Part shown: positions 1 through 64,000 of the stretch, one piece after another
Position numbering within the stretch: position 1 is the stretch's first letter
Layout: each line of letters begins with the position of its first letter
NCBI GenBank assembly: GCA_020831805.1
Contig: JAFIFX010000011.1
Span: 4,648 to 68,647 of the forward strand
From: Planctomycetota bacterium
GTDB lineage: Bacteria > Planctomycetota > Phycisphaerae > Phycisphaerales > UBA1924
Direction of reading: 5' to 3'
DNA length: 64,000 bases
The notes under the pieces: model-generated
The model's database searches: none
What the model was told of the DNA's origin: nothing
Seen by the model: the letters and a program-made list of their open reading frames with translations, nothing else
Position numbers and translations under genes: made by a program

Positions 1-24
1 CCCAGGCATGCAGAAGGAGGTCCC

Positions 25-1491
25 TTGCGAGCGACGCGATCCCAACTCCGGTTCCTCGGGTGGACCCTCGCTGCCGGTCTCGCCGCCGCCCTCGCCGCCC
101 CGGCGCACGCCAGCCAGCCCGACCCCGACGCGTCGCCCGCCCCCCCCGCCCGCCAGGCCGGCCCCGGAGGCGACGACCTCACCGCCGCCCAGTCCAGGCT
201 CGACATCCAGCCCGTCGCCGCGGACGATCAGATCCGCGAACGCCTCCAGAGCGTCATCGACGCCACCGGCTGGTTCACGGAACCGTTCGTCCGCGTCGAG
301 GACGGCGTCGTCTTCCTCAGCGGACGCGCGGATACGGAGGAGCTCAAACGCTGGGCGGGCGATCTGGCCCGCAACACCGAGGGCGTCGCCGCCGTCGCCA
401 ACCGGATGGATATCGCCGTGCCCTCCCCGTGGGACTTCGGCGCCGCCACCAGCGGGGTCTCACGCCTGTGGCGCGATTTCGTCGCCTCCACGCCCTTCAT
501 CGTCCTCGGCCTGATCATACTCGCGCTCTCGGCCCTCTCGGGCTTGCTCGTCACCCGCGCCTTGCGCGTCTTCCTCGCCAAACGGATCCGCGCCCGGCTG
601 CTCAAGGGCCTGCTCGCCCGGGCCGCCGGCGTGATTGTCTTCCTGGTCGGCGCGTATGTCGTCCTCCGCGTCGCCGGACTGACGCAACTGGCCCTGACCA
701 TCGTCGGCGGCACCGGCCTGATCGGGCTCGCCGTCGGCATCGCCTTCCGCGACATCACCGAGAACTACCTGGCCAGCATCTTCCTCAGCATCCAACGCCC
801 CTTCGAGACCGGCGACCTCGTCGAGATCGTCGGCGTCACCGGCTTTGTCCAACAGCTCAATGTCCGCACCACCGTACTCATGTCACTCGACGGCAATCTT
901 GTGCAGATCCCCAACTCCGCCGTCTACAAGAACATCATCATCAACTTCACCGCCAACCCGAACCGCCAGGGGACCTTCACCGTCGGCATCGGCTACGACG
1001 ATTCCATCGAGCAAGCCCAGGAGATCGCCCGCGCCGTCCTGGCCAACCACCCCGCCGTGCTCAAAGACCCCGAGCCCTGGGTCCTCGTCGACAGCCTCGG
1101 CGCGTCCACAGTCAACCTCAGGATCTACTTCTGGTTCGACGGCCACACGCACAACATCCTCAAACTGCGCTCGGCCCTCATCCGACTCGTCAAGCACGCC
1201 TTCCAGAAGAACGGCATCTCCATGCCCGACGAGGCCCGCGAAATCATCTTCCCCGCCGGTGTCCCAGTCGCCATCACCGACCAGCGCGAGGGGCCGACCT
1301 CGCCGCCGCAACCCGAGCCCGCCCCGGTGCGTCCCCGACCTGCCGAGGATACCGATCCCTCCGCGACGCCCGCGGAAGCCGGCCTCACCAGTGATGCCGG
1401 GGTCATCGAAGAGCAGGCTCGCCAGGTCAAGCCGCTGGATCACACCGAGAACCTGCTCAAACCCAAGCGCGACGGCCCGCCCGAAACCTGA
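25..1491 (+). CDS. MscS-family mechanosensitive channel with N-terminal signal peptide and BON domain
   Basis: 488-aa ORF with a TTG start and AGGAGG just upstream. BON-like segment (IRERLQSVIDATGWF..VEDGVVFLSGRADT..AVANRMD). TM helices are followed by an MscS beta-domain-like stretch (GDLVEIVGVTGFVQQLNVRTTVLMSLDGNLVQIPNSAVY). Confidence 0.8.
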   Translation: MRATRSQLRFLGWTLAAGLAAALAAPAHASQPDPDASPAPPARQAGPGGDDLTAAQSRLDIQPVAADDQIRERLQSVIDATGWFTEPFVRVEDGVVFLSGRADTEELKRWAGDLARNTEGVAAVANRMDIAVPSPWDFGAATSGVSRLWRDFVASTPFIVLGLIILALSALSGLLVTRALRVFLAKRIRARLLKGLLARAAGVIVFLVGAYVVLRVAGLTQLALTIVGGTGLIGLAVGIAFRDITENYLASIFLSIQRPFETGDLVEIVGVTGFVQQLNVRTTVLMSLDGNLVQIPNSAVYKNIIINFTANPNRQGTFTVGIGYDDSIEQAQEIARAVLANHPAVLKDPEPWVLVDSLGASTVNLRIYFWFDGHTHNILKLRSALIRLVKHAFQKNGISMPDEAREIIFPAGVPVAITDQREGPTSPPQPEPAPVRPRPAEDTDPSATPAEAGLTSDAGVIEEQARQVKPLDHTENLLKPKRDGPPET

Positions 1492-1688
1492 GCCTGGCCT
1501 TCAAACTCGGCCACCCACCGATCACCCACCGCGCACCACCGATTGGCTCGCCCCACGCAACGCCCCCGACCGGCGCTGGTGGGTGTCCCGGTCCGGCTTG
1601 GCAATCGCCAGCGCCTCCAGATGACGCTGCTCCGCCGCCCGCTGGCGCAGGTGGATATCGAAGGGCGTGGATGTGCGGGACAGCACGC

Positions 1689-3134
1689 TCACCCCCGCTC
1701 CAGCGGCATCGTCAAACAGTGCGGCCCGCCGTGCCCCGCCCACAACTCCCGCGCCTCGAAGGTCGAGACCCGGACGCCGTCGCGCTCCAGCGCTTCCTTC
1801 GTCCGCGGCGAGCCGGCGTACGCGATCACCTCTCCCGGCGCGGTCGCCACCACATTCGACGCCTGGCGTCGCTGCTCGCCCAGCGTCTCGGCCATGAACG
1901 CGCGGAACCCTTCCTGGCTGTCGTCCGGCTCCCGCCCGCCCGTGTAGGTGACCTTGTACCCCTTGGCCCGCACATAGTCGAGCAGCTTCATGTCCCCCAG
2001 GTCCTCCCGCTCGCCGCTGCCCGCGCGGAACAGGCTGACCTTCCCCAGCTCCTTGAGGAACCCGAGCGCCTTCTCCGCGTCCTCCGCTTCGATCGCCAGT
2101 TGCGACCGCGCCCCGCGGATGTACCGGCTCAGCGGGTCGTTCCCCGCGTGCTCGGCCTCCAGCAGCCACGGCACCGCGAGCGCGTGCTGGTGGTTGACAT
2201 GCGTGAAAAAAGTATCCAGATGCAGGAACAGCACGCGCAGATCAATCACCGCCGGCCCGATCCCGCTGGGAACCCGACGCAGGAAGTCCGCCTTGTTGAT
2301 CCGGACCGCCAGCACATCCATCTCAAGCCGGCGCGCCAGCATCGGCGCCGCCCGGGGGTCGCTGCGCTGGCCGTAGCCGAGGAACAGCGTGTTCTCGTCC
2401 ACCATCTGCGCGTCGCCGCCCTCGAGGATCACCCCCTCCGCCACCGCGTCGAACACCACCGGAAAATCCGCCAGCAGCGGCGAGTGCATCAGCGCGAACC
2501 GCAGCGTCATGTTCTCCCGCAGCCGTCGGTGCGACCGCGCGTTGCACACCACCAACCCCTTGGGCGTCATGAAACTCGCATCACGCGTCCAGGTGGTGCT
2601 GCCCGTGTCATCGAACAGGTGCAGGTACGCACCGTCCTGATCCAGCAGGTACTGCCGGTCCCGGTCCCGCCCGAGCAGCGTCGCCGCCGTCACGGTGTCC
2701 GCCTCGCCCGACAGGCGCGGGTGGGCCGCCGACAGCCATGTCCGCCAGAACCCGCGCCGTCGGGCCTCCTCCACGGCCCCGGCCAGCGCATCGGCCAGCT
2801 CGACCGGCTCGGCGCCCGCCCGACGCAACAGCCCCAGCAACTCGGCGTGCTGTCGCACCCGCGCCCCGGGCTCCGAATCCAGGTGCGGGATCAACCCCGA
2901 CGAGGTCCGGTCCACCGCGTACTCGTCCTCGGTCAGCGAATGCACCAGCACCCGCCCCAGCCGCCCGATGTCGTCCCGCACGAACGGCTCACCGCCCCGG
3001 GAAAGCCCCGTCCCATCGGCGTACGCGCCGAGCGCCTTCGCATCAAGCATCCAGGCCGACACGGCCATGCCGGCGCCAAGCTTCAACGCCGTCCGCCGGT
3101 CCACGCCCACGCCCTGCGATATGTCGTTGTTCAT
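1689..3134 (-). CDS. Arginine deiminase / amidinotransferase-superfamily enzyme with twin-arginine (Tat) signal peptide
   Basis: 481-aa ORF. N-terminus DRRTALKLGAGMAVSAWML matches a Tat motif. Internal FLHLDTFF and C-terminal GGPHCLTMPLERG match the arginine deiminase HLDT and catalytic Cys signatures. Confidence 0.7.
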   Translation of the reverse strand: MNNDISQGVGVDRRTALKLGAGMAVSAWMLDAKALGAYADGTGLSRGGEPFVRDDIGRLGRVLVHSLTEDEYAVDRTSSGLIPHLDSEPGARVRQHAELLGLLRRAGAEPVELADALAGAVEEARRRGFWRTWLSAAHPRLSGEADTVTAATLLGRDRDRQYLLDQDGAYLHLFDDTGSTTWTRDASFMTPKGLVVCNARSHRRLRENMTLRFALMHSPLLADFPVVFDAVAEGVILEGGDAQMVDENTLFLGYGQRSDPRAAPMLARRLEMDVLAVRINKADFLRRVPSGIGPAVIDLRVLFLHLDTFFTHVNHQHALAVPWLLEAEHAGNDPLSRYIRGARSQLAIEAEDAEKALGFLKELGKVSLFRAGSGEREDLGDMKLLDYVRAKGYKVTYTGGREPDDSQEGFRAFMAETLGEQRRQASNVVATAPGEVIAYAGSPRTKEALERDGVRVSTFEARELWAGHGGPHCLTMPLERG

Positions 3135-3189
3135 GCCGCCAGACTATCACACCGGCCCGGGGCCCACAACACCCTGGGCGAACCGGCCC

Positions 3190-5919
3190 TCACTCCATCC
3201 CCCGCAACGCCTCCAGGCGGCGCTCGTGGATGGCCCGGTCCGGCTCGATGATCGTCAGGGCCTTGAGATGCCGCTCTGCCGCCGCACGATCGCCGGCGAG
3301 CAGGGCCATCCGCGCCGCCTGCTCGCGCTGGTTCGCGTCGAACGGCGCGATGATCGTCGCCCGCTCGGCCTTAGCCCTCGCCTTCTCGTGCTCGCCGAGC
3401 TTGGCGTAGATCTCCGAAAGCTCCGCCGCGTACGCCGGCGAGTTGATCTCCCGCACATCCAGGAACTCCAGGTGCTCGACCGCCCGGGCCCGCTCTTCGA
3501 ACGAGTCCGCGGCGAGGTAGTGCCGCGTCAGACGACGGTGCGGCGCATCGTCCGACGGGCGGACCGCCATCAGCCGGCGCAGCAGCGCGATCTGGTCGTC
3601 GTCCAGCCGCTCGCCCGCCCCCGCCAGCGCCAGGCCCACCCGCACCTCGAGCAACTGCGGGTGCTCCGGATGGGCTTCGAGCAACTCCTCGATGACGCCC
3701 GGATCGGGCATCCCCCCCTCGCCCCCCCCGGCCCGCGCCTCCTCGCCGAGCGCCTCGCGCAGCAGCTCGCTCAAACCGGCAGCGCCCTCGGGCAGCGCGA
3801 GCCCTTCCGCGATCAGCTGCTCCCGCGCCCAGGCGTGGAACGATTCGAGGAACGACCCCGGCGTCATGCCCAGCGCCTCCTCGAACGCCTCCGGCCCGGT
3901 CCGCCCGGCCGCCGAGAGGTCCATGATCGCCCGCGGCGCCTCCGCACCCCAGCGGTCGATCAGAAACTCGAACATCCACGCCCCCTGCGCGTACGCCAGC
4001 CCCCGATCGCCGGGGTTGCGCGGACGCACGAACGCGATGTTGATCTCTTCGAGGTCGAACAGCCCGCCCGACGCGTGCGCCGACGCGAGCTGACGCCAGG
4101 TGCGGAAGTCCCGCGGCGCGTCCTCGTTGAACACCGCGTTGGCCTCGGTCAGCCAGTGCATGATCCGGTTCTGCGTGCGCGACAGGTTCACCGTGTGCGT
4201 GTACTCGTGCCGCATCACCCGTTCCCAGTCGAACGGGCCGACCGTGAACCGCGGCCCGATCTGCGGCGATTCGATCGCGATCACCGGCCCGGTCGACGCC
4301 GCCATCGTATGGATCGACGGCATGCCCCCGACGCGCACCGCGAACCACTCGTGGTTGGGCATCAGCTCCACGATCGTCTTGCGCTCGGGCACATGGTCCG
4401 ACCCCCCCGGCCCGTCCGAGCACACCCGCTCGACCATCGCCTCCAGCGCGACCGCCATCTCCGGCGCCAGCGCCGCGTCGATGCCGTCCTTGTACCGCAC
4501 GATGAAGTGGGGGGTCTCGATCGTCTGATAGGTCAACAGCTCGCGCACCAGCGTCAGCGAGTTCTGCGCCCGCACATCAAACGGGTCGAGCGACAACGCC
4601 CGCTCCAGCTCGCCCAGCGCGGCCCGGTCCTCCCCCGCCTGCACCAGCATCAGCCCGCGCTCCAGCCGCGGGTGCGACCAGAACGGCGCCCGCTCGATCG
4701 CCCGGCGCAAAAACCCATCGGCCAGCTCGTACTGCCGCGCCTCGGCCAGCGTCCGCCCGACCCACATCAGCCCCTGCGCCGAGCCCGGCGAGAGCGCCTC
4801 GAAATCCTCCAGCAGCCGCTCCGTCCCGGTCACGCGGTACCCCGCCGCCGTCGCCGCCGCCTCGATCGCGCGCAGCTCGCGGTGCTCGGGCATCCGCGCC
4901 AGCGCCGGATCGACCGCGCCCTCCGCGCCCAGCGGGTCCCGCCGGCGCAGCGCCCCCCGCGCCCGGATCGCCGCCGCGTCCGCCGTCACGCGCGGTTCCC
5001 CGCCCGCCGCGCCGAGCGCCGCCACCGACTCCATCCGGTCCGCCACCGCCCCCGCCGTGTCGAAGTCGAACCCGTCCACCGCGATCTCACCCACGATCCG
5101 CATCGCGGCGGCATTCCGCGGGTTCAGGCGCAACGACTCCCGGGCCGCGGCCATCGCCTCGCCCCGGTTGTGCCGGGCGTACAGCAACTCCGCCTCGACC
5201 GCCCGCGCCCGCCAGTCCAGCCGCCGCGCATCCCGCGCCCGCGTGATCCGATCCAACAACCCCCGGTTCACCGCCTCCGCGTCCCGCGAACCCAACGCCG
5301 ACGGACCGCGCAACCGCAGCAACGCCAGCCCCGCCCGCACCGATTCCGGCTCGTCTCCACTTCCCCGCGCCGCCCGCGTGTACGCCTCCGCGGCTTCGTC
5401 AAACCGCCCGAGCATCTCCAGCGCCGCCCCCCGCACCCGCTCCGCCCGCACGCCCGAAGCATCGCCGAGCAGTTCGAGCGCCCGCGCCGCCTCCCCCCGC
5501 ATGGCCGCCGCCTCGGCCCGTTCCAGTGCTTCCGCCGCGTCGTCCATCACCGCCGGGTGGTCCCACGCCCCCGCGATCACCGCCGCCCGCGCCGCCAGCA
5601 CCGGGTCGTCCAGGTCCGCCTCGGTCCACGCACCGTGCTCGATGCGCAGCGTCCGGCGCTCATCCTCAGAGAGAAAATCCGCCGTGATCCGCGCCCGCAC
5701 CGCCTCGGACATCTCCGACGGCGGCGCCTCGACCGGCTCCGCGTCCGGCCGATCCTCCGGCCCCACCTCCACGATCGGCTCCGACCCCACAAGCCGCGAC
5801 CGGAAGGGAGCGGCCGCATCGCGTTCAACCAACCCAGGTACGGAATCGGCGAACGCACACCCCTGCCCGTCGGACACCCCCGCCGCGAGCCCCGCGATCA
5901 GCACCAGGACGGAGAGCAT
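3190..5919 (-). CDS. Membrane-anchored TPR-repeat protein with HExxH metallopeptidase-like domain
   Basis: Start chosen at the internal ATG at 5919 (VMLSVLVLIAGLAAG anchor), which forms an ATGA overlap with the upstream gene stop. HEYTH motif (MRHEYTHTVNL). Multiple TPR-like A/L/R-rich repeats lie on both sides. Confidence 0.7.
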   Translation of the reverse strand: MLSVLVLIAGLAAGVSDGQGCAFADSVPGLVERDAAAPFRSRLVGSEPIVEVGPEDRPDAEPVEAPPSEMSEAVRARITADFLSEDERRTLRIEHGAWTEADLDDPVLAARAAVIAGAWDHPAVMDDAAEALERAEAAAMRGEAARALELLGDASGVRAERVRGAALEMLGRFDEAAEAYTRAARGSGDEPESVRAGLALLRLRGPSALGSRDAEAVNRGLLDRITRARDARRLDWRARAVEAELLYARHNRGEAMAAARESLRLNPRNAAAMRIVGEIAVDGFDFDTAGAVADRMESVAALGAAGGEPRVTADAAAIRARGALRRRDPLGAEGAVDPALARMPEHRELRAIEAAATAAGYRVTGTERLLEDFEALSPGSAQGLMWVGRTLAEARQYELADGFLRRAIERAPFWSHPRLERGLMLVQAGEDRAALGELERALSLDPFDVRAQNSLTLVRELLTYQTIETPHFIVRYKDGIDAALAPEMAVALEAMVERVCSDGPGGSDHVPERKTIVELMPNHEWFAVRVGGMPSIHTMAASTGPVIAIESPQIGPRFTVGPFDWERVMRHEYTHTVNLSRTQNRIMHWLTEANAVFNEDAPRDFRTWRQLASAHASGGLFDLEEINIAFVRPRNPGDRGLAYAQGAWMFEFLIDRWGAEAPRAIMDLSAAGRTGPEAFEEALGMTPGSFLESFHAWAREQLIAEGLALPEGAAGLSELLREALGEEARAGGGEGGMPDPGVIEELLEAHPEHPQLLEVRVGLALAGAGERLDDDQIALLRRLMAVRPSDDAPHRRLTRHYLAADSFEERARAVEHLEFLDVREINSPAYAAELSEIYAKLGEHEKARAKAERATIIAPFDANQREQAARMALLAGDRAAAERHLKALTIIEPDRAIHERRLEALRGME

Positions 5920-6788
5920 CACTCCCGCCCCCGCCACGGCGAGATCTGCACCTGCCAGCCCGCCCCCGGGGCCGGCGCCTCCGTGTCGAACACCGCCCCC
6001 GCCACGGCCGCGTTGATCTCCACCCCGAACAACTCCGCGATCTGCAGGTCTCCCGTCCACGCCGTCTTGATGTACAGCCGCGGCAGCAGGTCATCCGGCG
6101 TGAACCAGATCCGCACCGACTCCCAGTCGTCCTGCCCCGGCGCCCCCTCCCGCGGCGTCAGCTTGAGCTGCACGCACCCCTCGACTAGCCGCGCCAGCCC
6201 CGCCAGGTCCTCGTGCTCGGCGTTGACCGTCAAACCGTCGGCCGCCGGCAGCACCGCGGCGTGGTAGTCCCGCAGCACCCGGTCCGCGTCGTCGCCCACC
6301 GACACCCAGAACGGCGCATCGCGCATCAGCTCCATCGGGTCCAGCACCCGCCCCGCGGGCACCATCTCCCGCTTGATGAACTGCTTCTCGTCCGGCAGCC
6401 GCTCGACCAGCCACCGCCCGTCGAAGATGTAGTGCTCGTTGACGGCCTCGACCCGCTGATCGAGCTGCAACTGCTCGAAACGCACGGCGTACATCCGCCG
6501 CGCCGGCCCCTCGCCCGCCGCGGGTTCGGTCCGCATCGCCAGCCGGCCCAGCCGACGCTGCATGTCCCCCTGCAGCACCTGGATCCCGGTCAGCCGCACC
6601 CGCCCGGTCAGCGTCTCGATCTCGCGGTCGCGTTGCCCGAGTGCCACCAGCAACGCCCGCCCGTCGGCGAACCGCTCGTGCGCCGCCCCGGCCCGCTCGG
6701 CCCCGGCATCCCCCGCGTCCGGCTCCGACGCGACCGCGCCCGCGAGCCCTGCCATCCCGACCACCAACGCCAGCAATCCATGCATCAT
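5919..6788 (-). CDS. Secreted hypothetical protein (possibly LolA-like fold)
   Basis: Start chosen at MMHGLLALVVGMAGLAGAVAS (signal peptide), with AAGGAG 6 nt upstream. The stop overlaps the downstream start. The fold assignment is only an impression. Confidence 0.5.
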   Translation of the reverse strand: MMHGLLALVVGMAGLAGAVASEPDAGDAGAERAGAAHERFADGRALLVALGQRDREIETLTGRVRLTGIQVLQGDMQRRLGRLAMRTEPAAGEGPARRMYAVRFEQLQLDQRVEAVNEHYIFDGRWLVERLPDEKQFIKREMVPAGRVLDPMELMRDAPFWVSVGDDADRVLRDYHAAVLPAADGLTVNAEHEDLAGLARLVEGCVQLKLTPREGAPGQDDWESVRIWFTPDDLLPRLYIKTAWTGDLQIAELFGVEINAAVAGAVFDTEAPAPGAGWQVQISPWRGRE

Positions 6789-6837
6789 CGCCCGCTCCTT
6801 GTCCCACCCCTGTCTACCGCCAACTTGCACCAACAGT

Positions 6838-7404
6838 TCAAAGGCTTTCTTTCTCCGTGCCCTCTGCGGTTCGCCCCAAACCCCGCTCCGCTTCCCGCTG
6901 CGTCCCCGGCGTCCGCTGCGGTGAATCACCGGACGCCGCATCGCCGACACCCTCAACAACCCCCAGGACTCCCTCCCCCTCCAGAAACGCCCGCAGGATC
7001 GCCGCCGCCGCGATCGCGTCCCGGCGCATCTTCTTCTGTTTATGCGTCAACCCGGACCGCGCCATCCGTTCATCGGCCGCCATGGTGGTCCGGCGTTCGT
7101 CCACCAGGGTCACCGGCCTCCCCAACGCACCCACGATCCGCCCGGCGAACCCCCGCACCGCCTTCGCCCGCGGGCCTTCCGTCCCGTCCATATTCAGCGG
7201 CAGGCCCACGACCACCTCCACGGGTTCACCGCCGACGATGGCCCGAACCTGACCCGCAATCCCCCGAAGCAGGGCTTCCCCCCCCTCCCGGCCAATCGGA
7301 ATCTCCACCAGCCCCGCCGGCGAAGCGACCCCCGTCAGCCGGTCCCCGACCGCGATCCCCGTCCGCACATCCCCGAGATCGATCGCCACAACCCGCACCC
7401 CCAA
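6838..7404 (-). CDS. ruvX: Holliday junction resolvase-like nuclease RuvX/YqgF
   Basis: N-terminus VRVVAIDLGDVRTGIAVGD plus DERRTT and the C-terminal helix are typical of the YqgF family. The start is TTG at 7404, or GTG 6 nt downstream. Confidence 0.85.
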   Translation of the reverse strand: MGVRVVAIDLGDVRTGIAVGDRLTGVASPAGLVEIPIGREGGEALLRGIAGQVRAIVGGEPVEVVVGLPLNMDGTEGPRAKAVRGFAGRIVGALGRPVTLVDERRTTMAADERMARSGLTHKQKKMRRDAIAAAAILRAFLEGEGVLGVVEGVGDAASGDSPQRTPGTQREAERGLGRTAEGTEKESL

Positions 7405-7511
7405 AGGTAGGTCGGCACTCCGTGCCGACTCCCCGTGCCACCGACACCGTCCTCGGGGTCGGTGCTCCCCTCCCCCTGCAAACCCGCCCGAACCCGATTA
7501 CCCTCTCCCCC

Positions 7512-8033
7512 ATGACCGCCCACACCTCCCCCAGCACCGCCGACGCCACCATCACCGAGCCCAAGCCCCTGGCCCCCGCCGGCCCCACGGTCCTGGTCAA
7601 ACGCCTCGACCCCAACGCGGTGCTGCCCAAAGCCCAGACCCACGGCTCGGCCGGCCTCGACCTGGCCGCCTGCCTTCCCCGCCACGGCCTGCGCGAGCAG
7701 GCCACCATCCTGCCCGGCGACATCATCAAGATCCCCCTCGGTTTCGCCGTCGCCATCCCCGACGGCTACGAGGGCCAGATCCGCCCCCGTTCCGGCCTGG
7801 CCACCAAGCATGGCGTCACCGTCCCCAACGCCCCCGGCACCGTCGATTCCGACTACCGGGGCGAGATGTTCGTCGCCCTGATCAACCTCGGCCGCGAACC
7901 CCACACCGTCCGCCACGCCGACCGCATCGCCCAGCTCGTCATCGCCCCCGTCACGCGGCCAGCCCTGGTCGAAACCGATGAACTCGACGAGACCGCCCGC
8001 GGCGCGGGCGGGTTCGGCTCGACGGGACGCTGA
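7512..8033 (+). CDS. dut: dUTP diphosphatase
   Basis: Motifs AQTHGSAGLDLAA, RSGLATKHGV, GTVDSDYRGE and the GFGSTGR C-terminus. The ATG at 7512 is preceded by TACCCT-N7. Confidence 0.9.
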   Translation: MTAHTSPSTADATITEPKPLAPAGPTVLVKRLDPNAVLPKAQTHGSAGLDLAACLPRHGLREQATILPGDIIKIPLGFAVAIPDGYEGQIRPRSGLATKHGVTVPNAPGTVDSDYRGEMFVALINLGREPHTVRHADRIAQLVIAPVTRPALVETDELDETARGAGGFGSTGR

Positions 8034-10049
8034 TCAGTCCGATGCGGGGTCCGGCCGTTCGCGCGGCGCTGGTTCCCGCGGCGATGGTTCCCGTGGTACT
8101 GGTTCCCGTGGTGATGGTTCCCTCGGGGGCAGCGGCCAGGCCTCGGTCCTCTTGAGCATCTCGCCGAGCGCGGTCGCCCACGGGTCGTCCGGCCCCTTCA
8201 GCTCGGTGATCAGGTCCCGCGCCCGCTCGATGTAGACCACGCACGCCGGGTGGCGCACCTCGTAGAGCTTCAGCGCCGCGAGCGTCTGCCACACCACCGA
8301 CTCCATGGTCTTCTCGTCCGCCGTCCGGTCCGCGTTGATCCGCGCCGACTGTGCTGCCATGGGCAGCAGATTCTCGGTGTCCTCCGGCCGGATCAGCGGG
8401 AACCGCGAGACCACCTCCAGCAGCGCGATCGGCATTCCCGTCTTGTCCGAGATCGAGCGGATGATCGATTCCGCCCATTCACCGATGCTGCGATGGACGG
8501 TGTCGATCCGCTGCTGCGTCCGGGCTTCCATCCGCTCGGCGCGCTCCAGCGTTTCCCGCGCGTTCGCCGCGGTCTGTTCGGCCCACGCCTCGGCCGCGTC
8601 GCGCTGGGCCGCGGCCGTCGCCGACGCGATCTGAAACTCCGACCGCAACGATTCGCTCCGCTGATCCCATCGCCGTTCCGTCCACTGGTGCGTGCCCACG
8701 AACGCCGCCCCGGCGCCGAGCAGCAACGCGGCCGTGACCGGCGCGGCCGACCGCGCCAGCTTGCGCCGCGCGGCCCACCCGCCCGTGATCCCGGGAAGCG
8801 GCCGCCCCGCCAGCCAACGCTCCAACTGATCGCACCACGCCGTCACCGAGCACGGCCGCGACCGCGGGTCCGACGACATCGCGCCCAGGCACACCGCCCG
8901 CAGCTCGGCGCCCACCCAGGACGGGAACGATCGCTCGACCGGGACGCGATCCATCAGCAGGCCGTGCGCCTGCTGCGCGTGCTCGCCGTTCGGAAGCCGC
9001 CCCGTCAGCAGCCAGTACAGCAGCGTGCCCAGGCCGTACAGGTCCGCCGCCGGCGTCGGAAGCCCACCGTCCGAGAGCACCTCGGGCGCGACGAACGCCA
9101 GCCCGGCCTTCTCCGTGTACCGCCCGTGCGTGTCCAGCGGCTCGGGACGCAGCAGGCCGAGCCCCAGGTCCGTCAAAGCCAGCTCACCCGTGCGCGTCAC
9201 GATCACATTCGTCGGTTTGAGCCACCCGTGCGCCACGCCCATCGCGTGCAGCGGCTCGATCCCCCGCGCCACCCCCAGCGTGCGCCGGACCGCCTCGCGT
9301 GCCGCCGCCCGCCCCTCCAAAGCATCCCGACGCAACCGATCGCCGCGCACCAGCCGGTACACCAGGTACGCCTCGCCCGACGGCGCCACGCCCGCGTCGA
9401 TCAGCGGGACCACGGCGCCCCCGCCGGCACGCCGCAGCCGCTCCAGCTCCGCCGCAAAACGGTCCATCATCCCGGCCTGGTCGGACCGGCGGCGCAGCAT
9501 TTTGACCGCCACCGTCGGCGATCCCTCGCTCGTGTACGCCTCGCGGTCCACGGCTTCGTACACGGTCCCGTTCGGGCCCGATCCCACCGTCGCCAACAGC
9601 CGGTACCTCGGCTCACCGTCCACGCCCTCCGGACCGAAATCCCGGGGCAGGGGAACAGAGACGCCCTCGGCTTCCGACCCGCCATTCCGGAAACGCTCCA
9701 TCGCACGCCCCACCGCCGTCGCCGCCAGCGGGTGCGCCCGCGAGATCGATCGGCCGGCCGCGAGGTGGTCACGGCCCAGCAGAAGCGTCGATTCCAGAAC
9801 CGCCTCCACCGCCGCGCCGAGCACCGCATCGCTCTCGTACAGCCACGGCAAGGCGAGCCGGAACTCCTCGATCTCCACCACCTCGCCTTCCAGCCGCCGG
9901 AACCGCCCGTACTCTCGCACCGCGACCGCCAGCGCTTCTTCGTCCTCCGGCCCGGCCCCCGCCACGACGCGACGAAGATCGAACGACTCGCCCGAACGGA
10001 TCAACGCCCGCAGCCGCTCAAGATATCGGGTTTGTTCTGTTTCGTGCAT
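8034..10049 (-). CDS. Ser/Thr protein kinase-like membrane protein; catalytic loop is HGW rather than HRD, so possibly a pseudokinase
   Basis: Gly-loop GSGPNG, VAVKML, catalytic-loop region VAHGWLKPTNVIV, DLG and APE motifs. A TM helix (VTAALLLGAGAAFVG) and a helical ectodomain follow. The C-terminus has PREP repeats. ATG at 10049 was chosen; the ORF extends to GTG at 10085. Confidence 0.8.
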   Translation of the reverse strand: MHETEQTRYLERLRALIRSGESFDLRRVVAGAGPEDEEALAVAVREYGRFRRLEGEVVEIEEFRLALPWLYESDAVLGAAVEAVLESTLLLGRDHLAAGRSISRAHPLAATAVGRAMERFRNGGSEAEGVSVPLPRDFGPEGVDGEPRYRLLATVGSGPNGTVYEAVDREAYTSEGSPTVAVKMLRRRSDQAGMMDRFAAELERLRRAGGGAVVPLIDAGVAPSGEAYLVYRLVRGDRLRRDALEGRAAAREAVRRTLGVARGIEPLHAMGVAHGWLKPTNVIVTRTGELALTDLGLGLLRPEPLDTHGRYTEKAGLAFVAPEVLSDGGLPTPAADLYGLGTLLYWLLTGRLPNGEHAQQAHGLLMDRVPVERSFPSWVGAELRAVCLGAMSSDPRSRPCSVTAWCDQLERWLAGRPLPGITGGWAARRKLARSAAPVTAALLLGAGAAFVGTHQWTERRWDQRSESLRSEFQIASATAAAQRDAAEAWAEQTAANARETLERAERMEARTQQRIDTVHRSIGEWAESIIRSISDKTGMPIALLEVVSRFPLIRPEDTENLLPMAAQSARINADRTADEKTMESVVWQTLAALKLYEVRHPACVVYIERARDLITELKGPDDPWATALGEMLKRTEAWPLPPREPSPREPVPREPSPREPAPRERPDPASD
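8071..8130. repeat. 4 x 15-bp tandem repeat inside the kinase-like CDS, encoding (PREPx)4
   Basis: ggttcccgcggcgat / ggttcccgtggtact / ggttcccgtggtgat / ggttccctcgggggc. Confidence 0.8.
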
Positions 10050-10194
10050 GTTTGACTTCGCAACCGGATGTGAGCAACGAGCCACCCCAGCGGGTGAGTG
10101 TACAGCAGAATCGCCGGATCCCCAGCCCTCTCCGCCCGCCGATCCTCCAAATTCCAGGATCCAAGTTCAAAATCCACAGATCTGTGTTTCGGCC

Positions 10195-10228
10195 GCTCCG
10201 TTTGACACAGATCTGTGTCAAACGGAGC
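10195..10228. promoter_or_regulatory. Perfect 34-bp palindrome (candidate operator) in a divergent promoter region
   Basis: GCTCCGTTTGACACAGATCTGTGTCAAACGGAGC. Its 12-bp core CACAGATCTGTG also occurs at 10175-10186. Confidence 0.5.
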
Positions 10229-10362
10229 CCGTCGAACACGATCATGAGCATTCTTCGCGCCCCGCGATGACCAACCGGGGGTGGTTTCCGATGGTCCCCT
10301 GTACGGCCAACGGGAGACCGTGCGTGGCGGGCGCCCGTGGGTCGCAAACCGGAGGATCCCAC

Positions 10363-10716
10363 ATGCTCCTTGCCACTGCCGCCATCACGGTCGTCCTTGC
10401 CCAGACTGCCCAGATCAACCCCCAAAGCCGCACGCCCACCCCCGCGGCCCGACCCTGCGTCGCGCCGCCGCCCACGGCCGACGAGGCGTGCCGGGAATGC
10501 ATGGACGACGCATGCCGGGCGTACATCGATCAGGTCACGGAATGCGGGGACGATCAGGTCTGCCTCAGCATCGTCAGAACCAACTATGAACTCGCCCTGC
10601 TCGACTGCACGACATGCAACGAAGAGGCCCGGGCCTGGCGTGCGGTCCTCGCTGTGGTCCCGGATTCACAGCGAGCCTGGATCAACGGGATCGTCTCGCG
10701 GGAATCCGCCGACTGA
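10363..10716 (+). CDS. Small secreted Cys-rich hypothetical protein
   Basis: The ATG is preceded by GGAGGA 6 nt upstream. Signal-like MLLATAAITVVLAQTAQ. Eight Cys in CxxC-like spacing (CRECMDDAC..CGDDQVC..CTTC). Confidence 0.5.
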   Translation: MLLATAAITVVLAQTAQINPQSRTPTPAARPCVAPPPTADEACRECMDDACRAYIDQVTECGDDQVCLSIVRTNYELALLDCTTCNEEARAWRAVLAVVPDSQRAWINGIVSRESAD

Positions 10717-10732
10717 CATCCGGATCCCCGGC

Positions 10733-11116
10733 TCACAGCTTCTGCGACGCGGCCTCGCGCCCGCCGGGTTTGCTGCGCGGCCCGTACCGCTTGACCGCCA
10801 GCTCAAGGTTCTCGATCCGCAGTTCGATCGACTGCAGCTTCGATCCCAGCACGCCCATCAACTCTTCCTCGGACGCCGTCTCGAGGGCCTGCTTGCGCAC
10901 CGCCTTGATCGTCGCCGGCCCCTTGCCGAGCAGCAGCCAGTTGCCCGACACCCCGTACTTGTCGCAGATCTGGGCCAGAAACTCCGTGCTCGGCGCGTGC
11001 CCGCTCAGGTACCGCCGCACGGTTTCATGGTTCATGTCGACCATCTCCGCCACCTCGCGGATGGTCTGACCCCCGGTGATGATCCGCAGCCGTTCTGTGA
11101 GTGTGTCCGGGCGCAT
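10733..11116 (-). CDS. XRE/Cro-CI-type helix-turn-helix transcriptional regulator with C-terminal coiled coil
   Basis: HTH region GQTIREVAEMVDMNHETVRRYLSG...ICDKYGVSGNWLLLGKGP is typical of phage-repressor-like HTH. TATGAT lies 5 nt upstream of the ATG. Confidence 0.75.
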   Translation of the reverse strand: MRPDTLTERLRIITGGQTIREVAEMVDMNHETVRRYLSGHAPSTEFLAQICDKYGVSGNWLLLGKGPATIKAVRKQALETASEEELMGVLGSKLQSIELRIENLELAVKRYGPRSKPGGREAASQKL

Positions 11117-11213
11117 GCCCCATCATACCGAGCCGGACCCCGAGACAAAAGCGTCAAAGCCGGACCGGCAGACCGGGAAAGTCCCCCGCTTTGGCGCGGC
11201 CCACGCCACGAGC

Positions 11214-11260
11214 CTGTTCTGAAAGGAAGCTTGTTCTGAAAGGATGCTTGTTATGAAACA
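11214..11260. promoter_or_regulatory. 2.7 x 17-nt tandem direct repeat upstream of the HTH gene
   Basis: ctgttctgaaaggaagc / ttgttctgaaaggatgc / ttgttatgaaaca. It is AT-rich relative to its surroundings. Confidence 0.5.
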
Positions 11261-11667
11261 CAGCCCGCCGACACCGCCACCTCGTCGAGCACGTCCAGAT
11301 CCTCCGGCGACAGCGTCGACTTCAGGTCCGCGAGCACCCGATCGAACGAGGCGATCAGCCGCCGGGTCGATTCGATCGCGTTGTCCATCGAGGACTTGCC
11401 CGTCACCTGCTTGACCAGGTCGGTCCGCCGGATCTCGGCCAGGTTCCGCTCCGAGCACGCCTTCGCCGCCAGCAGCGTCTCGAGCAGCACCCGGGCTTCA
11501 TCCCGACGCTGCACCGTCTCGATCCAGACGCGGTGGGTTTGCATGGTCGCCAAAGCGAGGCCTCCGTTCCCCAAGAGCCGGGCTCCAAGCCCAGCCTCCT
11601 TCATCGGAATCCACACGCCCAATTGTCCCGCCAACTTCGCGCGAATCAAACACGTCGAGCCGAACAC
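11251..11667 (-). CDS. Hypothetical helical protein
   Basis: Maximal ORF of 138 aa. A more likely start is the internal ATG at 11544 (MQTHRVWIETV...). No recognisable motif. The opposite-strand ORFs look like shadow frames. Confidence 0.45.
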   Translation of the reverse strand: MFGSTCLIRAKLAGQLGVWIPMKEAGLGARLLGNGGLALATMQTHRVWIETVQRRDEARVLLETLLAAKACSERNLAEIRRTDLVKQVTGKSSMDNAIESTRRLIASFDRVLADLKSTLSPEDLDVLDEVAVSAGCVS

Positions 11668-11744
11668 TCACCACATCAGGGGATAAAATGGGCCCGAAAC
11701 ACGCTATCCACCGCCAAAAGTCCGGTAATCATCCATCGCCCCCC

Positions 11745-12866
11745 TCACCGGTCCCCCTCGCCCAGCCCCCCGTGCAACGCCTTGAGCGCCTCCGCCTTCT
11801 CCCGCGGCATGACCAGCGTCGCCCGCCCCGTCCGCACCACCACGAGCCCCTCACACCCCACCAGCGCCACCAGGTGCTCCCGGTCCGCCCCGCCCTCGCC
11901 GATCACGATGTTGTTGCGAGACTCGTGCACCGCCAGCCGCACCCCCGCCGAGCGGTTGCCGTCCGCGTCCGCCCCGATCGTCTCCCCGTAGCTCGGCCAC
12001 GAACCCACATCCAGCCACTTCACCGCCATGGCCACGCCAACGATCGACACATCCGGATCGCCCGACGACGGCTCCATGATCCCGTAGTCCACGCTCGTCT
12101 TCTTCAGCGTCGGATACACCGCGTCGAGCACCTGCTTCTGCTCCGGCGTGCCCCACGCCGCCGCGATCCGGCGCATGCCTTCCTTGTTCTCCGGCAGGTA
12201 CTTCTCGTACAGCGCCAGAAACCGGCGTGCGTGGAACACGAACATCCCGCTGTTCCAGAAGAACTTCCCGCTCGCAAGGTACGCCTCCGCTTTCTCCAGC
12301 GGCGGCTTCTCCACGAACCGCTCCACCCCGAACGCCGCGTCCCGCGCCGGCCCGTCCGCCCGCCCGATCGGCCCGCCCCGCTCGATGTACCCGTACCCCG
12401 TCGCCGGGTGGGTCGGCGTGATCCCGAAGGTCACCAGCCGCGAATCGTCCTCCTCCACCAGCCGAAAGCCCAGGTCCATCGCGTTGTTGAACACATCCAC
12501 CGGCGCGATCATCTGGTCCGCCGTCAGCACCGCGAACACCGCCGCCGGGTCCTCCTTCGCGAACACCGCCGCCGCGAACGCCACCGCGTTGACCGTGTCC
12601 CGCGGCGTCGGCTCGCCCAGGATCCGCGCGTCCGCCATCCCCGGCACGCCCTCCAGGATCTGCTCCCGGTACCGCTCCCCCGTGCAGATGTACCCCCGCT
12701 CCGGCTCGACGATCCCCGCCATCCGCTCCGCCGCGACCTGCAGCAGCGACACCACCGACCCGTCCTCCCGGTGGATGAACCGGATCAACTGCTTGGGCTG
12801 CCCCTCCCGGCTCATCGGCCAAAGCCGCGTCCCCGACCCGCCCGCCATGATCATCGCATATCGCAT
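11745..12866 (-). CDS. manC: Mannose-1-phosphate guanylyltransferase
   Basis: Start chosen at MRYAMIMAGGSGTRLWPMSREGQPKQLI (NTP-transferase G-loop). GYGYIE and FVEKP motifs are present. Confidence 0.85.
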   Translation of the reverse strand: MRYAMIMAGGSGTRLWPMSREGQPKQLIRFIHREDGSVVSLLQVAAERMAGIVEPERGYICTGERYREQILEGVPGMADARILGEPTPRDTVNAVAFAAAVFAKEDPAAVFAVLTADQMIAPVDVFNNAMDLGFRLVEEDDSRLVTFGITPTHPATGYGYIERGGPIGRADGPARDAAFGVERFVEKPPLEKAEAYLASGKFFWNSGMFVFHARRFLALYEKYLPENKEGMRRIAAAWGTPEQKQVLDAVYPTLKKTSVDYGIMEPSSGDPDVSIVGVAMAVKWLDVGSWPSYGETIGADADGNRSAGVRLAVHESRNNIVIGEGGADREHLVALVGCEGLVVVRTGRATLVMPREKAEALKALHGGLGEGDR

Positions 12867-12972
12867 GGGGGAGGATAGGGACGAGCCACAAGCCACTAGC
12901 CACTGGGGATCAGGGTTAGAATCGGAACCCTTGTGGCGAGTGGCCAGTCCCCAGTCCCTATCCTCCCCCATG
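12864..12972. promoter_or_regulatory. Divergent manC/ruvA control region bounded by a perfect 19-bp inverted repeat that includes both start codons
   Basis: catgggggaggatagggac (12864-12882) is the exact reverse complement of gtccctatcctcccccatg (12954-12972). Heptamer-periodic repeats (nnGTGGC, CAGTCCC) lie inside. Confidence 0.7.
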
Positions 12973-13611
12973 CTCACCCGCCTCACCGGCACCCTCGAGT
13001 CCGCCGACGACGCCCTGACCATCACCGTGGGCGATTTCGCCCTCCGCGTCGAGGCCCCGCGCTACCTGCTCGACCGCCTGGCCGACCAGACCGGCCGCCC
13101 CATCACCCTGCACACCCGCCTCGACCTCGAAAGCCACAACCAGGGCACCAGCTTCAGCCCCCGCCTGGTCGCCTTCGCCACGCCCGACGAGCGCGAGTTC
13201 TTCGACCTGTTCACCTCCGTCAAGGGCCTGGGCACCCGCCGCGCCCTGCGGGCGCTCGCCAAGGAGCCGTCCCACATCGCCGCCGCCATCGTCGCCAAGG
13301 ACGCCAAGGCCCTCCAGCAGCTCCCCGAGATCGGCAAGCGCCTGGCCGAGACCGTTATCGCCGAACTGAGCGGCAAGGTCGACCGCTTTGCCGGCGAACT
13401 GGCCATGCACCAGCTCGGCGCAACCGCCCGGGCGAGCGTCATCGAACCCGCCCGCCTCCCCCCCGCGGCCGAGGAAGCCCTCGCCGCCCTCATCGCCCTC
13501 GGCGACGCCCGCCCCGAAGCCGAACGCAAGGTCCAACTGGCCATGTCCAAAGCCGGCCCCGACGCCGACGCCAACCAACTCGTCAACACCGTCTTCGGCA
13601 CGGGCGTCTAA
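12970..13611 (+). CDS. ruvA: Holliday junction branch-migration complex subunit RuvA
   Basis: MLTRLTGTLE...; HhH region FDLFTSVKGLGTRRALRAL and LQQLPEIGKRLAETVIAEL; C-terminal domain ALIALGD. Confidence 0.9.
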   Translation: MLTRLTGTLESADDALTITVGDFALRVEAPRYLLDRLADQTGRPITLHTRLDLESHNQGTSFSPRLVAFATPDEREFFDLFTSVKGLGTRRALRALAKEPSHIAAAIVAKDAKALQQLPEIGKRLAETVIAELSGKVDRFAGELAMHQLGATARASVIEPARLPPAAEEALAALIALGDARPEAERKVQLAMSKAGPDADANQLVNTVFGTGV

Positions 13612-13613
13612 TC

Positions 13614-13790
13614 CCTGGAGCGGGGGCCTTCCAGGCCCCCGATCGCCCGCAGGGCGATGCCACCCTCTTGGTAGGGCCGGCTTCAAGCCGGCCTCCAGCC
13701 GCGGGCCGACCCTCCCCCCAATGGGACGGGCTTCCAGCCCGTCTCTTCTGCTTGGTGGCACAGGCGTCCCGCCTGTATCCTCCCGCCGGA
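13614..13790. repeat. Cluster of REP-like GC-rich hairpins
   Basis: Hairpins gggggcc-ttcca-ggccccc, atcgccc-gca-gggcgat, ggccggc-ttcaa-gccggcc, gacgggc-ttcca-gcccgtc and acaggcg-tcc-cgcctgt. The first ~80 nt are homologous to 15291-15370. Confidence 0.8.
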
Positions 13791-13795
13791 TCGCC

Positions 13796-14125
13796 TCATA
13801 CATCGTCAAAGTACCCCGGCACGCCGATGCTCGCGATCGTCACGCCCGAGTCGTGCGCCAATCGGCCATCCTCATCGAGTTCAAATGTCAGCGCCAGCGA
13901 AAGCGAGGGCACCACGCAAACGCTGCGTTCGTCAATGAAGAACGGGATGCTCTCCAACCATCGCATCAACGCTCCGAACGCGAGCGGGATCGGTTGGCCA
14001 TCGGTGCCCATCAACTCTTGTGGCTCAGCCACCTCGATGTACTCGACGCGGTCGTGCGTGTCGTAAAAAACGAAGATACTTTGGTCGATCACGCCTGTCG
14101 GGCTGGCCGAGGCGGGCGTCTTCAT
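13796..14125 (-). CDS. Small hypothetical protein (orphan, lower G+C)
   Basis: Start chosen at ATG 14125 (MKTPASASPTGVIDQSIFVFYDTHDRVEYIEV...), with AGGAG 3 nt upstream. The ORF is open up to 14437. No recognisable motif. Confidence 0.45.
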   Translation of the reverse strand: MKTPASASPTGVIDQSIFVFYDTHDRVEYIEVAEPQELMGTDGQPIPLAFGALMRWLESIPFFIDERSVCVVPSLSLALTFELDEDGRLAHDSGVTIASIGVPGYFDDV

Positions 14126-14344
14126 AAACTCCTGATACCGCCCGCGAAATCGCGTTGCAATGCTGCCGCGTTCCGCTCCGAGCAGAACTCCCGCCGCGCC
14201 GGTTCCAACTTGCATGGGCGATACCTCCGCTTTGCCCGTCTGCGTCGGGCACCCTGCGAAGACATTCTTGCTCGCTCGGCGTGAGCGAGCGGTTGGCGTG
14301 CCGAGGGCTGAACGCGAGGAGAAGCTCACCCGCTCCCGAGCGAT

Positions 14345-14425
14345 GCGAAGACCTCTCCCCCCGCTGGCGCGAGCACCTCGGAACATCACAAGATTGAACC
14401 ACCGAACACCGGTGTGCCGCCCCCC
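14345..14425 (+). repeat. 81-nt direct repeat, copy 1; matches the 3' end and downstream flank of gene 14470..14850
   Basis: About 77/81 identical to 14798-14878. It encodes ...EDLSPRWREHLGTSQD* in the frame of ORF 14155..14397. Confidence 0.85.
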
Positions 14426-14469
14426 AAACCAATCCAACCAACCGGCCCATGTCCCTCCAATGATCCCCC

Positions 14470-14850
14470 GTGCCCAAAGTCGTCCGCCTCGCCATGCCGC
14501 TCGCGTACCTGCGTCTCGCCGCCTGCCAGGTGGCGATCTGGGCCGGTTTCGCTGCGATCCCGGCGACCACGCTTGTCTACGAATCGCTCACACAACGCCG
14601 CATGACCCTCGCCAGCGCCGCCGGCATCACGACACTGGCGACCATGGCCGCCCTCACCCTCGGTGTGGTGGTGCTGCTCTTCAAGATCCTTCGCACAAAC
14701 CGCACCCTCAAGGCCAACCCCCACGCCTGCCTCAACTGCCTCTACGACCTCGCGCCCGACCAACGGATCTGCCCCGAATGCGGCCGCACCCAGAACCGCG
14801 AAGACCTCTCCCCCCGCTGGCGCGACGACCTCGGAACATCACAAGATTGA
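14470..14850 (+). CDS. Membrane protein with C-terminal CxxC...CPEC zinc ribbon
   Basis: 126 aa with a GTG start (alternative ATG at 14494). Hydrophobic helices (VAIWAGFAAIPATTLVY, ITTLATMAALTLGVVVLLF) are followed by ACLNCLYDLAPDQRICPECG. Confidence 0.6.
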   Translation: MPKVVRLAMPLAYLRLAACQVAIWAGFAAIPATTLVYESLTQRRMTLASAAGITTLATMAALTLGVVVLLFKILRTNRTLKANPHACLNCLYDLAPDQRICPECGRTQNREDLSPRWRDDLGTSQD

Positions 14851-14878
14851 ACCGCCGAACACCGGTGTGCCTCCCCCC
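14798..14878 (+). repeat. 81-nt direct repeat, copy 2
   Basis: See copy 1. It covers the last 17 codons, the stop and 28 nt downstream of gene 14470..14850. Confidence 0.85.
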
Positions 14879-14924
14879 GATGTCCACCTTTGTGCGCTGT
14901 TTCATGGACATCCCAAAATCCCCC

Positions 14925-14952
14925 TTGACCCCGCCCGGGTACCCTGTATCTT
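14925..14952 (+). promoter_or_regulatory. Sigma70-like promoter (TTGACC-N16-TATCTT), 7 nt upstream of the ATG at 14960
   Basis: TTGACC at 14925-14930 and TATCTT at 14947-14952. The spacing implies a leaderless or near-leaderless transcript. Confidence 0.5.
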
Positions 14953-14959
14953 CGTGGGC

Positions 14960-15613
14960 ATGAACACAACCCAAGCACGCCCCGCCCCCGCCCTCTCCGA
15001 CCTCGCCCACGCCCTTCTCAATGACTGGGACGACCCCGACCTGACCGAGCTGGACCTCTGCCGCCGCCACGCCCTGGCGCTCGACGAGCTCCACGCCCAC
15101 GCCGCCCGCCTCCCGTTCCAGCAGGCCCTGGCCCTCATCCGCGGCCTGCGCGAAGTCCGCCGCCCCTTCGTCCTCGCCCGCACCGAGGCCCACGCCGCCC
15201 GGACCCTGACCGCCCTGACCGAGCGCGACCCCGCCAGCGCCACTGCCGCCAAGGAGATCCGCCTGGCCGTCAAGGACCTGCTGCGCATTCTTGGAGCGGG
15301 GGGCTACCAGCCCCCCGATCGGGCGCAGCCCGATGCCCTCGCTCTTGGTGGGGCCGGCTTCCAGCCGGCCAATCGGCCGCAGGCCGACCCGCCTTCCTCC
15401 CCCGCGCCTGCGGGGGAGGTGGCACCGCGCAGCCGTGACGGAGGGGGTCTTGAGAGCACGGACGGATTGCGGCACGCCTCAGAACCCCCTCCGCCTCCGC
15501 TGCGCTCCGGCACCTCCCCCGGAAGCCCGGGGGAGGCGGCACCCGCACACACCCCCCGCAAACCCAAATACCCCCGCGGCACCAAGCCCCGCCCCAAACC
15601 CGTCAGCCGGTAG
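14960..15613 (+). CDS. Hypothetical protein; the C-terminal ~110 aa are encoded by a REP-like hairpin cluster
   Basis: ATG at 14960. The N-terminal ~110 aa are helical (LNDWDDPDLTELDLCRRHALALDELHAHAARL...). The frame stays open across repeat cluster 15291-15545. Confidence 0.45.
   Translation: MNTTQARPAPALSDLAHALLNDWDDPDLTELDLCRRHALALDELHAHAARLPFQQALALIRGLREVRRPFVLARTEAHAARTLTALTERDPASATAAKEIRLAVKDLLRILGAGGYQPPDRAQPDALALGGAGFQPANRPQADPPSSPAPAGEVAPRSRDGGGLESTDGLRHASEPPPPPLRSGTSPGSPGEAAPAHTPRKPKYPRGTKPRPKPVSR
15291..15545. repeat. Cluster of REP-like GC-rich hairpins lying inside ORF 14960..15613
   Basis: ggggggct-acc-agcccccc, atcgggc-gca-gcccgat, ggccggc-ttcca-gccggcc, cctccccc-gcgcctgc-gggggagg, ggagggggt...accccctcc and cctccccc-ggaagccc-gggggagg. 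Confidence 0.8.
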
Positions 15614-15622
15614 CATGGAGCG

Positions 15623-16447
15623 GTGCCGAAGAACACCCCAACCGACCACCCGCCCGCCCACTTCCACGGCATCCCGAAAGCCGGCCTGCGCTTCGGTGTG
15701 CGATGGCTCGCGATCATGCTCGCATCGGTCGTCGTCTGGATGGTCGGCGCGCTGATCCTGATCCGGGTGCTCCCGACCACCGTGCTGATCCGCGTCGTCT
15801 ATCTGCTCATCGGCTCGATCGTCGTTCTGTCCCTCGCGTGGCTCCCTCTGTTTACGGTTCGCTTCAACCGGCTCCGCAACCAGGTGGTGAACCACCCCGA
15901 CGCCTGCCTCAACTGCGCCTACGAAACCGTCGACCCCACCACGCACATCTGCCCCGAGTGCGCCCACCACTCCGACCGCGCGGCGCTCAACCGGTTCTGG
16001 CTCCGGTCGATCAAGGCCGACGCGTCACAAACCACGCCCGCCGCCGAGCACGAGCCCGCCGTCGTCGGCGGCATCCCCAAGATCGGCCAACGCTTCTTCT
16101 TCCGCTGGGTCAGCATCGTCTACATCTCGACCATGCTGGTGATCGCCCTGATCCCCGTCGCCTCCCTGGTCGGCCCGTTCCCAAGTCCGCTCTGGTTCCT
16201 GCCCGCCATCCCGATCGTCCTGATCACGCTCATCACCCTCATGGCCCTCCGCTACCGGGCCCTCCAGCGCCGGCTCCGGACCAACCCGGACGCCTGCCTC
16301 AACTGCGGCTACGAGACCGTCCATGCCCACACCCGCGTCTGCCCCGAGTGTGCCCATGTGTCCGACCGGGCCGAACTGAGCCGCAACTGGACAAGAGCCA
16401 TCAACCCCCTCAACCCCCCCAGCCCTCAGCCCCCAGCCCATATCTGA
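15623..16447 (+). CDS. Membrane protein with an internally duplicated TM + CxxC...CPEC zinc-ribbon module
   Basis: Two modules: GIPKAGLRFGVRW..ACLNCAYETVDPTTHICPECAHHSDRAALNRFW and GIPKIGQRFFFRW..ACLNCGYETVHAHTRVCPECAHVSDRAELSRNW. GTG start with TAGCAT 6 nt upstream. Confidence 0.65.
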   Translation: MPKNTPTDHPPAHFHGIPKAGLRFGVRWLAIMLASVVVWMVGALILIRVLPTTVLIRVVYLLIGSIVVLSLAWLPLFTVRFNRLRNQVVNHPDACLNCAYETVDPTTHICPECAHHSDRAALNRFWLRSIKADASQTTPAAEHEPAVVGGIPKIGQRFFFRWVSIVYISTMLVIALIPVASLVGPFPSPLWFLPAIPIVLITLITLMALRYRALQRRLRTNPDACLNCGYETVHAHTRVCPECAHVSDRAELSRNWTRAINPLNPPSPQPPAHI

Positions 16448-16699
16448 CCCCCCCGCAACCCTGACCCACCTCATCCCGCCAAGGCAATCTCCACGCGGGT
16501 CCCCACCGTCTGGCCCGACTTGATGACGATGAACCTTTGCCCGTGCGAGATGATCATGACCCGCCACAGTACCCCGCCCGTTGCCATGATCCGAGGTGAA
16601 ATCCACCCAAAGCAGGTGTCTACGGGCGTGGATAAGAAATCCTTACATACGGGATGAAACCCATTTCGTGCCACCCCAACGCACAACTGTCGCCGTAGT

Positions 16700-17758
16700 G
16701 TGAAGTCCCCCCCCCCACCCGCCGAAGTTCCGATGATGCCAACACGCAGCGACATACCGCCCACAGTACATCCCAGGAGATCCTGGCGATTCCTGCTGGC
16801 ACTGGGCACCGTGCTCGCGGTCGCCTCACTGCTGGCCGCCCGGTCCTGGCAACTGCTCCAGCCCGAGTCCACCGAGCTGCGCATCGCCGTCAACCCGTGG
16901 CCCGGCTACGAGTTCGCCTTTCTCGCCGAGGAACTCGGTTACTTCCGGGAAGAAGGCGTCCGCGTCCGCCTGCTCGAACTCAGTTCCCTGGCCGACGCCC
17001 GCCGCGCCTTCGAACGCGGCCAGGCCGACGGCTTCTTCGGCACCGTCGTGGAACTCGTCTATGCCCAGGAGTACAGCCTCCGCAAGCCGGTTCCGGTCAT
17101 GGCCGTCAATGTCTCGGAAGGAGCCGACCTTATCCTGGCCCGCCCGGACATCGGGTCCGTGGCTGATCTCCGGGGCCGGCGTGTGGGTGTCGAGAACGGC
17201 TCTCTGACCGTCTATGTCCTCGCCCGCGCCCTGGAACGCCACGGCCTGGAATGGTCCGACATCGAGGCCGTCCATGTGCCGACCATCCAGGCCGCAGCGC
17301 TTTTCGCGCTCGGCAAGATCGACGCCGCCGTGACCTACCCGCCCATGTCCCATGAGATCGAAAACACCGGGGAGAGCCGACGCGTGTTCACCTCCGCCGA
17401 GATCCCCGGCGAGGTGGTGGATCTGTTCGCGATGTGCCGAGTCGTCGAACGAGAACGGTCGCGGGATGTTCAGGCATTCTGCCGGGCCTTCTTCCGGGCC
17501 CAGCAGTTCGCGGCCGAGCATCCCGAAACCGCCTTCCGCATGATGGCCGCGCGTCAGAATGTTTCCGTTGAGGAGTTTTCGCAGTCCATGACGGACGGCA
17601 TCCGCATCCTCGGCCGGTCCGACCAGGCCGCGTACTTCGGTCACGCCGGCACCGCGAACGCCATCGTTGAACGCGTCCGTTCGATCATGGTCAGGGCCGA
17701 TGCACCACAACCCGGCGTGATGCTGGTCGTCGAGCCCATCCCGGAGCGGGCCGACTGA
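16700..17758 (+). CDS. Periplasmic substrate-binding protein, NMT1/THI5-like (nitrate/sulfonate/bicarbonate SBP family)
   Basis: Signal/anchor helix, then LRIAVNPWPGYEFAFLAEELGYFREEGVRVRLLE...GQADGFFGT, typical of this SBP fold. The stop lies 2 nt before the kinase start. Confidence 0.75.
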   Translation: MKSPPPPAEVPMMPTRSDIPPTVHPRRSWRFLLALGTVLAVASLLAARSWQLLQPESTELRIAVNPWPGYEFAFLAEELGYFREEGVRVRLLELSSLADARRAFERGQADGFFGTVVELVYAQEYSLRKPVPVMAVNVSEGADLILARPDIGSVADLRGRRVGVENGSLTVYVLARALERHGLEWSDIEAVHVPTIQAAALFALGKIDAAVTYPPMSHEIENTGESRRVFTSAEIPGEVVDLFAMCRVVERERSRDVQAFCRAFFRAQQFAAEHPETAFRMMAARQNVSVEEFSQSMTDGIRILGRSDQAAYFGHAGTANAIVERVRSIMVRADAPQPGVMLVVEPIPERAD

Positions 17759-17760
17759 CC

Positions 17761-20181
<2,421 letters not shown>

Positions 20182-20241
20182 GGGGCAGGAATCCGGGACT
20201 GCGGCTTGACCGCCCCCCCCGGAACGACCGATATCCAGAGC

Positions 20242-21756
20242 ATGGATCTTCCTGCACTGCCCCCACGCACCATCCTCATCGGCACCCCCCAGACCTGCCG
20301 CGCCCTCGCCGCCGCTTTGGCCACCCTGCCCAGCCCACCGCCCATCGACGGCATGGTCACCCTCGACGGCGCCCCATCTCCTTCTCCAGTGGCCAGTGGC
20401 CAGTCCCAAGTCCCTCTCCTCGGAAGCGTCCACACCGTCGGCCTGATCTGCCGCCAGCGCGGCATCAAGCGGGCCATCATCACCCTGCCCGCCCGCCACC
20501 GCGCCTGGCACGCCGAGATCAGCCGCCAGCTCCGCGCCGAGGGCGTCGCCGAACGCGTCGTCCGCCCGCTCGACGAGCAACTGGAAGAAACCCCGACCGT
20601 CGCCGCCGGCTCGATCACCAGCTACAACGGCATCGACCTGGCCGAACTCGTCGGGCGCACGCCCCACGACATCGACGAGCACCTCGTCGGCTCGGTCATC
20701 CGTGGCCGGACCGTCCTGGTCACCGGCGCGGGCGGCTCGATCGGCTCCGAACTCGTCCGACGCATCGCCCGCTTCGCGCCCGAACGCGTCGTGCTGATGG
20801 AGCGATCCGAGAACGCCCTGTTCGAGATCGACCGCCAGCTCGCCGAGACCTGCCCCGGCGTCGCCCGCACCGCCCTGCTCCACGATGTCGTCGACGCCGA
20901 ACGCACCCTGGCCCACCTGGAACGCTGGAAGCCCCATGTCGTCTTCCACGCCGCCGCCCACAAGCATGTGCCGCTGATGGAGGACCACCCGGCCCACGCC
21001 GTGACGAACAACCTGTTCGGCACCAAGTCCATCGCCGACGCCGCGGTATCCTGCGGCGCCGAGCGGTTCGTGCTGATCTCGACCGACAAGGCGGTCAACC
21101 CCGCCTCGGTCATGGGCGCGACCAAGCGTCTGGCCGAGTGGTATGTGCAAAGCCTGGCCCAGCGCGTCCGCACCCGGATGAGCATGGTCCGCTTCGGCAA
21201 TGTCCTCGGCTCGAACGGCTCGGTCCTGACCATCTGGGCCGAGCAGGTCGCCCGGGGCGGGCCGATCACCGTCACCGACGAACGCATGACCCGCTACTTC
21301 ATGACCATCCCCGAGGCCGCCACGCTGGTGCTCCAGGCCGGCGCGATGGCCGGGTTCCACGGTCGCTGCGGCGAGGTCTTCGTCCTCGACATGGGCGAGC
21401 CGATCCCGATCCTGACCCTGGCCAAACGCTTTGTCCGCGCCTGCGGCCTGGAGCCGGCCGTGGCCGGCGCGCCCACCGAGGCCGGGCCCGGACGCATCCC
21501 CATCGTCCTCAGCGGCGCCCGCCCCGGCGAGAAACTGCACGAGCAGCTCTCCTACGACGCCGAGGAACTCTGCACCACCGCCCACCCGGGCATCTGGCGT
21601 CTGGACTCCGAGGCCGCCCCGGCCGCCGACGCGGTCGAGGCGTTGGTGTCCGACCTCGACGCCGCCCGGCACGAACGCTCCCGCCGCGCTGTGCTCGACG
21701 CCATGGCCCGGCACATGCCGACCCTGCGCCCCCCGATCGCCCCGGTCGCGGCGTGA
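20242..21756 (+). CDS. Polysaccharide biosynthesis protein, CapD/WbpM/PglF-like NDP-sugar 4,6-dehydratase/epimerase
   Basis: SDR core VLVTGAGGSIGSEL, HAAAHKHVPLME (YxxxK-type region), STDKAVNP and the N-terminal Rossmann-like ILIGTP... ATG at 20242 was chosen; the ORF opens at TTG 20206. Confidence 0.85.
   Translation: MDLPALPPRTILIGTPQTCRALAAALATLPSPPPIDGMVTLDGAPSPSPVASGQSQVPLLGSVHTVGLICRQRGIKRAIITLPARHRAWHAEISRQLRAEGVAERVVRPLDEQLEETPTVAAGSITSYNGIDLAELVGRTPHDIDEHLVGSVIRGRTVLVTGAGGSIGSELVRRIARFAPERVVLMERSENALFEIDRQLAETCPGVARTALLHDVVDAERTLAHLERWKPHVVFHAAAHKHVPLMEDHPAHAVTNNLFGTKSIADAAVSCGAERFVLISTDKAVNPASVMGATKRLAEWYVQSLAQRVRTRMSMVRFGNVLGSNGSVLTIWAEQVARGGPITVTDERMTRYFMTIPEAATLVLQAGAMAGFHGRCGEVFVLDMGEPIPILTLAKRFVRACGLEPAVAGAPTEAGPGRIPIVLSGARPGEKLHEQLSYDAEELCTTAHPGIWRLDSEAAPAADAVEALVSDLDAARHERSRRAVLDAMARHMPTLRPPIAPVAA
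20387..20421 (+). repeat. Third copy of the heptamer-periodic element seen upstream of ruvA/manC, here inside a CDS
   Basis: CAGTGGC CAGTGGC CAGTCCC AAGTCCC TCTCCTC compared with TTGTGGC GAGTGGC CAGTCCC CAGTCCC TATCCTC at 12931-12965. Confidence 0.6.
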
Positions 21757-21763
21757 GCGGGTT

Positions 21764-23080
21764 TCAGGGATCATCGGACCGGATGACCCGCTCGGCGACG
21801 AACTCACGGACCGTGATGGGTTCGGGGGTGATGGTGTAGGAGCCGTCGTCGTGCCAGGTGATGGACGGGAGTCGGGCGGCGTCATGCAGCACGACGATGA
21901 CCTTGGCCCGGACGCGGGTTTGCGGCTCGGTCAGGTGGACAGTCGCGGATGGATAGGGCAGGGGCGTGCCGGTCGGCGGATTGCGTTGCTGGCGTATCCG
22001 GTCGCGGATCGTCCAGTTGTTGGCGATGTCAAGGATTTGACGGCGTTGACCGCTGCGCTCGAGAGCCTTGCCGTGGCCGTCGATCTCGAAGCCGGCGAAG
22101 AAGTACAAACGATCGACGGCCGAGGTGCGGCGGCGATCGGCCCGCGCCTGGACGCTGATCTCGGTCAGCGGCTCCGAAGCGGGGCGGTGGATGATGTCAA
22201 GGCCGAGATCCGAGAACGCGAACCGCTCGACGATGTCGTTCGGCAAGCGCTCGGTGAGGATCTGTTCGGCAACCCAATCCATCTGGCGCCTCGGCGGGAT
22301 GCCCCGGCCGCTTTCCCAGGCGTCGATGATGCGGGCGGCCAGGTTGGTTCGCTCCGCGTCGGAGAGGCGGTCGGTGTCCAGCGCCTCCATGGCATGAGCC
22401 TCGGTCGGGGCGTTGTGGAGCAGCATCGCCCGGGGCAGCGGCACACGGAACCCCGAGGGAGTGACGAACTGTGCGCCGGACACCAGCAACGCCAGCAGAA
22501 TCATCAAGACGCCCAGACCCGTGGCGCGCCGGTGGCGGACGCGCGGGGTGGCCGTCGCGGCGGAGGCGGTCGGCAGGGGGTGGGCGCACTCGGGGCACAT
22601 CATTGGGAAGGAGAGGTCCTCGACGGGGTAGGCGCAGCGCGGGCAGCTCAGCGGGCGCGGCTCGCGCCCGGTCTCGGCCTCGTAGATGACCATCACGCCC
22701 GCGGCGATCAGCGGCAGACCGACCATGGCGAACACCACCATGCCGGGCATAACAGGGTTGGCCACGATGATCATGACCGGCATGGTGCCGATGAGCGTGT
22801 GGAGCGTTGAACTCTGGAGGTTCATCGGGTAGGGGAACACGTGCAGGCCGTCGCGGCGGTGCGGGAGTAGGCGACGCTGGATGATCGTGAGACAGAGAAG
22901 GGATGGGACCCAGATCGCCAGCGCGTAGAAGGGTTTCCACATGGAATAGGCCGCGGAGAGATAGAGGCCCCACATGAGGGCGTAGAGCACAACGAAGAAC
23001 GCGGCCTGGATGCGGATCAGGCGGCGCATGGCCTGGATCTGATCGGGATCGGTGATCGGGATGGGTTCCGAATGGGGCAT
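21764..23080 (-). CDS. Zinc-ribbon multi-pass membrane protein, tandem paralog 1
   Basis: MPHSEPIPITDP.. start (ORF opens at TTG 23086). About 4 TM helices, SCPRCAYPVEDLSFPMMCPECAHPL, one more TM, and a ~250-aa C-terminal domain ending ITWHDDGSYTITPEP. Confidence 0.7.
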   Translation of the reverse strand: MPHSEPIPITDPDQIQAMRRLIRIQAAFFVVLYALMWGLYLSAAYSMWKPFYALAIWVPSLLCLTIIQRRLLPHRRDGLHVFPYPMNLQSSTLHTLIGTMPVMIIVANPVMPGMVVFAMVGLPLIAAGVMVIYEAETGREPRPLSCPRCAYPVEDLSFPMMCPECAHPLPTASAATATPRVRHRRATGLGVLMILLALLVSGAQFVTPSGFRVPLPRAMLLHNAPTEAHAMEALDTDRLSDAERTNLAARIIDAWESGRGIPPRRQMDWVAEQILTERLPNDIVERFAFSDLGLDIIHRPASEPLTEISVQARADRRRTSAVDRLYFFAGFEIDGHGKALERSGQRRQILDIANNWTIRDRIRQQRNPPTGTPLPYPSATVHLTEPQTRVRAKVIVVLHDAARLPSITWHDDGSYTITPEPITVREFVAERVIRSDDP

Positions 23081-23238
23081 GATCAATCAACTATCGCATA
23101 TCATCGCAACGACAGACGCTTGGAGCGATCTGGGACTTGGGGCGAGGGTATTCGGTTCTTGCTGCTCGTGCGAGCGAAAAGCGACAAGGTCGCGCAAACG
23201 GCGCACGATCGTGGTCATCGCGTGCCGGGCTCGCGGGT

Positions 23239-24555
23239 TTATGGAGACGGGTGGATCGTGGTTTCGGCGCTGAGTTCGTGGGTGGTCAGTGGTTCGGGGG
23301 TGATGGTGTAGGTGCCGTCGTCGTGCCAGGTGATGGTGGGCGCGGCGGTCCAAGGATGGGGGATCACGAAGACGATGATGCGGGCGCGGACGCGGGTTGG
23401 GCGGTCGATGGCCAGGGTGTGGGTGGGGTATGGGAGCGGGGTAAGGTTGCTTTCGCGGTAGCGCTGGGCGTTGCGGTCGCGTTGTTCGAGGGTGGTGTCG
23501 AACCCGTACAGCGGGTAGTCGCGGGTAGCGCGGGCAACCGGTCCGTTGGCGTCGAACTCGAAGCCGGCGAAGAAGTAGCGGACATCGATATCAGGGCTGT
23601 AGAACGGCGGGGCGCCGGCGATGCTGACGCGGAACGGTTCGCCGGCGGGAACCGGGGTGTCGTGGATGATGCGCAGGTCGAAGCCGTCGAAGGCGTAGCG
23701 GTCGGTGAAGGTTGAATCGAGGTTGCCCGCGGCGATCTCGTGGGCGAACCAGTCGACTTGATCGTTGATCTCGATGGGTTGCTTGCGGCGGGCGCGTTCG
23801 CGGAGGATGCGGTCGGCCAGGCGGGCGCGCTGGGTGGGGTTGAGGGCGTCGGTGTCGAGGGTGCGCAGGGCTTCGGATTCGATCGACGCGAGCAGGCGGT
23901 GGGCCGGGCCGGGCAGGGCGCGGTAGAACGCGTCGGGCGCGTTGCGGATCAGGAAGATGAAGAGCAGGCCGGCCGCGATGGAGCCGGCGCCGGACCAGAG
24001 CACGCGTGGGCGGGTGGTTCGGGCGGCGCTCTGGCGGTCGGCGTCGGCAGGTTCGAGGGGGTGGGCGCACTCGGGGCACGGGGTCGGGAGGCTGAGCCCC
24101 GCGAGCGGGTAGTCGCAGTTCGGGCACGCGGGCTCGATGGCCCGGCGGCCGAACAGGCCGTACGCGATGGCGACGATCCCGGCGGCGATCAGCGGGACGC
24201 CGATCAACGCGGTGTACGCGGTGGTGGGCATGAACGGGTCGGCCGGGATCGCGATGAACGGCATGAGCGTCATGAGTCCGACGCCCATGAAGAAGATGAG
24301 CGGAAAGGGGTCGGGGAGAAGCGGGGATTCGTCTTTCGGAAGTCGGAGTGAACGGGTGTGCAGGCTGTGGAAGACATAGAAGCCGATCAGGAACGGCAGC
24401 GGCGCGTAGATGCGGATCGCGAACACGGTTGTGTGTAGATAGCACGCCCAGACGGCGATGTAGGCGAGCACGACGCAGGCGATCATGGCGACGGCCGCAC
24501 GGCGGGCGCGGGCGAGGTGGCGGGGGTCGGTGATGACGGCGTATCGGTGGGGCAT
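23239..24555 (-). CDS. Zinc-ribbon multi-pass membrane protein, tandem paralog 2
   Basis: MPHRYAVITDP.. start. About 4 TM helices, ACPNCDYPLAGLSLPTPCPECAHPL, one TM, and a C-terminal domain ending ITWHDDGTYTITPEPLTTHE. Confidence 0.7.
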   Translation of the reverse strand: MPHRYAVITDPRHLARARRAAVAMIACVVLAYIAVWACYLHTTVFAIRIYAPLPFLIGFYVFHSLHTRSLRLPKDESPLLPDPFPLIFFMGVGLMTLMPFIAIPADPFMPTTAYTALIGVPLIAAGIVAIAYGLFGRRAIEPACPNCDYPLAGLSLPTPCPECAHPLEPADADRQSAARTTRPRVLWSGAGSIAAGLLFIFLIRNAPDAFYRALPGPAHRLLASIESEALRTLDTDALNPTQRARLADRILRERARRKQPIEINDQVDWFAHEIAAGNLDSTFTDRYAFDGFDLRIIHDTPVPAGEPFRVSIAGAPPFYSPDIDVRYFFAGFEFDANGPVARATRDYPLYGFDTTLEQRDRNAQRYRESNLTPLPYPTHTLAIDRPTRVRARIIVFVIPHPWTAAPTITWHDDGTYTITPEPLTTHELSAETTIHPSP

Positions 24556-24562
24556 GGGGGGA

Positions 24563-24586
24563 AGAGACGGAGAGACGGAGAGACGG
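24563..24586. repeat. 3 x 8-nt tandem repeat (agagacgg) immediately upstream of the paralog 2 start
   Basis: On the coding strand it reads CTCCGTCT CTCCGTCT CTCCGTCT CTTCCCCCC ATG. Confidence 0.7.
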
Positions 24587-24690
24587 AGTGGTGCAAGGGA
24601 GGGCGTTGGCGGGACGGTGCTTTGGGCGTTGGTTCGGCCCGCTCACTGGCGTTCGGGGCTTCTCTTTGGCTTGCTTCCTGGGCTTGCGCG

Positions 24691-25977
24691 TCAGGGGGCG
24701 ATGTGGATGGTGGTCTCGATGGTGCGTTCGTGGGTGGTCAGTGGTTCTGGGGTGATGGTGTAGGTTCCGTCGTCGTGCCGGGTGATGGTGGGGATGGCGC
24801 CGCGGGGGGTGGTGACGGCGATGAGGTCGATGCGGATGTGCAGGGGGCTGGGGGTGTCGGGGGTCAGGGAGGTGAATGGGGCGGAGGTGCTGTCCTTTGC
24901 GAGCGTGTGGTGGAGCGACATGGCGAAATGGGCTTTGTGCGGGTCGGCGCCGGTGGGCGGGGCGTTGTTGATCGAGAAGCCGCGGGTGAAGTAGTAAAAA
25001 GATGGATTCATGTGGTGGTGCGCGGGTGGCTGGCCGGTCAGGGTGATGGCCATGGTGGCGCCGACGCGGCGGATGGGGTCGGCGTGGATTTCGATGCGGT
25101 TGCCCTCCGTGGCGAAGCGTTCGGCCTGCTCGGGGGTGAGGTGGCCGTCGACGAAGCGCTGGCCGAGCCAGGCGAGCTGGTCCTGGATGGCGAACTCGCT
25201 GGTGGTCGTGCGGGCGTCGAGGATGCGGTCGGTCAGGCGGGCGGTCTGGTCTGGGGTTAGGCTGGCGAGGTTGATGGTGTTGAAGGCGGGGGTGGTCGGG
25301 GCCATGGCGAGGCGGGCATTGATGGGCAGGGTCTGGTAGATGCTGGACGGGGCCGCGACGGCGGTGACCAGCAGGGCGACGACCGAGAGCAGGATGGCGG
25401 CGCCCGCGGCGAGACGCTGGGGACGGCGTTCGGCGGCGGTGTGCTCGCAGTCGTCGGGGGAGGCGAGGCGGTGGGCGCACTCGGGGCAGTTGGTGGGGAA
25501 GTTCAGGCCCTCGGCGGGGTAGTCGCAGGCGGGGCAGCAGGGCGGGCCGGGGACGCGGACGCGCGAGCCGGTGTGGATGAGGGTGAAGCCGAGGACGACG
25601 AAGGGCGGGACGGCGATGACATACCCGACGGGGTCGCCGGCGAAGGGTTCGTTGAAGGCGACGAAGAACAGGACACCGATGTTGACCCAGACGGCGTTCA
25701 GGCTGAGGCTGTAGCGGGTGAGCATGCGGTGGGGCAGGCAGGGGCTGGTGCGCGGGGAGCAGCCGAGCGTTTCGCGGTGCTCGTAGAAGATGAGTGCGTA
25801 GCCGGCGGACATCGCGGCCGCGGCGATGGCGAGGCCAAGGGCGTAGGGCGCGGTGGTGATGGCGCCGATGATCGCGAGGGCATAGAGCGCGACGCCGGCG
25901 GCGAGGAAGCGGCGGGCGGCCCGCTCGGCGAGGGGGAAGCGGTCTTCGGGGATGCGGGTCCAGTGGTGGTTGAACAT
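24691..25977 (-). CDS. Zinc-ribbon multi-pass membrane protein, tandem paralog 3
   Basis: About 4 TM helices, CCPACDYPAEGLNFPTNCPECAHRL, one TM, and a C-terminal domain ending ITRHDDGTYTITPEPLTTHE. Confidence 0.7.
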   Translation of the reverse strand: MFNHHWTRIPEDRFPLAERAARRFLAAGVALYALAIIGAITTAPYALGLAIAAAAMSAGYALIFYEHRETLGCSPRTSPCLPHRMLTRYSLSLNAVWVNIGVLFFVAFNEPFAGDPVGYVIAVPPFVVLGFTLIHTGSRVRVPGPPCCPACDYPAEGLNFPTNCPECAHRLASPDDCEHTAAERRPQRLAAGAAILLSVVALLVTAVAAPSSIYQTLPINARLAMAPTTPAFNTINLASLTPDQTARLTDRILDARTTTSEFAIQDQLAWLGQRFVDGHLTPEQAERFATEGNRIEIHADPIRRVGATMAITLTGQPPAHHHMNPSFYYFTRGFSINNAPPTGADPHKAHFAMSLHHTLAKDSTSAPFTSLTPDTPSPLHIRIDLIAVTTPRGAIPTITRHDDGTYTITPEPLTTHERTIETTIHIAP

Positions 25978-26034
25978 GGGTGGTCCGATGCGGGGTTGGG
26001 GCGATAGTACCAGATCTGGGGCGTTGGCGGAATG

Positions 26035-26061
26035 AAAAAACGGCCCGCGTTGGGCGGGCCG
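26035..26061 (-). terminator. Rho-independent terminator downstream of rpsA
   Basis: On the minus strand: CGGCCCGC-CCAAC-GCGGGCCG followed by TTTTTTCATT. Confidence 0.75.
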
Positions 26062-26088
26062 GGGGGTGGGGGTGGGTTGGTTGTCGTT

Positions 26089-26119
26089 GCGACCGCGCGG
26101 ACTGAAGTCCGCGGCTCAG
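26089..26119. repeat. REP-like hairpin element abutting the rpsA stop codon
   Basis: gcgaccgcgcggactgaagtccgcggctcag. A related copy at 58340-58377 abuts the recQ stop. Confidence 0.7.
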
Positions 26120-27508
26120 TCAGAGTTTGAGGTCGCCGAGGCCGAGGCCGAGGCCGCCGGCTTCGCCGAGGCCGCCGGAGCCCTTGGACTTCTTGCCTTC
26201 CTGTTTCTCGCGGAGTTTGGCCTGCTCGCGCATGCGGCGGAGTTGGGGGGTCTCTTTGAGGATCTCGGCGGGGTCGCGGTCGTCGCGGTCGCCCCGGCCC
26301 TTGCCGCGGCCTCGTCCCCCGCCGCCGCCGGGGCCGGCCTGGTCGGCGGGGCGTTCCTTGGTCTGCTTGATGGAGAGGGAGATCTTGCGGGAGTCGGGGT
26401 CGATCTTGAGGACCCGGACCTGGACGACCTCGCCCTTCTGGACGGCGTCCTCGACCTTGTTGATGCGTTTGAAGTCGATCTCGGAGATGTGGACGAGGCC
26501 CTCGACGCCGGGTGCGACCTCGACGAAGCAGCCGAACTCGGTGATGTTGGTGACCTTGCCGGTGAGGGTGGCGCCCTCGACGATCTCTTCCTTGGCGGCG
26601 GCGAAGGGGTCGGACTGGAGCTGCTTCATGCCGAGGCTGATGCGGTTGGCTTCCCAGTCGATCTTGAGGATCTGGACGGTGACCTTCTGGCCCTCGGAGA
26701 CGAAGCGTGCGACGGACTTGGCACCGTGGTTGACGCGTTCGTGGGTGAGGTCGTTGAGGTGGACGAGGCCGTCGACGCCGCCGAGATCGACGAAGGCGCC
26801 GAAGTCCATGATCTTGCGGACGACGCCCTCGATGGTGTCGCCCTCCTTGAGGGCTTCCTTGAGGGTGGCGGCGGCCTTTTCGCGTTCTGCCTGGATGATC
26901 TCGCGTCGGGAGAGGACGATGTTGCCGGTGCCGCGGCGGTCGAGCTTCTGGACCTGGCAGGTGAGTTTCTCGCCGACGAAGACGGAGAGGTCGGGGATGC
27001 GGTTGATGTCGATCTGGGAGGCGGGCATGAAGGCGCGGTGGTTGGCGATCTCGAGTTCGAGGCCGCCCTTGTTGACGCCGGTGACGCGGGCCTCGACGAC
27101 CTGGCCGATCTCGAGCATCTCCCAGTCGGCCTTCTGGACCGCGCCGGGCAGGGCGCAGATGTAGAGCGACTCGGTGGGCTCGTAGCGTTGGACGACGACC
27201 TCGAGCTGTTCGCCGACCTTGGGTTTTTCCTGGCCGTCCTTCCACTGGGTGGATTCGACGACGCCGAGTTCCTTGGGGCCGAACTCGACGAAGACATCGG
27301 TGGCGCCGACGGAGACGACCAGGCCGGTGCGGTGTTCGCGTCCGCCCTTGACCTCGCGCGGGCCGCGGATGGTCTTCTTCGCGGAGGGATCGGCCGCGCC
27401 GTGGTCGGCGAGATCGTCCATGGCGGCGTCGATCTCGGCGAGTGTTTCGGCGTCGAGGGCCGGGGGCTTGGCGGTGGTCGGTTCGATGGGTTTGTTGGGT
27501 TCGGTCAT
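26120..27508 (-). CDS. rpsA: 30S ribosomal protein S1
   Basis: Repeated S1/OB motifs (e.g. GTVVEARVTGVNKGGLELEI, GDTIEGVVRKIMDFGAFVDLGGVDGLVHLNDL, GATLTGKVTNITEFGCFVEVAPGVEGLVHISE). Basic Gly/Arg-rich C-terminal tail. Confidence 0.9.
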   Translation of the reverse strand: MTEPNKPIEPTTAKPPALDAETLAEIDAAMDDLADHGAADPSAKKTIRGPREVKGGREHRTGLVVSVGATDVFVEFGPKELGVVESTQWKDGQEKPKVGEQLEVVVQRYEPTESLYICALPGAVQKADWEMLEIGQVVEARVTGVNKGGLELEIANHRAFMPASQIDINRIPDLSVFVGEKLTCQVQKLDRRGTGNIVLSRREIIQAEREKAAATLKEALKEGDTIEGVVRKIMDFGAFVDLGGVDGLVHLNDLTHERVNHGAKSVARFVSEGQKVTVQILKIDWEANRISLGMKQLQSDPFAAAKEEIVEGATLTGKVTNITEFGCFVEVAPGVEGLVHISEIDFKRINKVEDAVQKGEVVQVRVLKIDPDSRKISLSIKQTKERPADQAGPGGGGGRGRGKGRGDRDDRDPAEILKETPQLRRMREQAKLREKQEGKKSKGSGGLGEAGGLGLGLGDLKL

Positions 27509-27652
27509 GGCGGGTGTCGCGGGGGGATGGGTGGTCGGGCGACGATGCCCGACCGGAGTCTACCTCGGAAAGCGGGACTGGCCGAGTGAATCCGGGGTGA
27601 AATGGTCGTGTGGCGGCATAAGCGTGGGCGGTCGGGGGCCGTGGCGGGGGTG

Positions 27653-28729
27653 TTATCCCAGTGCTGCGGAGGCGGTGGCGCCGAGGGAGTGCTTGATGGC
27701 GTCGACGATGCGCTCGGCGGTGCGGACATTGACGAAGCCGGCGGTGGCGTCGATGGCGGGGCGTTCGCCGGTGCGGACGGCGTCGAGGAAGGCCTCGATC
27801 TCCTTGACGATCGGCTCGCCCTGGTCGATCTCGAGCGGCTCGATGTTGACCAGCTCGGTCCAGTCCAGGTCGGTCAGATCGGCGCCCTGGCGGAGCTGCT
27901 CGCGGACCTCGCGCATCTGGAGTTCGTTGGCGGTACGCCGGATCATGGTGCCGGTTTTGGCGGCGTAGTCGATCTTGATGTAGCCGGATTCGCCGGTGAT
28001 GCGGGTGACGCGTTCGGTCTTGAGGGCGAGGCGCGAGGCGGTGATGTTGGCGACGCACTGGCCGCCGCCCCTGGATTCGGGGAGGTTCCAGAGGAGGCGG
28101 GCGTTGCAGAGGTCTTCGAACTCGGAGACGACGGCGACGCCGGAGGCCTGGATTTCGTCGGGCTCGCGCGAGTCCATGAGCATGAGGACGACATCGAGGT
28201 CGTGGATCATCATGTCCATGACGACACCGATGTCGATGGAGCGGAAGGTCATGGGGGAGACGCGGTGGACCTCGATGAACCGGGGGGTAATGGGCTCGCC
28301 GGTGTGCTCGGTGGCCTTGCGCATGGCGCGCATGATGGGGTTGAAGCGTTCGATGTGGCCGACCATGAGGCAGGCGCCGGTGCGGTCGGCGATGGTCTTG
28401 AGCTGGTCGGCCTCGTCGGCGGAGGGCGCGAGGGGTTTCTCAATCAGGCAGGCGACGCCGGCCTCGAGGAAGGGCCGGGCGGAGTTGAGGTGGTAGGTGG
28501 TGGGGACGGCGATGGAGACGGCGTCGACGCCGGCGTCGAGCAGTTCCTGCTCGCTGGCGAAGGCGCGGGTGCCGTGCTGCTCGGCGACGCGGGCGGCGGT
28601 CTCCGGGTTGGCGTCGACGATGCCGACGAGTTCGACGCCCTCCATCTGGGCGTAGACGCGCGCGTGGTGGCGGCCCATGCGTCCGACGCCGACGGCGCCG
28701 CAGCGGAGGGGGCGGTTGGGGGTGGTCAT
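27653..28729 (-). CDS. Gfo/Idh/MocA family oxidoreductase
   Basis: N-terminal Rossmann LRCGAVGVGRMGRHHARVY, an EKPLA motif (CLIEKPLAPS) and a GHIERFNP-type motif. AGGAGGG lies upstream. Confidence 0.85.
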   Translation of the reverse strand: MTTPNRPLRCGAVGVGRMGRHHARVYAQMEGVELVGIVDANPETAARVAEQHGTRAFASEQELLDAGVDAVSIAVPTTYHLNSARPFLEAGVACLIEKPLAPSADEADQLKTIADRTGACLMVGHIERFNPIMRAMRKATEHTGEPITPRFIEVHRVSPMTFRSIDIGVVMDMMIHDLDVVLMLMDSREPDEIQASGVAVVSEFEDLCNARLLWNLPESRGGGQCVANITASRLALKTERVTRITGESGYIKIDYAAKTGTMIRRTANELQMREVREQLRQGADLTDLDWTELVNIEPLEIDQGEPIVKEIEAFLDAVRTGERPAIDATAGFVNVRTAERIVDAIKHSLGATASAALG

Positions 28730-28754
28730 GCTGTGGGTCCCTCCTGGGTCGGAC

Positions 28755-28776
28755 GCACAGGCGGGAACGCCTGTGC
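28755..28776. repeat. REP-like hairpin (gcacaggcg-ggaa-cgcctgtgc), same family as 13757-13776
   Basis: Its reverse complement GTGGCACAGGCGTTCCCGCCTGTGC matches GGTGGCACAGGCGTCCCGCCTGT at 13754-13776. Confidence 0.7.
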
Positions 28777-28790
28777 CACTGGGCCGCGGG

Positions 28791-29120
28791 TCAGGCCAGC
28801 GCGTCGATGGCGGCGGCGAGGTCTTCCTTGTTGGTCAGGCCGACGAACTTGCGGGCGACCTGGCCGTCCTTAAAAATGATGACGGTCGGGATGGCGGAGA
28901 TGCCGTAGCGTGACGCGGCTTCCTTGTGGGCGTCGATATCCATCTTTCCGACGACGGCCTTGCCGGCGTACTTCTCGGCGAGCTCGTCGATGGTGGGGCC
29001 GAGGACCTTGCACGGCATGCACCACTCGGCCCAGAAGTCCACGACGACGGGGGCGTCGGCTTTGAGGACCTCCTGGTCGAAGTTGTCGTCGGTGAAGGCC
29101 TTGACATGGGGGTTGGCCAT
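28791..29120 (-). CDS. trxA: Thioredoxin (active site WCMPC)
   Basis: 109 aa: VVDFWAEWCMPCKVLGP...GISAIPTVIIFKDGQ. Confidence 0.9.
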   Translation of the reverse strand: MANPHVKAFTDDNFDQEVLKADAPVVVDFWAEWCMPCKVLGPTIDELAEKYAGKAVVGKMDIDAHKEAASRYGISAIPTVIIFKDGQVARKFVGLTNKEDLAAAIDALA

Positions 29121-29208
29121 GGCGTGAGCGTCCTTTCTGATCGGCCCGCGGACGGTGGGCGGTCGGTGGGAATGGTAGGGGGGAGCGGGGGTGGAGGCCC
29201 GGCCCTGG

Positions 29209-30048
29209 TCAGTCCGGGATGGACGCGGGTCGGTCGGTGGTGGGGAGGCAGCGCCAGGCGGCGTCGAGCGCCTGGCGGTGCTCGGCGGTGTCGTGGACGC
29301 GGAAGAGCCGGGCCCCGGCGTGGAGGTGGAGCACGGAGAGGGCGAGGGTGGCGGGCAGGCGCTGCGATGGGTCGGAATCCTGGCCCAGGCCGGCGCGTCC
29401 GACGAAGCTTTTGCGGCTCAGGGCGCTGAGGATCGGGTGGCCGAGGCGGCACAGATCCGGGGTGGCGCGGATCAGCTCCAGGTTCTGATCGACCGACTTG
29501 CCGAAGCCCAGGCCGGGGTCGAGCACGATCCGGTCGGCGGGCACGCCCGCGGCCAGGGCGGCGGCGGCGCGGGCCTCTAAGAAGGATCGGACGGCGGGGA
29601 CCACGCCGTCGGGGTAATCGGGCGGGGCGTCGTAGCGGTCGGAATAGCGGTCGGCAGCGGGCGGGGCCAGCCGGTGCATAAGGATGATGGCGCAGCGGCG
29701 TTCGGCGGCCAGGGCGAGGATGGCGTGGTCCTCGGCGCCGGCGGCGACATCGTTGATCGCGTCGGCGCCGGCGTCGAGGGCGGCGCGGGCGACCGGGGCC
29801 AGCGTGGTGTCGGCGGTGATGGGCAGGTCGATCCCGGCGGCGCGGACGGCCTCGATCGCGGGGACGAGGCGGCGGATCTGCTCGTCAGCCAAGACGCGGG
29901 CCGCGCCGGGCCGGGTGGATTCGGCGCCCATGTCCAGGGCGTCGGCGCCCGCGTCGGCGGCGCGGCGGGCGGCTTCGGCGGCGTGGGCGGGGGTGGGCAG
30001 GCGTCCACCGTCGGCGAAGGAGTCTGGGGTCAGGTTGAGGATGGTCAA
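29209..30048 (-). CDS. folP: Dihydropteroate synthase
   Basis: TILNLTPDSFADGG, DMGAESTRPGA, INDV and GFGK motifs. TTG start. Confidence 0.9.
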   Translation of the reverse strand: MTILNLTPDSFADGGRLPTPAHAAEAARRAADAGADALDMGAESTRPGAARVLADEQIRRLVPAIEAVRAAGIDLPITADTTLAPVARAALDAGADAINDVAAGAEDHAILALAAERRCAIILMHRLAPPAADRYSDRYDAPPDYPDGVVPAVRSFLEARAAAALAAGVPADRIVLDPGLGFGKSVDQNLELIRATPDLCRLGHPILSALSRKSFVGRAGLGQDSDPSQRLPATLALSVLHLHAGARLFRVHDTAEHRQALDAAWRCLPTTDRPASIPD

Positions 30049-30052
30049 AAGG

Positions 30053-30226
30053 CGCGGGGGGGGCCGGGGGGGCCCCCCCCCGGCGGGGGGTAGGCAGAGG
30101 GGGGGGCCCGGGTTGGTGGGGGGGGGGGGGGGGGGGGGTTGTGGGGGGTGTGGGGGGGGGTGGGGGGGGGTGGGCGGGGGGGGGGGGGGCCCCCGGGGGG
30201 GGGGGGGGCGCCCCCCCCCCCCCCCG
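30053..30226. repeat. Extreme G/C-homopolymer low-complexity tract
   Basis: Runs of 6-21 G separated by single T/C. One G run of about 21 nt lies near 30118-30138 and a C run of about 15 nt near 30211-30225. The tract is intergenic, between folP and the upstream gene. Confidence 0.9.
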
Positions 30227-30288
30227 CGTCGCTGATTCGCCAGATGGGGTCGCCCGTGTTCGTCACGGGTCGAGTGTAGAGGCCGGGA

Positions 30289-32049
30289 TCAGAAGTCGAA
30301 GCCCTGGTTGCCACCGGGCTGGCCCATGCCGGGGGGGGCGTCGGGCATCATGTCGGTGATGGCCTTGAGGGTGGCGTTGGGCATGTAGATGCGCCCGCTG
30401 AAGCCGCCGGCGTCGGTCGAGAGGGACAGGCCGATGGGGTCCAGGGCGCCGGCGGGCTGGAACTCGGGGAGCAGGCCGAACATCATGAGGGTGGGGCCGA
30501 CGGTGTTGAGGATCTCGTCGACGCTGATGTAGAGCTCGGCGATGCGGTTGTCCTGCAGGCGCGAGGCGGCTCGCTTGACGCGCTCGTTCTGGCCGAGGCC
30601 CTGGGCGTTCTTGGCGGCGGCCAGGGCGCGGCGGGTCATGTCGGGGGCCTGGGACATGGTCTGGACGACGCCGCCCTCGACCAGGCCGATGTAGCCGCTG
30701 GGCCCGCCGGCGGGGCCGAAGACCATCTGCATGATCATGGTGGGGTCCATGCCGGGCATGGCGCCCATGCCGCCCATGGCCTGGGGGTCCATCTTCATGG
30801 TCATGGTGTAGGAGGTCAGGCTGGTGCCGTCGATGGTGACGGCGTCGGCGTTGACATTGGTGGCAACGGTGATGCCTTCCTGCGCCTGGCCGTCGGCCTC
30901 TTCGAGGGCCTTGAGCATGGCGTTGCGGTAGGCCTCCGGGTCGGCGGCGCGGAGGTACTGGGTGGTGTTGGTGAAGATGCCGCCGCCCATGAGGCCGGGA
31001 GGGGTGCCCATGACGAAGGCCGCGCCGTTGGTGAGCTTGTTCAGGTCCGCCAGGGACATCTGGGCGAAGCCGGAGCGTTCGCGCATTTCCTCGGGGAGCG
31101 TGGCGGTCCACTGCTCGATGGCCTCGGCGACCTTGGCGATGGTGGGCGAGCTCGTGTCGAGGGCGGCGGCGACGATGAAGCGCTGGGTGGGGAGGCGGTC
31201 GAGCAGCCCGCCTGTGGAGCCGGTGCGGGTGAAGAAGGTGCCCGACTCGGAGTTGCGGGTGAACTGGACGGCCATGTCGTAGGTCATGCCGTCTTCGGTG
31301 ATGGTCAGGCCGAGGACGCCGGCGCTGAGGTCACGGACGACGGAGTTGGCGACGGTCAGGAAGGTGTTGAAGCCCATGGCGGCTTCCTCGCCGGCCATCA
31401 TGACGACCATCTGGCCGGCTTCCTTGGCGCCCTCAAGGCCCTGGAGGAGCATCGGGCGGAGGGACTCGGCGTTGGCGATGATGGAGACTTCCGAGCCGGA
31501 GACCACGCGTCCGCCGGCGGGGCCGATGCGGGCGGTGTGCTGCGCGAGGCGGCCGGCGGCGGCGTCGAACGCGCGGACGGCGTCGGCGTTGTCGGAGATG
31601 GCGGCGTGGCCGTTGCCGAGGTCGCGGGCGTAGACCTGCGCGTCGGGCAGGGGGAGGAGGACGAGGCCGTCCTGGGGCTCGCGGCCCTGGGCCAGGGCGT
31701 TGAAGTCGGAGACGGGCAGCAGGGCGACGATGGTCGGCTCGGTGTCCTCGTGCATCTCGCGGGGGAGGGTGATGACGAAGGCGGCGTCGCCGTCGAGGTT
31801 GATGCCGGGCATGCCGCGGACCATCGAGGTCGCGAAAACGATCTGGGGGTTGGGGTCGTCGCCCAGGAGGCGGTTGATCTGGTCGAGGTCGGCCAGGAAG
31901 TCGTTGACCTGCTTGACGGCGATGACCACATCGGCGTTGGCGGGGACGCGGTCGAGGATCTGCGGCGGCGCGGCGAGGGCGGTCGCGGGCAGGCCGGCGA
32001 GCAGGAAGGCGGACAGGGCGAGGCGGCGGTCGAGGATCTTGGTCCGCAT
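30289..32049 (-). CDS. Secreted hypothetical protein
   Basis: Start chosen at MRTKILDRRLALSAFLLAGLPATALAAPP (signal peptide), with AAGGAG 6 nt upstream. The extended ORF to 32454 runs antisense through the ftsK tail. No motif recognised. Confidence 0.55.
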   Translation of the reverse strand: MRTKILDRRLALSAFLLAGLPATALAAPPQILDRVPANADVVIAVKQVNDFLADLDQINRLLGDDPNPQIVFATSMVRGMPGINLDGDAAFVITLPREMHEDTEPTIVALLPVSDFNALAQGREPQDGLVLLPLPDAQVYARDLGNGHAAISDNADAVRAFDAAAGRLAQHTARIGPAGGRVVSGSEVSIIANAESLRPMLLQGLEGAKEAGQMVVMMAGEEAAMGFNTFLTVANSVVRDLSAGVLGLTITEDGMTYDMAVQFTRNSESGTFFTRTGSTGGLLDRLPTQRFIVAAALDTSSPTIAKVAEAIEQWTATLPEEMRERSGFAQMSLADLNKLTNGAAFVMGTPPGLMGGGIFTNTTQYLRAADPEAYRNAMLKALEEADGQAQEGITVATNVNADAVTIDGTSLTSYTMTMKMDPQAMGGMGAMPGMDPTMIMQMVFGPAGGPSGYIGLVEGGVVQTMSQAPDMTRRALAAAKNAQGLGQNERVKRAASRLQDNRIAELYISVDEILNTVGPTLMMFGLLPEFQPAGALDPIGLSLSTDAGGFSGRIYMPNATLKAITDMMPDAPPGMGQPGGNQGFDF

Positions 32050-32171
32050 GGCGGCTCCTTGGTTCGTTGGCGGTCGGTCCGGCACTCCTCCGCGCCGGGC
32101 GTTTATCCTATTCATCCGGCGTGGGGGCGGTCGGGTTTCACGGCCCGTGGGGTTTCCGGGGTGGCGGGCAC

Positions 32172-32197
32172 AAAAAAGCGGGCCGTTGCCGGCCCGC
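32172..32197 (-). terminator. Rho-independent terminator downstream of ftsK
   Basis: On the minus strand: GCGGGCCG-GCAA-CGGCCCGC followed by TTTTTTGTG. Confidence 0.75.
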
Positions 32198-32230
32198 TGG
32201 GTGGTGTTTGGGGGAATACCGAGGCGTTCG

Positions 32231-35200
32231 TCAGGCGGCGGAGCCGTTGGGCTTGCGGCCGCGGGGCGGGGCGGGCTCGGGGGCGGCGTCCTCTTCTTCC
32301 TCTTCTTCCTCGGCGTCGACCTCGTACTCGGCGAGTTCGTCGGGGTCGATGGGGTTGCCGTCCTCATCGACATACTCGTACTCGACCTCGTCTTCCTCTT
32401 CCTCTTCCTCTTCCTCGTCTTCGTCTTCGGCAACGAGGTCCTCGTCTTCTTCATCTTCTTCTGAATCGGCGAGGGGCTCCTCGTCCGTGTCGTCTTCCTC
32501 TTCCACTTCGTCCTCGTCCTCGTCCTCGTCCTCGTCTTCCTCGTCGAGTTCGTCCTCGGCCAGGAGGATGTCGTCCTCCTCTTCGTCGGCGTCGTCCTCG
32601 TCCTGGGCTTCGAGGCGTTTGGCGTTGACCTCGACGGCGGCCTCGTCGTCGGTGTCGAAGGGGGCCTGCTCGTCCTCGCCGGTCTGCTCGGCGTCGGCGT
32701 CGAACATGAGGTTCTGGTGGGGGTCCTGAGCGTCGCGGGGCGTGCCGGAGCCGAGGGTGATGCCGCGGCGCTGGGCCTCCTCGGCGACCATGCGCTGGAT
32801 CTCCTGCCACTCCTCGACGGACATCATGACCTCGCGGGCGACGGAGCCCTTGTGCTCGCCGATGATGCCGGCGATGCCCATCAGGTCGATCAGGCGGCTG
32901 GCCCGGGTGTAGCCGATGGCCAGTCGGCGCTGGAGCAGGGAGACGGAGCCGCGCCCGGTTTCCAGGACGATCTCGACCGCGCGGTCGAACATGGGGTCTT
33001 CCTGGGCGGCGGCGAGGGAGGCGGAGGAGTTGTTCTCGCTGGCGAGGATGCGTTCCTCGTCGGAGCCGCCGGGGCCGCGCATCTGCATGAGGGAGCGCTC
33101 GAAGGAGGGGGCGGCGATCTCCTTGAGGAACTTGACGACCTTACGGATCTCCTTGTCGTCGACGAGGGTGCCCTGGCAGCGGTTGAGCTTGTGGCTGGAG
33201 GGGGAGAGGTAGAGCATGTCGCCCTGGCCGAGGAGGAGTTCGCCGCCCTTCTGGTCGAGGACGATGCGGCTGTCCATGCCGCTGGCGACCTTGAAGGCGA
33301 TGCGGCAGGGCATGTTGGACTTGATCAGGCCGGTGACGACATTGGCCTGGGGGCGCTGGGTGGCGAGGATGAGGTGGATGCCGACGGCGCGGGCCTTCTG
33401 GGCGATGCGGATGATCGAGCCCTCGACCTCCTTGTTGGTCATCATCAGGTCGGCGAGCTCGTCGATAATGAAGACCATGTAAGGGAGTTTGCGGGGGATG
33501 CGGGCGGCCTCCTCGTCGGTGGCGCAGTTGAAGGCTTCCTTGATGTCCTCCCAGTCCATCTCGTTGTAGCCGGCGATGTCTCGGCAGCCGGCTTCGGCGA
33601 GCAGTTCGTAGCGCTCGTCCATCTTGGTGACGGCCCACTCGAGGATGGCCGCGGCCTTGGACATCTCGGTGACCACCGGGCACATCAGGTGGGGGATGTC
33701 CTTGAACTGGGACATCTCGACCATCTTGGGGTCGACGAGGACGAGCTTGAGTTCGTTGGGCTTCTTGGTGTAGAGGAAGCTCATGATGATGGTGTTCATG
33801 CACACCGACTTGCCCGAGCCGGTGGTGCCGGCGATGAGCATGTGGGGCATCTTGGTCAGGTCGGCGATGAGCGGCTCGCCGCCGGCGTCCTTGCCGAGGA
33901 ACATGGGCAGCTTCATCTTGGCGAAGCGGTCCCGGTTGGACATGAGTTCCTTGAGCCGGACGCGTTCCTTGGTGGGGTTGGGCACCTCGACGCCGACGGT
34001 GTCGCGGCCCTCCATGTTGGAGACGATGCGGATGTTGACGGCCTTGAGCGAGCGGGCCAGGTCGCTGGAGATCGCGGTCAGTTGGGCGACCTTGGTGCCC
34101 GGGGCGAGACGGATGTGGTAGAGGGTGATGGCGGGGCCGGACTCGATGTCGACGACCTCGCCGTCGATGCGGTACTGGCGCATGGCGGCTTCGAGGTTCT
34201 CGGCCTGCTCGCGGACGAGGGATTCGAGCTTGAGGTTGAAGCCTTCCTCGGGCTCCTCGAGGAGTTCGAGGGTGGGGAACTTGTAGCCGTCGAGGTTGTC
34301 CCAGTTCTGGATGTCGGCCAGGTCCTGATCCGTGGCGACGGCCTTGTTGGCCTGGGCGAAGCGGACGGGCAGGGCTTGGATCTTGGCGCGGAGCTTGTCG
34401 CGGTCGAAGACCTGGGGCGCTCCGGGGACGGCGTCTTCCTCCTCGTCCTCGTACCCGGCGTCCTCGTCGGCGTCCGAGTCGTCGTAGTCGGCGGCGGCCT
34501 CGTCGAGTTCGTCGATCTCGTCTTCTTCGAGCGGCTGGGGCACGGGGCGGACGACGCGCCGGGGCTTGGCGGCCTTGGCGGCGGGCTGCTTGACCTCGAT
34601 GATCTCGTCGTCGAGGTCGTTGGGGCGGAGGCGGACGACCTTGGCGCGCCGGAGCAGGGCGCCCAGCCCGGCGAGCAGGCCCCCGGACGCGGCGCGGGAG
34701 GACTCGCCGGCGCGGTCGGCGGCGGCGTTGGCCTTCAGGGCGGCCTGGCCCACGCTGCCGGCCGCGGCGACGGCGGCGCCCGCCGAGACGCGGGCCGCGG
34801 GGACCATCGCCCGCCAGATCGCCCGCGGCACGGCGAAGACCAGCCGGTCGCAGGTGACGATCAGGCCGACGAGGATCAGGAGGCTCAGCCAGACCAGGGT
34901 GCCGGCGACGGCGAAGCGGGGCAGCATCTCGGCGGCGGCGACCAGGCCGATCGTCCCCCCCGGCAGGCCGGGCAGCGGGCCGGAGCGGGGGAAGAGCACA
35001 CCGAGCATCGCGGCGGCGGCGGCGGTGAGCAGGGCGACGCCCAGGGTGCGGACGATCAGTTGGCGCACGGGCCGGCGCATCGCGCGCCGGACGACGGCGA
35101 CCGCCGCGAAGAGCATGGGGATGGCGATCGCCCAGCCGAGCGTGCGGAGCAGGTGGTAGGCCAGGTGGGCCCCGATCGGGCCGGTGATGTTGCGGGTCTC

Positions 35201-35401
35201 GGCGTTGGCGGGCCAGACGGCGTGGCTGGGGGCGTCGGCCCGGTCGAAGGTCAGCAGGCCGGCGGCGATGAAGAGCCAGACGGCGGCGAGGGTCAGCCAG
35301 CCCAGGCGGGAAACCAGGACCTGCCGGTCCGACGGGGGCGCGGCCTCGTCGCGGACGCGGTAGGGGCGGGCGCTGGAACGGGGTTTGACGGGCTTGGCCA
35401 T
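32231..35401 (-). CDS. ftsK: DNA translocase FtsK/SpoIIIE with a long acidic C-terminal extension
   Basis: N-terminal TM helices, Walker A IAGTTGSGKSV, Walker B FIIDELADLMM, gamma-domain wHTH SVSLLQRRLAIGYTRASRLIDLM. About 190 extra D/E-rich residues follow. Confidence 0.9.
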   Translation of the reverse strand: MAKPVKPRSSARPYRVRDEAAPPSDRQVLVSRLGWLTLAAVWLFIAAGLLTFDRADAPSHAVWPANAETRNITGPIGAHLAYHLLRTLGWAIAIPMLFAAVAVVRRAMRRPVRQLIVRTLGVALLTAAAAAMLGVLFPRSGPLPGLPGGTIGLVAAAEMLPRFAVAGTLVWLSLLILVGLIVTCDRLVFAVPRAIWRAMVPAARVSAGAAVAAAGSVGQAALKANAAADRAGESSRAASGGLLAGLGALLRRAKVVRLRPNDLDDEIIEVKQPAAKAAKPRRVVRPVPQPLEEDEIDELDEAAADYDDSDADEDAGYEDEEEDAVPGAPQVFDRDKLRAKIQALPVRFAQANKAVATDQDLADIQNWDNLDGYKFPTLELLEEPEEGFNLKLESLVREQAENLEAAMRQYRIDGEVVDIESGPAITLYHIRLAPGTKVAQLTAISSDLARSLKAVNIRIVSNMEGRDTVGVEVPNPTKERVRLKELMSNRDRFAKMKLPMFLGKDAGGEPLIADLTKMPHMLIAGTTGSGKSVCMNTIIMSFLYTKKPNELKLVLVDPKMVEMSQFKDIPHLMCPVVTEMSKAAAILEWAVTKMDERYELLAEAGCRDIAGYNEMDWEDIKEAFNCATDEEAARIPRKLPYMVFIIDELADLMMTNKEVEGSIIRIAQKARAVGIHLILATQRPQANVVTGLIKSNMPCRIAFKVASGMDSRIVLDQKGGELLLGQGDMLYLSPSSHKLNRCQGTLVDDKEIRKVVKFLKEIAAPSFERSLMQMRGPGGSDEERILASENNSSASLAAAQEDPMFDRAVEIVLETGRGSVSLLQRRLAIGYTRASRLIDLMGIAGIIGEHKGSVAREVMMSVEEWQEIQRMVAEEAQRRGITLGSGTPRDAQDPHQNLMFDADAEQTGEDEQAPFDTDDEAAVEVNAKRLEAQDEDDADEEEDDILLAEDELDEEDEDEDEDEDEVEEEDDTDEEPLADSEEDEEDEDLVAEDEDEEEEEEEEDEVEYEYVDEDGNPIDPDELAEYEVDAEEEEEEEDAAPEPAPPRGRKPNGSAA

Positions 35402-35555
35402 AGCGGGCGATATCGGCGGGCGACGGGAGTTTTGGTGATTTTACCGGGCAGCGGCGGGCGGCCTGCCCGGAGGGGATGGGGAATGCCGGAGTCGCCGGGT
35501 TCTGCGGGCTTGGGTGGGGGCTGGCCGATATCGTGGTTCGGCCACGGAGGGCATC

Positions 35556-37196
35556 GTGTCACGGACGGAATCGGTCTCGAAGATCTGCACGCGCGAGGGG
35601 CTTCTGGCCCTGCGGGACGCCGCCCTGCGGGATGGGCGGCGGGTGGTGCATTGCCACGGCTGCTTCGACATCGTCCACCCGGGGCACATCCGGCACCTAC
35701 GTCAGGCTCGCCAGCTCGGGGATGTGCTCCTCATCACGATCACGGGGGACGCGGGGATCGGCAAGGGGGTCGGCAGGCCCTTGATCCCGCAGGAGTTGCG
35801 CGCCGAGAACCTGGCCGCGCTGGACTTCGTGGACTGGGTGTACATCGAGCCATCGGCGACGGCCGTGGGCCTGCTCGACGCGGTGCGGCCGGATGTGTAT
35901 GTGAAGGGGCAGGAGTACGCGACGAACCAGCACGCGGGGTTCGCCGCCGAGCGGGACGCGGTCGAGCGGCACGGGGGGCGGGTGGTGTTCACCTCGGGGG
36001 ATGTGGTGTTCAGCTCGACCGCCCTGATCGCGGGGATGGCCGAGTCGATCAACCCGGCGGACGCGCGGATCGCCGAGCTGCTGCGCCACCCGGCGCTGCT
36101 GCCCGAGCAGGTCCAGCTCCGGCTGGCGGGGTTCGCGGGCAAGAAAGCCGTGGTGGTGGGGGAGGTGATCGAGGACCGGTATGTGTTCTGCGACCCGCCG
36201 GGGGTGGCGGGCGAGAGCCCGGTGCTGGCGCTGCGTCCGATCCAGGAGCGGAGCTTCGACGGCGGGGCGGCGGTGGTGGCGCGGCACCTGGCGGCGTTGG
36301 GGGCGGAGGCGACGCTGGTGACGGCCCTGCCGCGGGATCCCGCGGTGGCGGACGCGCTGCGCGAGCGGCTGGCGGGCGAGGGGGTGCGGCTGGCGTTCGT
36401 GCACCAGGAGACGCCGGTGGCGAGCAAGCACCGGTTCATCGTGGGGCACGAGAAGGTCGTGAAGGTGGACTGGGTGCGCCAGGCGGTGCTAGACGCGCGC
36501 GAGCAGGACCGGCTGGTCGCACTGGCGGACGAGCACGCTTCGGGCTGCGACGCGGCGATCGTCACGGACTTCGGGCTCGGCCTGCTCAGCGCGGTGATGC
36601 TCGAGCGGATCACCGGCGTGCTGCGGCCGCGGGTGGGCGTGCTGGCGGGCGATGTGTCCGGGCACCGCAACCACCTGCGCGCGATGCGCCGGATGGACCT
36701 GGTGACGCCGTCGGAGAGCGAGCTGCGCGCGGCGGCGCGGATGTACGACGAGTCGCTGCCGGCGGTGGCGTGGCAGCACCTCAACGAGACCGGCTCGCGG
36801 GCGATGATCGTGACGATGGGCGCGGAGGGGCTGGTGACCTTCGAGCCGCTGGAGTCGGAAAAAACAGGGGGTCCCGACGCGGAGGCGTGGCGTTCGCGGC
36901 TGAAAAGCGAGCATGTGCCGGCGTTGTCGGGGCATGTGGTGGACGCCCTGGGCTGCGGGGATGCGCTGCTGGCGGCGGGGTGCCTGACGCTGGCGAGCGG
37001 GGGCTCGCTGCTGGAATCGGCGTTCGTGGGGGCGTTGGCCGCGTCCATTCACGGGTCTAGGATTGGCAATGTGCCCGTGGACATCGCCACGCTGCGGCGT
37101 CGGGTGGAGTCCGTGGGTGCGAGTGCGCTGAGCTTCGTGCCGGCCGATGTGCTGGCGGCGCGCGTGGTTCCGAGGGTGACGCACCTGGCTTCGTGA
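35556..37196 (+). CDS. Bifunctional cytidylyl/adenylyltransferase + PfkB-family sugar kinase; HldE/RfaE-like with reversed domain order
   Basis: N-terminal VVHCHGCFDIVHPGHIRHLRQARQLGDVLLITITGD (HxGH nucleotidyltransferase). C-terminal RfaE-domain-I-like VVVGEVIEDRYVFC..GESPVLAL..GGAAVVA and DALGCGDALLAAG. GTG at 35556 has GGAGGG 5 nt upstream; the ORF opens at 35514. Confidence 0.75.
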   Translation: MSRTESVSKICTREGLLALRDAALRDGRRVVHCHGCFDIVHPGHIRHLRQARQLGDVLLITITGDAGIGKGVGRPLIPQELRAENLAALDFVDWVYIEPSATAVGLLDAVRPDVYVKGQEYATNQHAGFAAERDAVERHGGRVVFTSGDVVFSSTALIAGMAESINPADARIAELLRHPALLPEQVQLRLAGFAGKKAVVVGEVIEDRYVFCDPPGVAGESPVLALRPIQERSFDGGAAVVARHLAALGAEATLVTALPRDPAVADALRERLAGEGVRLAFVHQETPVASKHRFIVGHEKVVKVDWVRQAVLDAREQDRLVALADEHASGCDAAIVTDFGLGLLSAVMLERITGVLRPRVGVLAGDVSGHRNHLRAMRRMDLVTPSESELRAAARMYDESLPAVAWQHLNETGSRAMIVTMGAEGLVTFEPLESEKTGGPDAEAWRSRLKSEHVPALSGHVVDALGCGDALLAAGCLTLASGGSLLESAFVGALAASIHGSRIGNVPVDIATLRRRVESVGASALSFVPADVLAARVVPRVTHLAS

Positions 37197-37242
37197 GCAT
37201 GTGCTCGCGGGGGCGGATGCGTCCTAGCCCGGATTGGGAGAC

Positions 37243-38394
37243 ATGTCAGAGAACCGGACGACGGTGTGCTTCGTGATCCCCACGAGGGATCGTTGCGATG
37301 ATCTGCGGCGGACGCTGGACGCGATCGGGCGGCTGCCGATGCCCGACGCGGAGGCGTTCGTGGTCGACAACGGCTCGGAGAACTCGGCGTTGGTGCCGGG
37401 CGGGCTGGACAACGGGATGCAGGTCCGGCTCGAGTGCCTCCCGTTCAACGAGGGCGCGGCGGCGCGCAACCGCGTGATCGGCCGGACCGACGCCGAGTGG
37501 CTGGTGATGCTCGACGACGACTCGCACCCGGTGGACGCGGGCCTGCCCGCGGCGCTGGCGGGCCTGCCCGACACGGTCGGCGCGGTCTCGGCCGACATCA
37601 CGGTCGGCCAGGCCGGCGTGCCGGCGGCGGAGTCGGGCGTGATCCGGCGCGAGCTGGGCGGGCTGCCCGAGGTGTTCATCGGCTGCGGCGTGGCGATCCG
37701 GCGGCGCGTGTTCGAGAGCCTGGGCGGGTACGACGGCGCGTTCGGCTACTACGCCGAGGAGTACGACCTGGCGGCGAAGATGATCCGCGCCGGCTACGAG
37801 ATCCGCTTCGACCCGCGCTTCCGCGTCGAGCACCGGCGCTCGATGACCGGGCGCGACACGGACCGGATCGTCGAGAACCTGGTGCGCAACAACGGCTGGG
37901 TGATGCAGCGGTACGCGCCCGAGAACATCCGCACCGCGCAGGTGCGCGAGACCCGGCGCCGGTGCCGGTTCATCGCGGAGAAAGAGTCCGCGATGGACGG
38001 GTACGCACGCGGGCTGGTCGCCCTGCGCCGCACGCTGCACGCGCAGGAGCGCACGCCGCTGTCGCCCGTGCAGTTCGACCGCTTCACGGGCATGGCGCAC
38101 GCGCGGGCCGCGATCGGCGCGGCGTACGCCGATTCCGCGTTCCGCACGGCGGCGATCGTCGACGCCGGCAAGAACGCGTGGTGCGTGCGCCGGGCGCTGG
38201 TCGAGCTGGGCGTGGAGGAGGTCGATCAGGACGAGGCCGAGACGCTGGTCATCGGCACGATGTCGCCGGGCCCGATGATCGATTCGCTGGAGCAGCGTGC
38301 TTCGTCGGGCCGGCGCGTGATCGCGCCGTGGGTCATGGCGGACGAGCTGGTCGGGCGCGTGCGTCCGGCCCGTTCCGCCCGCGTCGGGGCCTGA
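37243..38394 (+). CDS. Family 2 glycosyltransferase
   Basis: VCFVIPTRDRCDDLRRTLDAI...VVDNGSEN...MLDDDS (DxD). ATG at 37243; the ORF opens at TTG 37234. Confidence 0.8.
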   Translation: MSENRTTVCFVIPTRDRCDDLRRTLDAIGRLPMPDAEAFVVDNGSENSALVPGGLDNGMQVRLECLPFNEGAAARNRVIGRTDAEWLVMLDDDSHPVDAGLPAALAGLPDTVGAVSADITVGQAGVPAAESGVIRRELGGLPEVFIGCGVAIRRRVFESLGGYDGAFGYYAEEYDLAAKMIRAGYEIRFDPRFRVEHRRSMTGRDTDRIVENLVRNNGWVMQRYAPENIRTAQVRETRRRCRFIAEKESAMDGYARGLVALRRTLHAQERTPLSPVQFDRFTGMAHARAAIGAAYADSAFRTAAIVDAGKNAWCVRRALVELGVEEVDQDEAETLVIGTMSPGPMIDSLEQRASSGRRVIAPWVMADELVGRVRPARSARVGA

Positions 38395-38400
38395 GCGTTC

Positions 38401-39840
38401 TCAGGCAGCCCGGGCCGCGGGCAGGTCGGCGTGGCGGCCGTTGAGCGGGATGATGCGGATGCGCGCGTCGCGGAACCAGGCGGTCCGTTCCCAGAGCTGT
38501 TCCTCGCAGGACGGGGCGGTCAGGATGATCGCGTCGAGGTCGGCGGTCAGCGCGACATCGGGGCAGAGCACGGGATAGCCCCAGACCCGCTTGCCGCGCC
38601 GTGCGGGGTCGTCGTCCATGAAACCGATGATCTCGATGGGCGGCTCGCAGAGCGCATCGGCGCACCGGCGCACGAAGGATCCCGCCCCGTAGAGCGCGAC
38701 ACGCCGGAAACCCTGGGAGTGGCAGGCGATCAATGCGCGCCGGAGCCTGGCGGCGCACGGCGGGCTCTGCGCCGACCGATCGAAGCGGCCCCACGCGCCG
38801 GGGTCCTCATCGGTTGGGGCGGCCGTGTTGGGCGTGGCGGCCTCGATCGCGGCGCGTCGGGCGGCCAGCGCGTCGGTCGGGGTGTGCGCCCGCAGCACGC
38901 GGGCGCGGGCGGCCGCGCCGGTCTCGGCGAAATCCGCGGCATTCAGGCCCGACAGCCGGTCGAACACGGAGATCAGCCCGGTGATGCCCTCGCCGAGCGG
39001 GTAAACGAACGGGCTGCCGTGACCATTGACGGACTCGGCCGTGGCCGAGCCCTCGGGGGCGAAGACGGGCCGGGCGCGGGCCGCCGCGATCAGCAGATCC
39101 GGCTCGCCCGCGCCGACGGGGTCGATCAGGACGGACGCGTCGGCGATCTCCGTGTCGTCGTGGGTGCGTTCGCTCAGCGTCACGCCCGCGCAGCACACGG
39201 CCCGCTCGGACAGGCGCTGCGCGAAGGCGGCGTCCTCGATCGGCCCGGCGAACCGCAGGGTCCAGGCGCTCTCCGCGCCGCAGCCCGACGCGGCCCAGGC
39301 GTCGATCAGCTCGATGAGCCGTCGGCCCGGCCCGATCGGGGCCGCGCACAGCACCGTTTCAGATCCCGGCCCGAACGGCGCGGGCGGGGTCAGCGGCCAG
39401 GGCGCCCGGACGATGCGTGCGGCGTCGAAACCGGCCGCGGCGGCGCGCCGGGCGTGCGCCTCGGTGGGGCACAGCACGGCATCAGCGACCGGGGCCGCAT
39501 CGGCGCCGGGCGTGATCGCGTCGGCCTGCAACAGCACGGCGGCTTCCACGCCGGCGTCGTCCCGCCAGCCGCGGGCGCACCGGGCGGCGGCGTGGTCGAA
39601 GCATTCGATGGTCCATCGCCCGTCCCGGGCGAGGTGGTCCAGGGCGACCGGGGCGTCGTCGCGCCGGCGGGCCGGAATGAACCGGGCGGTCTCGGGCAGC
39701 GCCAGGTCGCCGGGCGAGCCCGGCGCGACCACGGCGACCGACCAATCGCGGGGCCCGGCGCGGTGCATGGCCCACGCCACGCAGGCGAGCCGAGCCCGTG
39801 TCTGCTCGTCCCATGACCCCGTCATCAGCACGAATCGCAT
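38401..39840 (-). CDS. Hypothetical protein, possibly glycan-biosynthesis associated
   Basis: About 480-aa ORF convergent with the GT2 gene. The C-terminal Rossmann-like segment RRVALYGAGSFVRR..IIGFMDDDPARRGKRVWGYPVL resembles the N-terminal domains of sugar transferases. Otherwise no motif. Confidence 0.45.
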   Translation of the reverse strand: MRFVLMTGSWDEQTRARLACVAWAMHRAGPRDWSVAVVAPGSPGDLALPETARFIPARRRDDAPVALDHLARDGRWTIECFDHAAARCARGWRDDAGVEAAVLLQADAITPGADAAPVADAVLCPTEAHARRAAAAGFDAARIVRAPWPLTPPAPFGPGSETVLCAAPIGPGRRLIELIDAWAASGCGAESAWTLRFAGPIEDAAFAQRLSERAVCCAGVTLSERTHDDTEIADASVLIDPVGAGEPDLLIAAARARPVFAPEGSATAESVNGHGSPFVYPLGEGITGLISVFDRLSGLNAADFAETGAAARARVLRAHTPTDALAARRAAIEAATPNTAAPTDEDPGAWGRFDRSAQSPPCAARLRRALIACHSQGFRRVALYGAGSFVRRCADALCEPPIEIIGFMDDDPARRGKRVWGYPVLCPDVALTADLDAIILTAPSCEEQLWERTAWFRDARIRIIPLNGRHADLPAARAA

Positions 39841-39975
39841 CACCCTGGGTCTCTCCGGCGGCTGCCCCCCTCGCAGGGCAAGACCGCGACTGACATCGGC
39901 CGGATCCGGGGCGGGCTGCGGGACGGCTCAGGGGAAAACATGTCATTAATTGCAAACGATCCCCGAACACCCCCC

Positions 39976-40004
39976 TCGACAAGGCGTTCGGGCTTTGGTA
40001 TCCT
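39976..40004 (+). promoter_or_regulatory. Sigma70-like promoter (TCGACA-N17-TATCCT), 7 nt upstream of the comM ATG
   Basis: TCGACA at 39976-39981, TATCCT at 39999-40004, ATG at 40012. Confidence 0.55.
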
Positions 40005-40011
40005 CCCCGCC

Positions 40012-41526
40012 ATGGTTGCCCGGATCCGTTCCTATCTGCTCGAAGGCATCGAGGCCCTGCCCTGCGAGGTGGAGGTCGACATCGACCGCGGGGATATCCA
40101 TAAGGAAACGCTGGTGGGCCTGCCCGACGCCGCGGTCCGGGAATCGCTCGAGCGGGTCAAGGCGGCGATGGGCAACTCCGGGTATCCCCCCGCCATCGGC
40201 CGGATCCTGATCAACCTGGCCCCGGCGGATGTCCGCAAGGAAGGCCCGATGTATGACCTGCCGATCGCGGTGGGGATGATGCTGGGGGTCAACGCGATCC
40301 CGCCGGGCGGGCTGGATCCGAGCCGCACGCTGTTCGCGGGCGAGTTGGCGCTGGATGGGCGGGTGCGTCCGGTGCGGGGCGCGCTGGCGATGGCGGACCT
40401 GGCGCGGTCGATGGGCATGGAGTCGGTGGTGCTGCCGGCGGAGAACGCGCCCGAGGCGGCGGTGATGAACGGCGTGGCGGTCTACGGCGTGTCGAGCCTG
40501 GCCGAGGTGGTGGGCCTGCTCAGCGGGGCGATCGACGCCGAGCCGATGCCGGTGGCGGATGTCGAGGCGATGCTGGCCACGGCTGAGCCCGAGGTGGACT
40601 TCGCGGAGGTCAAGGGCCAGGAATCGGTCAAGCGTGCGATGGTGATCGCGGCGGCGGGTCGGCACAACCTGCTGATGCTCGGCCCGGCCGGCTCGGGCAA
40701 GACGATGATGGCCAAGGCCCTGCCCGGCATCCTGCCCACGCTCTCGCCCGCCGAGGCGGTGGAGGTCACGCGGATCTATTCGGCGGCGGGGCGGCTCAAG
40801 AACGGGCAGGGGCTGATCACGACGCGCCCCGTGCGCACGCCGCACCACACGGCCAGCTCCCCGGCGGTGGTGGGGGGCGGGATCATCCCGCGGGCGGGGG
40901 AGATCTCGCTGGCGCACCACGGCGTGCTGTTCCTCGACGAGCTGGCGGAGTTCCCGCGCTCGGTGCTCGAGACGCTGCGCCAGCCGCTGGAGGACCATGT
41001 CGTGACCATCGCGCGGGCGCACAACACGGTCAAGTTTCCCGCGTCGTTCATGCTGATCGCGGCGATGAACCCGACGCCAAAGGGCGACCTGGCGCCGGGC
41101 GAGGCGGGCCGGCGCGACATGGAGCGGTACCTGTCCCGGATCAGCGGGCCGCTGCTGGACCGGATCGACATCCATGTCGAAGCGCCCGCGGTGCCGTTCT
41201 CGGAGCTGGGCAGCAAGAAGCCGGGCACGAGCACCGCCGAGCTGCGCGAGCGGGTGCTCGCCGCCCGGGAGCGCGCCCGGGCCCGCCAGGGCGAGACCCC
41301 CAACGCCCGCCTGCGCGGCAAGGAGCTGGACACCCTCGTCGAGCTCAAGCCGGGCGCCCGGACGCTGCTCGAGCAGGCGCTGTCCCAGCTCGGCCTGAGC
41401 GCCCGGGCCTACGACAAGGTCCGGCGGACCGCGCGGACCATCGCCGATGTCGAGGGGGCGGATGAGGTCCTGGCCGAGCACATCGCCGAGGCGGTGCAGT
41501 ACCGGCTGTTGGACCGAAAACTCTGA
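40012..41526 (+). CDS. comM: Mg-chelatase-like AAA+ ATPase ComM/YifB
   Basis: Lon-like N-terminal domain (VEVDI..GLPDAAVRESLERV), Walker A MLGPAGSGKTM, Walker B VLFLDELAEF, C-terminal RAYDKVRRTARTIADVEG. Confidence 0.9.
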   Translation: MVARIRSYLLEGIEALPCEVEVDIDRGDIHKETLVGLPDAAVRESLERVKAAMGNSGYPPAIGRILINLAPADVRKEGPMYDLPIAVGMMLGVNAIPPGGLDPSRTLFAGELALDGRVRPVRGALAMADLARSMGMESVVLPAENAPEAAVMNGVAVYGVSSLAEVVGLLSGAIDAEPMPVADVEAMLATAEPEVDFAEVKGQESVKRAMVIAAAGRHNLLMLGPAGSGKTMMAKALPGILPTLSPAEAVEVTRIYSAAGRLKNGQGLITTRPVRTPHHTASSPAVVGGGIIPRAGEISLAHHGVLFLDELAEFPRSVLETLRQPLEDHVVTIARAHNTVKFPASFMLIAAMNPTPKGDLAPGEAGRRDMERYLSRISGPLLDRIDIHVEAPAVPFSELGSKKPGTSTAELRERVLAARERARARQGETPNARLRGKELDTLVELKPGARTLLEQALSQLGLSARAYDKVRRTARTIADVEGADEVLAEHIAEAVQYRLLDRKL

Positions 41527-41748
41527 ATCCCTCCCGTTGGACCCCGATCGCCGGGGGGTGAGGTTTTCCCCATTTACCCCAGCCGCAGGACGCGATGCCG
41601 AATCAATCGACATCAAGATCCAGGGGTGGTTTTCCTGTCTGCGGCATCGGATGCTGGGTGTGGATGCGGAACGGGGCCCGGCCCCGGGCGATCAGCCCGC
41701 CGCGAGGAGGAGGCGTCATGTTTGCATGCCAGCAGGAAGGAGGCCGCG

Positions 41749-43062
41749 ATGATCATGCCGATCGGGACGGCCTTGGCCTGTCGATGTTCAGACGGCGTGC
41801 GTGCCGACGGGGTGGTCACCGCGTCGCGTGACGGCGTGGTGGAGGCCCGGTTCGAGGGCAAGGGCCCGTTCGAGAAGGGGTCCTGCGTCGAGATTCGGTT
41901 CGCCCATGAAGAGGATGGGCGTGTGTGGGTGGTCGGCGCGTGCGTGGAGCGTGTCGGGTCCGCCGGCGTCAGTGTGCTCGCGTTGAGCGGCGAGGCCGCG
42001 CCCGAGAACCAGCGGGCGGCGTACCGCGTGGTGACGGCCTGCGCGGATGTCTTGGCGGACATCGGACGCCAGCGTGACTGCCGCGTGCTGGATGTCAGCG
42101 AGGGCGGGCTGGCGACCGAGCTGGTCAACGCGCCGCACGCGGGCACGGTCTGCGAGATCAAGCTGCGCGCTTTCGGGCGTACGGTTCAGGGCCGGTTCGT
42201 CCTGCGCCACGCCCGGCCGGCGCGGCTGTGCCCCGGCGGCGAGGTGTCGCGGTGCGGTCTGCAGGTGGCCGGCGGGCAGCCGGAACTGACCCGCGCGATG
42301 CGCGAGCTGGTCATGGAAGCCCAGCGCGCCCAGCTGCGCAACCGCTCGCGACTGACCGGTCGCACGCGGGCCGCGACCGCCGCCGATGCGCCGTCGAACG
42401 CGGGGGCGACGGCCGAGCGGACGCCGCCCGACGGATCGCCCGCTCCGGCTGGCGATCAGCCCGAATCCAAACAGCCCTCGACGCCGGGCGACATCGGCTC
42501 GCTGCTGGTGCGCCTGATGCTGGACCAGATCATCGGCAAGCCCATGCCGTTCTCGCTGCGCGACCGGGAGGGGCGGATCGTGGTCGGCCGGGGCGAGGTG
42601 ATCGACGCGCAGGCCGCCGCCCGCATCGCGACGAGCGATCTGGAGATCTGCGAGGACTGGTTCGCCCCGGACCCGAAGGCGAAGGGCGCCGAACGACGCC
42701 TGTGCGAGCGTCGGGCGTGCCACGCCGAGGTGCGTGTGTGGCTGATCGAGCCGGACGGCGCCCGGTCGGTCCGCGCCGAGATGGTTGACATCTCCCGCGG
42801 CGGGGCCGGCGTGCGCACGCAGGGCGTGGCGCACCGCGGCGAGGTCGTGGTGGTGCAGTTCGGCTCGGGGCCGATCGGCGGCTGGATCGTGGCCCGCGTC
42901 GAGAGTTCGGTGGTCACGCCGGACTCGGCGATCTCGCGGCTGGGCCTGCGGTTCATGCAGTCGTGCGTGCAGCACACGCCGATGCCGCCGCCCGCGGACA
43001 TGCGGCGCATCGTCGAGCCGTTCCGCGGCACGGAACGCCAGCGCCGCGTGCAGTCGGCCTGA
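41749..43062 (+). CDS. Multi-PilZ-domain protein (putative c-di-GMP effector)
   Basis: Two canonical motif sets: QRAAYR...DVSEGG and ERRLCERR...DISRGG. A PilZ-like N-terminal barrel is also present. ATG with AGGAAGGAGG upstream. Confidence 0.7.
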   Translation: MIMPIGTALACRCSDGVRADGVVTASRDGVVEARFEGKGPFEKGSCVEIRFAHEEDGRVWVVGACVERVGSAGVSVLALSGEAAPENQRAAYRVVTACADVLADIGRQRDCRVLDVSEGGLATELVNAPHAGTVCEIKLRAFGRTVQGRFVLRHARPARLCPGGEVSRCGLQVAGGQPELTRAMRELVMEAQRAQLRNRSRLTGRTRAATAADAPSNAGATAERTPPDGSPAPAGDQPESKQPSTPGDIGSLLVRLMLDQIIGKPMPFSLRDREGRIVVGRGEVIDAQAAARIATSDLEICEDWFAPDPKAKGAERRLCERRACHAEVRVWLIEPDGARSVRAEMVDISRGGAGVRTQGVAHRGEVVVVQFGSGPIGGWIVARVESSVVTPDSAISRLGLRFMQSCVQHTPMPPPADMRRIVEPFRGTERQRRVQSA

Positions 43063-43100
43063 GCCGGGAAGCCCCCTGCCCCGTCGGGTATGCTGGGGCC

Positions 43101-43559
43101 GTGAACGAGGCCGAACGACTCGCCGGGTATCTCAAGGGACGCGACGCGCCGTGCCCGGGCTGCGGGTACAACCTGCGCGACCTGATAGGCGAGACCTGCC
43201 CCGAGTGCGCCGAGACGCTCTCGGTGGTGAAGATCATTTACAACGCGCCGCGGGCGTCCGTGGCAAGCATGATCGTTGGATACCTGGGGCTCGCGGCCGG
43301 GTCGGGCGTACTCGTGGCCCTCTGGCCGCGTGTGATGACGCTGGATGTCAGGCCTTGGGGTCGACCGACATGGGACGACCTCCGGCTCCTAGCGATCATC
43401 GGGGCCACGCTGGGCATGGTGGTCGTGATCATCAAATGGAACGACTGGTCTGAGGAGATGACCCGCCGATCGGCCCGGTTCCGCTGGTCCTGGGCGGCGG
43501 CGTGTTTTCTGACCGTGCCGCTCGTGTGGCTGGTCGGGCGGTTGGTGGGGCGTTGGTGA
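43101..43559 (+). CDS. Membrane protein with N-terminal CxxC...CPEC zinc ribbon
   Basis: GTG start with TATGCT 6 nt upstream. PCPGCGYNLRDLIGETCPECAE is followed by 3-4 hydrophobic helices. Confidence 0.6.
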   Translation: MNEAERLAGYLKGRDAPCPGCGYNLRDLIGETCPECAETLSVVKIIYNAPRASVASMIVGYLGLAAGSGVLVALWPRVMTLDVRPWGRPTWDDLRLLAIIGATLGMVVVIIKWNDWSEEMTRRSARFRWSWAAACFLTVPLVWLVGRLVGRW

Positions 43560-43570
43560 AGGGAGTCGCG

Positions 43571-44668
43571 ATGATGCGGAGGGCTTGGCCGGTGCTGGTG
43601 GTCTGGTTCGTGTTGGCGCTCACGCCCGCGGCCGCGCAGGACGGCGTGCGCTGGGTCGATGCATCCGCGCTGGAACTGCAGGGCCGCGGGTTCGACGACG
43701 CCGAGGGCTACCGGCGTCTGCCCGAGCGGTTCCGCGAGCGGATCCCTGAGCGGGTGTGGGAACTCTCGGGCAACTCTGCCGGGTTGGTGGTGCGGTTCGC
43801 CACCGACGCGACGGAGGTGCGGACGCGGTGGACGACGGGCCCGCTGCTGATGAACAACCTCTCGCCGCTGGCGGTGCGGGGGCTGGACCTGTACACGCTG
43901 GGCGCGTCGGGCTGGTCGTACCTGGGCACGGCCCGGCCGAAGGTCTGGGGTGGCGGCACGGAGCACGAATACACCATCGTGTCCGGGTTGTCCCGGCCGC
44001 ACGGGCTGCGGGAGATGGCGTTGTACCTGCCGCTGTACGAATCGGTGGGGGCGATCGAGATCGGCGTGCCCGAGGGTTCGGTGCTGGAGCGGCCGCGGGC
44101 CGCGGGGTTCGCGGGGCCGCCGGTGGTGGTCTACGGGACGAGCATCACCCAAGGCGCCAGCGCCAGCCGGCCCGGGCTGGCGTTCCCGGCGATTTTGGGG
44201 CGGATGCTGGGGCGTGAGGTGATCAATCTCGGCTTCAGCGCCACCGGGCGGCTCGACCCGGGCATCGGCGAGGCGATGGCGGAGATCGATGCCGCGGTCT
44301 ACATCCTCGACTGCCAGCCCAACCTGCGGGCCGACGAGATCGAACAGCGGACGGTGGATTTCGTGACCGCGCTGCGCGAGCGCCGGCCCGGCGTGCCGAT
44401 CGTGCTCGTGGACAACATCCTCTACCCCGGCACGGCGGACCGGCCCGACCTGAAGCGGACGCTGGACGAGAAACGGGCGGCGCTGCGCCGGGCGGTGTCG
44501 CGGCTCGGGCCGGAGGCGGTCACGCTGGTGGCGATCGAGGCGGACGAGCGTGCGGGCGAGGATGAGTCTGCCGACGGCATCCACCCGACGGATGAGGGCA
44601 TGCGACGGCATGCGTCGAGGCTGTGGGAGGTGGTGGCGCCGCTGCTCGAAGCCGGGGCGGCGCCCTGA
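43571..44668 (+). CDS. Secreted SGNH/GDSL-family hydrolase
   Basis: Signal peptide MMRRAWPVLVVWFVLALTPAAAQ, block I VVVYGTSITQGASAS, block V ADGIHPTDEG. Confidence 0.75.
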   Translation: MMRRAWPVLVVWFVLALTPAAAQDGVRWVDASALELQGRGFDDAEGYRRLPERFRERIPERVWELSGNSAGLVVRFATDATEVRTRWTTGPLLMNNLSPLAVRGLDLYTLGASGWSYLGTARPKVWGGGTEHEYTIVSGLSRPHGLREMALYLPLYESVGAIEIGVPEGSVLERPRAAGFAGPPVVVYGTSITQGASASRPGLAFPAILGRMLGREVINLGFSATGRLDPGIGEAMAEIDAAVYILDCQPNLRADEIEQRTVDFVTALRERRPGVPIVLVDNILYPGTADRPDLKRTLDEKRAALRRAVSRLGPEAVTLVAIEADERAGEDESADGIHPTDEGMRRHASRLWEVVAPLLEAGAAP

Positions 44669-44840
44669 GCGGTCCGGCGTTTCCTCAGCCGGCACCGGGT
44701 CGAGGGGGGGGTTCTGCGATGATCCCGGCGTGCTGGAAGGCGGCTGACGGGCCGCGCGAAATGGGGTGATCATCGGTGTGCGTGCGGGGCGTCCGCGGTT
44801 CGGGTATGCTCGCGTCCGGACCCAAAAAGGAGCCTGATTC

Positions 44841-46916
44841 ATGCTGGATCGTGTGTGGCGTGCGTCCCTGTTGGCGCTGGCGTTGGTGGGTGTGATGGGT
44901 GTCGGCGGGTGCGCCGGACCGGAGCGGGCCGAGGTGGAAGAGGCCGCCGCGGAGGACCGGGCCGTCGCGCCCGCGCTGCGGATGCGCGGCGGCGGGGCCG
45001 CGGTCGGGGCGATGGAGCCTGAGTTCCGTCGCACCGGACGCCAGCCGACCGGCAGCATCTTCGCGCCGATCGACGAGCTGCTGCCCACGCCGAGCGATCG
45101 GCGTCTGGGCTCGGGCGCGCCCGGGCCGGACTACTGGCAGCAGCGGGCCGACTACGAGATTGACGCGCGGCTGCACCCCGATGAGGAGCGGATCACCGCC
45201 TCGGTGCGGGTGACCTACCACAACAACTCGCCGCACGAGCTGACCTATGTGTGGATGCAGCTCGAGCAGAACCTGTTCCGATCGGACTCGATCGGCACGC
45301 GTCAGCGCACGCCGGGCTCGGTCATGGCGATGCTCTGGGAGGAGTTTGACGGCGGGTTCACCGTGACCAACCTCCGCGACGCCGCGGGCCGGGCGATGTC
45401 GCTGACGGCGTACGACTCGCTCGGGCGGTTTGATCCCCACGCGCCGATCGGGCCCGGTGAGGTCTACGAGTTCAGCTTCGACTACGAGTTCACGGTGCCG
45501 CCCGCGCTGCGGCGCATGGGCGCCCAGGCCGTCGAGCGCGGCAAGATCTTCCAGCTCGCCCAGTGGTTCCCCCATGTGTGCAACTACGACGATGTGCGCG
45601 GGTGGAACACGCTGCCGTACCTGGGCGCGGGCGAGTTCTACACCAACTTTGGCACTTACACGGTCAACATCACCGCGCCGGCGAGTTACGTGGTCAGCGC
45701 GACGGGGATGCTCCAGAACCCTGAGCAAGTCCTCACCCGGACCCAGCGCGACCGGCTGGCCGAGGCGATGGAATCGCGCGAGCCGGTGTGGATCATCAAA
45801 CCCGAAGAGGTGGGCACGCCCGGCTCACGCCCGGCCGCGTCGGGCGAGCTGACCTGGCGGTTCGAGGCCGAGGATGTGCGGACCTTCGCGTGGGCGGCGT
45901 CGGACGCGTTCATCTGGGACGCGAGTGTCGCGCATGTCACGGAGAAGGACGGCTCGACCAAGGCCGTGCTGTGCCAGTCGCTCTACCCGCACGAGGCCGA
46001 GGCCTGGCGTCCGGACCACCCCTCCAAGGGATCGACCCGGTCGATCCAGCACGCGATCGAGTTCTACTCGGATTTCTTCTGGCCGTACCCGTACCCGGTG
46101 ATGTCCAACATCAACGGGCCGGAGTGGGGGATGGAGTACCCGATGATTATGTTCTGCGGCTCGCGCATGAACCCGGACGGCATGTTCCGCGTGACCGACC
46201 ACGAGGTCGGCCACACCTGGTTCCCCATGATGGTCAACACCAACGAGCGGCTGTACATGTGGCTGGACGAGGGGCTCAACAGCTTCGGCGGGATCTACTC
46301 CAACGCCGCGTGGTTCGACCGCGCCGTGGACATCAACCGCCACATCGGCCAGACACTCGAGATGATCACCGCCGAGAACCCCCAGCCGATCATGACCCCG
46401 CCGGACAAGATGTGGACCGGCTGGAGCGGCCCGCTGAACTACCGCAAGACCGCGCTGGGCCTGTACCTGCTGCGTGAGAAGATCCTCGGCGTGGAGCGCT
46501 TCGACTACGCGTTCCAGGAGTACATCCGGCGGTGGAAGTTCAAGCACCCCCAGCCGGCGGACTTCTTCCGCACCATCGAGGACGCGGCGGGGATCGACCT
46601 GGCGTGGTTCTGGCGCGGCTGGTTCTTCGAGGCCGCGGACTTTGATCAGGCCGTCTCGGGCATCTTCGAGGACGGCGATCGGACGATCATCGCGCTGGAC
46701 AACCTCGGACGCATGGTCATGCCCGTGTTCCTGCGCCTGACCTACGACGACGGCACGACCGAGGACACCACCGTGCCGGTGGAGGTGTGGTCGTCGAGCG
46801 ACCGCTGGCGGGCCTCGATCCGCACGGGCGACCGCACCGTCGTCCGCGCCGAGATCGACCCCGAGGGCGTGCTGCCGGACACCGACCGATCGAACAATGT
46901 CTGGCCGAGGGAGTGA
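44841..46916 (+). CDS. M1-family (gluzincin) metallopeptidase, secreted/lipoprotein
   Basis: AAGGAG upstream. Signal with Cys (GVMGVGGCAG), GMEYP (GxMEN-like), HEVGHTWF...WLDEGLNSF (HExxH-18-E). Confidence 0.85.
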   Translation: MLDRVWRASLLALALVGVMGVGGCAGPERAEVEEAAAEDRAVAPALRMRGGGAAVGAMEPEFRRTGRQPTGSIFAPIDELLPTPSDRRLGSGAPGPDYWQQRADYEIDARLHPDEERITASVRVTYHNNSPHELTYVWMQLEQNLFRSDSIGTRQRTPGSVMAMLWEEFDGGFTVTNLRDAAGRAMSLTAYDSLGRFDPHAPIGPGEVYEFSFDYEFTVPPALRRMGAQAVERGKIFQLAQWFPHVCNYDDVRGWNTLPYLGAGEFYTNFGTYTVNITAPASYVVSATGMLQNPEQVLTRTQRDRLAEAMESREPVWIIKPEEVGTPGSRPAASGELTWRFEAEDVRTFAWAASDAFIWDASVAHVTEKDGSTKAVLCQSLYPHEAEAWRPDHPSKGSTRSIQHAIEFYSDFFWPYPYPVMSNINGPEWGMEYPMIMFCGSRMNPDGMFRVTDHEVGHTWFPMMVNTNERLYMWLDEGLNSFGGIYSNAAWFDRAVDINRHIGQTLEMITAENPQPIMTPPDKMWTGWSGPLNYRKTALGLYLLREKILGVERFDYAFQEYIRRWKFKHPQPADFFRTIEDAAGIDLAWFWRGWFFEAADFDQAVSGIFEDGDRTIIALDNLGRMVMPVFLRLTYDDGTTEDTTVPVEVWSSSDRWRASIRTGDRTVVRAEIDPEGVLPDTDRSNNVWPRE

Positions 46917-46944
46917 GGCTGACTACCCCGTCGCTAAACAGCCT

Positions 46945-47062
46945 CGCACGCCAGGAAGCGGACGCGGTGGCTTCATGCACAACATAAACGCTTTCCGCGA
47001 GCCGTGCCGCGGAAAGCGTTCTTTCCTGCCATGACGATTGATCGTCCGCTTCCTGGCGTGCG
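46945..47062. repeat. Nested inverted repeat: perfect 20-bp outer arms enclosing the terminator hairpin
   Basis: cgcacgccaggaagcggacg (46945-46964) is the exact reverse complement of cgtccgcttcctggcgtgcg (47043-47062). Confidence 0.8.
46987..47026. terminator. Bidirectional intrinsic terminator between convergent genes
   Basis: 13-bp stem aacgctttccgcg / cgcggaaagcgtt with an 8-nt loop, followed by ctttcc on the plus strand and tttatgtt on the minus strand. Confidence 0.7.
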
Positions 47063-47077
47063 CGGCGACCTACTGAG

Positions 47078-47590
47078 TCACATGATCCACACGACCAGCC
47101 ACGCCAGCGCCGCGGCGTAGACGGCGGCGACGAGGTCGTCGAGCAGGATGCCCCAGCCGGAGGGGATGTTCTGGAGCCGGTTGCAGGGCCAGGGCTTGGC
47201 GATGTCCATCGCCCGGAACAGCACGAAGGCCCCGGCCAGGCTGATCAGCGCGAAGAAGGCCTCGTTGGCCATCAGCGAGGGGGGCAGCAGCAGCAGGGTC
47301 AGGGCCATGCCGGCGGTTTCGTCGGCGACGACCGGTGAGGGGTCCTTGCCCCAGCGGGCCTCCGCGGCGTCGCCGCCCACGATGCAGAATGCCGAGAAGG
47401 CGATGGTGATGGCCAGCATGACCAGCGCGTAGACCCACCACAGCCCAGTGGCCGGGCCAGCCCCCGCGACGATCAGGACCGCGGCGAGGACGACCGGGGG
47501 CAGCGAGCCCCAGGTGCCCGAGGCCGGGCGGAAGAAGCCCAGGCCGCCGGTGGTGAGCATCAGTTCGTGCGTGGGGTCTTGTCTGTTCAT
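47078..47590 (-). CDS. pgpA: Phosphatidylglycerophosphatase A
   Basis: GLGFFRPASGTWGSL..., VVADETAGM, FRAMDIAKPWP... and GWGILLDD are typical of PgpA. Confidence 0.85.
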   Translation of the reverse strand: MNRQDPTHELMLTTGGLGFFRPASGTWGSLPPVVLAAVLIVAGAGPATGLWWVYALVMLAITIAFSAFCIVGGDAAEARWGKDPSPVVADETAGMALTLLLLPPSLMANEAFFALISLAGAFVLFRAMDIAKPWPCNRLQNIPSGWGILLDDLVAAVYAAALAWLVVWIM

Positions 47591-47604
47591 AAATCGGTGC
47601 GTGG

Positions 47605-48450
47605 TTAGCGTTTGCGTCGCTTGGCCTGGCCGCCCCCGGAGGGTTTTTTGTCCCGGGTCTTGGGACTGGGCATGGCGGTGGGCTTGCGGGGCTTGTGAGC
47701 GTTGATCAGCTGCATCATCTTCTGTTGCTGCTGGACGGTGTGCTGCATGGCCCGCCAGATGTAGGGCCCGGCCGAGACCAGGGTCACGCCCGTGGTGATC
47801 CACATCAGCATGACCAGGAAGGTCCGGGCCGGGGTGTCCGGGCCGGGGCTGGCGAAGGCGACGATCAGCAGGATCAGGGGGACCGCGGCGGACTGGAGGA
47901 TCATCTTCGCCTTGCCCGACCAGCCGGCGGCGAAATCGACCCCGTCGGCCTCGTAGACGGCCCGGATCGAGGTGACCAGCAGCTCCCGCCCGACCATGGC
48001 GAAGACCATCCAGCCGGCGACGGCGGAGACCTGGATCCGGCCGATGCCCTCGACCGACGAGGTAAACCCGGGCCCGGCGAGCATGATGAAGGCGCCGAGG
48101 ACGAGCAGTTTGTCGGCCAGCGGGTCCATCACGCGACCGAACTTGCTTTCCACCTTCCACTTGCGCGCCAGGTGCCCGTCCAGCGCGTCGGTCAGGGCCG
48201 CGATCACAAAGAGGACCGCGGCGGTGACAAGGATCGCGGTCGAGGCGTGGGTGAGATCGCCCAGGCGGTCACCCAGCGAGGGCTGGGTGCGCAGAGCGCG
48301 GGCCGAAACGGACGAGAGCAGGATGACCACCACGATGGCGATGACCAGCCGGCCGAGGGTCAGCAGGTTGGGGATGTGAACCTTGCGGGTCGGCTGGGGC
48401 ATGGGCCCGGGGGCGACGCGCTGCTGGATGCGCATTTCGTTGGGGTTCAT
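47605..48450 (-). CDS. pgsA: CDP-diacylglycerol--glycerol-3-phosphate 3-phosphatidyltransferase
   Basis: IPNLLTLGRL and the CDP-alcohol motif DALDGHLARKWKVESKFGRVMDPLADK. Basic C-terminal tail. ATG at 48450 was chosen. Confidence 0.9.
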   Translation of the reverse strand: MNPNEMRIQQRVAPGPMPQPTRKVHIPNLLTLGRLVIAIVVVILLSSVSARALRTQPSLGDRLGDLTHASTAILVTAAVLFVIAALTDALDGHLARKWKVESKFGRVMDPLADKLLVLGAFIMLAGPGFTSSVEGIGRIQVSAVAGWMVFAMVGRELLVTSIRAVYEADGVDFAAGWSGKAKMILQSAAVPLILLIVAFASPGPDTPARTFLVMLMWITTGVTLVSAGPYIWRAMQHTVQQQQKMMQLINAHKPRKPTAMPSPKTRDKKPSGGGQAKRRKR

Positions 48451-48675
48451 GAGGGTCGATGGTAGGAGCCGCGCGGGGAATCGCAAGCCCGACGCGGGGT
48501 GAGGGCGGCCCGCCGGTTTGGAGCACGGGATGATGAGGTTGGTAGACGCTCACCGCGATCGGATCTATCGTGCCCCCCATTCACGGCGGCGGAGGCTGCG
48601 AGCCCCCGACCGACCGCGGGCGGGCGTCCGAGGGTCGTGTTCGGGCGATAGGGCACATGCACCGGAAGGCAGTCC

Positions 48676-49665
48676 TTGGAACAGTTCATCAGCCCGATCG
48701 TGCTGTACATGGTGTGCGTGCTGGGCGCCGCCGGTCTGGCGCTGGCCCTGCCGCGACGCGGGCCGAACCTCGTGCCGCTGGGCGCGGTGTTCCTGGCGGG
48801 GGCCGCGGGCCTGGCGGTGGTGAGCATGGCCTCGCGGGTGGGGGGCTTCACGCTGAGCGCCGGGGGGCCCGGGCTTTTCTTCTACCTGTTCGCGGCGATC
48901 GGACTGGGCGCGTCGGTCCGCGTGATCACGCACCCGCGCCCGGTCTACTCGGCGTTGTACTTCATCCTGACGATCATCGCCTCGTGCGGGCTGTACCTGC
49001 TGATGGGCGCGGAGTTCATGGCGTTCGCGTTGATCATCATCTACGCGGGCGCGATCCTGATCACCTACCTGTTCGTGATCATGCTGGCCACGCAGGCCCC
49101 GACGGGCACGCAGCGGGACCTGACCGACGACACCGACGCGGTCGCCCGCGAGCCGGTGGTGGGGGCGATCATCGGCTTCGTGCTGATGGGCATGATCTCG
49201 ACGCTGCTGTTCGACGGCGTCGGCTCGCTGCAGACGCCCGAGCGGTTCGACCCCGACGCGGTGCTGGCCGACCTGCCCCGCAAGGCCGACCGCGTGCTCC
49301 GTGAGGCCGACCTGATCGAGCCCTACGAGCAGGTCCTCCGCATCGAGCCGGGGCGTGCGGCCTTGGACACCGAGGCCCGCACGATCGTGATCTACAACGA
49401 GCGTTCCGACTCGACCCGCACGCTCGGCCCCGACCGATGGCCCGACGATCTGCGGGCGACCAACCTCGACCGGCTGGGCTGGAACCTGCTCAACGACCAC
49501 CCTATGACCATCGAGATCGCCGGCGTGATCCTGCTGATGGCGATGCTCGGGGCGACCGTGCTGGCCCGCAGGCACATCGAGTTCGAAGAGGAACTCAAGG
49601 CCGAGAAGGCCCGGCACCTGAGCCCCAGGACGGGCCGGGTCGGCAACACGGGGGGGGCGTCATGA
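48676..49665 (+). CDS. nuoJ: NADH-quinone oxidoreductase subunit J, with a ~110-aa insertion before the last TM helix
   Basis: TM pattern and position directly upstream of nuoK (ATGA overlap). 329 aa is longer than I expect for NuoJ. TTG start. Confidence 0.8.
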   Translation: MEQFISPIVLYMVCVLGAAGLALALPRRGPNLVPLGAVFLAGAAGLAVVSMASRVGGFTLSAGGPGLFFYLFAAIGLGASVRVITHPRPVYSALYFILTIIASCGLYLLMGAEFMAFALIIIYAGAILITYLFVIMLATQAPTGTQRDLTDDTDAVAREPVVGAIIGFVLMGMISTLLFDGVGSLQTPERFDPDAVLADLPRKADRVLREADLIEPYEQVLRIEPGRAALDTEARTIVIYNERSDSTRTLGPDRWPDDLRATNLDRLGWNLLNDHPMTIEIAGVILLMAMLGATVLARRHIEFEEELKAEKARHLSPRTGRVGNTGGAS

Positions 49666-50015
49666 ACGAGGCCGCCGTGGTCGCCCAGTCCGCCGCGCCG
49701 TACCTGCTCTCCGACGGGGTGCTGGCCCACTACCTGTTCGTCTCCGCGGCGATGTTCTCGCTGGGCCTGATCGGCTTTATCACCCGGCGGAACCTGATCG
49801 TGATGTTCCTCTGCACGGAGCTGATGTTCCAGGCGGCGGGCATCGCGCTGATCGCCTTCGGGCGGTACCACCTGGGCGAGGACGGGCAGAGTTTCGTGAT
49901 CTTCGTGCTCTGCGTCGCGGCCGCGGAGGCGGCGATGGCGCTGGCGCTCGTGGTGCTGCTGTTCCGGCGTCATGAGTCGCTCTCGGCCGAGCCCTGGAAG
50001 GAGCTGCACGGGTGA
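49662..50015 (+). CDS. nuoK: NADH-quinone oxidoreductase subunit K
   Basis: FSLGLIGFITRRNLIVMFLCTELMFQAAGIALIAF....AAAEAAMALALVV is typical of NuoK. Confidence 0.9.
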   Translation: MNEAAVVAQSAAPYLLSDGVLAHYLFVSAAMFSLGLIGFITRRNLIVMFLCTELMFQAAGIALIAFGRYHLGEDGQSFVIFVLCVAAAEAAMALALVVLLFRRHESLSAEPWKELHG

Positions 50016-52363
50016 TCGCCGATCTATTGACCACCCCGGCCCTGTCGATGTCCACGGACGCGGCGTCGCTCTCCGTCGGCACGGGCCCGAGCTGGGTGCT
50101 GCTGATCCCGTTCCTGGCGTTGCTCGGCGCGGCCCTCTGCGGCGTGTACGCGGCGCTGGGCGTCAAGACCAAGGCCCCGGCGTGGACCATCGTCGCGCTG
50201 CTCGCCGCCTCGTTCGCCGCGACGGTGGCGATGTGGCTGGGTTTCGACGGCAACCCCTACACCGTCAAGGCCTTCGACTGGATCCAGGTCCGCTGGGGCG
50301 AGGGGACGGGGGCCGCGGCGTTCATCGCCAACTTCTCGTTCTATGTCGACACGCTGACCATCTACTGGATGCTGTTCGTCACGGGCCTGGCCACGCTGAT
50401 CGCCCTGTACGCCAGCGAGTACATGTCGCACGATGTGGGCACGGGCTACAGCCGCTTCTTCGCCGCTTTCAGCCTGTTCGTCTTCTCCATGGCCTGCCTG
50501 GTCATGGGCGACAACTTCATCATGCTCTATCTCGGCTGGGAGGGCGTGGGCCTCTGCTCCTACCTGCTGATCGGCTACTTCTACAAGAAGCCCAGCGCGG
50601 TGGCCGCGGCCAAGAAGGCCTTCATCGTCAACCGCATCGGCGACCTCGGCCTGGCGCTGGGCATCTACCTGATCTTCGTCCACTTCGGCACGGTCGAGTT
50701 CGCCGCCCTGTTCGCGGACGCGAAGCTCCAGGGCTATCTCGAGGCGGCGAAGGTCGGCAACTTCGACGACATCCCGGCCATGGCCAAGGCCATCCCGCTG
50801 CTGCTGATGGTGGGGGCGTTCGGCAAGTCGGCCCAGTTCCCGCTGTATGTGTGGTTGCCCGACGCGATGGAAGGCCCGACCCCGGTGTCGGCCCTGATCC
50901 ACGCCGCCACGATGGTGACCGCGGGCGTGTACCTGATCGCCCGGACCTACCCGCTGTTCCTGACCAGCGAGATCGCCCTGCCGATCGTCGCCTGGATCGG
51001 CACGATCACGGCCCTGCTGGCCGCCACGATCGGCATGGCCCAGTTCGACATCAAAAGGATTATGGCGTACTCGACGGTCTCGCAGCTCGGCTACATGTTC
51101 GCCGGGCTGGGCGTGCTCACGCCGACGGGCGCGGCCTACCACACGCTGACCCACGCCTTCTTCAAGGCCCTGCTGTTCCTCTGCTGCGGCGCGGTGATGC
51201 ACGGCTTCGCCGGTCAGCTCGACCTGCGCAAGCTCAGCGGCCTGCGCAAGGTCCCCGGCTGGCGCTGGGTGACCATCGGCATGCTGGTCGGCTGCCTGAA
51301 CCTGGCCGGCTTCCCCATCACCGCGGGCTACTTCAGCAAGGACACCATCCTGGCCGAGGCGTTCGTGACCCCGGGGGCGTCGGTGATCGGCTTCCTGCTG
51401 CTGCTGACCGCCGGCCTGACGGCCTACTACACCTTCCGCGTGTTCTTCCGTGTGTTCATGGGCCCGGTGCACTACGAGGCGGGCGAGGAAGGCCACGACC
51501 ACGAGCACCACGACGACCACGCCCACGACACGCCCGGTCACCACGGTGACCACGAGTCCGAGCCCCACAGCGTCGAGTCCGAACCGGCCTCGCAGGGCCC
51601 CGAGCACACCAGCTCGGAAGAAAAGCACTTCGCCAAACACTCGCCCGCGCCGGACAAGGCCAAGCAGCACGAGTTCCACCCCCACGCCCCCGGCTGGGCT
51701 ATCAACGCCGTGCTGATCACGCTGACGGCCCTGTCGGTCCTGGCCAGCGGGCTGTACTTCGTCGGCGGGAACAAGGACCTGCACACCAAGCACTACGCCG
51801 GCACCATGATCGCCCAGTCCACCGCCGCCTACGACACGCCCTATGACAAGTACGCCTTCAAGGGCGAGCACGCCGTGGCCCAGCCCGGCGTCGGCCCCCG
51901 CGGCGTGATCGCCGAGCCGCTGACCATGCCGATCATCGGCGGCGACCCGCACAAGATGATGTACTTCGTCTCGGGCGTCATCGGGCTGGTCGGCATCGCC
52001 CTGGCCTGGTGGCTGCACCTGGCCGGACGCACGACCGCCGCGGAGTGCCGCATGGACAAGGTCGCCCGGATGTTCGGCCCGATCCCGAAGTGGGCCGAGC
52101 ACAAGTGGTATGTGGACGAGTTCTACCACGCGGTGTTCCGCATGCCGCTGGTGATCGTCTCCCACCTCTCGCACTGGTTCGACAAGCTGGTGATCGACGG
52201 GCTGGTGAACCTGTTCGGCTTGCTGCCGCGGGTGCTCGGCGGGCTGATCCGCCCGTCGCAGTCCGGCGCGCTGCAGGGCTACGCGGCCGGGATGATCGGC
52301 GGCGCGGCGGTGCTGTTGCTGGTCGTGCTGCTGATCGCGGCCCGGATCGGGGGTGCCGCGTGA
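50012..52363 (+). CDS. nuoL: NADH-quinone oxidoreductase subunit L, with a His/acidic-rich insertion
   Basis: MLYLGWEGVGLCSYLLIGY, GAFGKSAQFPLYVWLPDAMEGPTPVSALIHAATMVTAGVYL. Insertion EEGHDHEHHDDHAHDTPGHHGDHESEPH. Confidence 0.9.
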   Translation: MIADLLTTPALSMSTDAASLSVGTGPSWVLLIPFLALLGAALCGVYAALGVKTKAPAWTIVALLAASFAATVAMWLGFDGNPYTVKAFDWIQVRWGEGTGAAAFIANFSFYVDTLTIYWMLFVTGLATLIALYASEYMSHDVGTGYSRFFAAFSLFVFSMACLVMGDNFIMLYLGWEGVGLCSYLLIGYFYKKPSAVAAAKKAFIVNRIGDLGLALGIYLIFVHFGTVEFAALFADAKLQGYLEAAKVGNFDDIPAMAKAIPLLLMVGAFGKSAQFPLYVWLPDAMEGPTPVSALIHAATMVTAGVYLIARTYPLFLTSEIALPIVAWIGTITALLAATIGMAQFDIKRIMAYSTVSQLGYMFAGLGVLTPTGAAYHTLTHAFFKALLFLCCGAVMHGFAGQLDLRKLSGLRKVPGWRWVTIGMLVGCLNLAGFPITAGYFSKDTILAEAFVTPGASVIGFLLLLTAGLTAYYTFRVFFRVFMGPVHYEAGEEGHDHEHHDDHAHDTPGHHGDHESEPHSVESEPASQGPEHTSSEEKHFAKHSPAPDKAKQHEFHPHAPGWAINAVLITLTALSVLASGLYFVGGNKDLHTKHYAGTMIAQSTAAYDTPYDKYAFKGEHAVAQPGVGPRGVIAEPLTMPIIGGDPHKMMYFVSGVIGLVGIALAWWLHLAGRTTAAECRMDKVARMFGPIPKWAEHKWYVDEFYHAVFRMPLVIVSHLSHWFDKLVIDGLVNLFGLLPRVLGGLIRPSQSGALQGYAAGMIGGAAVLLLVVLLIAARIGGAA

Positions 52364-53964
52364 GCCCGCTGTGGACCATCCTGCTGATCCTCGTCCCGCT
52401 GGCCGGCGCGCTGCTGGTGATCTTCGGCGGCGACGGCAAAAACGCGTACCGCGACGCGCTGTGGGCCTCGATCGCCTCGCTCGTGCCCGCGGTCATGATG
52501 CTCATCCGGTTCGACTACACCCGGGCCGCCGAGTTCCAGGGCGCCGCCTCGTGGACCTGGATCGAGCAGCTCGGCCTGCGTCTGTCGATCGGGACCGATT
52601 CGATCGCCCTGCTGCTCATCGCCCTGACCGTGCTGCTCGGCCCGGTCTGCGTGCTGGCCAGCAAGACGGCCATCACCAAGCACCGGCGGATGTACTACGC
52701 CTGGCTGCTGATCCTCCAGGCCGCGATGGTCGGGGTGTTCGCCAGCCGCGACCTGCTGATGTTCTACATCTGCTTCGAGTTCACCCTGCTGCCCATGTTC
52801 GTGCTGATCCGCATGTTCGGCTCGACCAACCGGGTGGCGGCGTCGACCAAGTTCTTCCTCTACACCTTCACCGGCTCGATCATCGCCCTGGCCGGGCTGG
52901 TCTATGTGGTCGGCTTCGCGGCGGACCTCAACGGCGCGTGGTCGCTGGACATCGGCGTGCTGACCGCCGCCGCGGCGCAGATGAGCGCGGGTCAGCAGGC
53001 CATGGTGCTCGGCGCGCTGCTGGCGGGCTTCGCGGTCAAGGTGCCGCTCTTCCCCGTGCACACCTGGCTGCCCCTGGCCCACACCGAGGCCCCGACCGCC
53101 GGCTCGGTCATCCTGGCCGGCGTGCTGCTCAAGCTGGGCACCTACGGCATCTACCGCTTCGCGATCCCCATGGCCCCGGCCGCGTTCACCGAGTACGCCC
53201 CGGCCATCGCGACGCTGTCGATCGTCGGCATCATCTACGCCGGCCTGATCTGCTGGATCCAGGACGACATCAAGAAGCTGGTGGCCTATTCCTCGGTCAG
53301 CCACCTGGGCTTCTGCGTGCTCGGGCTGGCGGCGCTCAACGCCGCGGGCCTGTCCGGCTCGGTGCTCTACATGCTCAGCCACGGGCTCTCAACCGGCGGG
53401 CTGTTCCTCATGATCGGCTTCATGTACGAGCGCTACCACACCCGCGACATGCGCAAGGTCTCCGGCCTGGCCAGCAAGATGCCGGTGTGGGCCTTCTTCA
53501 TGGTCTTCTTCGCGATGGCCTCGGTCGGCCTGCCCGGCCTGAACGGGTTCCCCTCCGAGCTGCTCTGCCTGATCGGCGCTTTCCAGGCCGACGAGGCGTG
53601 GACGCTCGCGGGCGAGCCCGGCGCGGCGGGCGTGACCCTCGGCCCGTGGTACGCCGCGGTCGCCGGCCTGGGCATGGTCATCGCCGCGATGTACCTGCTG
53701 ATCATGGTCGGGCGGATCTGCTTCGGCCCCCTGGTCGAGCCGGAGGGCCACCACGCCCACGCCGTGCTGCCCGACGACCTCAACACCCGCGAGATCATCA
53801 CCCTGCTCCCGCTGGCGGTGGGCTGCCTGGTCTTCGGCTTCTTCCCCGGGCTGCTGCTCGACGCGATCCACGACCCGGTCAACCAGACGCTTGAGCTGGT
53901 CCGCGCCGGCTCGGCCGCCGCCGCCGACACCGCCGGTGCGTTCACCCAGGGGGTGCGTCCGTGA
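52360..53964 (+). CDS. nuoM: NADH-quinone oxidoreductase subunit M
   Basis: GTG overlaps the nuoL stop. FAVKVPLFPVHTWLPLAHTEAPTAGSVILAGVLLKLGTYG. Confidence 0.9.
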   Translation: MSPLWTILLILVPLAGALLVIFGGDGKNAYRDALWASIASLVPAVMMLIRFDYTRAAEFQGAASWTWIEQLGLRLSIGTDSIALLLIALTVLLGPVCVLASKTAITKHRRMYYAWLLILQAAMVGVFASRDLLMFYICFEFTLLPMFVLIRMFGSTNRVAASTKFFLYTFTGSIIALAGLVYVVGFAADLNGAWSLDIGVLTAAAAQMSAGQQAMVLGALLAGFAVKVPLFPVHTWLPLAHTEAPTAGSVILAGVLLKLGTYGIYRFAIPMAPAAFTEYAPAIATLSIVGIIYAGLICWIQDDIKKLVAYSSVSHLGFCVLGLAALNAAGLSGSVLYMLSHGLSTGGLFLMIGFMYERYHTRDMRKVSGLASKMPVWAFFMVFFAMASVGLPGLNGFPSELLCLIGAFQADEAWTLAGEPGAAGVTLGPWYAAVAGLGMVIAAMYLLIMVGRICFGPLVEPEGHHAHAVLPDDLNTREIITLLPLAVGCLVFGFFPGLLLDAIHDPVNQTLELVRAGSAAAADTAGAFTQGVRP

Positions 53965-55499
53965 TCGAAAAGCTCGCCATCGTCTGGCCGGAGATCATCC
54001 TGTTCGCGACCACCTGCGTGGTGATGCTCACCGGGCAGTGGCCCGTGTGCGCCGTGCGTCGGATGACGCCGTGGCTCGCCGCGGTGGGCCTGATCGCGGC
54101 GATCGGGGCGGCGATGGCTTCGCCCCCGTCCGACGGGCTCTACCCCGACCTGGTGCCCTACGCCAAATCGCTGGTGGGCATCATGGGTCTGATGATCCTG
54201 CCGCTGCTGGCCGGTACGGTCGACCGCGAACTCGAGGCCGGCGTGGCCCGGGGCGAGCGGTTCGAGCCGCTGCGCTCCAACGGGGCCGAGTTCTACGCCT
54301 TCTTCCTCTTCTCGCTGACCGGGCTGATGCTCGTGGCCTCGTCGGACACGCTGATCTGGCTGTTCCTCGCCCTGGAGCTGACCAGCCTGCCGACCTACAT
54401 GATGGTCACGCTGTCCTCCCGCAGCACCCGCGCCCACGAGGCCGGTGTCAAGTACTTCTTCCTCGGCGCGCTCGGGGCGGCGATCTTCCTCTACGGGTTC
54501 ACGCTGCTCTACGGCGCGACCGGCTCGGTCAACATCCCGACCATCGCCGCCCACTTCGCCGAGCACGGGCTCGGCCCGATCGGTCTGGCCGGGGTCCTGA
54601 TCTCGCTGATCGGCCTGTTCTTCAAGATCGCCGCGGTGCCCATGCACTTCTACACGCCCGATGTCTACCAGGGCGCGGCCTCCCCCGTCTCGGCGATGCT
54701 GGCCTTCGTGCCCAAGATGGCCGGGTTCATGGCCATCTTCATGATCGTCGGCTCGGCGGGCTGGGGCCCGGACGGCACGGGCCTGCCCGTGCCCGTCGAG
54801 GCCCTGCTGTGGGTCGTGGCCGCCATGACCATGACCGTGGGCAATGTCCTGGCCCTGCTCCAGTCCTCCGTCAAGCGGATGATGGCCTACTCGTCCATCG
54901 CCCATTCCGGCTACATGCTCGTCGGCGTCATCGCCGGGCCGGGCGGCGACGGGGCCTCCTTCTGGCGCAACGGGCTGGCCGCCGTCCTGTTCTACCTGCT
55001 CTGCTACGGCGTCATGAACCTGGGCGTCTTCGCCGTGCTGGCCAGCCTGGAACGCAAGGGCCAGGAGGCCGACGACATCGACGACATCCGCGGCCTGGTC
55101 CGCACCCACCCGCCCCTGGGCTGGTCGATGGTCATCTGCTGCCTGGCCCTGCTCGGTTTCCCGCCGCTTCTGGGCTTTATCGGCAAGGTCGGCCTGATCA
55201 CCTCCGGCATCACCAGCGGGCACCTCGCCCTGGTCATCATCCTGGCGATCAACTCGGCCATCGCCGCCCTCTACTACCTGCGTCTGGTCGCCGCCGTCTA
55301 TCTGGAGCCCGCGTCCGATACCGGCTTCCGCCCGTCGCGGTACGGCTCGCGTCAGGTTGCCGCGCTGGTTTCCGCCGGCGGCGTGCTCGTGCTGCTGCTC
55401 ATGAGCAACCGCCTGATCACCGCCGCCGACGACGCCTCGCGCTACGCCCCCGTCGCGCCCGAGACCGCCCCTTACGCCGAGGCCGGCGCCAACAACTGA
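53961..55499 (+). CDS. nuoN: NADH-quinone oxidoreductase subunit N
   Basis: GTG overlaps the nuoM stop. ALELTSLPTY, FFKIAAVPMHFYTPDVYQGA, MMAYSSIAHSGYM. Confidence 0.9.
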   Translation: MIEKLAIVWPEIILFATTCVVMLTGQWPVCAVRRMTPWLAAVGLIAAIGAAMASPPSDGLYPDLVPYAKSLVGIMGLMILPLLAGTVDRELEAGVARGERFEPLRSNGAEFYAFFLFSLTGLMLVASSDTLIWLFLALELTSLPTYMMVTLSSRSTRAHEAGVKYFFLGALGAAIFLYGFTLLYGATGSVNIPTIAAHFAEHGLGPIGLAGVLISLIGLFFKIAAVPMHFYTPDVYQGAASPVSAMLAFVPKMAGFMAIFMIVGSAGWGPDGTGLPVPVEALLWVVAAMTMTVGNVLALLQSSVKRMMAYSSIAHSGYMLVGVIAGPGGDGASFWRNGLAAVLFYLLCYGVMNLGVFAVLASLERKGQEADDIDDIRGLVRTHPPLGWSMVICCLALLGFPPLLGFIGKVGLITSGITSGHLALVIILAINSAIAALYYLRLVAAVYLEPASDTGFRPSRYGSRQVAALVSAGGVLVLLLMSNRLITAADDASRYAPVAPETAPYAEAGANN

Positions 55500-55559
55500 C
55501 GCGCAACCCGGCGTCACGACGCCCGAAAAGTACTGAAAATCATGAGTCAAACGACCCAC

Positions 55560-55600
55560 GGAGGACCCGGAACCGGGTCCTCCTTTGATTGGTTTTCATT
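55560..55600 (+). terminator. Rho-independent terminator of the nuoJ-N operon
   Basis: GGAGGACCCGG-AA-CCGGGTCCTCC (11-bp perfect stem) followed by TTTGATTGGTTTTCATT. Confidence 0.8.
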
Positions 55601-55679
55601 GGGCAATCGCCCGATTTCACCCCAGAGGAGAACCACTCGGCACACTGGTCGTTTTAACGGAGCGATAGCATCCATCGCA

Positions 55680-56369
55680 ATGAACCTAAACAAACAAACA
55701 CATCCGTCTGTCTCACCCTCCGAACTCGACCCGTCTGATCTGGCCAGCGGCCTGCTGACCGATCCGCACGCTGGCGTATCGATCGCGAAGATCTCGGGCG
55801 AACTGCTCTTCGTCAACGACCAGGCCGCCCGGATCTTCGTGGGCGATGACTCCAACGCGGAGACGGTCGCCGGCCGTTCGCTCTGGAGCCTGTTCCCCGA
55901 GAACCTCGTCCGCGAGTGGTCCGATTTCGGGGCCAGGGTTCTGCGTTCGGGCGAGCCGGCCATGGTCCGGACGATCTGGCACGGCCGCCAGGTGCTCAGC
56001 TGGGTCACCCCCCTCGACGCCGGCGCGCCGGCCGCCGAAGCCCGCCTGCTGGTCAGCTCCCGCTATTCCTGCGGCATGACCTGCTGCGGCGAGGACGACC
56101 AGTCCCGCTTCGCCATGTACGAGACCAGCTCGGTCAGCCTGGGCGACCTGGACATCCTCTCCCCGCGTGAACTCGAGGTGCTCGCCCTGGTCGGCCAGGG
56201 CCTCTCGATCAAGGAGATCGCGGCGATGCTCCACCGCTCGGAGAAGACCATCCAGAACCACCGCGACTCGATCGGGGCCAAGCTTGGCCTGGCCAACCGG
56301 GTCCATGTGGCCGCGGTCGCCCGCCGGGCCGGTCTCACCCAGGCCGACGCTGCCAAGAAGCGCATCTGA
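55680..56369 (+). CDS. PAS-domain LuxR-family transcriptional regulator
   Basis: C-terminal LSPRELEVLALVGQGLSIKEIAAMLHRSEKTIQNHRDSIGAKLG. ATG at 55680 was chosen because the upstream ATG at 55542 would read through the nuo terminator. TAGCAT lies 8 nt upstream. Confidence 0.8.
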   Translation: MNLNKQTHPSVSPSELDPSDLASGLLTDPHAGVSIAKISGELLFVNDQAARIFVGDDSNAETVAGRSLWSLFPENLVREWSDFGARVLRSGEPAMVRTIWHGRQVLSWVTPLDAGAPAAEARLLVSSRYSCGMTCCGEDDQSRFAMYETSSVSLGDLDILSPRELEVLALVGQGLSIKEIAAMLHRSEKTIQNHRDSIGAKLGLANRVHVAAVARRAGLTQADAAKKRI

Positions 56370-56543
56370 CCCGGACGCCGGGACCACCTCCCCCTCGGCG
56401 TTCGCTCAGATCCAGGCCAAAAACTGACAATCCAACCGCCCACCTCGCCCTCGTCCCCGACGGGGGCGATATCATGGGTCATCTTCCCCACGATTTCGCC
56501 CGGACGCGATCACCGCGGACCGGCCACAGTCCAGAGGCCCGCC

Positions 56544-57233
56544 ATGAACCCGACCGCCGACCACGGCTCATCCGAAAAACACCCCCCGCCGGACGCCCGG
56601 GTTTTGTGGGATGTCATGACGAAGGACCCGACCGCCGGGGTGGTCATCTGTGATCTCGACGGCAAGGTCGTCTGGGGCAACGAGCGTTGTTTCCGCATCT
56701 ACCTCGGCCCGGAGGCCAGGTCCGGCGATGTGATCGGCAAGACCTGGAAGGAACTGGGCTTCCCCGATCCGTGGATCGAGGAACGCCTGCAGATCTTCCG
56801 CGAGATCAAGCAGACCGGCGAGCCGGTGCTGATCCGGACGATCTGGCGCGGCAGCCAGGTGCTGGCCTGGGTCTACCCGCTGCCGCCCGACGACGAGTGC
56901 GAGACGGACTGCTTCCTGGTCGTCTCGCGCACCTCGGAGGCGGACATCAACGAGCTGGGCCAGGATGTGGCCGGCAAGGTCAAAGTCTCCGGCGTGGCGC
57001 GCCTGGGCGAGCTGGACGCGCTCTCGCCGCGCGAGCTGGAGGTGCTGGCGCTGCTCGGCCAGGGGCTGACGATCAAGGAGATCGCCAAGATCCTGTTCCG
57101 CTCGGAGAAGACCGTCGGGCGCCACCGCGACTCGATCGGGGCCAAGCTGGGTCTGAGCAACAAGGTGGACCTGGCCGAGGTCGCCCGGCGCGCGGGGCTG
57201 ACGGTCGAGGATGTCACGCGGGAGCGGGTGTGA
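56544..57233 (+). CDS. PAS-domain LuxR-family transcriptional regulator (paralog)
   Basis: LSPRELEVLALLGQGLTIKEIAKILFRSEKTVGRHRDSIGAKLG. The N-terminal PAS-like region is collinear with the upstream paralog. Confidence 0.8.
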   Translation: MNPTADHGSSEKHPPPDARVLWDVMTKDPTAGVVICDLDGKVVWGNERCFRIYLGPEARSGDVIGKTWKELGFPDPWIEERLQIFREIKQTGEPVLIRTIWRGSQVLAWVYPLPPDDECETDCFLVVSRTSEADINELGQDVAGKVKVSGVARLGELDALSPRELEVLALLGQGLTIKEIAKILFRSEKTVGRHRDSIGAKLGLSNKVDLAEVARRAGLTVEDVTRERV

Positions 57234-57469
57234 CCGGAAGCGACGGGGCGGGGAAGCGGCGGCGGTCATTCCGGCTCGACCGGCCCCAGTGCCGCTCGTG
57301 CGGCGGGTGTGCGTGCGGGGCGGCGCGGGTGGTCAAGACGCCGGTGAATCTGGTCCGGCTCGGTGTGTACACGATGATCGGGGCGGTGCTGGGGATGGGG
57401 CTCGGCCGGGCGCTCTGGGCGTGCCCGGGGTGCGGGGCGCGGTTCTGGGCGGGGGTGGACGGTGAGTGA
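57230..57469 (+). CDS. Possible small membrane protein with two CxxC pairs
   Basis: 79-aa frame. The GTG overlaps the LuxR stop (GTGTGA) and the 3' end overlaps the next start by 8 nt. CRSCGGCAC, a TM helix (LVRLGVYTMIGAVLGMGLG) and CPGCG. No other support. Confidence 0.3.
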   Translation: MTGSDGAGKRRRSFRLDRPQCRSCGGCACGAARVVKTPVNLVRLGVYTMIGAVLGMGLGRALWACPGCGARFWAGVDGE

Positions 57470-57971
57470 GGGGCCGGGCGTGGTTGCTCCGGCAGTGCCG
57501 CCGGATCGGAGAGCGGTCGAGCGTGCGTACAAGCCGCGGGAATCCGGTTGGGGCCGCTTCTGGGCGGTCTTCGGGGACATCGTGCTCGGGATGGCGTGGT
57601 GGTGGTACGACTGGCGGAAGCAAGGCGGGGTGGCGACCGAGCGGATGACGCCGCTGGCCGCGGCATTGCTGGGGCTCGTCGTGATGGCGGGGTTCGCGCT
57701 GGCCCTGTCCGGTCTCGGGCTGGAACCCAAGATCGTGGCGCTCGGGTCCGTTCTGTTGATCGGAACGCTCTGCCTCGCCGGCGCGGGTTTGACGACGAGG
57801 GCCGAACGCCGGGCGGCCCGTTCGCGGGCGTGTGCATGTCGCGCGTGCGGGTATGCGCTGCATGGGTTGCCGAGCGTGGGCGCGGTCGAGTCGGACGGGG
57901 CGCGGTACGAGATCGGTCCGGCGCGGTGCCCGGAGTGCGGCCAGGTCTGGCCGCGGGTGTTGCCGGGTTAG
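57462..57971 (+). CDS. Membrane protein with C-terminal CxxC...CPEC zinc ribbon
   Basis: GTG start. Helices (FWAVFGDIVLGMAWWWY, AALLGLVVMAGFALAL, ALGSVLLIGTLCLAGAGL) are followed by CRACGYALHGLP...ARCPECGQVW. Confidence 0.55.
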   Translation: MSEGPGVVAPAVPPDRRAVERAYKPRESGWGRFWAVFGDIVLGMAWWWYDWRKQGGVATERMTPLAAALLGLVVMAGFALALSGLGLEPKIVALGSVLLIGTLCLAGAGLTTRAERRAARSRACACRACGYALHGLPSVGAVESDGARYEIGPARCPECGQVWPRVLPG

Positions 57972-58339
57972 GGAAACCACTTCAGCGCGAAGCTCGTGCG
58001 GCAAATCGGTACGAGGAAGTCATATGGATCACACCCGCATGCCGGCGTGACCGGCATGAACAAGCCGCGCCCGGCAGGAAGCGGCCCAGCGTCCGCAGTG
58101 ACCACGGGCGAGGGTGGATGGTGAAAAGTGGCGATCACACCGATCCCACGGGTGCTCCTGATCTTGCCGGTGCCCGAGTCTGTGTACGGTGATGGGCGTG
58201 CTCTTCGTAGACGAGCAGCACGGCACCGATCACACCCGAGTTTGATTTCGATCGGCATCACTGGTGGTTGTGTGCGTGCGGGGCCGCTTCTTGCCAGGCG
58301 CGGCTTGTGTGTCAGGGATGCGGGTGGTCGGGTGGCGCT

Positions 58340-58377
58340 GCGACCGCGCGGACTGACCCCCCCAGCCCGCGGCTCAG
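58340..58377. repeat. REP-like element overlapping the recQ stop codon
   Basis: gcgaccgcgcggactga-cccccccagcc-cgcggctcag. Same termini as 26089-26119. Confidence 0.65.
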
Positions 58378-60266
58378 TCTTTGAGCGCGTGAAGGAAGGT
58401 TTCGCCGAAGGCTTCGAGCTTGGCGCGGCCGATGCCCTTGACCTCGAGCATGGCGTCGAGGCTCTCCGGGCGGACGCGGACGAGTTCCCGGAGGGTGGCG
58501 TCGGAGAAGACGACATAGGGCGGCACGGCCCGCTCGGTGGCGATCTCCATGCGGACCTGGCGCAGCTTCTCGAAGAGTTGTTTTTCCTCGAAGGACAGCG
58601 GGGCGGCGTCGGGCGTGTGGTCGCGCCGGCGGCGTTCGGACTTGGCGCTGCCGGTGCCGACGGGGCGGGCGAGGGGCACGGTTTCCTCGCCCTTCATGAC
58701 GGCCACGCCGCGGGGGCCGAAGCGGAGGGTCTCGAAGTGCCCGTCGATGACGCGCTCGAGGGCCTCGGCGGCGACGAGCTGGTCGATGAACGAGGCCAGG
58801 GCGGGCTTGCGGTGGTCCTTGAGCAGGGCGTAGACGGTCAGCTGGTCGTGGCGGGCGGCGCGGACGCGCTCGGTGTCGGCCCCGCGGAGGATATCCACGA
58901 TGTGCGCGACGCCGTAGCGCTGGTTGGTGCGGGCGACGGCGGAGAGGATGATCTGGCCGATGCGCTTGGAATCGCCCTCGGCCTCGGTCTCGCCCAGGCA
59001 GACATCGCAGGCGTTGCAGTGGGCGAGCCCCTCGGGCGGGGCGTACTTCTGGCCGAAGTGCTCGCTGAGCATGCGGTGGCGACAGCCCATGGCCGAGATC
59101 AGCCGGCGCATCTCGCGGACGAGGTTGAGCTGGGCCTCGGTGGATTCGGCGTCCGCGCCCATCTCGGCGTTGCTCATGCGGATGAGCCGTTCCCAGCGGG
59201 TCGCGTCGGACGGGTTGTAGAGCAGCAGGCACTCGGCCGGCTCGCCGTCGCGCCCGGCCCGCCCGGTCTCCTGCTGGTAGGCCTCGATGGACTTGGGCAT
59301 GGTGGCGTGGACGACCAGACGGACATTCGAGCGGTCGATGCCCATGCCGAAGGCGACGGTGGCGACGACGACATCCAGCGTCTCGTTGCTGAAGCGGTGC
59401 TCGACATCGCGCCGGGTTTTCTCGTTCAGCCCCGCGTGGTAGGCCTCGGCATTGATGCGGAGTTTCTGGAGCTGCTCGGCGAGGTTTTCCGTGTCCTTGC
59501 GGCTCAGGCAATAGACGATGGTGCCCCCGCCGTCGCCGGCGCGCTGGTGGGTGCGGACGGCCTCGGCGGTCTGCTCGGCGGCATCGCGCCGCGCGCGGAC
59601 GCGGTAGGTCAGGTTGGGCCGGTCGAAGGTACCCACGAGCACCTCGGCCTTCCCGTCGTCGCAGCCCACCCGCCCGAGGTTGAGCTGGCGGACGATGTCC
59701 TCGCGCACGCGTGGCGTGGCGGTGGCGGTGAAGGCCTGCATGGGCACGCGCGGCGCGACCTCGCGCAGTTCGGCCAGTCGCCGATACTCGGGGCGGAAGT
59801 CGTGGCCCCACTGGCTGATGCAGTGGGCCTCGTCCACGGCGATGGCCCCGAGCCGGTCGGCATCCGCGAGGCTGGCCAGAAACGACTTGAAGCCCGGCGT
59901 GACCACGCGTTCGGGGGCGGCCAGGACTAGATTGATCTCGCCCTGGACGAGCCGGCGGAGGATGGCTCTGGCCTCCTCGGCGTCGATGCCCGAATGGATG
60001 GCCGCGGCCGGGTAGCCGTTGAGTTCGAGCCCGCGGACCTGGTCGCGCATCAGGGCGATCAGCGGCGAGACGACGATGGTGGCCTTGCCGGTGACGAGCG
60101 GGGGGACCTGGTAGCAGAGGCTCTTGCCGCCGCCGGTGGGCAGCACGGTCAGGCAGTCCCGCCCGGCGACGCCGGCGGCGATGGCCGCGGACTGCATGGG
60201 GCGGAGCTCGCTGAACCCCCAGACGCGGGCGACGGCGTCCTGGATGGCGGGGGCGGCGGTGGTCAC
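58374..60266 (-). CDS. recQ: ATP-dependent DNA helicase RecQ
   Basis: LPTGGGKSLCYQ, DEAHCISQWGHDFRPEY, ATVAFGMGID, QETGRAGRDG, Zn-binding CRHR..C..CDVC, C-terminal HRDC. GTG start with TACCCT 6 nt upstream. Confidence 0.92.
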   Translation of the reverse strand: MTTAAPAIQDAVARVWGFSELRPMQSAAIAAGVAGRDCLTVLPTGGGKSLCYQVPPLVTGKATIVVSPLIALMRDQVRGLELNGYPAAAIHSGIDAEEARAILRRLVQGEINLVLAAPERVVTPGFKSFLASLADADRLGAIAVDEAHCISQWGHDFRPEYRRLAELREVAPRVPMQAFTATATPRVREDIVRQLNLGRVGCDDGKAEVLVGTFDRPNLTYRVRARRDAAEQTAEAVRTHQRAGDGGGTIVYCLSRKDTENLAEQLQKLRINAEAYHAGLNEKTRRDVEHRFSNETLDVVVATVAFGMGIDRSNVRLVVHATMPKSIEAYQQETGRAGRDGEPAECLLLYNPSDATRWERLIRMSNAEMGADAESTEAQLNLVREMRRLISAMGCRHRMLSEHFGQKYAPPEGLAHCNACDVCLGETEAEGDSKRIGQIILSAVARTNQRYGVAHIVDILRGADTERVRAARHDQLTVYALLKDHRKPALASFIDQLVAAEALERVIDGHFETLRFGPRGVAVMKGEETVPLARPVGTGSAKSERRRRDHTPDAAPLSFEEKQLFEKLRQVRMEIATERAVPPYVVFSDATLRELVRVRPESLDAMLEVKGIGRAKLEAFGETFLHALKD

Positions 60267-60331
60267 GGGGAGAGGGTACCCGGACAGATGCCTGAGATCG
60301 AGGGGTTTTTGCAGGGATCAGGGATCGGCCA

Positions 60332-61675
60332 TCAGGGATCGGGGTTCGGAGCCGGCGGGACGGGGGTGAGCACGCCGCCGGAGCCGTCGGGGAAGACCAG
60401 TTCCATCGTCCCGTCGGGGTGGGTGATGAGTTGGACGGGCGGCGGCTGGAGGTCCGGGGCGGCGTGGCGGAGGCGGCCCAAGTCCTCGGGGAAGAGCGGC
60501 TCGGTGGGGACGGTCAGGTCGAAGATTTCGTCCTCCCGTTGAACCGAGAGCGTGATCTCCGGCGGTGGATCGAACATCCAGCCGGTCCGGTCGACGAAAT
60601 CGGGGTCCCCGACGGGCACGCCGTCGATGGCGAGCACACGGTCGTTGGGTAGCAAGCCGGCGCGGGCGGCGGGAGAGTCGGCGGCGATGGACGCGAGGGT
60701 GAAGACGCCGTCATGGATGATTTGCATGTTGATGCCGATGCCGGCGAACTGCGGCGCGGTCACGCGGTGCTGGGCCGGATCGGTGAGCGTGAAGGCGGCC
60801 AGGCCGGAGCGGGGATCGAGCCGGACGCGGAAGAGACGGAGGAGGCGGTGGCCGATGAGGTGATGGTGGGTGTCGACATGGGCAACGGCCCGCTCGATGG
60901 TGACGCCGCCGATGGCGACCGGGCCGCGGAGCGGGGCGGTCTGTTCACGCAGGACCGTGCCGGAGAGGGACGAGCCGAGCTCGAGCGCCCGCGCCACATC
61001 GCGGTGGGCCCATTCATCAGAGGTCGAGGCGAGCAGGTGCAGGTGCGTCTCGCCGCCGCTGTCGATCTCGAACCACTCGGTCTGCAACGGTCGGCCTTCA
61101 TCGTCGTGGAGCGAGATCTGAACAGCCGGTGAGCCGACCCCTTCGCGCCGGAGCGGGACCGCGCCGTCGGTGTGCGGCGTGAGCCGTGCGGAAGTCAGGC
61201 GGACCCGCTGGTCCGGGTAATCCAGGTCCAGCGTGAAGGCGTCGAGGCCCGTGTAGCCGAGCAGGCCGTCGACGCGCAGACCGCTGAAACTTTCCTCGAA
61301 GATCGGTGTTGCGATTAGCGGGGCGGGACGCAGGGAGAGCGGCCCGACGGCGATCTCCTCGGCGTACAGAAGCGGGAAGCGGGTCGTGACACCGGCGATG
61401 TCCGTGACATTGACCCGTCCCGCGGTCTTCAGTCCGAGCTCTTCGACGATGCGTGGCGCCAGGCCGCTGATGAAGGCGCCGGTGTCCAGGATCAGTCGGT
61501 AGGGCCCATGATCATTGATCATCGCCTCGACGATGATCCACCCGTCGACGAACTCGGCGGGGAGCAGGACTTCCTGACCCTCGTTCGGATCAATGGTCGC
61601 GACCGGGAGACGCAGGGCGGGCGCGTGACAGCCGGCGAGCAGCAGGAGCACGAGCACGATGGATCGTTTGATCAT
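60332..61675 (-). CDS. Lipoprotein with two retropepsin-like aspartic-protease lobes and a PDZ domain
   Basis: Lipobox LLLLAGC. Lobe 1 YRLILDTGAFISG...DGLLGYTGLDAF. Lobe 2 WFEIDSGGETH...HLIGHRLLRLF. PDZ ADSPAARAGLLPNDRVLAIDGVPV. Confidence 0.7.
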   Translation of the reverse strand: MIKRSIVLVLLLLAGCHAPALRLPVATIDPNEGQEVLLPAEFVDGWIIVEAMINDHGPYRLILDTGAFISGLAPRIVEELGLKTAGRVNVTDIAGVTTRFPLLYAEEIAVGPLSLRPAPLIATPIFEESFSGLRVDGLLGYTGLDAFTLDLDYPDQRVRLTSARLTPHTDGAVPLRREGVGSPAVQISLHDDEGRPLQTEWFEIDSGGETHLHLLASTSDEWAHRDVARALELGSSLSGTVLREQTAPLRGPVAIGGVTIERAVAHVDTHHHLIGHRLLRLFRVRLDPRSGLAAFTLTDPAQHRVTAPQFAGIGINMQIIHDGVFTLASIAADSPAARAGLLPNDRVLAIDGVPVGDPDFVDRTGWMFDPPPEITLSVQREDEIFDLTVPTEPLFPEDLGRLRHAAPDLQPPPVQLITHPDGTMELVFPDGSGGVLTPVPPAPNPDP

Positions 61676-63015
61676 CCCTTGTCGTCCTTTGGAGATGCGG
61701 GGAGGAGAATCGTTCCCTCCGGGCTTTGGATCTCGAGGTGCGTCCCGTCCGGGCCTTCGATGATGCGCACGCCGGGCAGGGTCAGGTCCGGTCCGCGCGG
61801 GGTGGTGCGGGCGGGGTCGAAGAGCGGGGCGGGGGTCAGGGTCAGGTCGATCATGATCTCGTCGCGGTCGAGCGTGAGGACGACCGGCGGCGCGTCCGGC
61901 TCCGGGTGATTGTCCAGTTGCCCGCCCGCTTCGACGGGCACGCCGTCGATCGCGTAGATCAGATCGCCCGGCTGCACCCCGGCGAGTTCGGCGGGCGAGC
62001 CGCGGGCGATCGAGAGGATGAGGTACGAATCGGCCAGTTTGGCCACGCTGGTGATGCCAAGCGTGAACGGCTGCGGCAGGGCGATGCGATCAGCGGCCGG
62101 ATCGGCGGGGGTGATGGCGGCCAGGCCGCCGCGGTTGTCGATGCGGACGCGGAACTGGCGGAGCAGCTCGTGGCCGAGGAGGTTGTGCGCCTTGTCGATC
62201 TCCGCGACCGTGTCGGTCAGGCGCGTCCCCGCGATGAGCAGGTCGCCCCGGACCGGGGCGATGGTCCGTTCGGTGCGGATGCCTGCCAGCCCGATCGCGG
62301 TTCCGCCCTGGGCGGCCAGGTCCGTGTTCGCCCAGCGATGGCTGTGGGGCTGTTCGAACGAGATCAGCAGCTCCCCGCCCGTGTCGATGGCCATCCAGAG
62401 CGCATTGCGGGGCCGGTCCCCGGCCATGCGGCGTAGACGGACCTCGGGCGTGTCGTTGCGGATGCGGCGCAGCGGCGTGATACCCGGCTCGCCCGGGCGG
62501 AGACGCTCCGTGCTGACCCGGACGGATTCGGCGGGGTAATCCAGATCCAGCGTCAGCCGGTCGAAGCCGGGGTAGCCGAGCACGCCGTCGACCCCCTGTC
62601 GCGCGAGCAGGTCGCGCAGGTTGTCGCTGATGATGAACGGGACCCGCGTCAGCGTCAGCGGGCCGATGACGGCGTGCTCGGCGAGGCCGACCTGGTGCCG
62701 CTCACGAAAGCCGCCGGAATCGGTGATGTTGGCCTCGAAGGCGGGCTCGATGCCGAGCGCCTCGGCCAGCTCCGTCCCCAGCACGCCGTAGACGGCCCCG
62801 GTGTCGAGGATGAGCCGGTAGGGGCCGCGGCCGTTGATGGTTGTTTCGACGATGATCCAGCCGTCGTTGAACTCGGCGGGCAGGGTCGCGTGCGCGGCGC
62901 CGTCCGCGATGCTCGGTTCGGTGGGCGAGATCCAGACCGCCCGGACGCAGCCGGCGAGCAGGCACACGGCGAGCAGGAGCGACAGGGTCCGGATCAGGCG
63001 GCTGGGGGTCGGCAT
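61672..63015 (-). CDS. Lipoprotein with two retropepsin-like lobes and a PDZ domain (paralog, also 447 aa)
   Basis: Lipobox CLLAGC. YRLILDTGAVYGV...DGVLGYPGFDRL. WMAIDTGGELL...NLLGHELLRQF. PDZ RGSPAELAGVQPGDLIYAIDGVPV. ATGA overlap with the downstream paralog. Confidence 0.7.
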   Translation of the reverse strand: MPTPSRLIRTLSLLLAVCLLAGCVRAVWISPTEPSIADGAAHATLPAEFNDGWIIVETTINGRGPYRLILDTGAVYGVLGTELAEALGIEPAFEANITDSGGFRERHQVGLAEHAVIGPLTLTRVPFIISDNLRDLLARQGVDGVLGYPGFDRLTLDLDYPAESVRVSTERLRPGEPGITPLRRIRNDTPEVRLRRMAGDRPRNALWMAIDTGGELLISFEQPHSHRWANTDLAAQGGTAIGLAGIRTERTIAPVRGDLLIAGTRLTDTVAEIDKAHNLLGHELLRQFRVRIDNRGGLAAITPADPAADRIALPQPFTLGITSVAKLADSYLILSIARGSPAELAGVQPGDLIYAIDGVPVEAGGQLDNHPEPDAPPVVLTLDRDEIMIDLTLTPAPLFDPARTTPRGPDLTLPGVRIIEGPDGTHLEIQSPEGTILLPASPKDDKG

Positions 63016-63131
63016 GACGGGGCATGATTGGCACGCCGGGCTCGTCGGGCATGGTGGAACGCCCTGTGAACTGGTGTGATCATCCGGGTTTCTCTGGCGT
63101 CCGGCCTGGATCTCGGGTATCCTCCACGAGC

Positions 63132-63683
63132 ATGCCCGTCCGCCCCGACCGACCGCTGGAACCGCCCCCCGGGCACCTCAAGACCCGGGAGGGGTTGCGT
63201 GCGGGCGGGGCGGTGCTCGCGTTGATCGGCGGGGTGTGCGTGGTGATCGCGTTCGTGGATTTCATCAGCGCGTTCGCAAGTTTCCAGTCGGCGGGGGCGC
63301 ATGGACGGGCGCCGACACTGTTCTGGCTGTTCTTTGTCGGGGCACCGCTGCTGGGCCTTGGGCTGGCCATGCTCAAGTTCGGGTACATGGGGGTGGTGGC
63401 GAAGTACGCCACGCGCGAGGGAGCGCCCGCGGCGGCGGAGGGGATCAACCGGGTGGGCATGGGCGCCCGGCCGGGGATCCGTGCGGCGGCGAGCGCGGCG
63501 GCCGCCGGGATGCGCGATGCGTCGGCATCCATGCCCTGCCCGGGCTGCGGCGAGCCGCAGGCGTCGGACGCGCGGTTCTGCAACGGCTGCGGGGCGGCGA
63601 TGGGGCCCGTGTGCGTGGCCTGCGGGGCGGCGGGCAGCGCGGGCGCACGCTTCTGCAATCAGTGCGGGGCGGGGCTGGGCTGA
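63132..63683 (+). CDS. Membrane protein with C-terminal double zinc ribbon
   Basis: ATG at 63132 with TATCCT 8 nt upstream (ORF opens at 63024). Two TM helices, then CPGCGEPQASDARFCNGCGAAMGPVCVACGAAGSAGARFCNQCG. Confidence 0.6.
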   Translation: MPVRPDRPLEPPPGHLKTREGLRAGGAVLALIGGVCVVIAFVDFISAFASFQSAGAHGRAPTLFWLFFVGAPLLGLGLAMLKFGYMGVVAKYATREGAPAAAEGINRVGMGARPGIRAAASAAAAGMRDASASMPCPGCGEPQASDARFCNGCGAAMGPVCVACGAAGSAGARFCNQCGAGLG

Positions 63684-64000
63684 GCGGCGTCGGGCTCCGG
63701 GCGTGCGATGGCCAGGCGTTCCGGCGGTGAATCCGGGGGCGTGAACGCGACCAGCCGCGAAGGGCCGTCGATCCGGACACGGAAGCCCTCGAGCACGCGA
63801 TAGCCGAGGAGGTTCTGCGCCTCGTTGATCGTTGCTGGAACGCCGGGGATGCTGGTCTGCCCGACGATCAGCCGCCCGTTGATCGGGGCCCCGAACACGA
63901 CGCGGGACGAGCGGTGCAGCCCCGCGTTGAAGTCCACGGGCCGGGCGGTGTCGGCGAGCGTGTGCATGCGGGTGGCGTCGGCGTCGAGCCGCAGGAAAGT
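63659..64000 (-). CDS. Partial third retropepsin-like paralog: 3' part only, no PDZ, degenerate second-lobe motif
   Basis: The frame is open to the window edge. ...FLRLDADAT..NLLGYRVLEGFRVRIDGPSRLVAF is collinear with lobe 2 of the two full paralogs, but the protein ends about 25 aa later. Confidence 0.5.
   Translation of the reverse strand, partial: TFLRLDADATRMHTLADTARPVDFNAGLHRSSRVVFGAPINGRLIVGQTSIPGVPATINEAQNLLGYRVLEGFRVRIDGPSRLVAFTPPDSPPERLAIARPEPDAAQPSPAPH

Follow-up and report, generated by a model that had tools for sequence, protein, structure and literature searches.

What is encoded by three adjacent, co-directional genes in a Phycisphaerales MAG, and why do they share a nearly identical stretch of DNA close to their 3' ends? 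The genes lie in the window, that is, the whole 64-kb stretch of DNA that was analysed. The original prediction of three co-directional genes of 438, 438 and 428 aa proved exact in position, and all three open reading frames are on the minus strand:

21764-23080, minus strand: g1, ORF of 438 aa from ATG, clade B (deep-branching extra copy), A4 profile score 372 bits
23239-24555, minus strand: g2, ORF of 438 aa, clade B, the same as P0001 and NCBI LAT64_14120, the copy chosen for AlphaFold2
24691-25977, minus strand: g3, ORF of 428 aa, clade A, first gene past rpsA, the same as P0013 and NCBI LAT64_14115

An alternative TTG start of g1 at 23086 would yield 440 aa, and the ATG call matches the database protein P0017 exactly. 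In NCBI, g2 and g3 are labelled 'hypothetical protein, Phycisphaerales bacterium'. It is strongly indicated that the ORFs encode real proteins and are not shadow frames, since homologues of equal length exist in other genomes and the AlphaFold2 models have high pLDDT (90.4 for full-length g2, with pTM 0.74; 93.4 for its outer domain alone, with pTM 0.86). In pairwise alignments the paralogs are 28-37% identical (37% for g2 and 28% for g3, both relative to g1); g2 and its orthologue P0006 are 55% identical. Together with the common architecture described below and the lack of a match to any named family, this bears out the claim of three tandem paralogs of an uncharacterised family.

The family is large. 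A profile search for homologues produced 455 representative clusters at E<=1e-10; at E<=1e-30 there were 63. All named members come from Phycisphaerales or Phycisphaerae, and the family appears to be restricted to Phycisphaerae. No relatives were found in IMG/VR contigs. No model of Pfam, NCBIfam or PADLOC was matched by the family: the Pfam profile search, covering the three window proteins at E<=1 and 64 members at E<=0.01, gave no named family, as had been anticipated, and the PADLOC models of anti-phage defence gave zero families at E<=0.1. In the tree, clades A and B predate the speciations. The array consists of old paralogs from a family of polytopic inner-membrane proteins that is absent from the curated libraries searched.

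Hydropathy profiles of g1, g2 and g3 have the same architecture: four transmembrane (TM) helices, a K/R-rich loop of 44-55 aa, a fifth TM helix and a tail of 211-232 aa, which forms an outer domain of about 230 aa. The loop between TM4 and TM5 carries the motif CxxC-x-Y-x(10)-CPEC. The distribution of K and R indicates that the N-terminus and ribbon are cytoplasmic and that the tail is on the other side of the membrane, and the secondary structure of the AlphaFold2 model of g2 is consistent with this topology. These data strongly indicate that each protein has a five-helix membrane anchor and, in the TM4-TM5 loop, a Cys4 zinc ribbon facing the cytoplasm. The predicted layout, a zinc ribbon inside, a single-helix link and a large outer domain, is thus upheld. 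The ribbons are:

22586-22645, minus strand: zinc ribbon of g1, C146-x2-C149-x-Y151 ... C162-P-E-C165, in the cytoplasmic TM4-TM5 loop, invariant columns in the alignments
24067-24126, minus strand: zinc ribbon of g2, C144-C163, invariant in the family alignments
25477-25536, minus strand: zinc ribbon of g3, C148-C167, from the alignments

The site has the features of a Cys4 zinc ribbon, two CxxC knuckles about 10-20 residues apart that are invariant across homologues. In an alignment of 64 diverse members, conservation is 100% at six ribbon positions, which in g2 are C144, C147, Y149, C160, E162 and C163; no other residue of the protein is absolutely invariant. Zinc binding is predicted by the Cys4 pattern, together with sub-threshold matches to zinc-ribbon profiles. 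In the model of g2, short strands of the N-terminus and of the TM2-3 loop lie on the ribbon side of the membrane and may pack with the ribbon. No conserved polar residues were observed within the TM helices of the 64-member alignment.

The outer domain was modelled for g2:

23242-23940, minus strand: outer (periplasm-side) domain of g2, residues 206-438, from AlphaFold2

Its first part comprises about six short helices; a nine-strand Ig-like sandwich, into which one helix is inserted, comes next. The model strongly indicates a helical bundle plus an Ig-like beta-sandwich across the membrane from the ribbon. A Foldseek search of this domain against PDB found only generic Ig-like folds (best E 0.017), and there was no significant match in PDB or BFVD. 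Thus the structural comparison suggested in the original prediction yields a confident fold with no significant relative in these databases. Columns conserved in at least 86% of the 64 members are G126, R137, P161, G189, P215, L246, W269, G305, G331 and W410, plus a Leu column at the position of H219 in g2. Sandwich residues 341-380 are fast-evolving and partly gapped. It is strongly indicated that constraint on the outer domain is highest in the final sandwich hairpin, with its W-H-D-D-G turn. The close subfamily retains H411, D412 and D413. Among the 64 members, however, H411 is not conserved, D413 is retained in 73% and G414 in 83%, and only W410 and G414 of the hairpin exceed 80%.

This hairpin, with strands E407-410 and E416-419 in the model of g2, is formed by the block that is nearly identical in the DNA of the three genes:

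21818-21862, minus strand: conserved C-terminal block of g1, ITWHDDGSYTITPEP, from alignments and nucleotide and codon comparison
23290-23334, minus strand: conserved C-terminal block of g2, ITWHDDGTYTITPEP, from the same comparisons
24742-24786, minus strand: conserved C-terminal block of g3, ITRHDDGTYTITPEP, from the same comparisons

The peptide IT(W/R)HDDG(S/T)YTITPEP is present in all three proteins, 2-4 nt from where it had been placed. However, it does not end the proteins, as had been thought, but is followed by 16-17 residues. A PEP-CTERM sorting signal was considered for this end and rejected: 'TPEP' is followed by a polar beta-strand of 16-17 residues (LTTHELSAETTIHPSP) and not by a hydrophobic helix, and there is no NCBIfam match.

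The similarity of the blocks had been attributed to gene conversion or very strong constraint. Nucleotide identity among the paralogs is 0.72-0.78 per 20-codon window in the block versus 0.3-0.6 across most of the genes, and the same codon is used at identical residues in 36/44 cases within the block versus 218/347 outside it. Taken by itself, this would agree with a recent conversion that made the 3' block uniform across g1, g2 and g3. However, the block is not unique, as the DNA of the zinc ribbon is equally conserved (0.72-0.77). Further, both the peptide and its codons recur in orthologues from other genomes. Where residues of the block are identical, the same codon is used in 60/69 cases (87%) for paralogs within a genome and in 251/299 (84%) between genomes, and GC3 of the family genes is 0.80-0.96. 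The paralog clades are also older than the speciations. Conversion is therefore highly improbable, and of the two explanations only constraint stands. Since codon identity is about the same between and within genomes and GC3 is so high, the near-identity of the block DNA reflects purifying selection on the encoded peptide combined with a very strong bias to C-ending codons. Where genome GC3 is about 90%, nearly identical DNA blocks in paralogs need not mean conversion.

The order trx-gfo-rpsA-[family]-...-capD is kept in seven other loci, and we infer that the family is a vertically inherited core gene. This slot contains one to three copies, often together with a short form that has no outer domain. 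The copies are always adjacent and co-directional; in L014 two of them overlap by 4 nt. A short TM-ribbon-TM homologue is found beside the family copies in L001, L003, L005 and L007 (L006 and L001 are one contig). The neighbours at the shared slot are 58-91% identical, whereas the family genes are just 23-55% identical, a pattern that agrees better with relaxed or diversifying selection than with a fixed machine. No conserved neighbour suggesting a function was found in the loci examined, and the dispersed paralogs are found in unrelated gene contexts. In this genome the array is separated from rpsA by a candidate terminator:

26041-26061, minus strand: terminator-like hairpin, 8 G-C pairs then TTTTTT, just past rpsA, 64 nt before the start of g3

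Several known proteins resemble parts of the family. The best sub-threshold profile alignment is to DUF2614 / UPF0295 YgzB (PF11023), where g2 residues 116-167 are aligned with profile positions 41-93 of 111; it was obtained for g2 only (14.1 bits, E 0.055) and is below the gathering cutoff of 21 bits. The corresponding NCBIfam model PRK02935 gave 13 bits versus a cutoff of 108. As in the window proteins, membrane helices are directly followed by a small zinc ribbon in YgzB. However, the YgzB proteins are about 115 aa long, occur in Firmicutes and have neither the fifth helix nor the outer domain; to our knowledge, no function has been assigned to them. The generic ribbons DZR (PF12773), Zn_ribbon_4 (PF13717) and RUBY_RBDX (PF21349) share the two CxxC/CPxC knuckles of the Cys4 ribbon. 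They were matched below the gathering scores in at most 5 of the 64 members and are uninformative about the membrane and outer parts. In zinc-binding anti-sigma factors (ZAS; zf-HC2, PF13490; e.g. RsrA, RslA, ChrR) a cytoplasmic zinc site, HxxxCxxC, is likewise coupled to a membrane-spanning segment and a domain outside the cytoplasm. Unlike them, the window proteins are multi-pass and have no HxxxCxxC, the site being Cys4 (CxxC...CPEC) and located in the middle of the protein. PF13490 was matched by none of the three window proteins or 64 members, and no ECF sigma gene is adjacent to the family in the window or the seven related loci, where the neighbours are trx, gfo, rpsA and capD. The suggested anti-sigma-like nature of the proteins is thus not supported.

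The closest analogy is with ZitP of Caulobacter crescentus, which consists of zinc_ribbon_5 (PF13719), a TM helix and DUF3426 (PMC5182063, PMC5182065). Its cytoplasmic CXXC-x19-CXXC ribbon binds PopZ, and the periplasmic DUF3426 recruits CpaM (PMC5182063). A version of ZitP without the periplasmic domain keeps part of the function (PMC5182063, PMC5182065). As in ZitP, a cytoplasmic CxxC...CxxC ribbon and a periplasmic domain whose biochemical activity is unknown are connected across the membrane, and the truncated, partly functional ZitP parallels the short forms of the Phycisphaerae family. However, ZitP belongs to a different phylum and has one TM helix versus five by hydropathy and AlphaFold2, and its ribbon is N-terminal with a 19-residue spacer, whereas that of the window proteins is between TM4 and TM5 (144-163 in g2), with a 12-residue spacer and invariant Y and E. 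PF13719 was matched by no member at threshold and is absent from the matches of the three window proteins (E<=1) and the 64 members (E<=0.01); DUF3426 has zero matches in both sets.

By this analogy, our best guess, at low confidence, is that the proteins are envelope-spanning adaptors or scaffolds, probably in a mixed assembly of paralogs. Invariant residues are confined to the ribbon and the TM helices contain no conserved polar residues, which argues for a scaffold rather than an enzyme. The protein would be a non-enzymatic adaptor across the cytoplasmic membrane working in the manner of ZitP: the ribbon would dock a cytoplasmic partner or mediate self-association, and the outer domain would hold an envelope partner via the conserved hairpin. 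Paralogs of clades A and B, plus the short form in relatives, would probably make one mixed complex. This hetero-oligomer is suggested by the gene arrangement, since the clades are older than the speciations, the copies are adjacent and overlap in L014, and the short form lies alongside.

A generic role in transmembrane signalling or as an adaptor is possible. A dedicated signalling or anti-sigma-like device, where the outer domain would sense a cue from the envelope or the exterior and the ribbon would sequester or release a sigma factor, a response regulator or another regulator in the cytoplasm, is unlikely. The layout is compatible with it, and the fast-evolving segment of the sandwich could serve as a ligand-specificity site. 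One of the dispersed paralogs, P0110, is located 235 nt downstream of a gene for a receiver-only response regulator, and an ECF sigma gene is located about 6 kb from P0077. However, no anti-sigma profile of any kind was matched by the three window proteins or the 64 members, sigma and regulator genes are absent from the conserved locus in all loci examined, and the short forms retain the ribbon yet have no sensor domain.

Another, improbable, reading is a thiol or metal switch, in which the Cys4 site would be a redox-sensitive zinc switch or handle metal and the outer His-Asp-Asp turn would be a second metal site. The invariance of the cysteines, the conservation of this turn in the close subfamily, the thioredoxin gene three genes upstream in every locus and weak sub-threshold matches to rubredoxin-like and HypA ribbons agree with it. 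However, trx-gfo-rpsA is housekeeping synteny and not a functional operon, the strong terminator-like hairpin lies between rpsA and g3, the turn is only partly retained in the wider family, with H411 not conserved, and the Foldseek matches to the metal-binding Ig-like proteins CARDB and FtrA/P19 are below significance. There is also little chance that the proteins are accessory to the assembly or export of an envelope polymer, tied to the CapD-type polysaccharide genes. A convergent capD homologue lies next to the array in the window, 8 nt from the g1 stop, capD is within a few kb of the family genes in L001, L003, L007, L012 and L014, and sulfotransferase-like and BON-domain genes occur near the family loci of relatives. 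On the other hand, capD is on the opposite strand and is not seen within the available region of L008, no resemblance to the Wzx, Wzy, Wzz and glycosyltransferase families was found, and conserved polar residues in the TM helices are lacking.

In Phycisphaerae, abundant and seldom cultured planctomycetes, the envelope and cell biology are poorly understood. The analysis delineates a membrane protein family specific to this clade, which occupies a fixed core locus in all related genomes examined. In cultured Phycisphaerae it would be a target for the first genetic work. The family, having a confident predicted fold and no solved relative, is a candidate new domain family. Mutational targets are the Cys4 ribbon, Y149, E162, W269 and the W-x-x-D-G hairpin.

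The adaptor hypothesis has a bolder and improbable extension. The A, B and short paralogs would be a Phycisphaerae-specific, vertically inherited envelope machine at the rpsA locus, whose ribbon platform and periplasmic hairpin would organise lineage-specific cell biology. If so, it could have a role in, for example, envelope organisation or FtsZ-independent division, and the 'CxxCxY...CPEC' ribbon that many other small membrane proteins of the genome carry next to the membrane would be the mark of a shared cytoplasmic docking system. In the window, at least four further small ORFs have this ribbon motif beside membrane helices, which hints at a lineage-wide docking module.

The three co-directional open reading frames of the original prediction, with products of 438, 438 and 428 aa, were found on the minus strand at 21764-25977, in a window with G+C content of about 65-75%. 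They follow trx, a Gfo/Idh/MocA oxidoreductase gene and rpsA on the same strand, in the order g3, g2, g1, and converge with a gene for a CapD-type dehydratase, itself preceded by a hybrid histidine kinase.

The array of paralogs and its surroundings
28791-29120, minus strand: trx
27653-28729, minus strand: Gfo/Idh/MocA oxidoreductase
26120-27508, minus strand: rpsA
26041-26061, minus strand: strong terminator-like hairpin right after rpsA, CGGCCCGC-CCAAC-GCGGGCCG with 8 G-C pairs, then TTTTTT
24691-25977, minus strand: g3, 428 aa; NCBI LAT64_14115, 'hypothetical protein' of a Phycisphaerales bacterium MAG
23239-24555, minus strand: g2, 438 aa; NCBI LAT64_14120, 'hypothetical protein' of a Phycisphaerales bacterium MAG
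21764-23080, minus strand: g1, 438 aa counted from ATG; identical to database protein P0017
20206-21756, plus strand: CapD-type dehydratase, convergent with g1

The three proteins align end to end, g2 and g3 being 37% and 28% identical to g1, respectively. A word-indexed search yielded 16 relatives, each of 423-464 aa, and no further ones when repeated with the profile of the wide family alignment. Searching 1.84 billion cluster representatives with a full profile produced 3766 matches at E<=1e-3, of which 455 reached E<=1e-10 and 63 reached E<=1e-30. Among the best 150, most span the query from TM3 or TM4 through the C-terminus; at the other end of the 3766, the weakest matches probably align just with the ribbon and helices. 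The survey of homologues thus extends the family beyond its source genome, and all members with a named source are hypothetical proteins of Phycisphaerales or Phycisphaerae MAGs. A search of GTDB species genomes for related loci found three, all in Phycisphaerales MAGs (two of them Phycisphaeraceae), and no relative was found in IMG/VR viral contigs. Restriction of this polytopic membrane protein to Phycisphaerae is strongly indicated. A shadow-frame origin of g1-g3 is excluded by the same-length homologues in other genomes, the family retrieved by profile search and the AlphaFold2 pLDDT (90.4 for g2).

Hydropathy and the K/R distribution delineate in g1-g3 two TM hairpins, a basic loop of 44-55 aa holding the Cys4 ribbon C-x2-C-x-Y-x10-C-P-E-C, a fifth helix, and a tail of 211-232 aa. 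The K/R distribution places the N-terminus and the ribbon loop in the cytoplasm and the tail across the membrane. The AlphaFold2 model of full-length g2, built from 17 sequences only, has pLDDT 90.4 and pTM 0.74; the outer domain modelled alone has pLDDT 93.4 and pTM 0.86.

Elements of the g2 model, in g2 residues
11-40, 45-50 plus 53-69, 84-102, 110-135: helices TM1-TM4
4-7, 76-79, 137-140, 176-179: short cytoplasmic-side strands around the ribbon
144-163: ribbon
183-205: helix TM5
207-289: helical part of the outer domain, six short helices
293-434: sandwich of the outer domain, nine strands with one inserted helix (356-368)

In the model the short strands and the ribbon may pack into a small folded cytoplasmic platform. 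The layout proposed originally, with an inner metal-binding ribbon joined by a single helix to an outer domain, agrees with hydropathy, K/R distribution and the model, and a cytoplasmic Cys4 ribbon with a folded domain on the opposite side of the membrane is strongly indicated. We are highly confident that the genes, their topology and the zinc site are real.

Among 64 diverse members, solely C144, C147, Y149, C160, E162 and C163 are absolutely conserved, and P161 is conserved in 94%. Y149 and E162 are not metal ligands. Other columns conserved in at least 83% of these members are G126, R137, G189, P215, L246, W269, G305, G331, P377, W410, G414 and a Leu column occupied by H219 in g2; D413 is conserved in 73%. 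The most variable and most gapped stretch is 341-380. No conserved polar residues within TM helices and no catalytic-looking constellation in the outer domain were observed in the 64 members. Purifying selection focused on the ribbon and the final hairpin of the sandwich is strongly indicated.

The claim that the proteins match no nameable family held in all comparisons. No Pfam, NCBIfam or PADLOC model matched g1-g3 at threshold, nor did any Pfam or NCBIfam model match the 64 members. Nothing but generic zinc ribbons gave a signal, and all of it lay below threshold: DZR (5 of 64 members), Zn_ribbon_4 (3 of 64), rubredoxin-like models and DUF2614/YgzB (14.1 bits, cutoff 21). Against PDB sequences, the profile matched only C2H2 zinc-finger proteins, through the knuckle 'CPECG..F/W' at positions 160-187; these matches were judged spurious. 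Foldseek found nothing at E<=0.001 with the full g2 model or the outer domain against PDB, or with the full model against BFVD. The top matches, with TM-scores of at most 0.45, were small generic Ig/FN3-like sandwiches, including nanobodies, CARDB, SoxZ-like TT0351, FtrA/P19 and Omp28. A literature search for a described family found nothing relevant. A PEP-CTERM signal in g1-g3 was rejected on C-terminal sequence alignment and hydropathy. The parts (helices, Cys4 ribbon, Ig-like sandwich) are generic; neither their combination nor the sequence family is described in Pfam, NCBIfam, PADLOC, PDB or BFVD.

All three paralogs share the peptide IT(W/R)HDDG(S/T)YTITPEP, the conserved block, which lies on the minus strand at 21818-21862 (g1), 23290-23334 (g2) and 24742-24786 (g3). 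It had been placed at the very end of the proteins, but 16-17 residues follow it. Its near-identity in DNA was seen again (72-78% per 20-codon window, compared to 30-60% in most of the genes), but the window of the zinc ribbon is equally high (72-77%). Of the two explanations offered originally, gene conversion and strong constraint, only the latter survives. The peptide is kept in orthologues and paralogs of other genomes, and its degenerate form I-x-W-x-x-D-G ... P across the wide family. In a rough neighbour-joining tree, constructed without bootstrap, clade A unites g3 with the genes at the first position in other genomes, and clade B unites g2 and g1 with later-position genes; this grouping by position means that the duplications are older than the speciations. 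At 28-37% protein identity, synonymous sites among g1-g3 are saturated. The decisive comparison is made at block positions with identical amino acids: there the codon is identical too in 60/69 cases (87%) when paralogs of one genome are paired, and in 251/299 (84%) when the pairs come from different genomes. Recent conversion of the 3' block is rejected on this similarity and has only a negligible probability. Among g1-g3 the same codon is used at 36/44 positions inside the block and 218/347 outside. This modest excess is consistent with the make-up of the block, as for each of Ile, His, Tyr, Asp and Thr there is almost a single preferred codon, ending in C; GC3 of the family genes compared is 0.80-0.96. 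The near-identical DNA block has an ordinary explanation, constraint on the peptide together with codon bias.

The slot trx-gfo-rpsA-[family gene(s)] was found again in seven other loci, with a convergent capD downstream in L001, L003, L007, L012 and L014. Its content varies, and includes short forms, homologues that retain the TM helices, ribbon and TM5 and have no outer domain.

Family genes after rpsA in the slot
Window: A-B-B'
L001 and L003: A-B-short
L007: A-short-B
L005: B-short
L014: A-B, with a 4-nt overlap
L008/L009 and L012: one family copy

Short forms, 236-260 aa
L001, 9443-10153
L003, 6949-7662
L007, 7152-7904
L005, about 9384-10199

The short forms match the TM-ribbon-TM5 part of the family alone (hhalign probability 96%, profile positions 16-209) and invariably adjoin full-length genes. 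The window has no short form, and a third full-length copy, g1, stands in its place. In L014 the stop codon of the first paralog overlaps the start of the second by 4 nt (7001-7004), which suggests translational coupling in that genome. Between the window and related loci, Gfo (74-91%), RpsA (69-84%), Trx (59-76%) and CapD (58-89%) are far more similar than the family proteins (23-55%); thus the family gene is always kept while evolving several times faster. In the window, co-transcription with rpsA is doubtful, as the strong terminator-like hairpin intervenes; the array is probably not read through from rpsA. A weak terminator-like hairpin separates g2 from g1. The gap between rpsA and the family gene is only 21 nt in L012. 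In the same locus, protein P0121 (8001-10247, 748 aa) appears to be a fusion of the family with DM13 (PF10517). However, an alternative frame of its DNA (8524-9276) encodes the C-terminal sandwich of the family (profile positions 346-439). P0121 is thus likely a frameshift or fused gene call, not a true fusion, and was set aside as a functional clue. Dispersed paralogs sit in settings that have nothing in common: downstream of a receiver-only response regulator, close to flagellar hook genes, or close to DUF6044. No consistently linked partner gene emerged. In sum, g1-g3 belong to a genuine, well-delimited, undescribed family whose fold is predicted with confidence and whose core locus is conserved.

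Built from familiar parts, the family resembles known zinc-ribbon membrane adaptors. In function its nearest analogue would be ZitP of Caulobacter, likewise with a ribbon inside and a second domain outside: the ribbon of ZitP binds PopZ in the cytoplasm, its DUF3426 domain recruits CpaM in the periplasm, and ZitP truncated of the periplasmic domain retains part of its function (PMC5182063). None of the ZitP membership features tested was found in the family, so it would 'work like' ZitP and is not claimed as a member. No catalytic or pore-like feature is conserved, and the two most constrained patches, small motifs of surface type, lie on opposite sides of the membrane; hence an adaptor or scaffold is the likeliest function, a mechanism that we propose only tentatively. 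The ribbon platform would bind one partner inside the cell and the final hairpin of the outer domain another outside. Clade A, clade B and short forms may assemble as a mixed oligomer, as suggested by A and B being always adjacent, overlapping in L014, and accompanied by a short form.

The signalling or anti-sigma-like device of the original prediction shares this layout, but the zinc-binding anti-sigma factor (ZAS) motif is absent from the family and no sigma gene is linked to its loci, which makes it unlikely. A thiol or metal switch, to which the invariant cysteines could belong, is still less probable, and so, to the same degree, is an accessory of polysaccharide assembly tied to the convergent capD.

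Ribbons of this kind are not limited to the array. Translated in six frames, the window contains seven matches to the pattern C..C.[YFW]-x(5-20)-CPEC, those of g1-g3 included; 200 shuffles gave none.

Other ribbon-containing open reading frames of the window
14494-14850, plus strand: small membrane ORF, one unit of two TM helices and a CLNCxY...CPEC ribbon
15623-16447, plus strand: small membrane ORF, two copies of this unit
42963-43559, plus strand: CPGCGYNLRDLIGETCPECA ribbon, then TM helices
about 57378-57971, plus strand: looser ribbon CRACGYAL...CPECG with a longer spacer, adjoining TM helices

The ribbon of the first two is of the same type as in g1-g3; no Pfam model matches them at threshold (DZR scores 26.6 bits, cutoff 27.3). 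The ORF at 14494-14850 overlaps a long ORF in another frame (14663-15613), and either may be coding. By hhalign, the ribbon alone connects the ORFs listed here with the g1-g3 family. A ribbon beside TM helices looks to be a module that recurs in this genome.

ARAGORN reported a 'tRNA-???' of 93 nt with the four-base anticodon gctg on the plus strand at 49174-49266. Even at E<=1, Rfam returned neither a tRNA nor any other family at this site, so the call is probably a false positive. Near 18-22 kb, where the genes switch from plus to minus, the plus-strand GC skew, about -0.2 before the switch, rises to values between +0.2 and +0.37. On both sides the strand that codes is strongly enriched in C (skew about -0.37 in g3). 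The flip, not obviously a replication landmark, tracks the direction of transcription, Thr/Pro/His/Ala-rich proteins and C-ending codons.

Follow-up and report, generated by a model that had tools for sequence, protein, structure and literature searches.

Can a single bacterial polypeptide combine two retropepsin-like lobes into a pepsin-like aspartic protease, couple it to a PDZ domain and be held at the membrane by a lipid? This question is raised by two neighboring genes in a bacterium of the Phycisphaerales (Planctomycetota), found in a stretch of 64,000 nucleotides (the window). We conclude that their products, copies 1 and 2, are a real, uncharacterised variant of the clan AA aspartic proteases. 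It is probable, taking all the data together, that they are lipid-anchored extracytoplasmic two-lobe endopeptidases of this clan, built as an intrachain pseudo-dimer and assisted by the PDZ domain.

Gene organization

The open reading frames bear out the original prediction of two overlapping paralogs, each of exactly 447 aa. An ATGA overlap joins the two frames, which implies co-expression, and the products share 39% identity over 434 aa (E 4e-86). The paired arrangement is kept in the genomes L001 and L009, where the orthologs of copy 2 are 64% identical, and one protease copy only is present in L011 and in L003. The genes of the locus are:

60332-61675, minus strand: copy 1, 447 aa, predicted lipoprotein with a two-lobed retropepsin-like aspartic protease, a PDZ domain and a C-terminal tail (ORF, Pfam, AF2)
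61672-63015, minus strand: copy 2, paralog of copy 1, 447 aa (ORF, Pfam, pairwise comparison)
63132-63683, plus strand: zinc-ribbon membrane protein, 183 aa (Pfam DZR, 38.6 bits; hydropathy)
63659-64000, minus strand: copy 3, C-terminal 113 codons; the gene continues past the window end

Two putative catalytic lobes in one chain

The lobes and their motifs are located as follows:

61172-61570, minus strand: copy 1 lobe 1, residues 36-168 (Pfam PF13650 over residues 49-141)
61475-61486, minus strand: copy 1 lobe 1 putative catalytic DTGA, residues 64-67 (sequence)
61253-61264, minus strand: copy 1 lobe 1 psi-loop LLGY, residues 138-141 (sequence)
60776-61162, minus strand: copy 1 lobe 2, residues 172-300 (hhalign of lobe 1 versus lobe 2; matches of the two-lobe model)
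61052-61063, minus strand: copy 1 lobe 2 putative catalytic DSGG, residues 205-208 (sequence)
60848-60859, minus strand: copy 1 lobe 2 LIGH, residues 273-276 (sequence)
62794-62805, minus strand: copy 2 DTGA, residues 71-74 (sequence)
62374-62385, minus strand: copy 2 DTGG, residues 211-214 (sequence)
62170-62181, minus strand: copy 2 LLGH, residues 279-282 (sequence)

Clan AA proteases carry the motif D-(T/S)-G-(A/S/T/G) and, downstream of it, a psi loop of the form hydrophobic-hydrophobic-Gly, or hhG (PMC4140852). The proposal that each protein holds two retropepsin-type lobes, each with its own D(T/S)G and hhG, agrees with our data: the pair of motifs is present in every lobe of copies 1 and 2 and is kept in 68-70 of 70 diverse homologs, with identity down to ~22%. 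In lobe 1 these homologs preserve D64 (70/70), T65 (68/70) and G66 (69/70), and in lobe 2 D205 (69/70), S/T206 (68/70) and G207 (69/70).

The profile search suggested along with the original prediction places lobe 1 above the gathering cut-off of Pfam PF13650 Asp_protease_2 (24.3 bits) in copy 1 (43.4 bits), copy 2 (47.8 bits) and the full protein of copy 3 (71.8 bits). Lobe 2 alone was matched by no Pfam model; it is tied to lobe 1 by hhalign, which with the 70-sequence alignment gave a probability of 98.8% (E 1.4e-16) over 115 columns, with DTG falling on DSG and hhG on hhG. In the homologs P0174, P0177 and P0045 the Asp_protease_2 profile matches both lobes. Judged by these comparisons, lobe 2 is a diverged copy of lobe 1. 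The pepsin model PF00026 (Asp, family A1) had no match at E <= 1 in any copy, and the cut-off of NCBIfam TIGR02281 clan_AA_DTGA (57.95 bits) was not reached, with 16.3 bits (E 0.0084) for copy 2 and no match for copy 1.

One could argue that such proteins keep a pepsin-like fold without catalytic activity and serve for binding or as scaffolds, similar to the plant TAXI/EDGP inhibitors and Basic 7S globulin, and that their real function is peptide binding by the PDZ domain. Lobe 2 is indeed strongly diverged, and the non-enzymatic pepsin-fold structures 3aup and 3vlb are among the Foldseek matches of our model. However, the D(T/S)G triad and the hhG glycine of either lobe are near-invariant across the same 70 sequences, which is the pattern expected under purifying selection on an active site, and inactive pepsin-fold proteins typically lack one or both aspartates. 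We consider the dead scaffold distinctly improbable; as two-lobe endopeptidases, the copies would be catalytically active.

Predicted structure

The AF2 model of full-length copy 1 has a pLDDT of 87.9 and a pTM of 0.82, and the model of the two lobes has a pLDDT of 93.4 and a pTM of 0.90. When the two-lobe model was compared with the PDB by Foldseek, the top match was 9IY9 (TMq 0.72). Taken as a rigid whole, the model also fits renin, chymosin and pepsin (TMq 0.60-0.67), with lower values for other plasmepsins and HAP (TMq 0.47-0.65); further matches are the HIV-1 protease dimer tethered into a single chain (TMt 0.65) and the C-terminal domain of Rv0977 (TMt 0.57). Whole-chain superposition scores of this kind are not attainable by a single lobe. 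Some proteins with the pepsin fold are non-enzymes, and two of these, Basic 7S globulin and the xyloglucanase inhibitor, also occur among our Foldseek matches.

The single-chain, pepsin-like bilobal arrangement suggested for these proteins is thus what the model predicts, by its global superposition on pepsins and on the tethered HIV-1 protease. The outcomes named beforehand as speaking against it, that is motifs lying far apart or in non-protease folds and lobes unrelated to aspartic proteases, were not what the superposition and the profiles gave.

A different arrangement can be imagined, where no intrachain pairing takes place and lobe 1 homodimerises, or copy 1 pairs with copy 2, as in classical retropepsins, while lobe 2 is accessory. 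The characterised bacterial enzymes APRc (PMC4140852) and RloA (PMC12239564) are homodimers, and the translational coupling of copies 1 and 2 would suit a heteromer. However, AF2 puts the lobes together as an intramolecular pseudo-dimer (pTM 0.90), this arrangement fits both monomeric pepsins and the HIV protease dimer in its tethered form, and lobe 2 keeps its D(S/T)G and hhG in 69/70 homologs, which would be unexplained for a mere accessory domain. Additionally, a heteromer of copies 1 and 2 is not obligatory, since L011 and L003 have a single protease copy. Dimerization through lobe 1 is therefore highly improbable. In the intrachain pseudo-dimer that we prefer, two diverged lobes would pack against each other in place of the usual homodimer. 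Each lobe would supply one catalytic Asp, D64 and D205 being the pair of copy 1 and D71 and D211 that of copy 2, and the two would come together in the cleft between the lobes, like those of pepsin.

Predicted membrane anchor, PDZ domain and C-terminal tail

The regions outside the lobes are:

61628-61675, minus strand: copy 1 predicted signal peptide with lipobox LAGC, Cys16 (sequence and Cys conservation)
60500-60763, minus strand: copy 1 PDZ domain, residues ~305-392 (Pfam PDZ_2, PDZ_6 and PDZ; PDB PDZ matches)
60731-60742, minus strand: copy 1 PDZ carboxylate-binding loop GIGI (sequence)
60335-60499, minus strand: copy 1 C-terminal tail, residues 393-447 (alignment A1)
62947-62958, minus strand: copy 2 lipobox LAGC, Cys23 (sequence)
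61828-62085, minus strand: copy 2 PDZ domain (Pfam)

The LAGC lipobox reported at the start of both copies is confirmed. Taking a lipobox to be a signal peptide that ends in [LVI][ASTVI][GAS]C, we find in each copy a basic n-region, then a hydrophobic h-region and then LAGC, ending at Cys16 in copy 1 and at Cys23 in copy 2. The column of this cysteine is conserved in 21/21 homologs in one alignment and in 54/70 in a broader one. The lipoprotein pathway and sorting rules of Planctomycetota are poorly defined; going by the lipobox, the cysteine would be lipidated and would tether the enzyme to a membrane that faces the periplasm.

A PDZ domain followed by a tail of ~80 aa had been predicted next to the lobes; the domain was found by Pfam in both copies and the tail is present too, but its length is ~55 aa. 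The PDZ assignment combines a profile score above the cut-off (PDZ_2 40.0 and PDZ_6 36.7 bits in copy 1, PDZ_6 37.5 and PDZ 24.2 bits in copy 2) with a carboxylate-binding loop of the form x-hydrophobic-G-hydrophobic, which is GIGI in copy 1 and TLGI in copy 2 and whose glycine (G314) is invariant among homologs. The PDB PDZ matches of copy 1 include CtpA and GRIP1. The tail has the motif PLFPEDL...PDLxPP...PDGT..FPDG, with F395, P407 and D408 invariant in alignment A1, and is modeled with a pLDDT of 80-92 up to residue ~430 in the full-length model. Only the Phycisphaerales subfamily has this tail; relatives of 380-400 aa are without it.

PDZ domains recruit substrates or gate activity in the periplasmic proteases Prc/CtpA, DegS/DegP and RseP. 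By analogy, the PDZ domain of copies 1 and 2, with its carboxylate-binding loop intact, would most likely recruit substrates via their C-termini or exposed hydrophobic strands, or gate the activity, and the enzymes may serve in processing or quality control of envelope proteins.

The third copy

Complete copy 3, read from the same contig (L005:8377-9357), is a protein of 326 aa with a lipobox and two lobes carrying DTGA and DTGG; it stops ~30 aa past lobe 2. The original prediction was correct in that the PDZ domain is absent, but it also held that LDADA replaces the second D(T/S)G. This substitution is rejected, because the full-length gene has a normal DTGG (...WALLDTGGQTFLRLDADA...) just outside the window, 5 residues upstream of its end. 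LDADA follows downstream of DTGG, and its counterpart in the alignment is 'LLAST' of copy 1; the misalignment arose because the window edge cut copy 3. The coupled paralogs and the PDZ-less copy 3 probably differ in substrate range.

The zinc-ribbon neighbor

The zinc-ribbon protein contains two hydrophobic segments, and its C-terminal part is a double zinc ribbon. Its gene was described as wedged convergently between copies 2 and 3, which is true toward copy 3, with 25 nt shared by the two 3' ends; relative to copy 2 the gene is divergent. One could suppose that the proteases are dedicated partners of this protein, for example site-1-type regulatory proteases that cleave it or are docked by it, with the PDZ domain sensing an envelope cue and the signal passing through the membrane. 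In four distinct genomes of Phycisphaeraceae (L005, L001/L010, L009 and L011) the zinc-ribbon gene lies next to one or more protease genes in divergent orientation, even where there is a single protease copy, and the evolutionary rate of its product follows that of the proteases (45-55% identity versus 88-90% for the neighboring RecQ). However, this synteny is confined to the one family, where RecQ is syntenic too, and no zinc-ribbon gene was found beside the protease homologs in UBA1924 (L003), L012 and L013. The protease family is also spread far wider than the pairing. Additionally, hydropathy suggests two TM segments with a loop of ~10-14 residues and zinc ribbons on the side of the N-terminus, presumably cytoplasmic, which would leave very little of the protein open to a periplasmic protease. 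A dedicated partnership is thus improbable.

Evolutionary meaning

Pepsins are thought to derive from a single retropepsin-like lobe through duplication and fusion. The two-lobe family shows such a step in bacteria: homology of its two lobes, with one another as well as with the single-lobe family, can still be detected, and the predicted fold is that of a pepsin-like monomer. Some related proteins have lobes that are 44-46% identical, which shows that lobe fusion occurred repeatedly. In a bolder reading, which we regard as unlikely, the family goes back to an independent and ancient duplication-fusion in bacteria, a living counterpart of the one from which pepsins are proposed to have arisen. 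It would have given a monomeric lipid-anchored protease that the PDZ domain (joined in Phycisphaerales by the tail) gates on envelope cues, and in this lineage the protease may form a trans-membrane signalling pair with the zinc-ribbon protein. The envelope PDZ-proteases known to us so far are serine (S1C, S41) and metallo (M50) enzymes; an aspartic unit joined to a PDZ domain and lipid anchor would be the fourth catalytic class among them.

Comparison with known systems

To our knowledge, every experimentally studied bacterial retropepsin-like protease (APRc, RloA/RimB and PerP of Caulobacter) is a single-lobe homodimer. These enzymes resemble copies 1 and 2 in the clan AA lobe with D(T/S)G(A/S) and psi loop and in being extracytoplasmic or membrane-associated, and APRc fits one lobe of our model with a TMt of 0.67. 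They consist, however, of one lobe without PDZ domain or lipobox, whereas copies 1 and 2 have two diverged lobes covalently joined. The statement that bacterial retropepsin-like proteins are usually single-lobe dimers agrees with the obligate homodimers APRc of Rickettsia (PDB 5C9F), which is anchored by TM helices (PMC4140852), and RloA/RimB of Pseudomonas (PMC12239564), where RloA is secreted by means of a signal peptide and RloA enzymes play a part in envelope stress.

Pepsin family A1 (pepsin, renin, chymosin, plasmepsins and the bacterial shewasins) shares the bilobed monomer with one Asp per lobe, but identity is 11-16%, and the lobes of our proteins have ~130 aa, lobe 1 being still seen by retropepsin-like models, compared with ~160-170 aa in pepsins. 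No propeptide is apparent in copies 1 and 2, and the PDZ domain and the predicted lipid anchor are extra. The C-terminal domain of M. tuberculosis PE_PGRS16 / Rv0977 (PDB 4EHC; Pfam PE-PGRS_C) likewise belongs to a bacterial cell envelope and forms two pepsin-like lobes in a single chain of comparable size (280 aa). It differs by its 13-14% identity, its PE/PGRS N-terminal context and its lack of a PDZ domain, and PE-PGRS_C gave no match to the window proteins.

Prc/CtpA (S41), DegP/DegS/HhoA (S1C) and RseP (M50) follow the same logic of a protease with a PDZ domain in the cell envelope, and the PDZ domains of CtpA, HhoA, DegP and RseP are the most similar to ours. These are serine or metallo enzymes, whereas copies 1 and 2 belong to the aspartic class, and the PDZ domain alone is in common: the scores fell well short of the cut-offs of the NCBIfam S41, S1C and M50 families and the matches cover only the PDZ region (e.g., prc, 25.7 versus 218.6 bits).

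The lobe-lobe-PDZ architecture is common in sequence databases, not rare: it occurs in 89 of the best 150 cluster representatives (50% identity), and the source databases call these relatives "aspartyl protease family protein". No experimental or biochemical study of it was found in the searched literature. The family being large and without assigned function, one characterised member would annotate many proteins. The closest structural match of both models (E 2.4e-12 and 5e-12) is 9IY9, a 'putative endopeptidase / Exported protein' of Bacteroides fragilis released on 2025-08-06, for which our literature search found no accompanying paper. It is, like copies 1 and 2, a bacterial exported single chain with two retropepsin-like lobes, and its lobe 1 FDTGAG aligns with their LDTGA. 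It differs in sequence (~16-17% identity; profile match to lobe 1 only, E 1.3e-5), and the match coordinates, with lobes beginning at residues ~150-168 of 420, suggest an extra N-terminal domain and apparently no C-terminal PDZ domain or tail. Since the architecture is already in databases and a related structure has been deposited, copies 1 and 2 belong to a family that is known but uncharacterised.

Architecture of the tandem paralogs

The finding described in the original prediction is real, and its structural interpretation holds upon comparison of profiles, modeling of the two lobes and examination of conservation. Copies 1 and 2, neighbouring lipobox proteins in which two retropepsin-like lobes are joined to a PDZ domain and a tail, are a widespread, database-annotated and unstudied variant of clan AA proteases. 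Their genes and motifs are as follows:

60332-61675, minus strand: copy 1, an open reading frame of exactly 447 codons, with DTGA (residues 64-67), LLGY (138-141), DSGG (205-208), LIGH (273-276) and GIGI (312-315)
61672-63015, minus strand: copy 2, an open reading frame of exactly 447 codons, with DTGA (residues 71-74), DTGG (211-214), LLGH (279-282) and TLGI (318-321)

Copy 2 ends and copy 1 starts within the same ATGA, and the two proteins show 39% identity across 434 residues (E 4e-86). An assembly artefact or a duplicated contig was rejected as the origin of the pair, since the identity is only at this level, 11 contigs carry the exact protein and the pair is kept in other genomes. The N-terminus of each protein is a signal sequence, basic and then hydrophobic, that closes in LAGC (Cys16 in copy 1, Cys23 in copy 2). 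Copy 2 harbors an extra DSGG at residues 99-102 (window 62710-62721, minus strand) within ITDSGGF of the predicted lobe 1 flap, where copy 1 has TDIAGV; this DSGG is non-catalytic and could mislead motif scans.

The PDZ domain is matched by three Pfam models and resembles those of CtpA/Prc, HhoA/DegP and RseP; within its carboxylate-binding loop, the Gly does not vary in the homolog alignment. The C-terminal tail of ~55 residues (PLFPEDL..LR...PDL.PP..I..PDGT.E..FPDG) is kept within the close subfamily, and in the full-length AF2 model its pLDDT is 80-92 as far as approximately residue 430. Relatives of 380-400 aa have no tail and end directly past the PDZ domain, typically in ...(L/I/V)(V/I)P; the alignment homologs P0045-P0077, among others, belong to this subfamily, and its hydrophobic C-terminus is conserved. 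This C-terminus could be a ligand of the protein's own PDZ domain (autoinhibition), and the Phycisphaerales subfamily has the ~55-aa tail in its place. A match of the tail to Tcp10_C (21.9 bits against a cut-off of 36, 16 residues) was discarded and put down to chance similarity with a short beta-hairpin motif.

Homology and conservation of the two lobes

The proposed relationship of the lobes to aspartic proteases is borne out by profile comparison. Lobe 1 matches Pfam Asp_protease_2 with 43.4 bits in copy 1 and 47.8 bits in copy 2 (cut-off 24.3 bits), and in both copies it also passes Pfam gag-asp_proteas. The isolated lobe 2 gave no Pfam match, and hhalign comparison of the two lobes detected nothing with a shallow alignment of 16 sequences. 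The internal duplication is seen only with an alignment of 70 diverse family members taken from the representative search (identity down to ~22%): the lobe 1 and lobe 2 profiles then match over 115 columns with a probability of 98.8% and an E-value of 1.4e-16, pairing LDTGA with IDSGs and GiLGy..F..LtLDYp with iG..Lr.FrV..D, so that lobe 2 is a homolog of lobe 1. In each of the homologs P0174, P0177 and P0045, Asp_protease_2 is found twice by Pfam itself. TIGR02281 was discarded as a family assignment, the score being 16 bits where the cut-off is 58.

One could argue that the copies are inactive binding proteins. This explanation is less well supported, as both D(T/S)G motifs and the psi-loop Gly are conserved in 68-70 of the 70 sequences: D64 in 70, T65 in 68, G66 in 69 and G140 in 70 for lobe 1; D205 in 69, S/T206 in 68, G207 in 69 and G275 in 68 for lobe 2 (numbering of copy 1). 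Such conservation is the pattern expected of a two-Asp active site under selection and argues against a dead scaffold.

Predicted fold

The full-length AF2 model has a mean pLDDT of 87.9 and a pTM of 0.82, and the model of the two lobes only (residues 30-300) has a pLDDT of 93.4 and a pTM of 0.90. The latter was used as the Foldseek query against the PDB.

Foldseek matches of the two-lobe model; TM scores are normalised on the whole two-lobe query (TMq) or the whole bilobed or dimeric target (TMt)
9IY9, a Bacteroides fragilis structure released in August 2025 under the name 'putative endopeptidase': TMq 0.72, E 5e-12
Renin, chymosin and pepsin: TMq 0.60-0.67
Plasmepsins and histo-aspartic protease (HAP): TMq 0.47-0.65
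Rv0977 of M. tuberculosis, pepsin-like domain at the C-terminus: TMt 0.57
Tethered single-chain dimer of HIV-1 protease: TMt 0.64-0.65

These scores cover the whole chain and superposition of one lobe is not sufficient to reach them; therefore, the lobes of the model are placed as in the pepsin monomer or the retropepsin dimer. The pepsin-like bilobal fold put forward originally is thus recovered in the model, which superposes whole on pepsins and on the tethered HIV-1 protease dimer. From the lobe arrangement and the motif positions it follows that the two Asp residues are predicted to lie face to face. In pepsin, the catalytic pair is D32/D215, whose O-delta atoms are about 3-4 A or less from each other and share a water site. 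The alternative that lobes pair between chains, and not within one, is less well supported than this intramolecular pairing.

A third paralog

63659-64000, minus strand: copy 3, the last 113 codons of an open reading frame cut by the window end

The window portion of copy 3 begins at TFLRL. The full protein, read from the same contig (L005:8377-9357, L005 being the window locus), has 326 aa and a GPGC lipobox; its lobe 1 carries FLFDTGAS and its lobe 2 carries ...WALLDTGGQTFLRLDADATRMH... Because of this reading, the claim that LDADA replaces the second D(T/S)G has to be withdrawn: the second catalytic DTGG is present just beyond the window edge, and LDADA lies downstream of it, where copy 1 has the aligned stretch LLAST. 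That copy 3 lacks a PDZ domain was noted correctly, as the protein ends ~30 residues past lobe 2 and its sole Pfam match is Asp_protease_2 (71.8 bits). The upstream third paralog varies between genomes, being 458 aa long with a PDZ domain in the homologous locus L001 versus 326 aa without it in the window genome, and these two proteins may be non-orthologous.

Gene neighbourhood

55542-56369, plus strand: first of two tandem regulators with a C-terminal GerE/LuxR HTH (57 bits)
56544-57233, plus strand: second regulator with a C-terminal GerE/LuxR HTH (57 bits); the uncharacterised N-terminal domains of the two are alike by eye
57462-57971, plus strand: small protein of 169 aa that has a hydrophobic stretch and, at the C-terminus, CxxC...CxxC (DZR 16.6 bits, below cut-off)
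58374-60266, minus strand: RecQ, 66 nt downstream of copy 1 and on the same strand
63132-63683, plus strand: zinc-ribbon protein of 183 aa in which two segments are hydrophobic and the C-terminal part is a double zinc ribbon (Pfam DZR 38.6 bits)

The zinc-ribbon gene is divergent from copy 2 and is overlapped by the 3' end of copy 3 by 25 nt. As the 169-aa protein is located beyond RecQ, small proteins of zinc-ribbon type are found on both flanks of the locus. The order of a divergent zinc-ribbon gene, one or two protease genes (a single one in L011) and RecQ is kept in four distinct Phycisphaeraceae genomes (loci L005, L001/L010, L009 and L011). Identity to the window proteins in the other Phycisphaeraceae is 88-90% for RecQ, 64% for copy 2 orthologs, 41-60% for copy 1 counterparts and 45-55% for the zinc-ribbon protein. 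This is a strong rate contrast within one syntenic block, with RecQ on one side and the protease paralogs and the zinc-ribbon protein on the other; therefore, the envelope genes evolve much faster than their housekeeping neighbour. The duplication that gave copies 1 and 2 is older than the split of these genomes.

The shared order could be taken to mean that the proteases are dedicated partners of the zinc-ribbon protein, which would be their substrate or partner. We regard this as a low-probability explanation. The single homolog of a UBA1924 genome (L003) adjoins flagellar genes and an unrelated 175-aa protein, the homologs of L012 and L013 stand in other contexts, and none of the three has a zinc-ribbon neighbour; thus the association is a lineage-restricted synteny. 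Additionally, hydropathy leaves a short loop only between the two predicted TM segments of the zinc-ribbon protein, so that little of it would be exposed to a periplasmic protease.

Two further genes differ between the loci. The window genome alone has a 512-aa SLFN_AlbA_2/HATPase_c_4 gene (L005:6032-7570) upstream of its protease array; the aconitase-glyoxalase interval of L001 lacks it, and the gene, with a possible role in defence or regulation, seems to have been inserted. In L001, an extra 118-aa gene (L001:9207-9563, minus strand), absent from the window, separates the zinc-ribbon gene from the copy 2 ortholog; its product has a heavy-metal-associated-like N-terminus (MSGEDCVNKV...) in a translation judged by eye.

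Distribution of the family

A word-indexed search gave 16 close relatives only, all with Asp_protease_2 and PDZ. The exhaustive profile search of 1.84 billion representatives gave 84 proteins at a limit of E <= 1e-30; when the limit was E <= 1e-10 there were 5618, a count that takes in PDZ-only matches. Among the 150 top-ranking representatives (clustered at 50% identity), 89 show an uninterrupted match that spans lobe 1 to the PDZ domain and another 10 have two lobes without PDZ. Profile search of genome contigs with the alignment of close relatives yielded only three loci, all from Phycisphaeraceae. The taxonomic breadth is read from the representative search and a few source names, such as 'predicted aspartyl protease', 'aspartyl protease family protein [Phycisphaerae bacterium]' and 'PDZ domain-containing protein [Gemmatimonadota bacterium]'.

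NCBIfam has no model for the lobe-lobe-PDZ family, and our literature search found no paper on a lipoprotein combining retropepsin-like/Asp_protease_2 (PF13650) and PDZ domains, nor on 9IY9. The family is therefore catalogued and numerous, and functionally and biochemically uncharacterised. The architecture, originally presented as unusual, stands as a real and unstudied variant of clan AA; its rarity does not, since it is widespread and annotated in databases and the related bilobed 9IY9 is already deposited.

Other fusions were met among the homologs: P0065 and P0084 (276-288 aa) join two Asp_protease_2 lobes of 44-46% identity, with no obvious signal peptide and no PDZ, and P0036 (863 aa) has four Asp_protease_2 lobes by Pfam, a PDZ domain and DUF1579. 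Therefore, judging by these sequences, retropepsin-like lobes seem to have undergone repeated duplication-fusion in bacteria.

Proposed function

We propose that copies 1 and 2 would act as membrane-tethered, extracytoplasmic, monomeric aspartic endopeptidases, presumably lipidated, with a catalytic dyad made of one Asp from each fused lobe. Pepstatin sensitivity need not mark such enzymes, since APRc, a bacterial relative, is insensitive to it. By analogy with Prc/CtpA, DegS and RseP, the PDZ domain may select or tether physiological substrates via C-terminal or exposed hydrophobic peptides, or it may control entry to the cleft. The paralogs might diversify specificity, and copy 3 would act without PDZ control. 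Such enzymes would bring aspartic catalysis into the PDZ-protease repertoire of the bacterial envelope. The characterised bacterial relatives APRc (PMC4140852) and RloA (PMC12239564) are single-lobe homodimers, and the fused lobes described here are relevant to how bilobed aspartic proteases arose by duplication and fusion.
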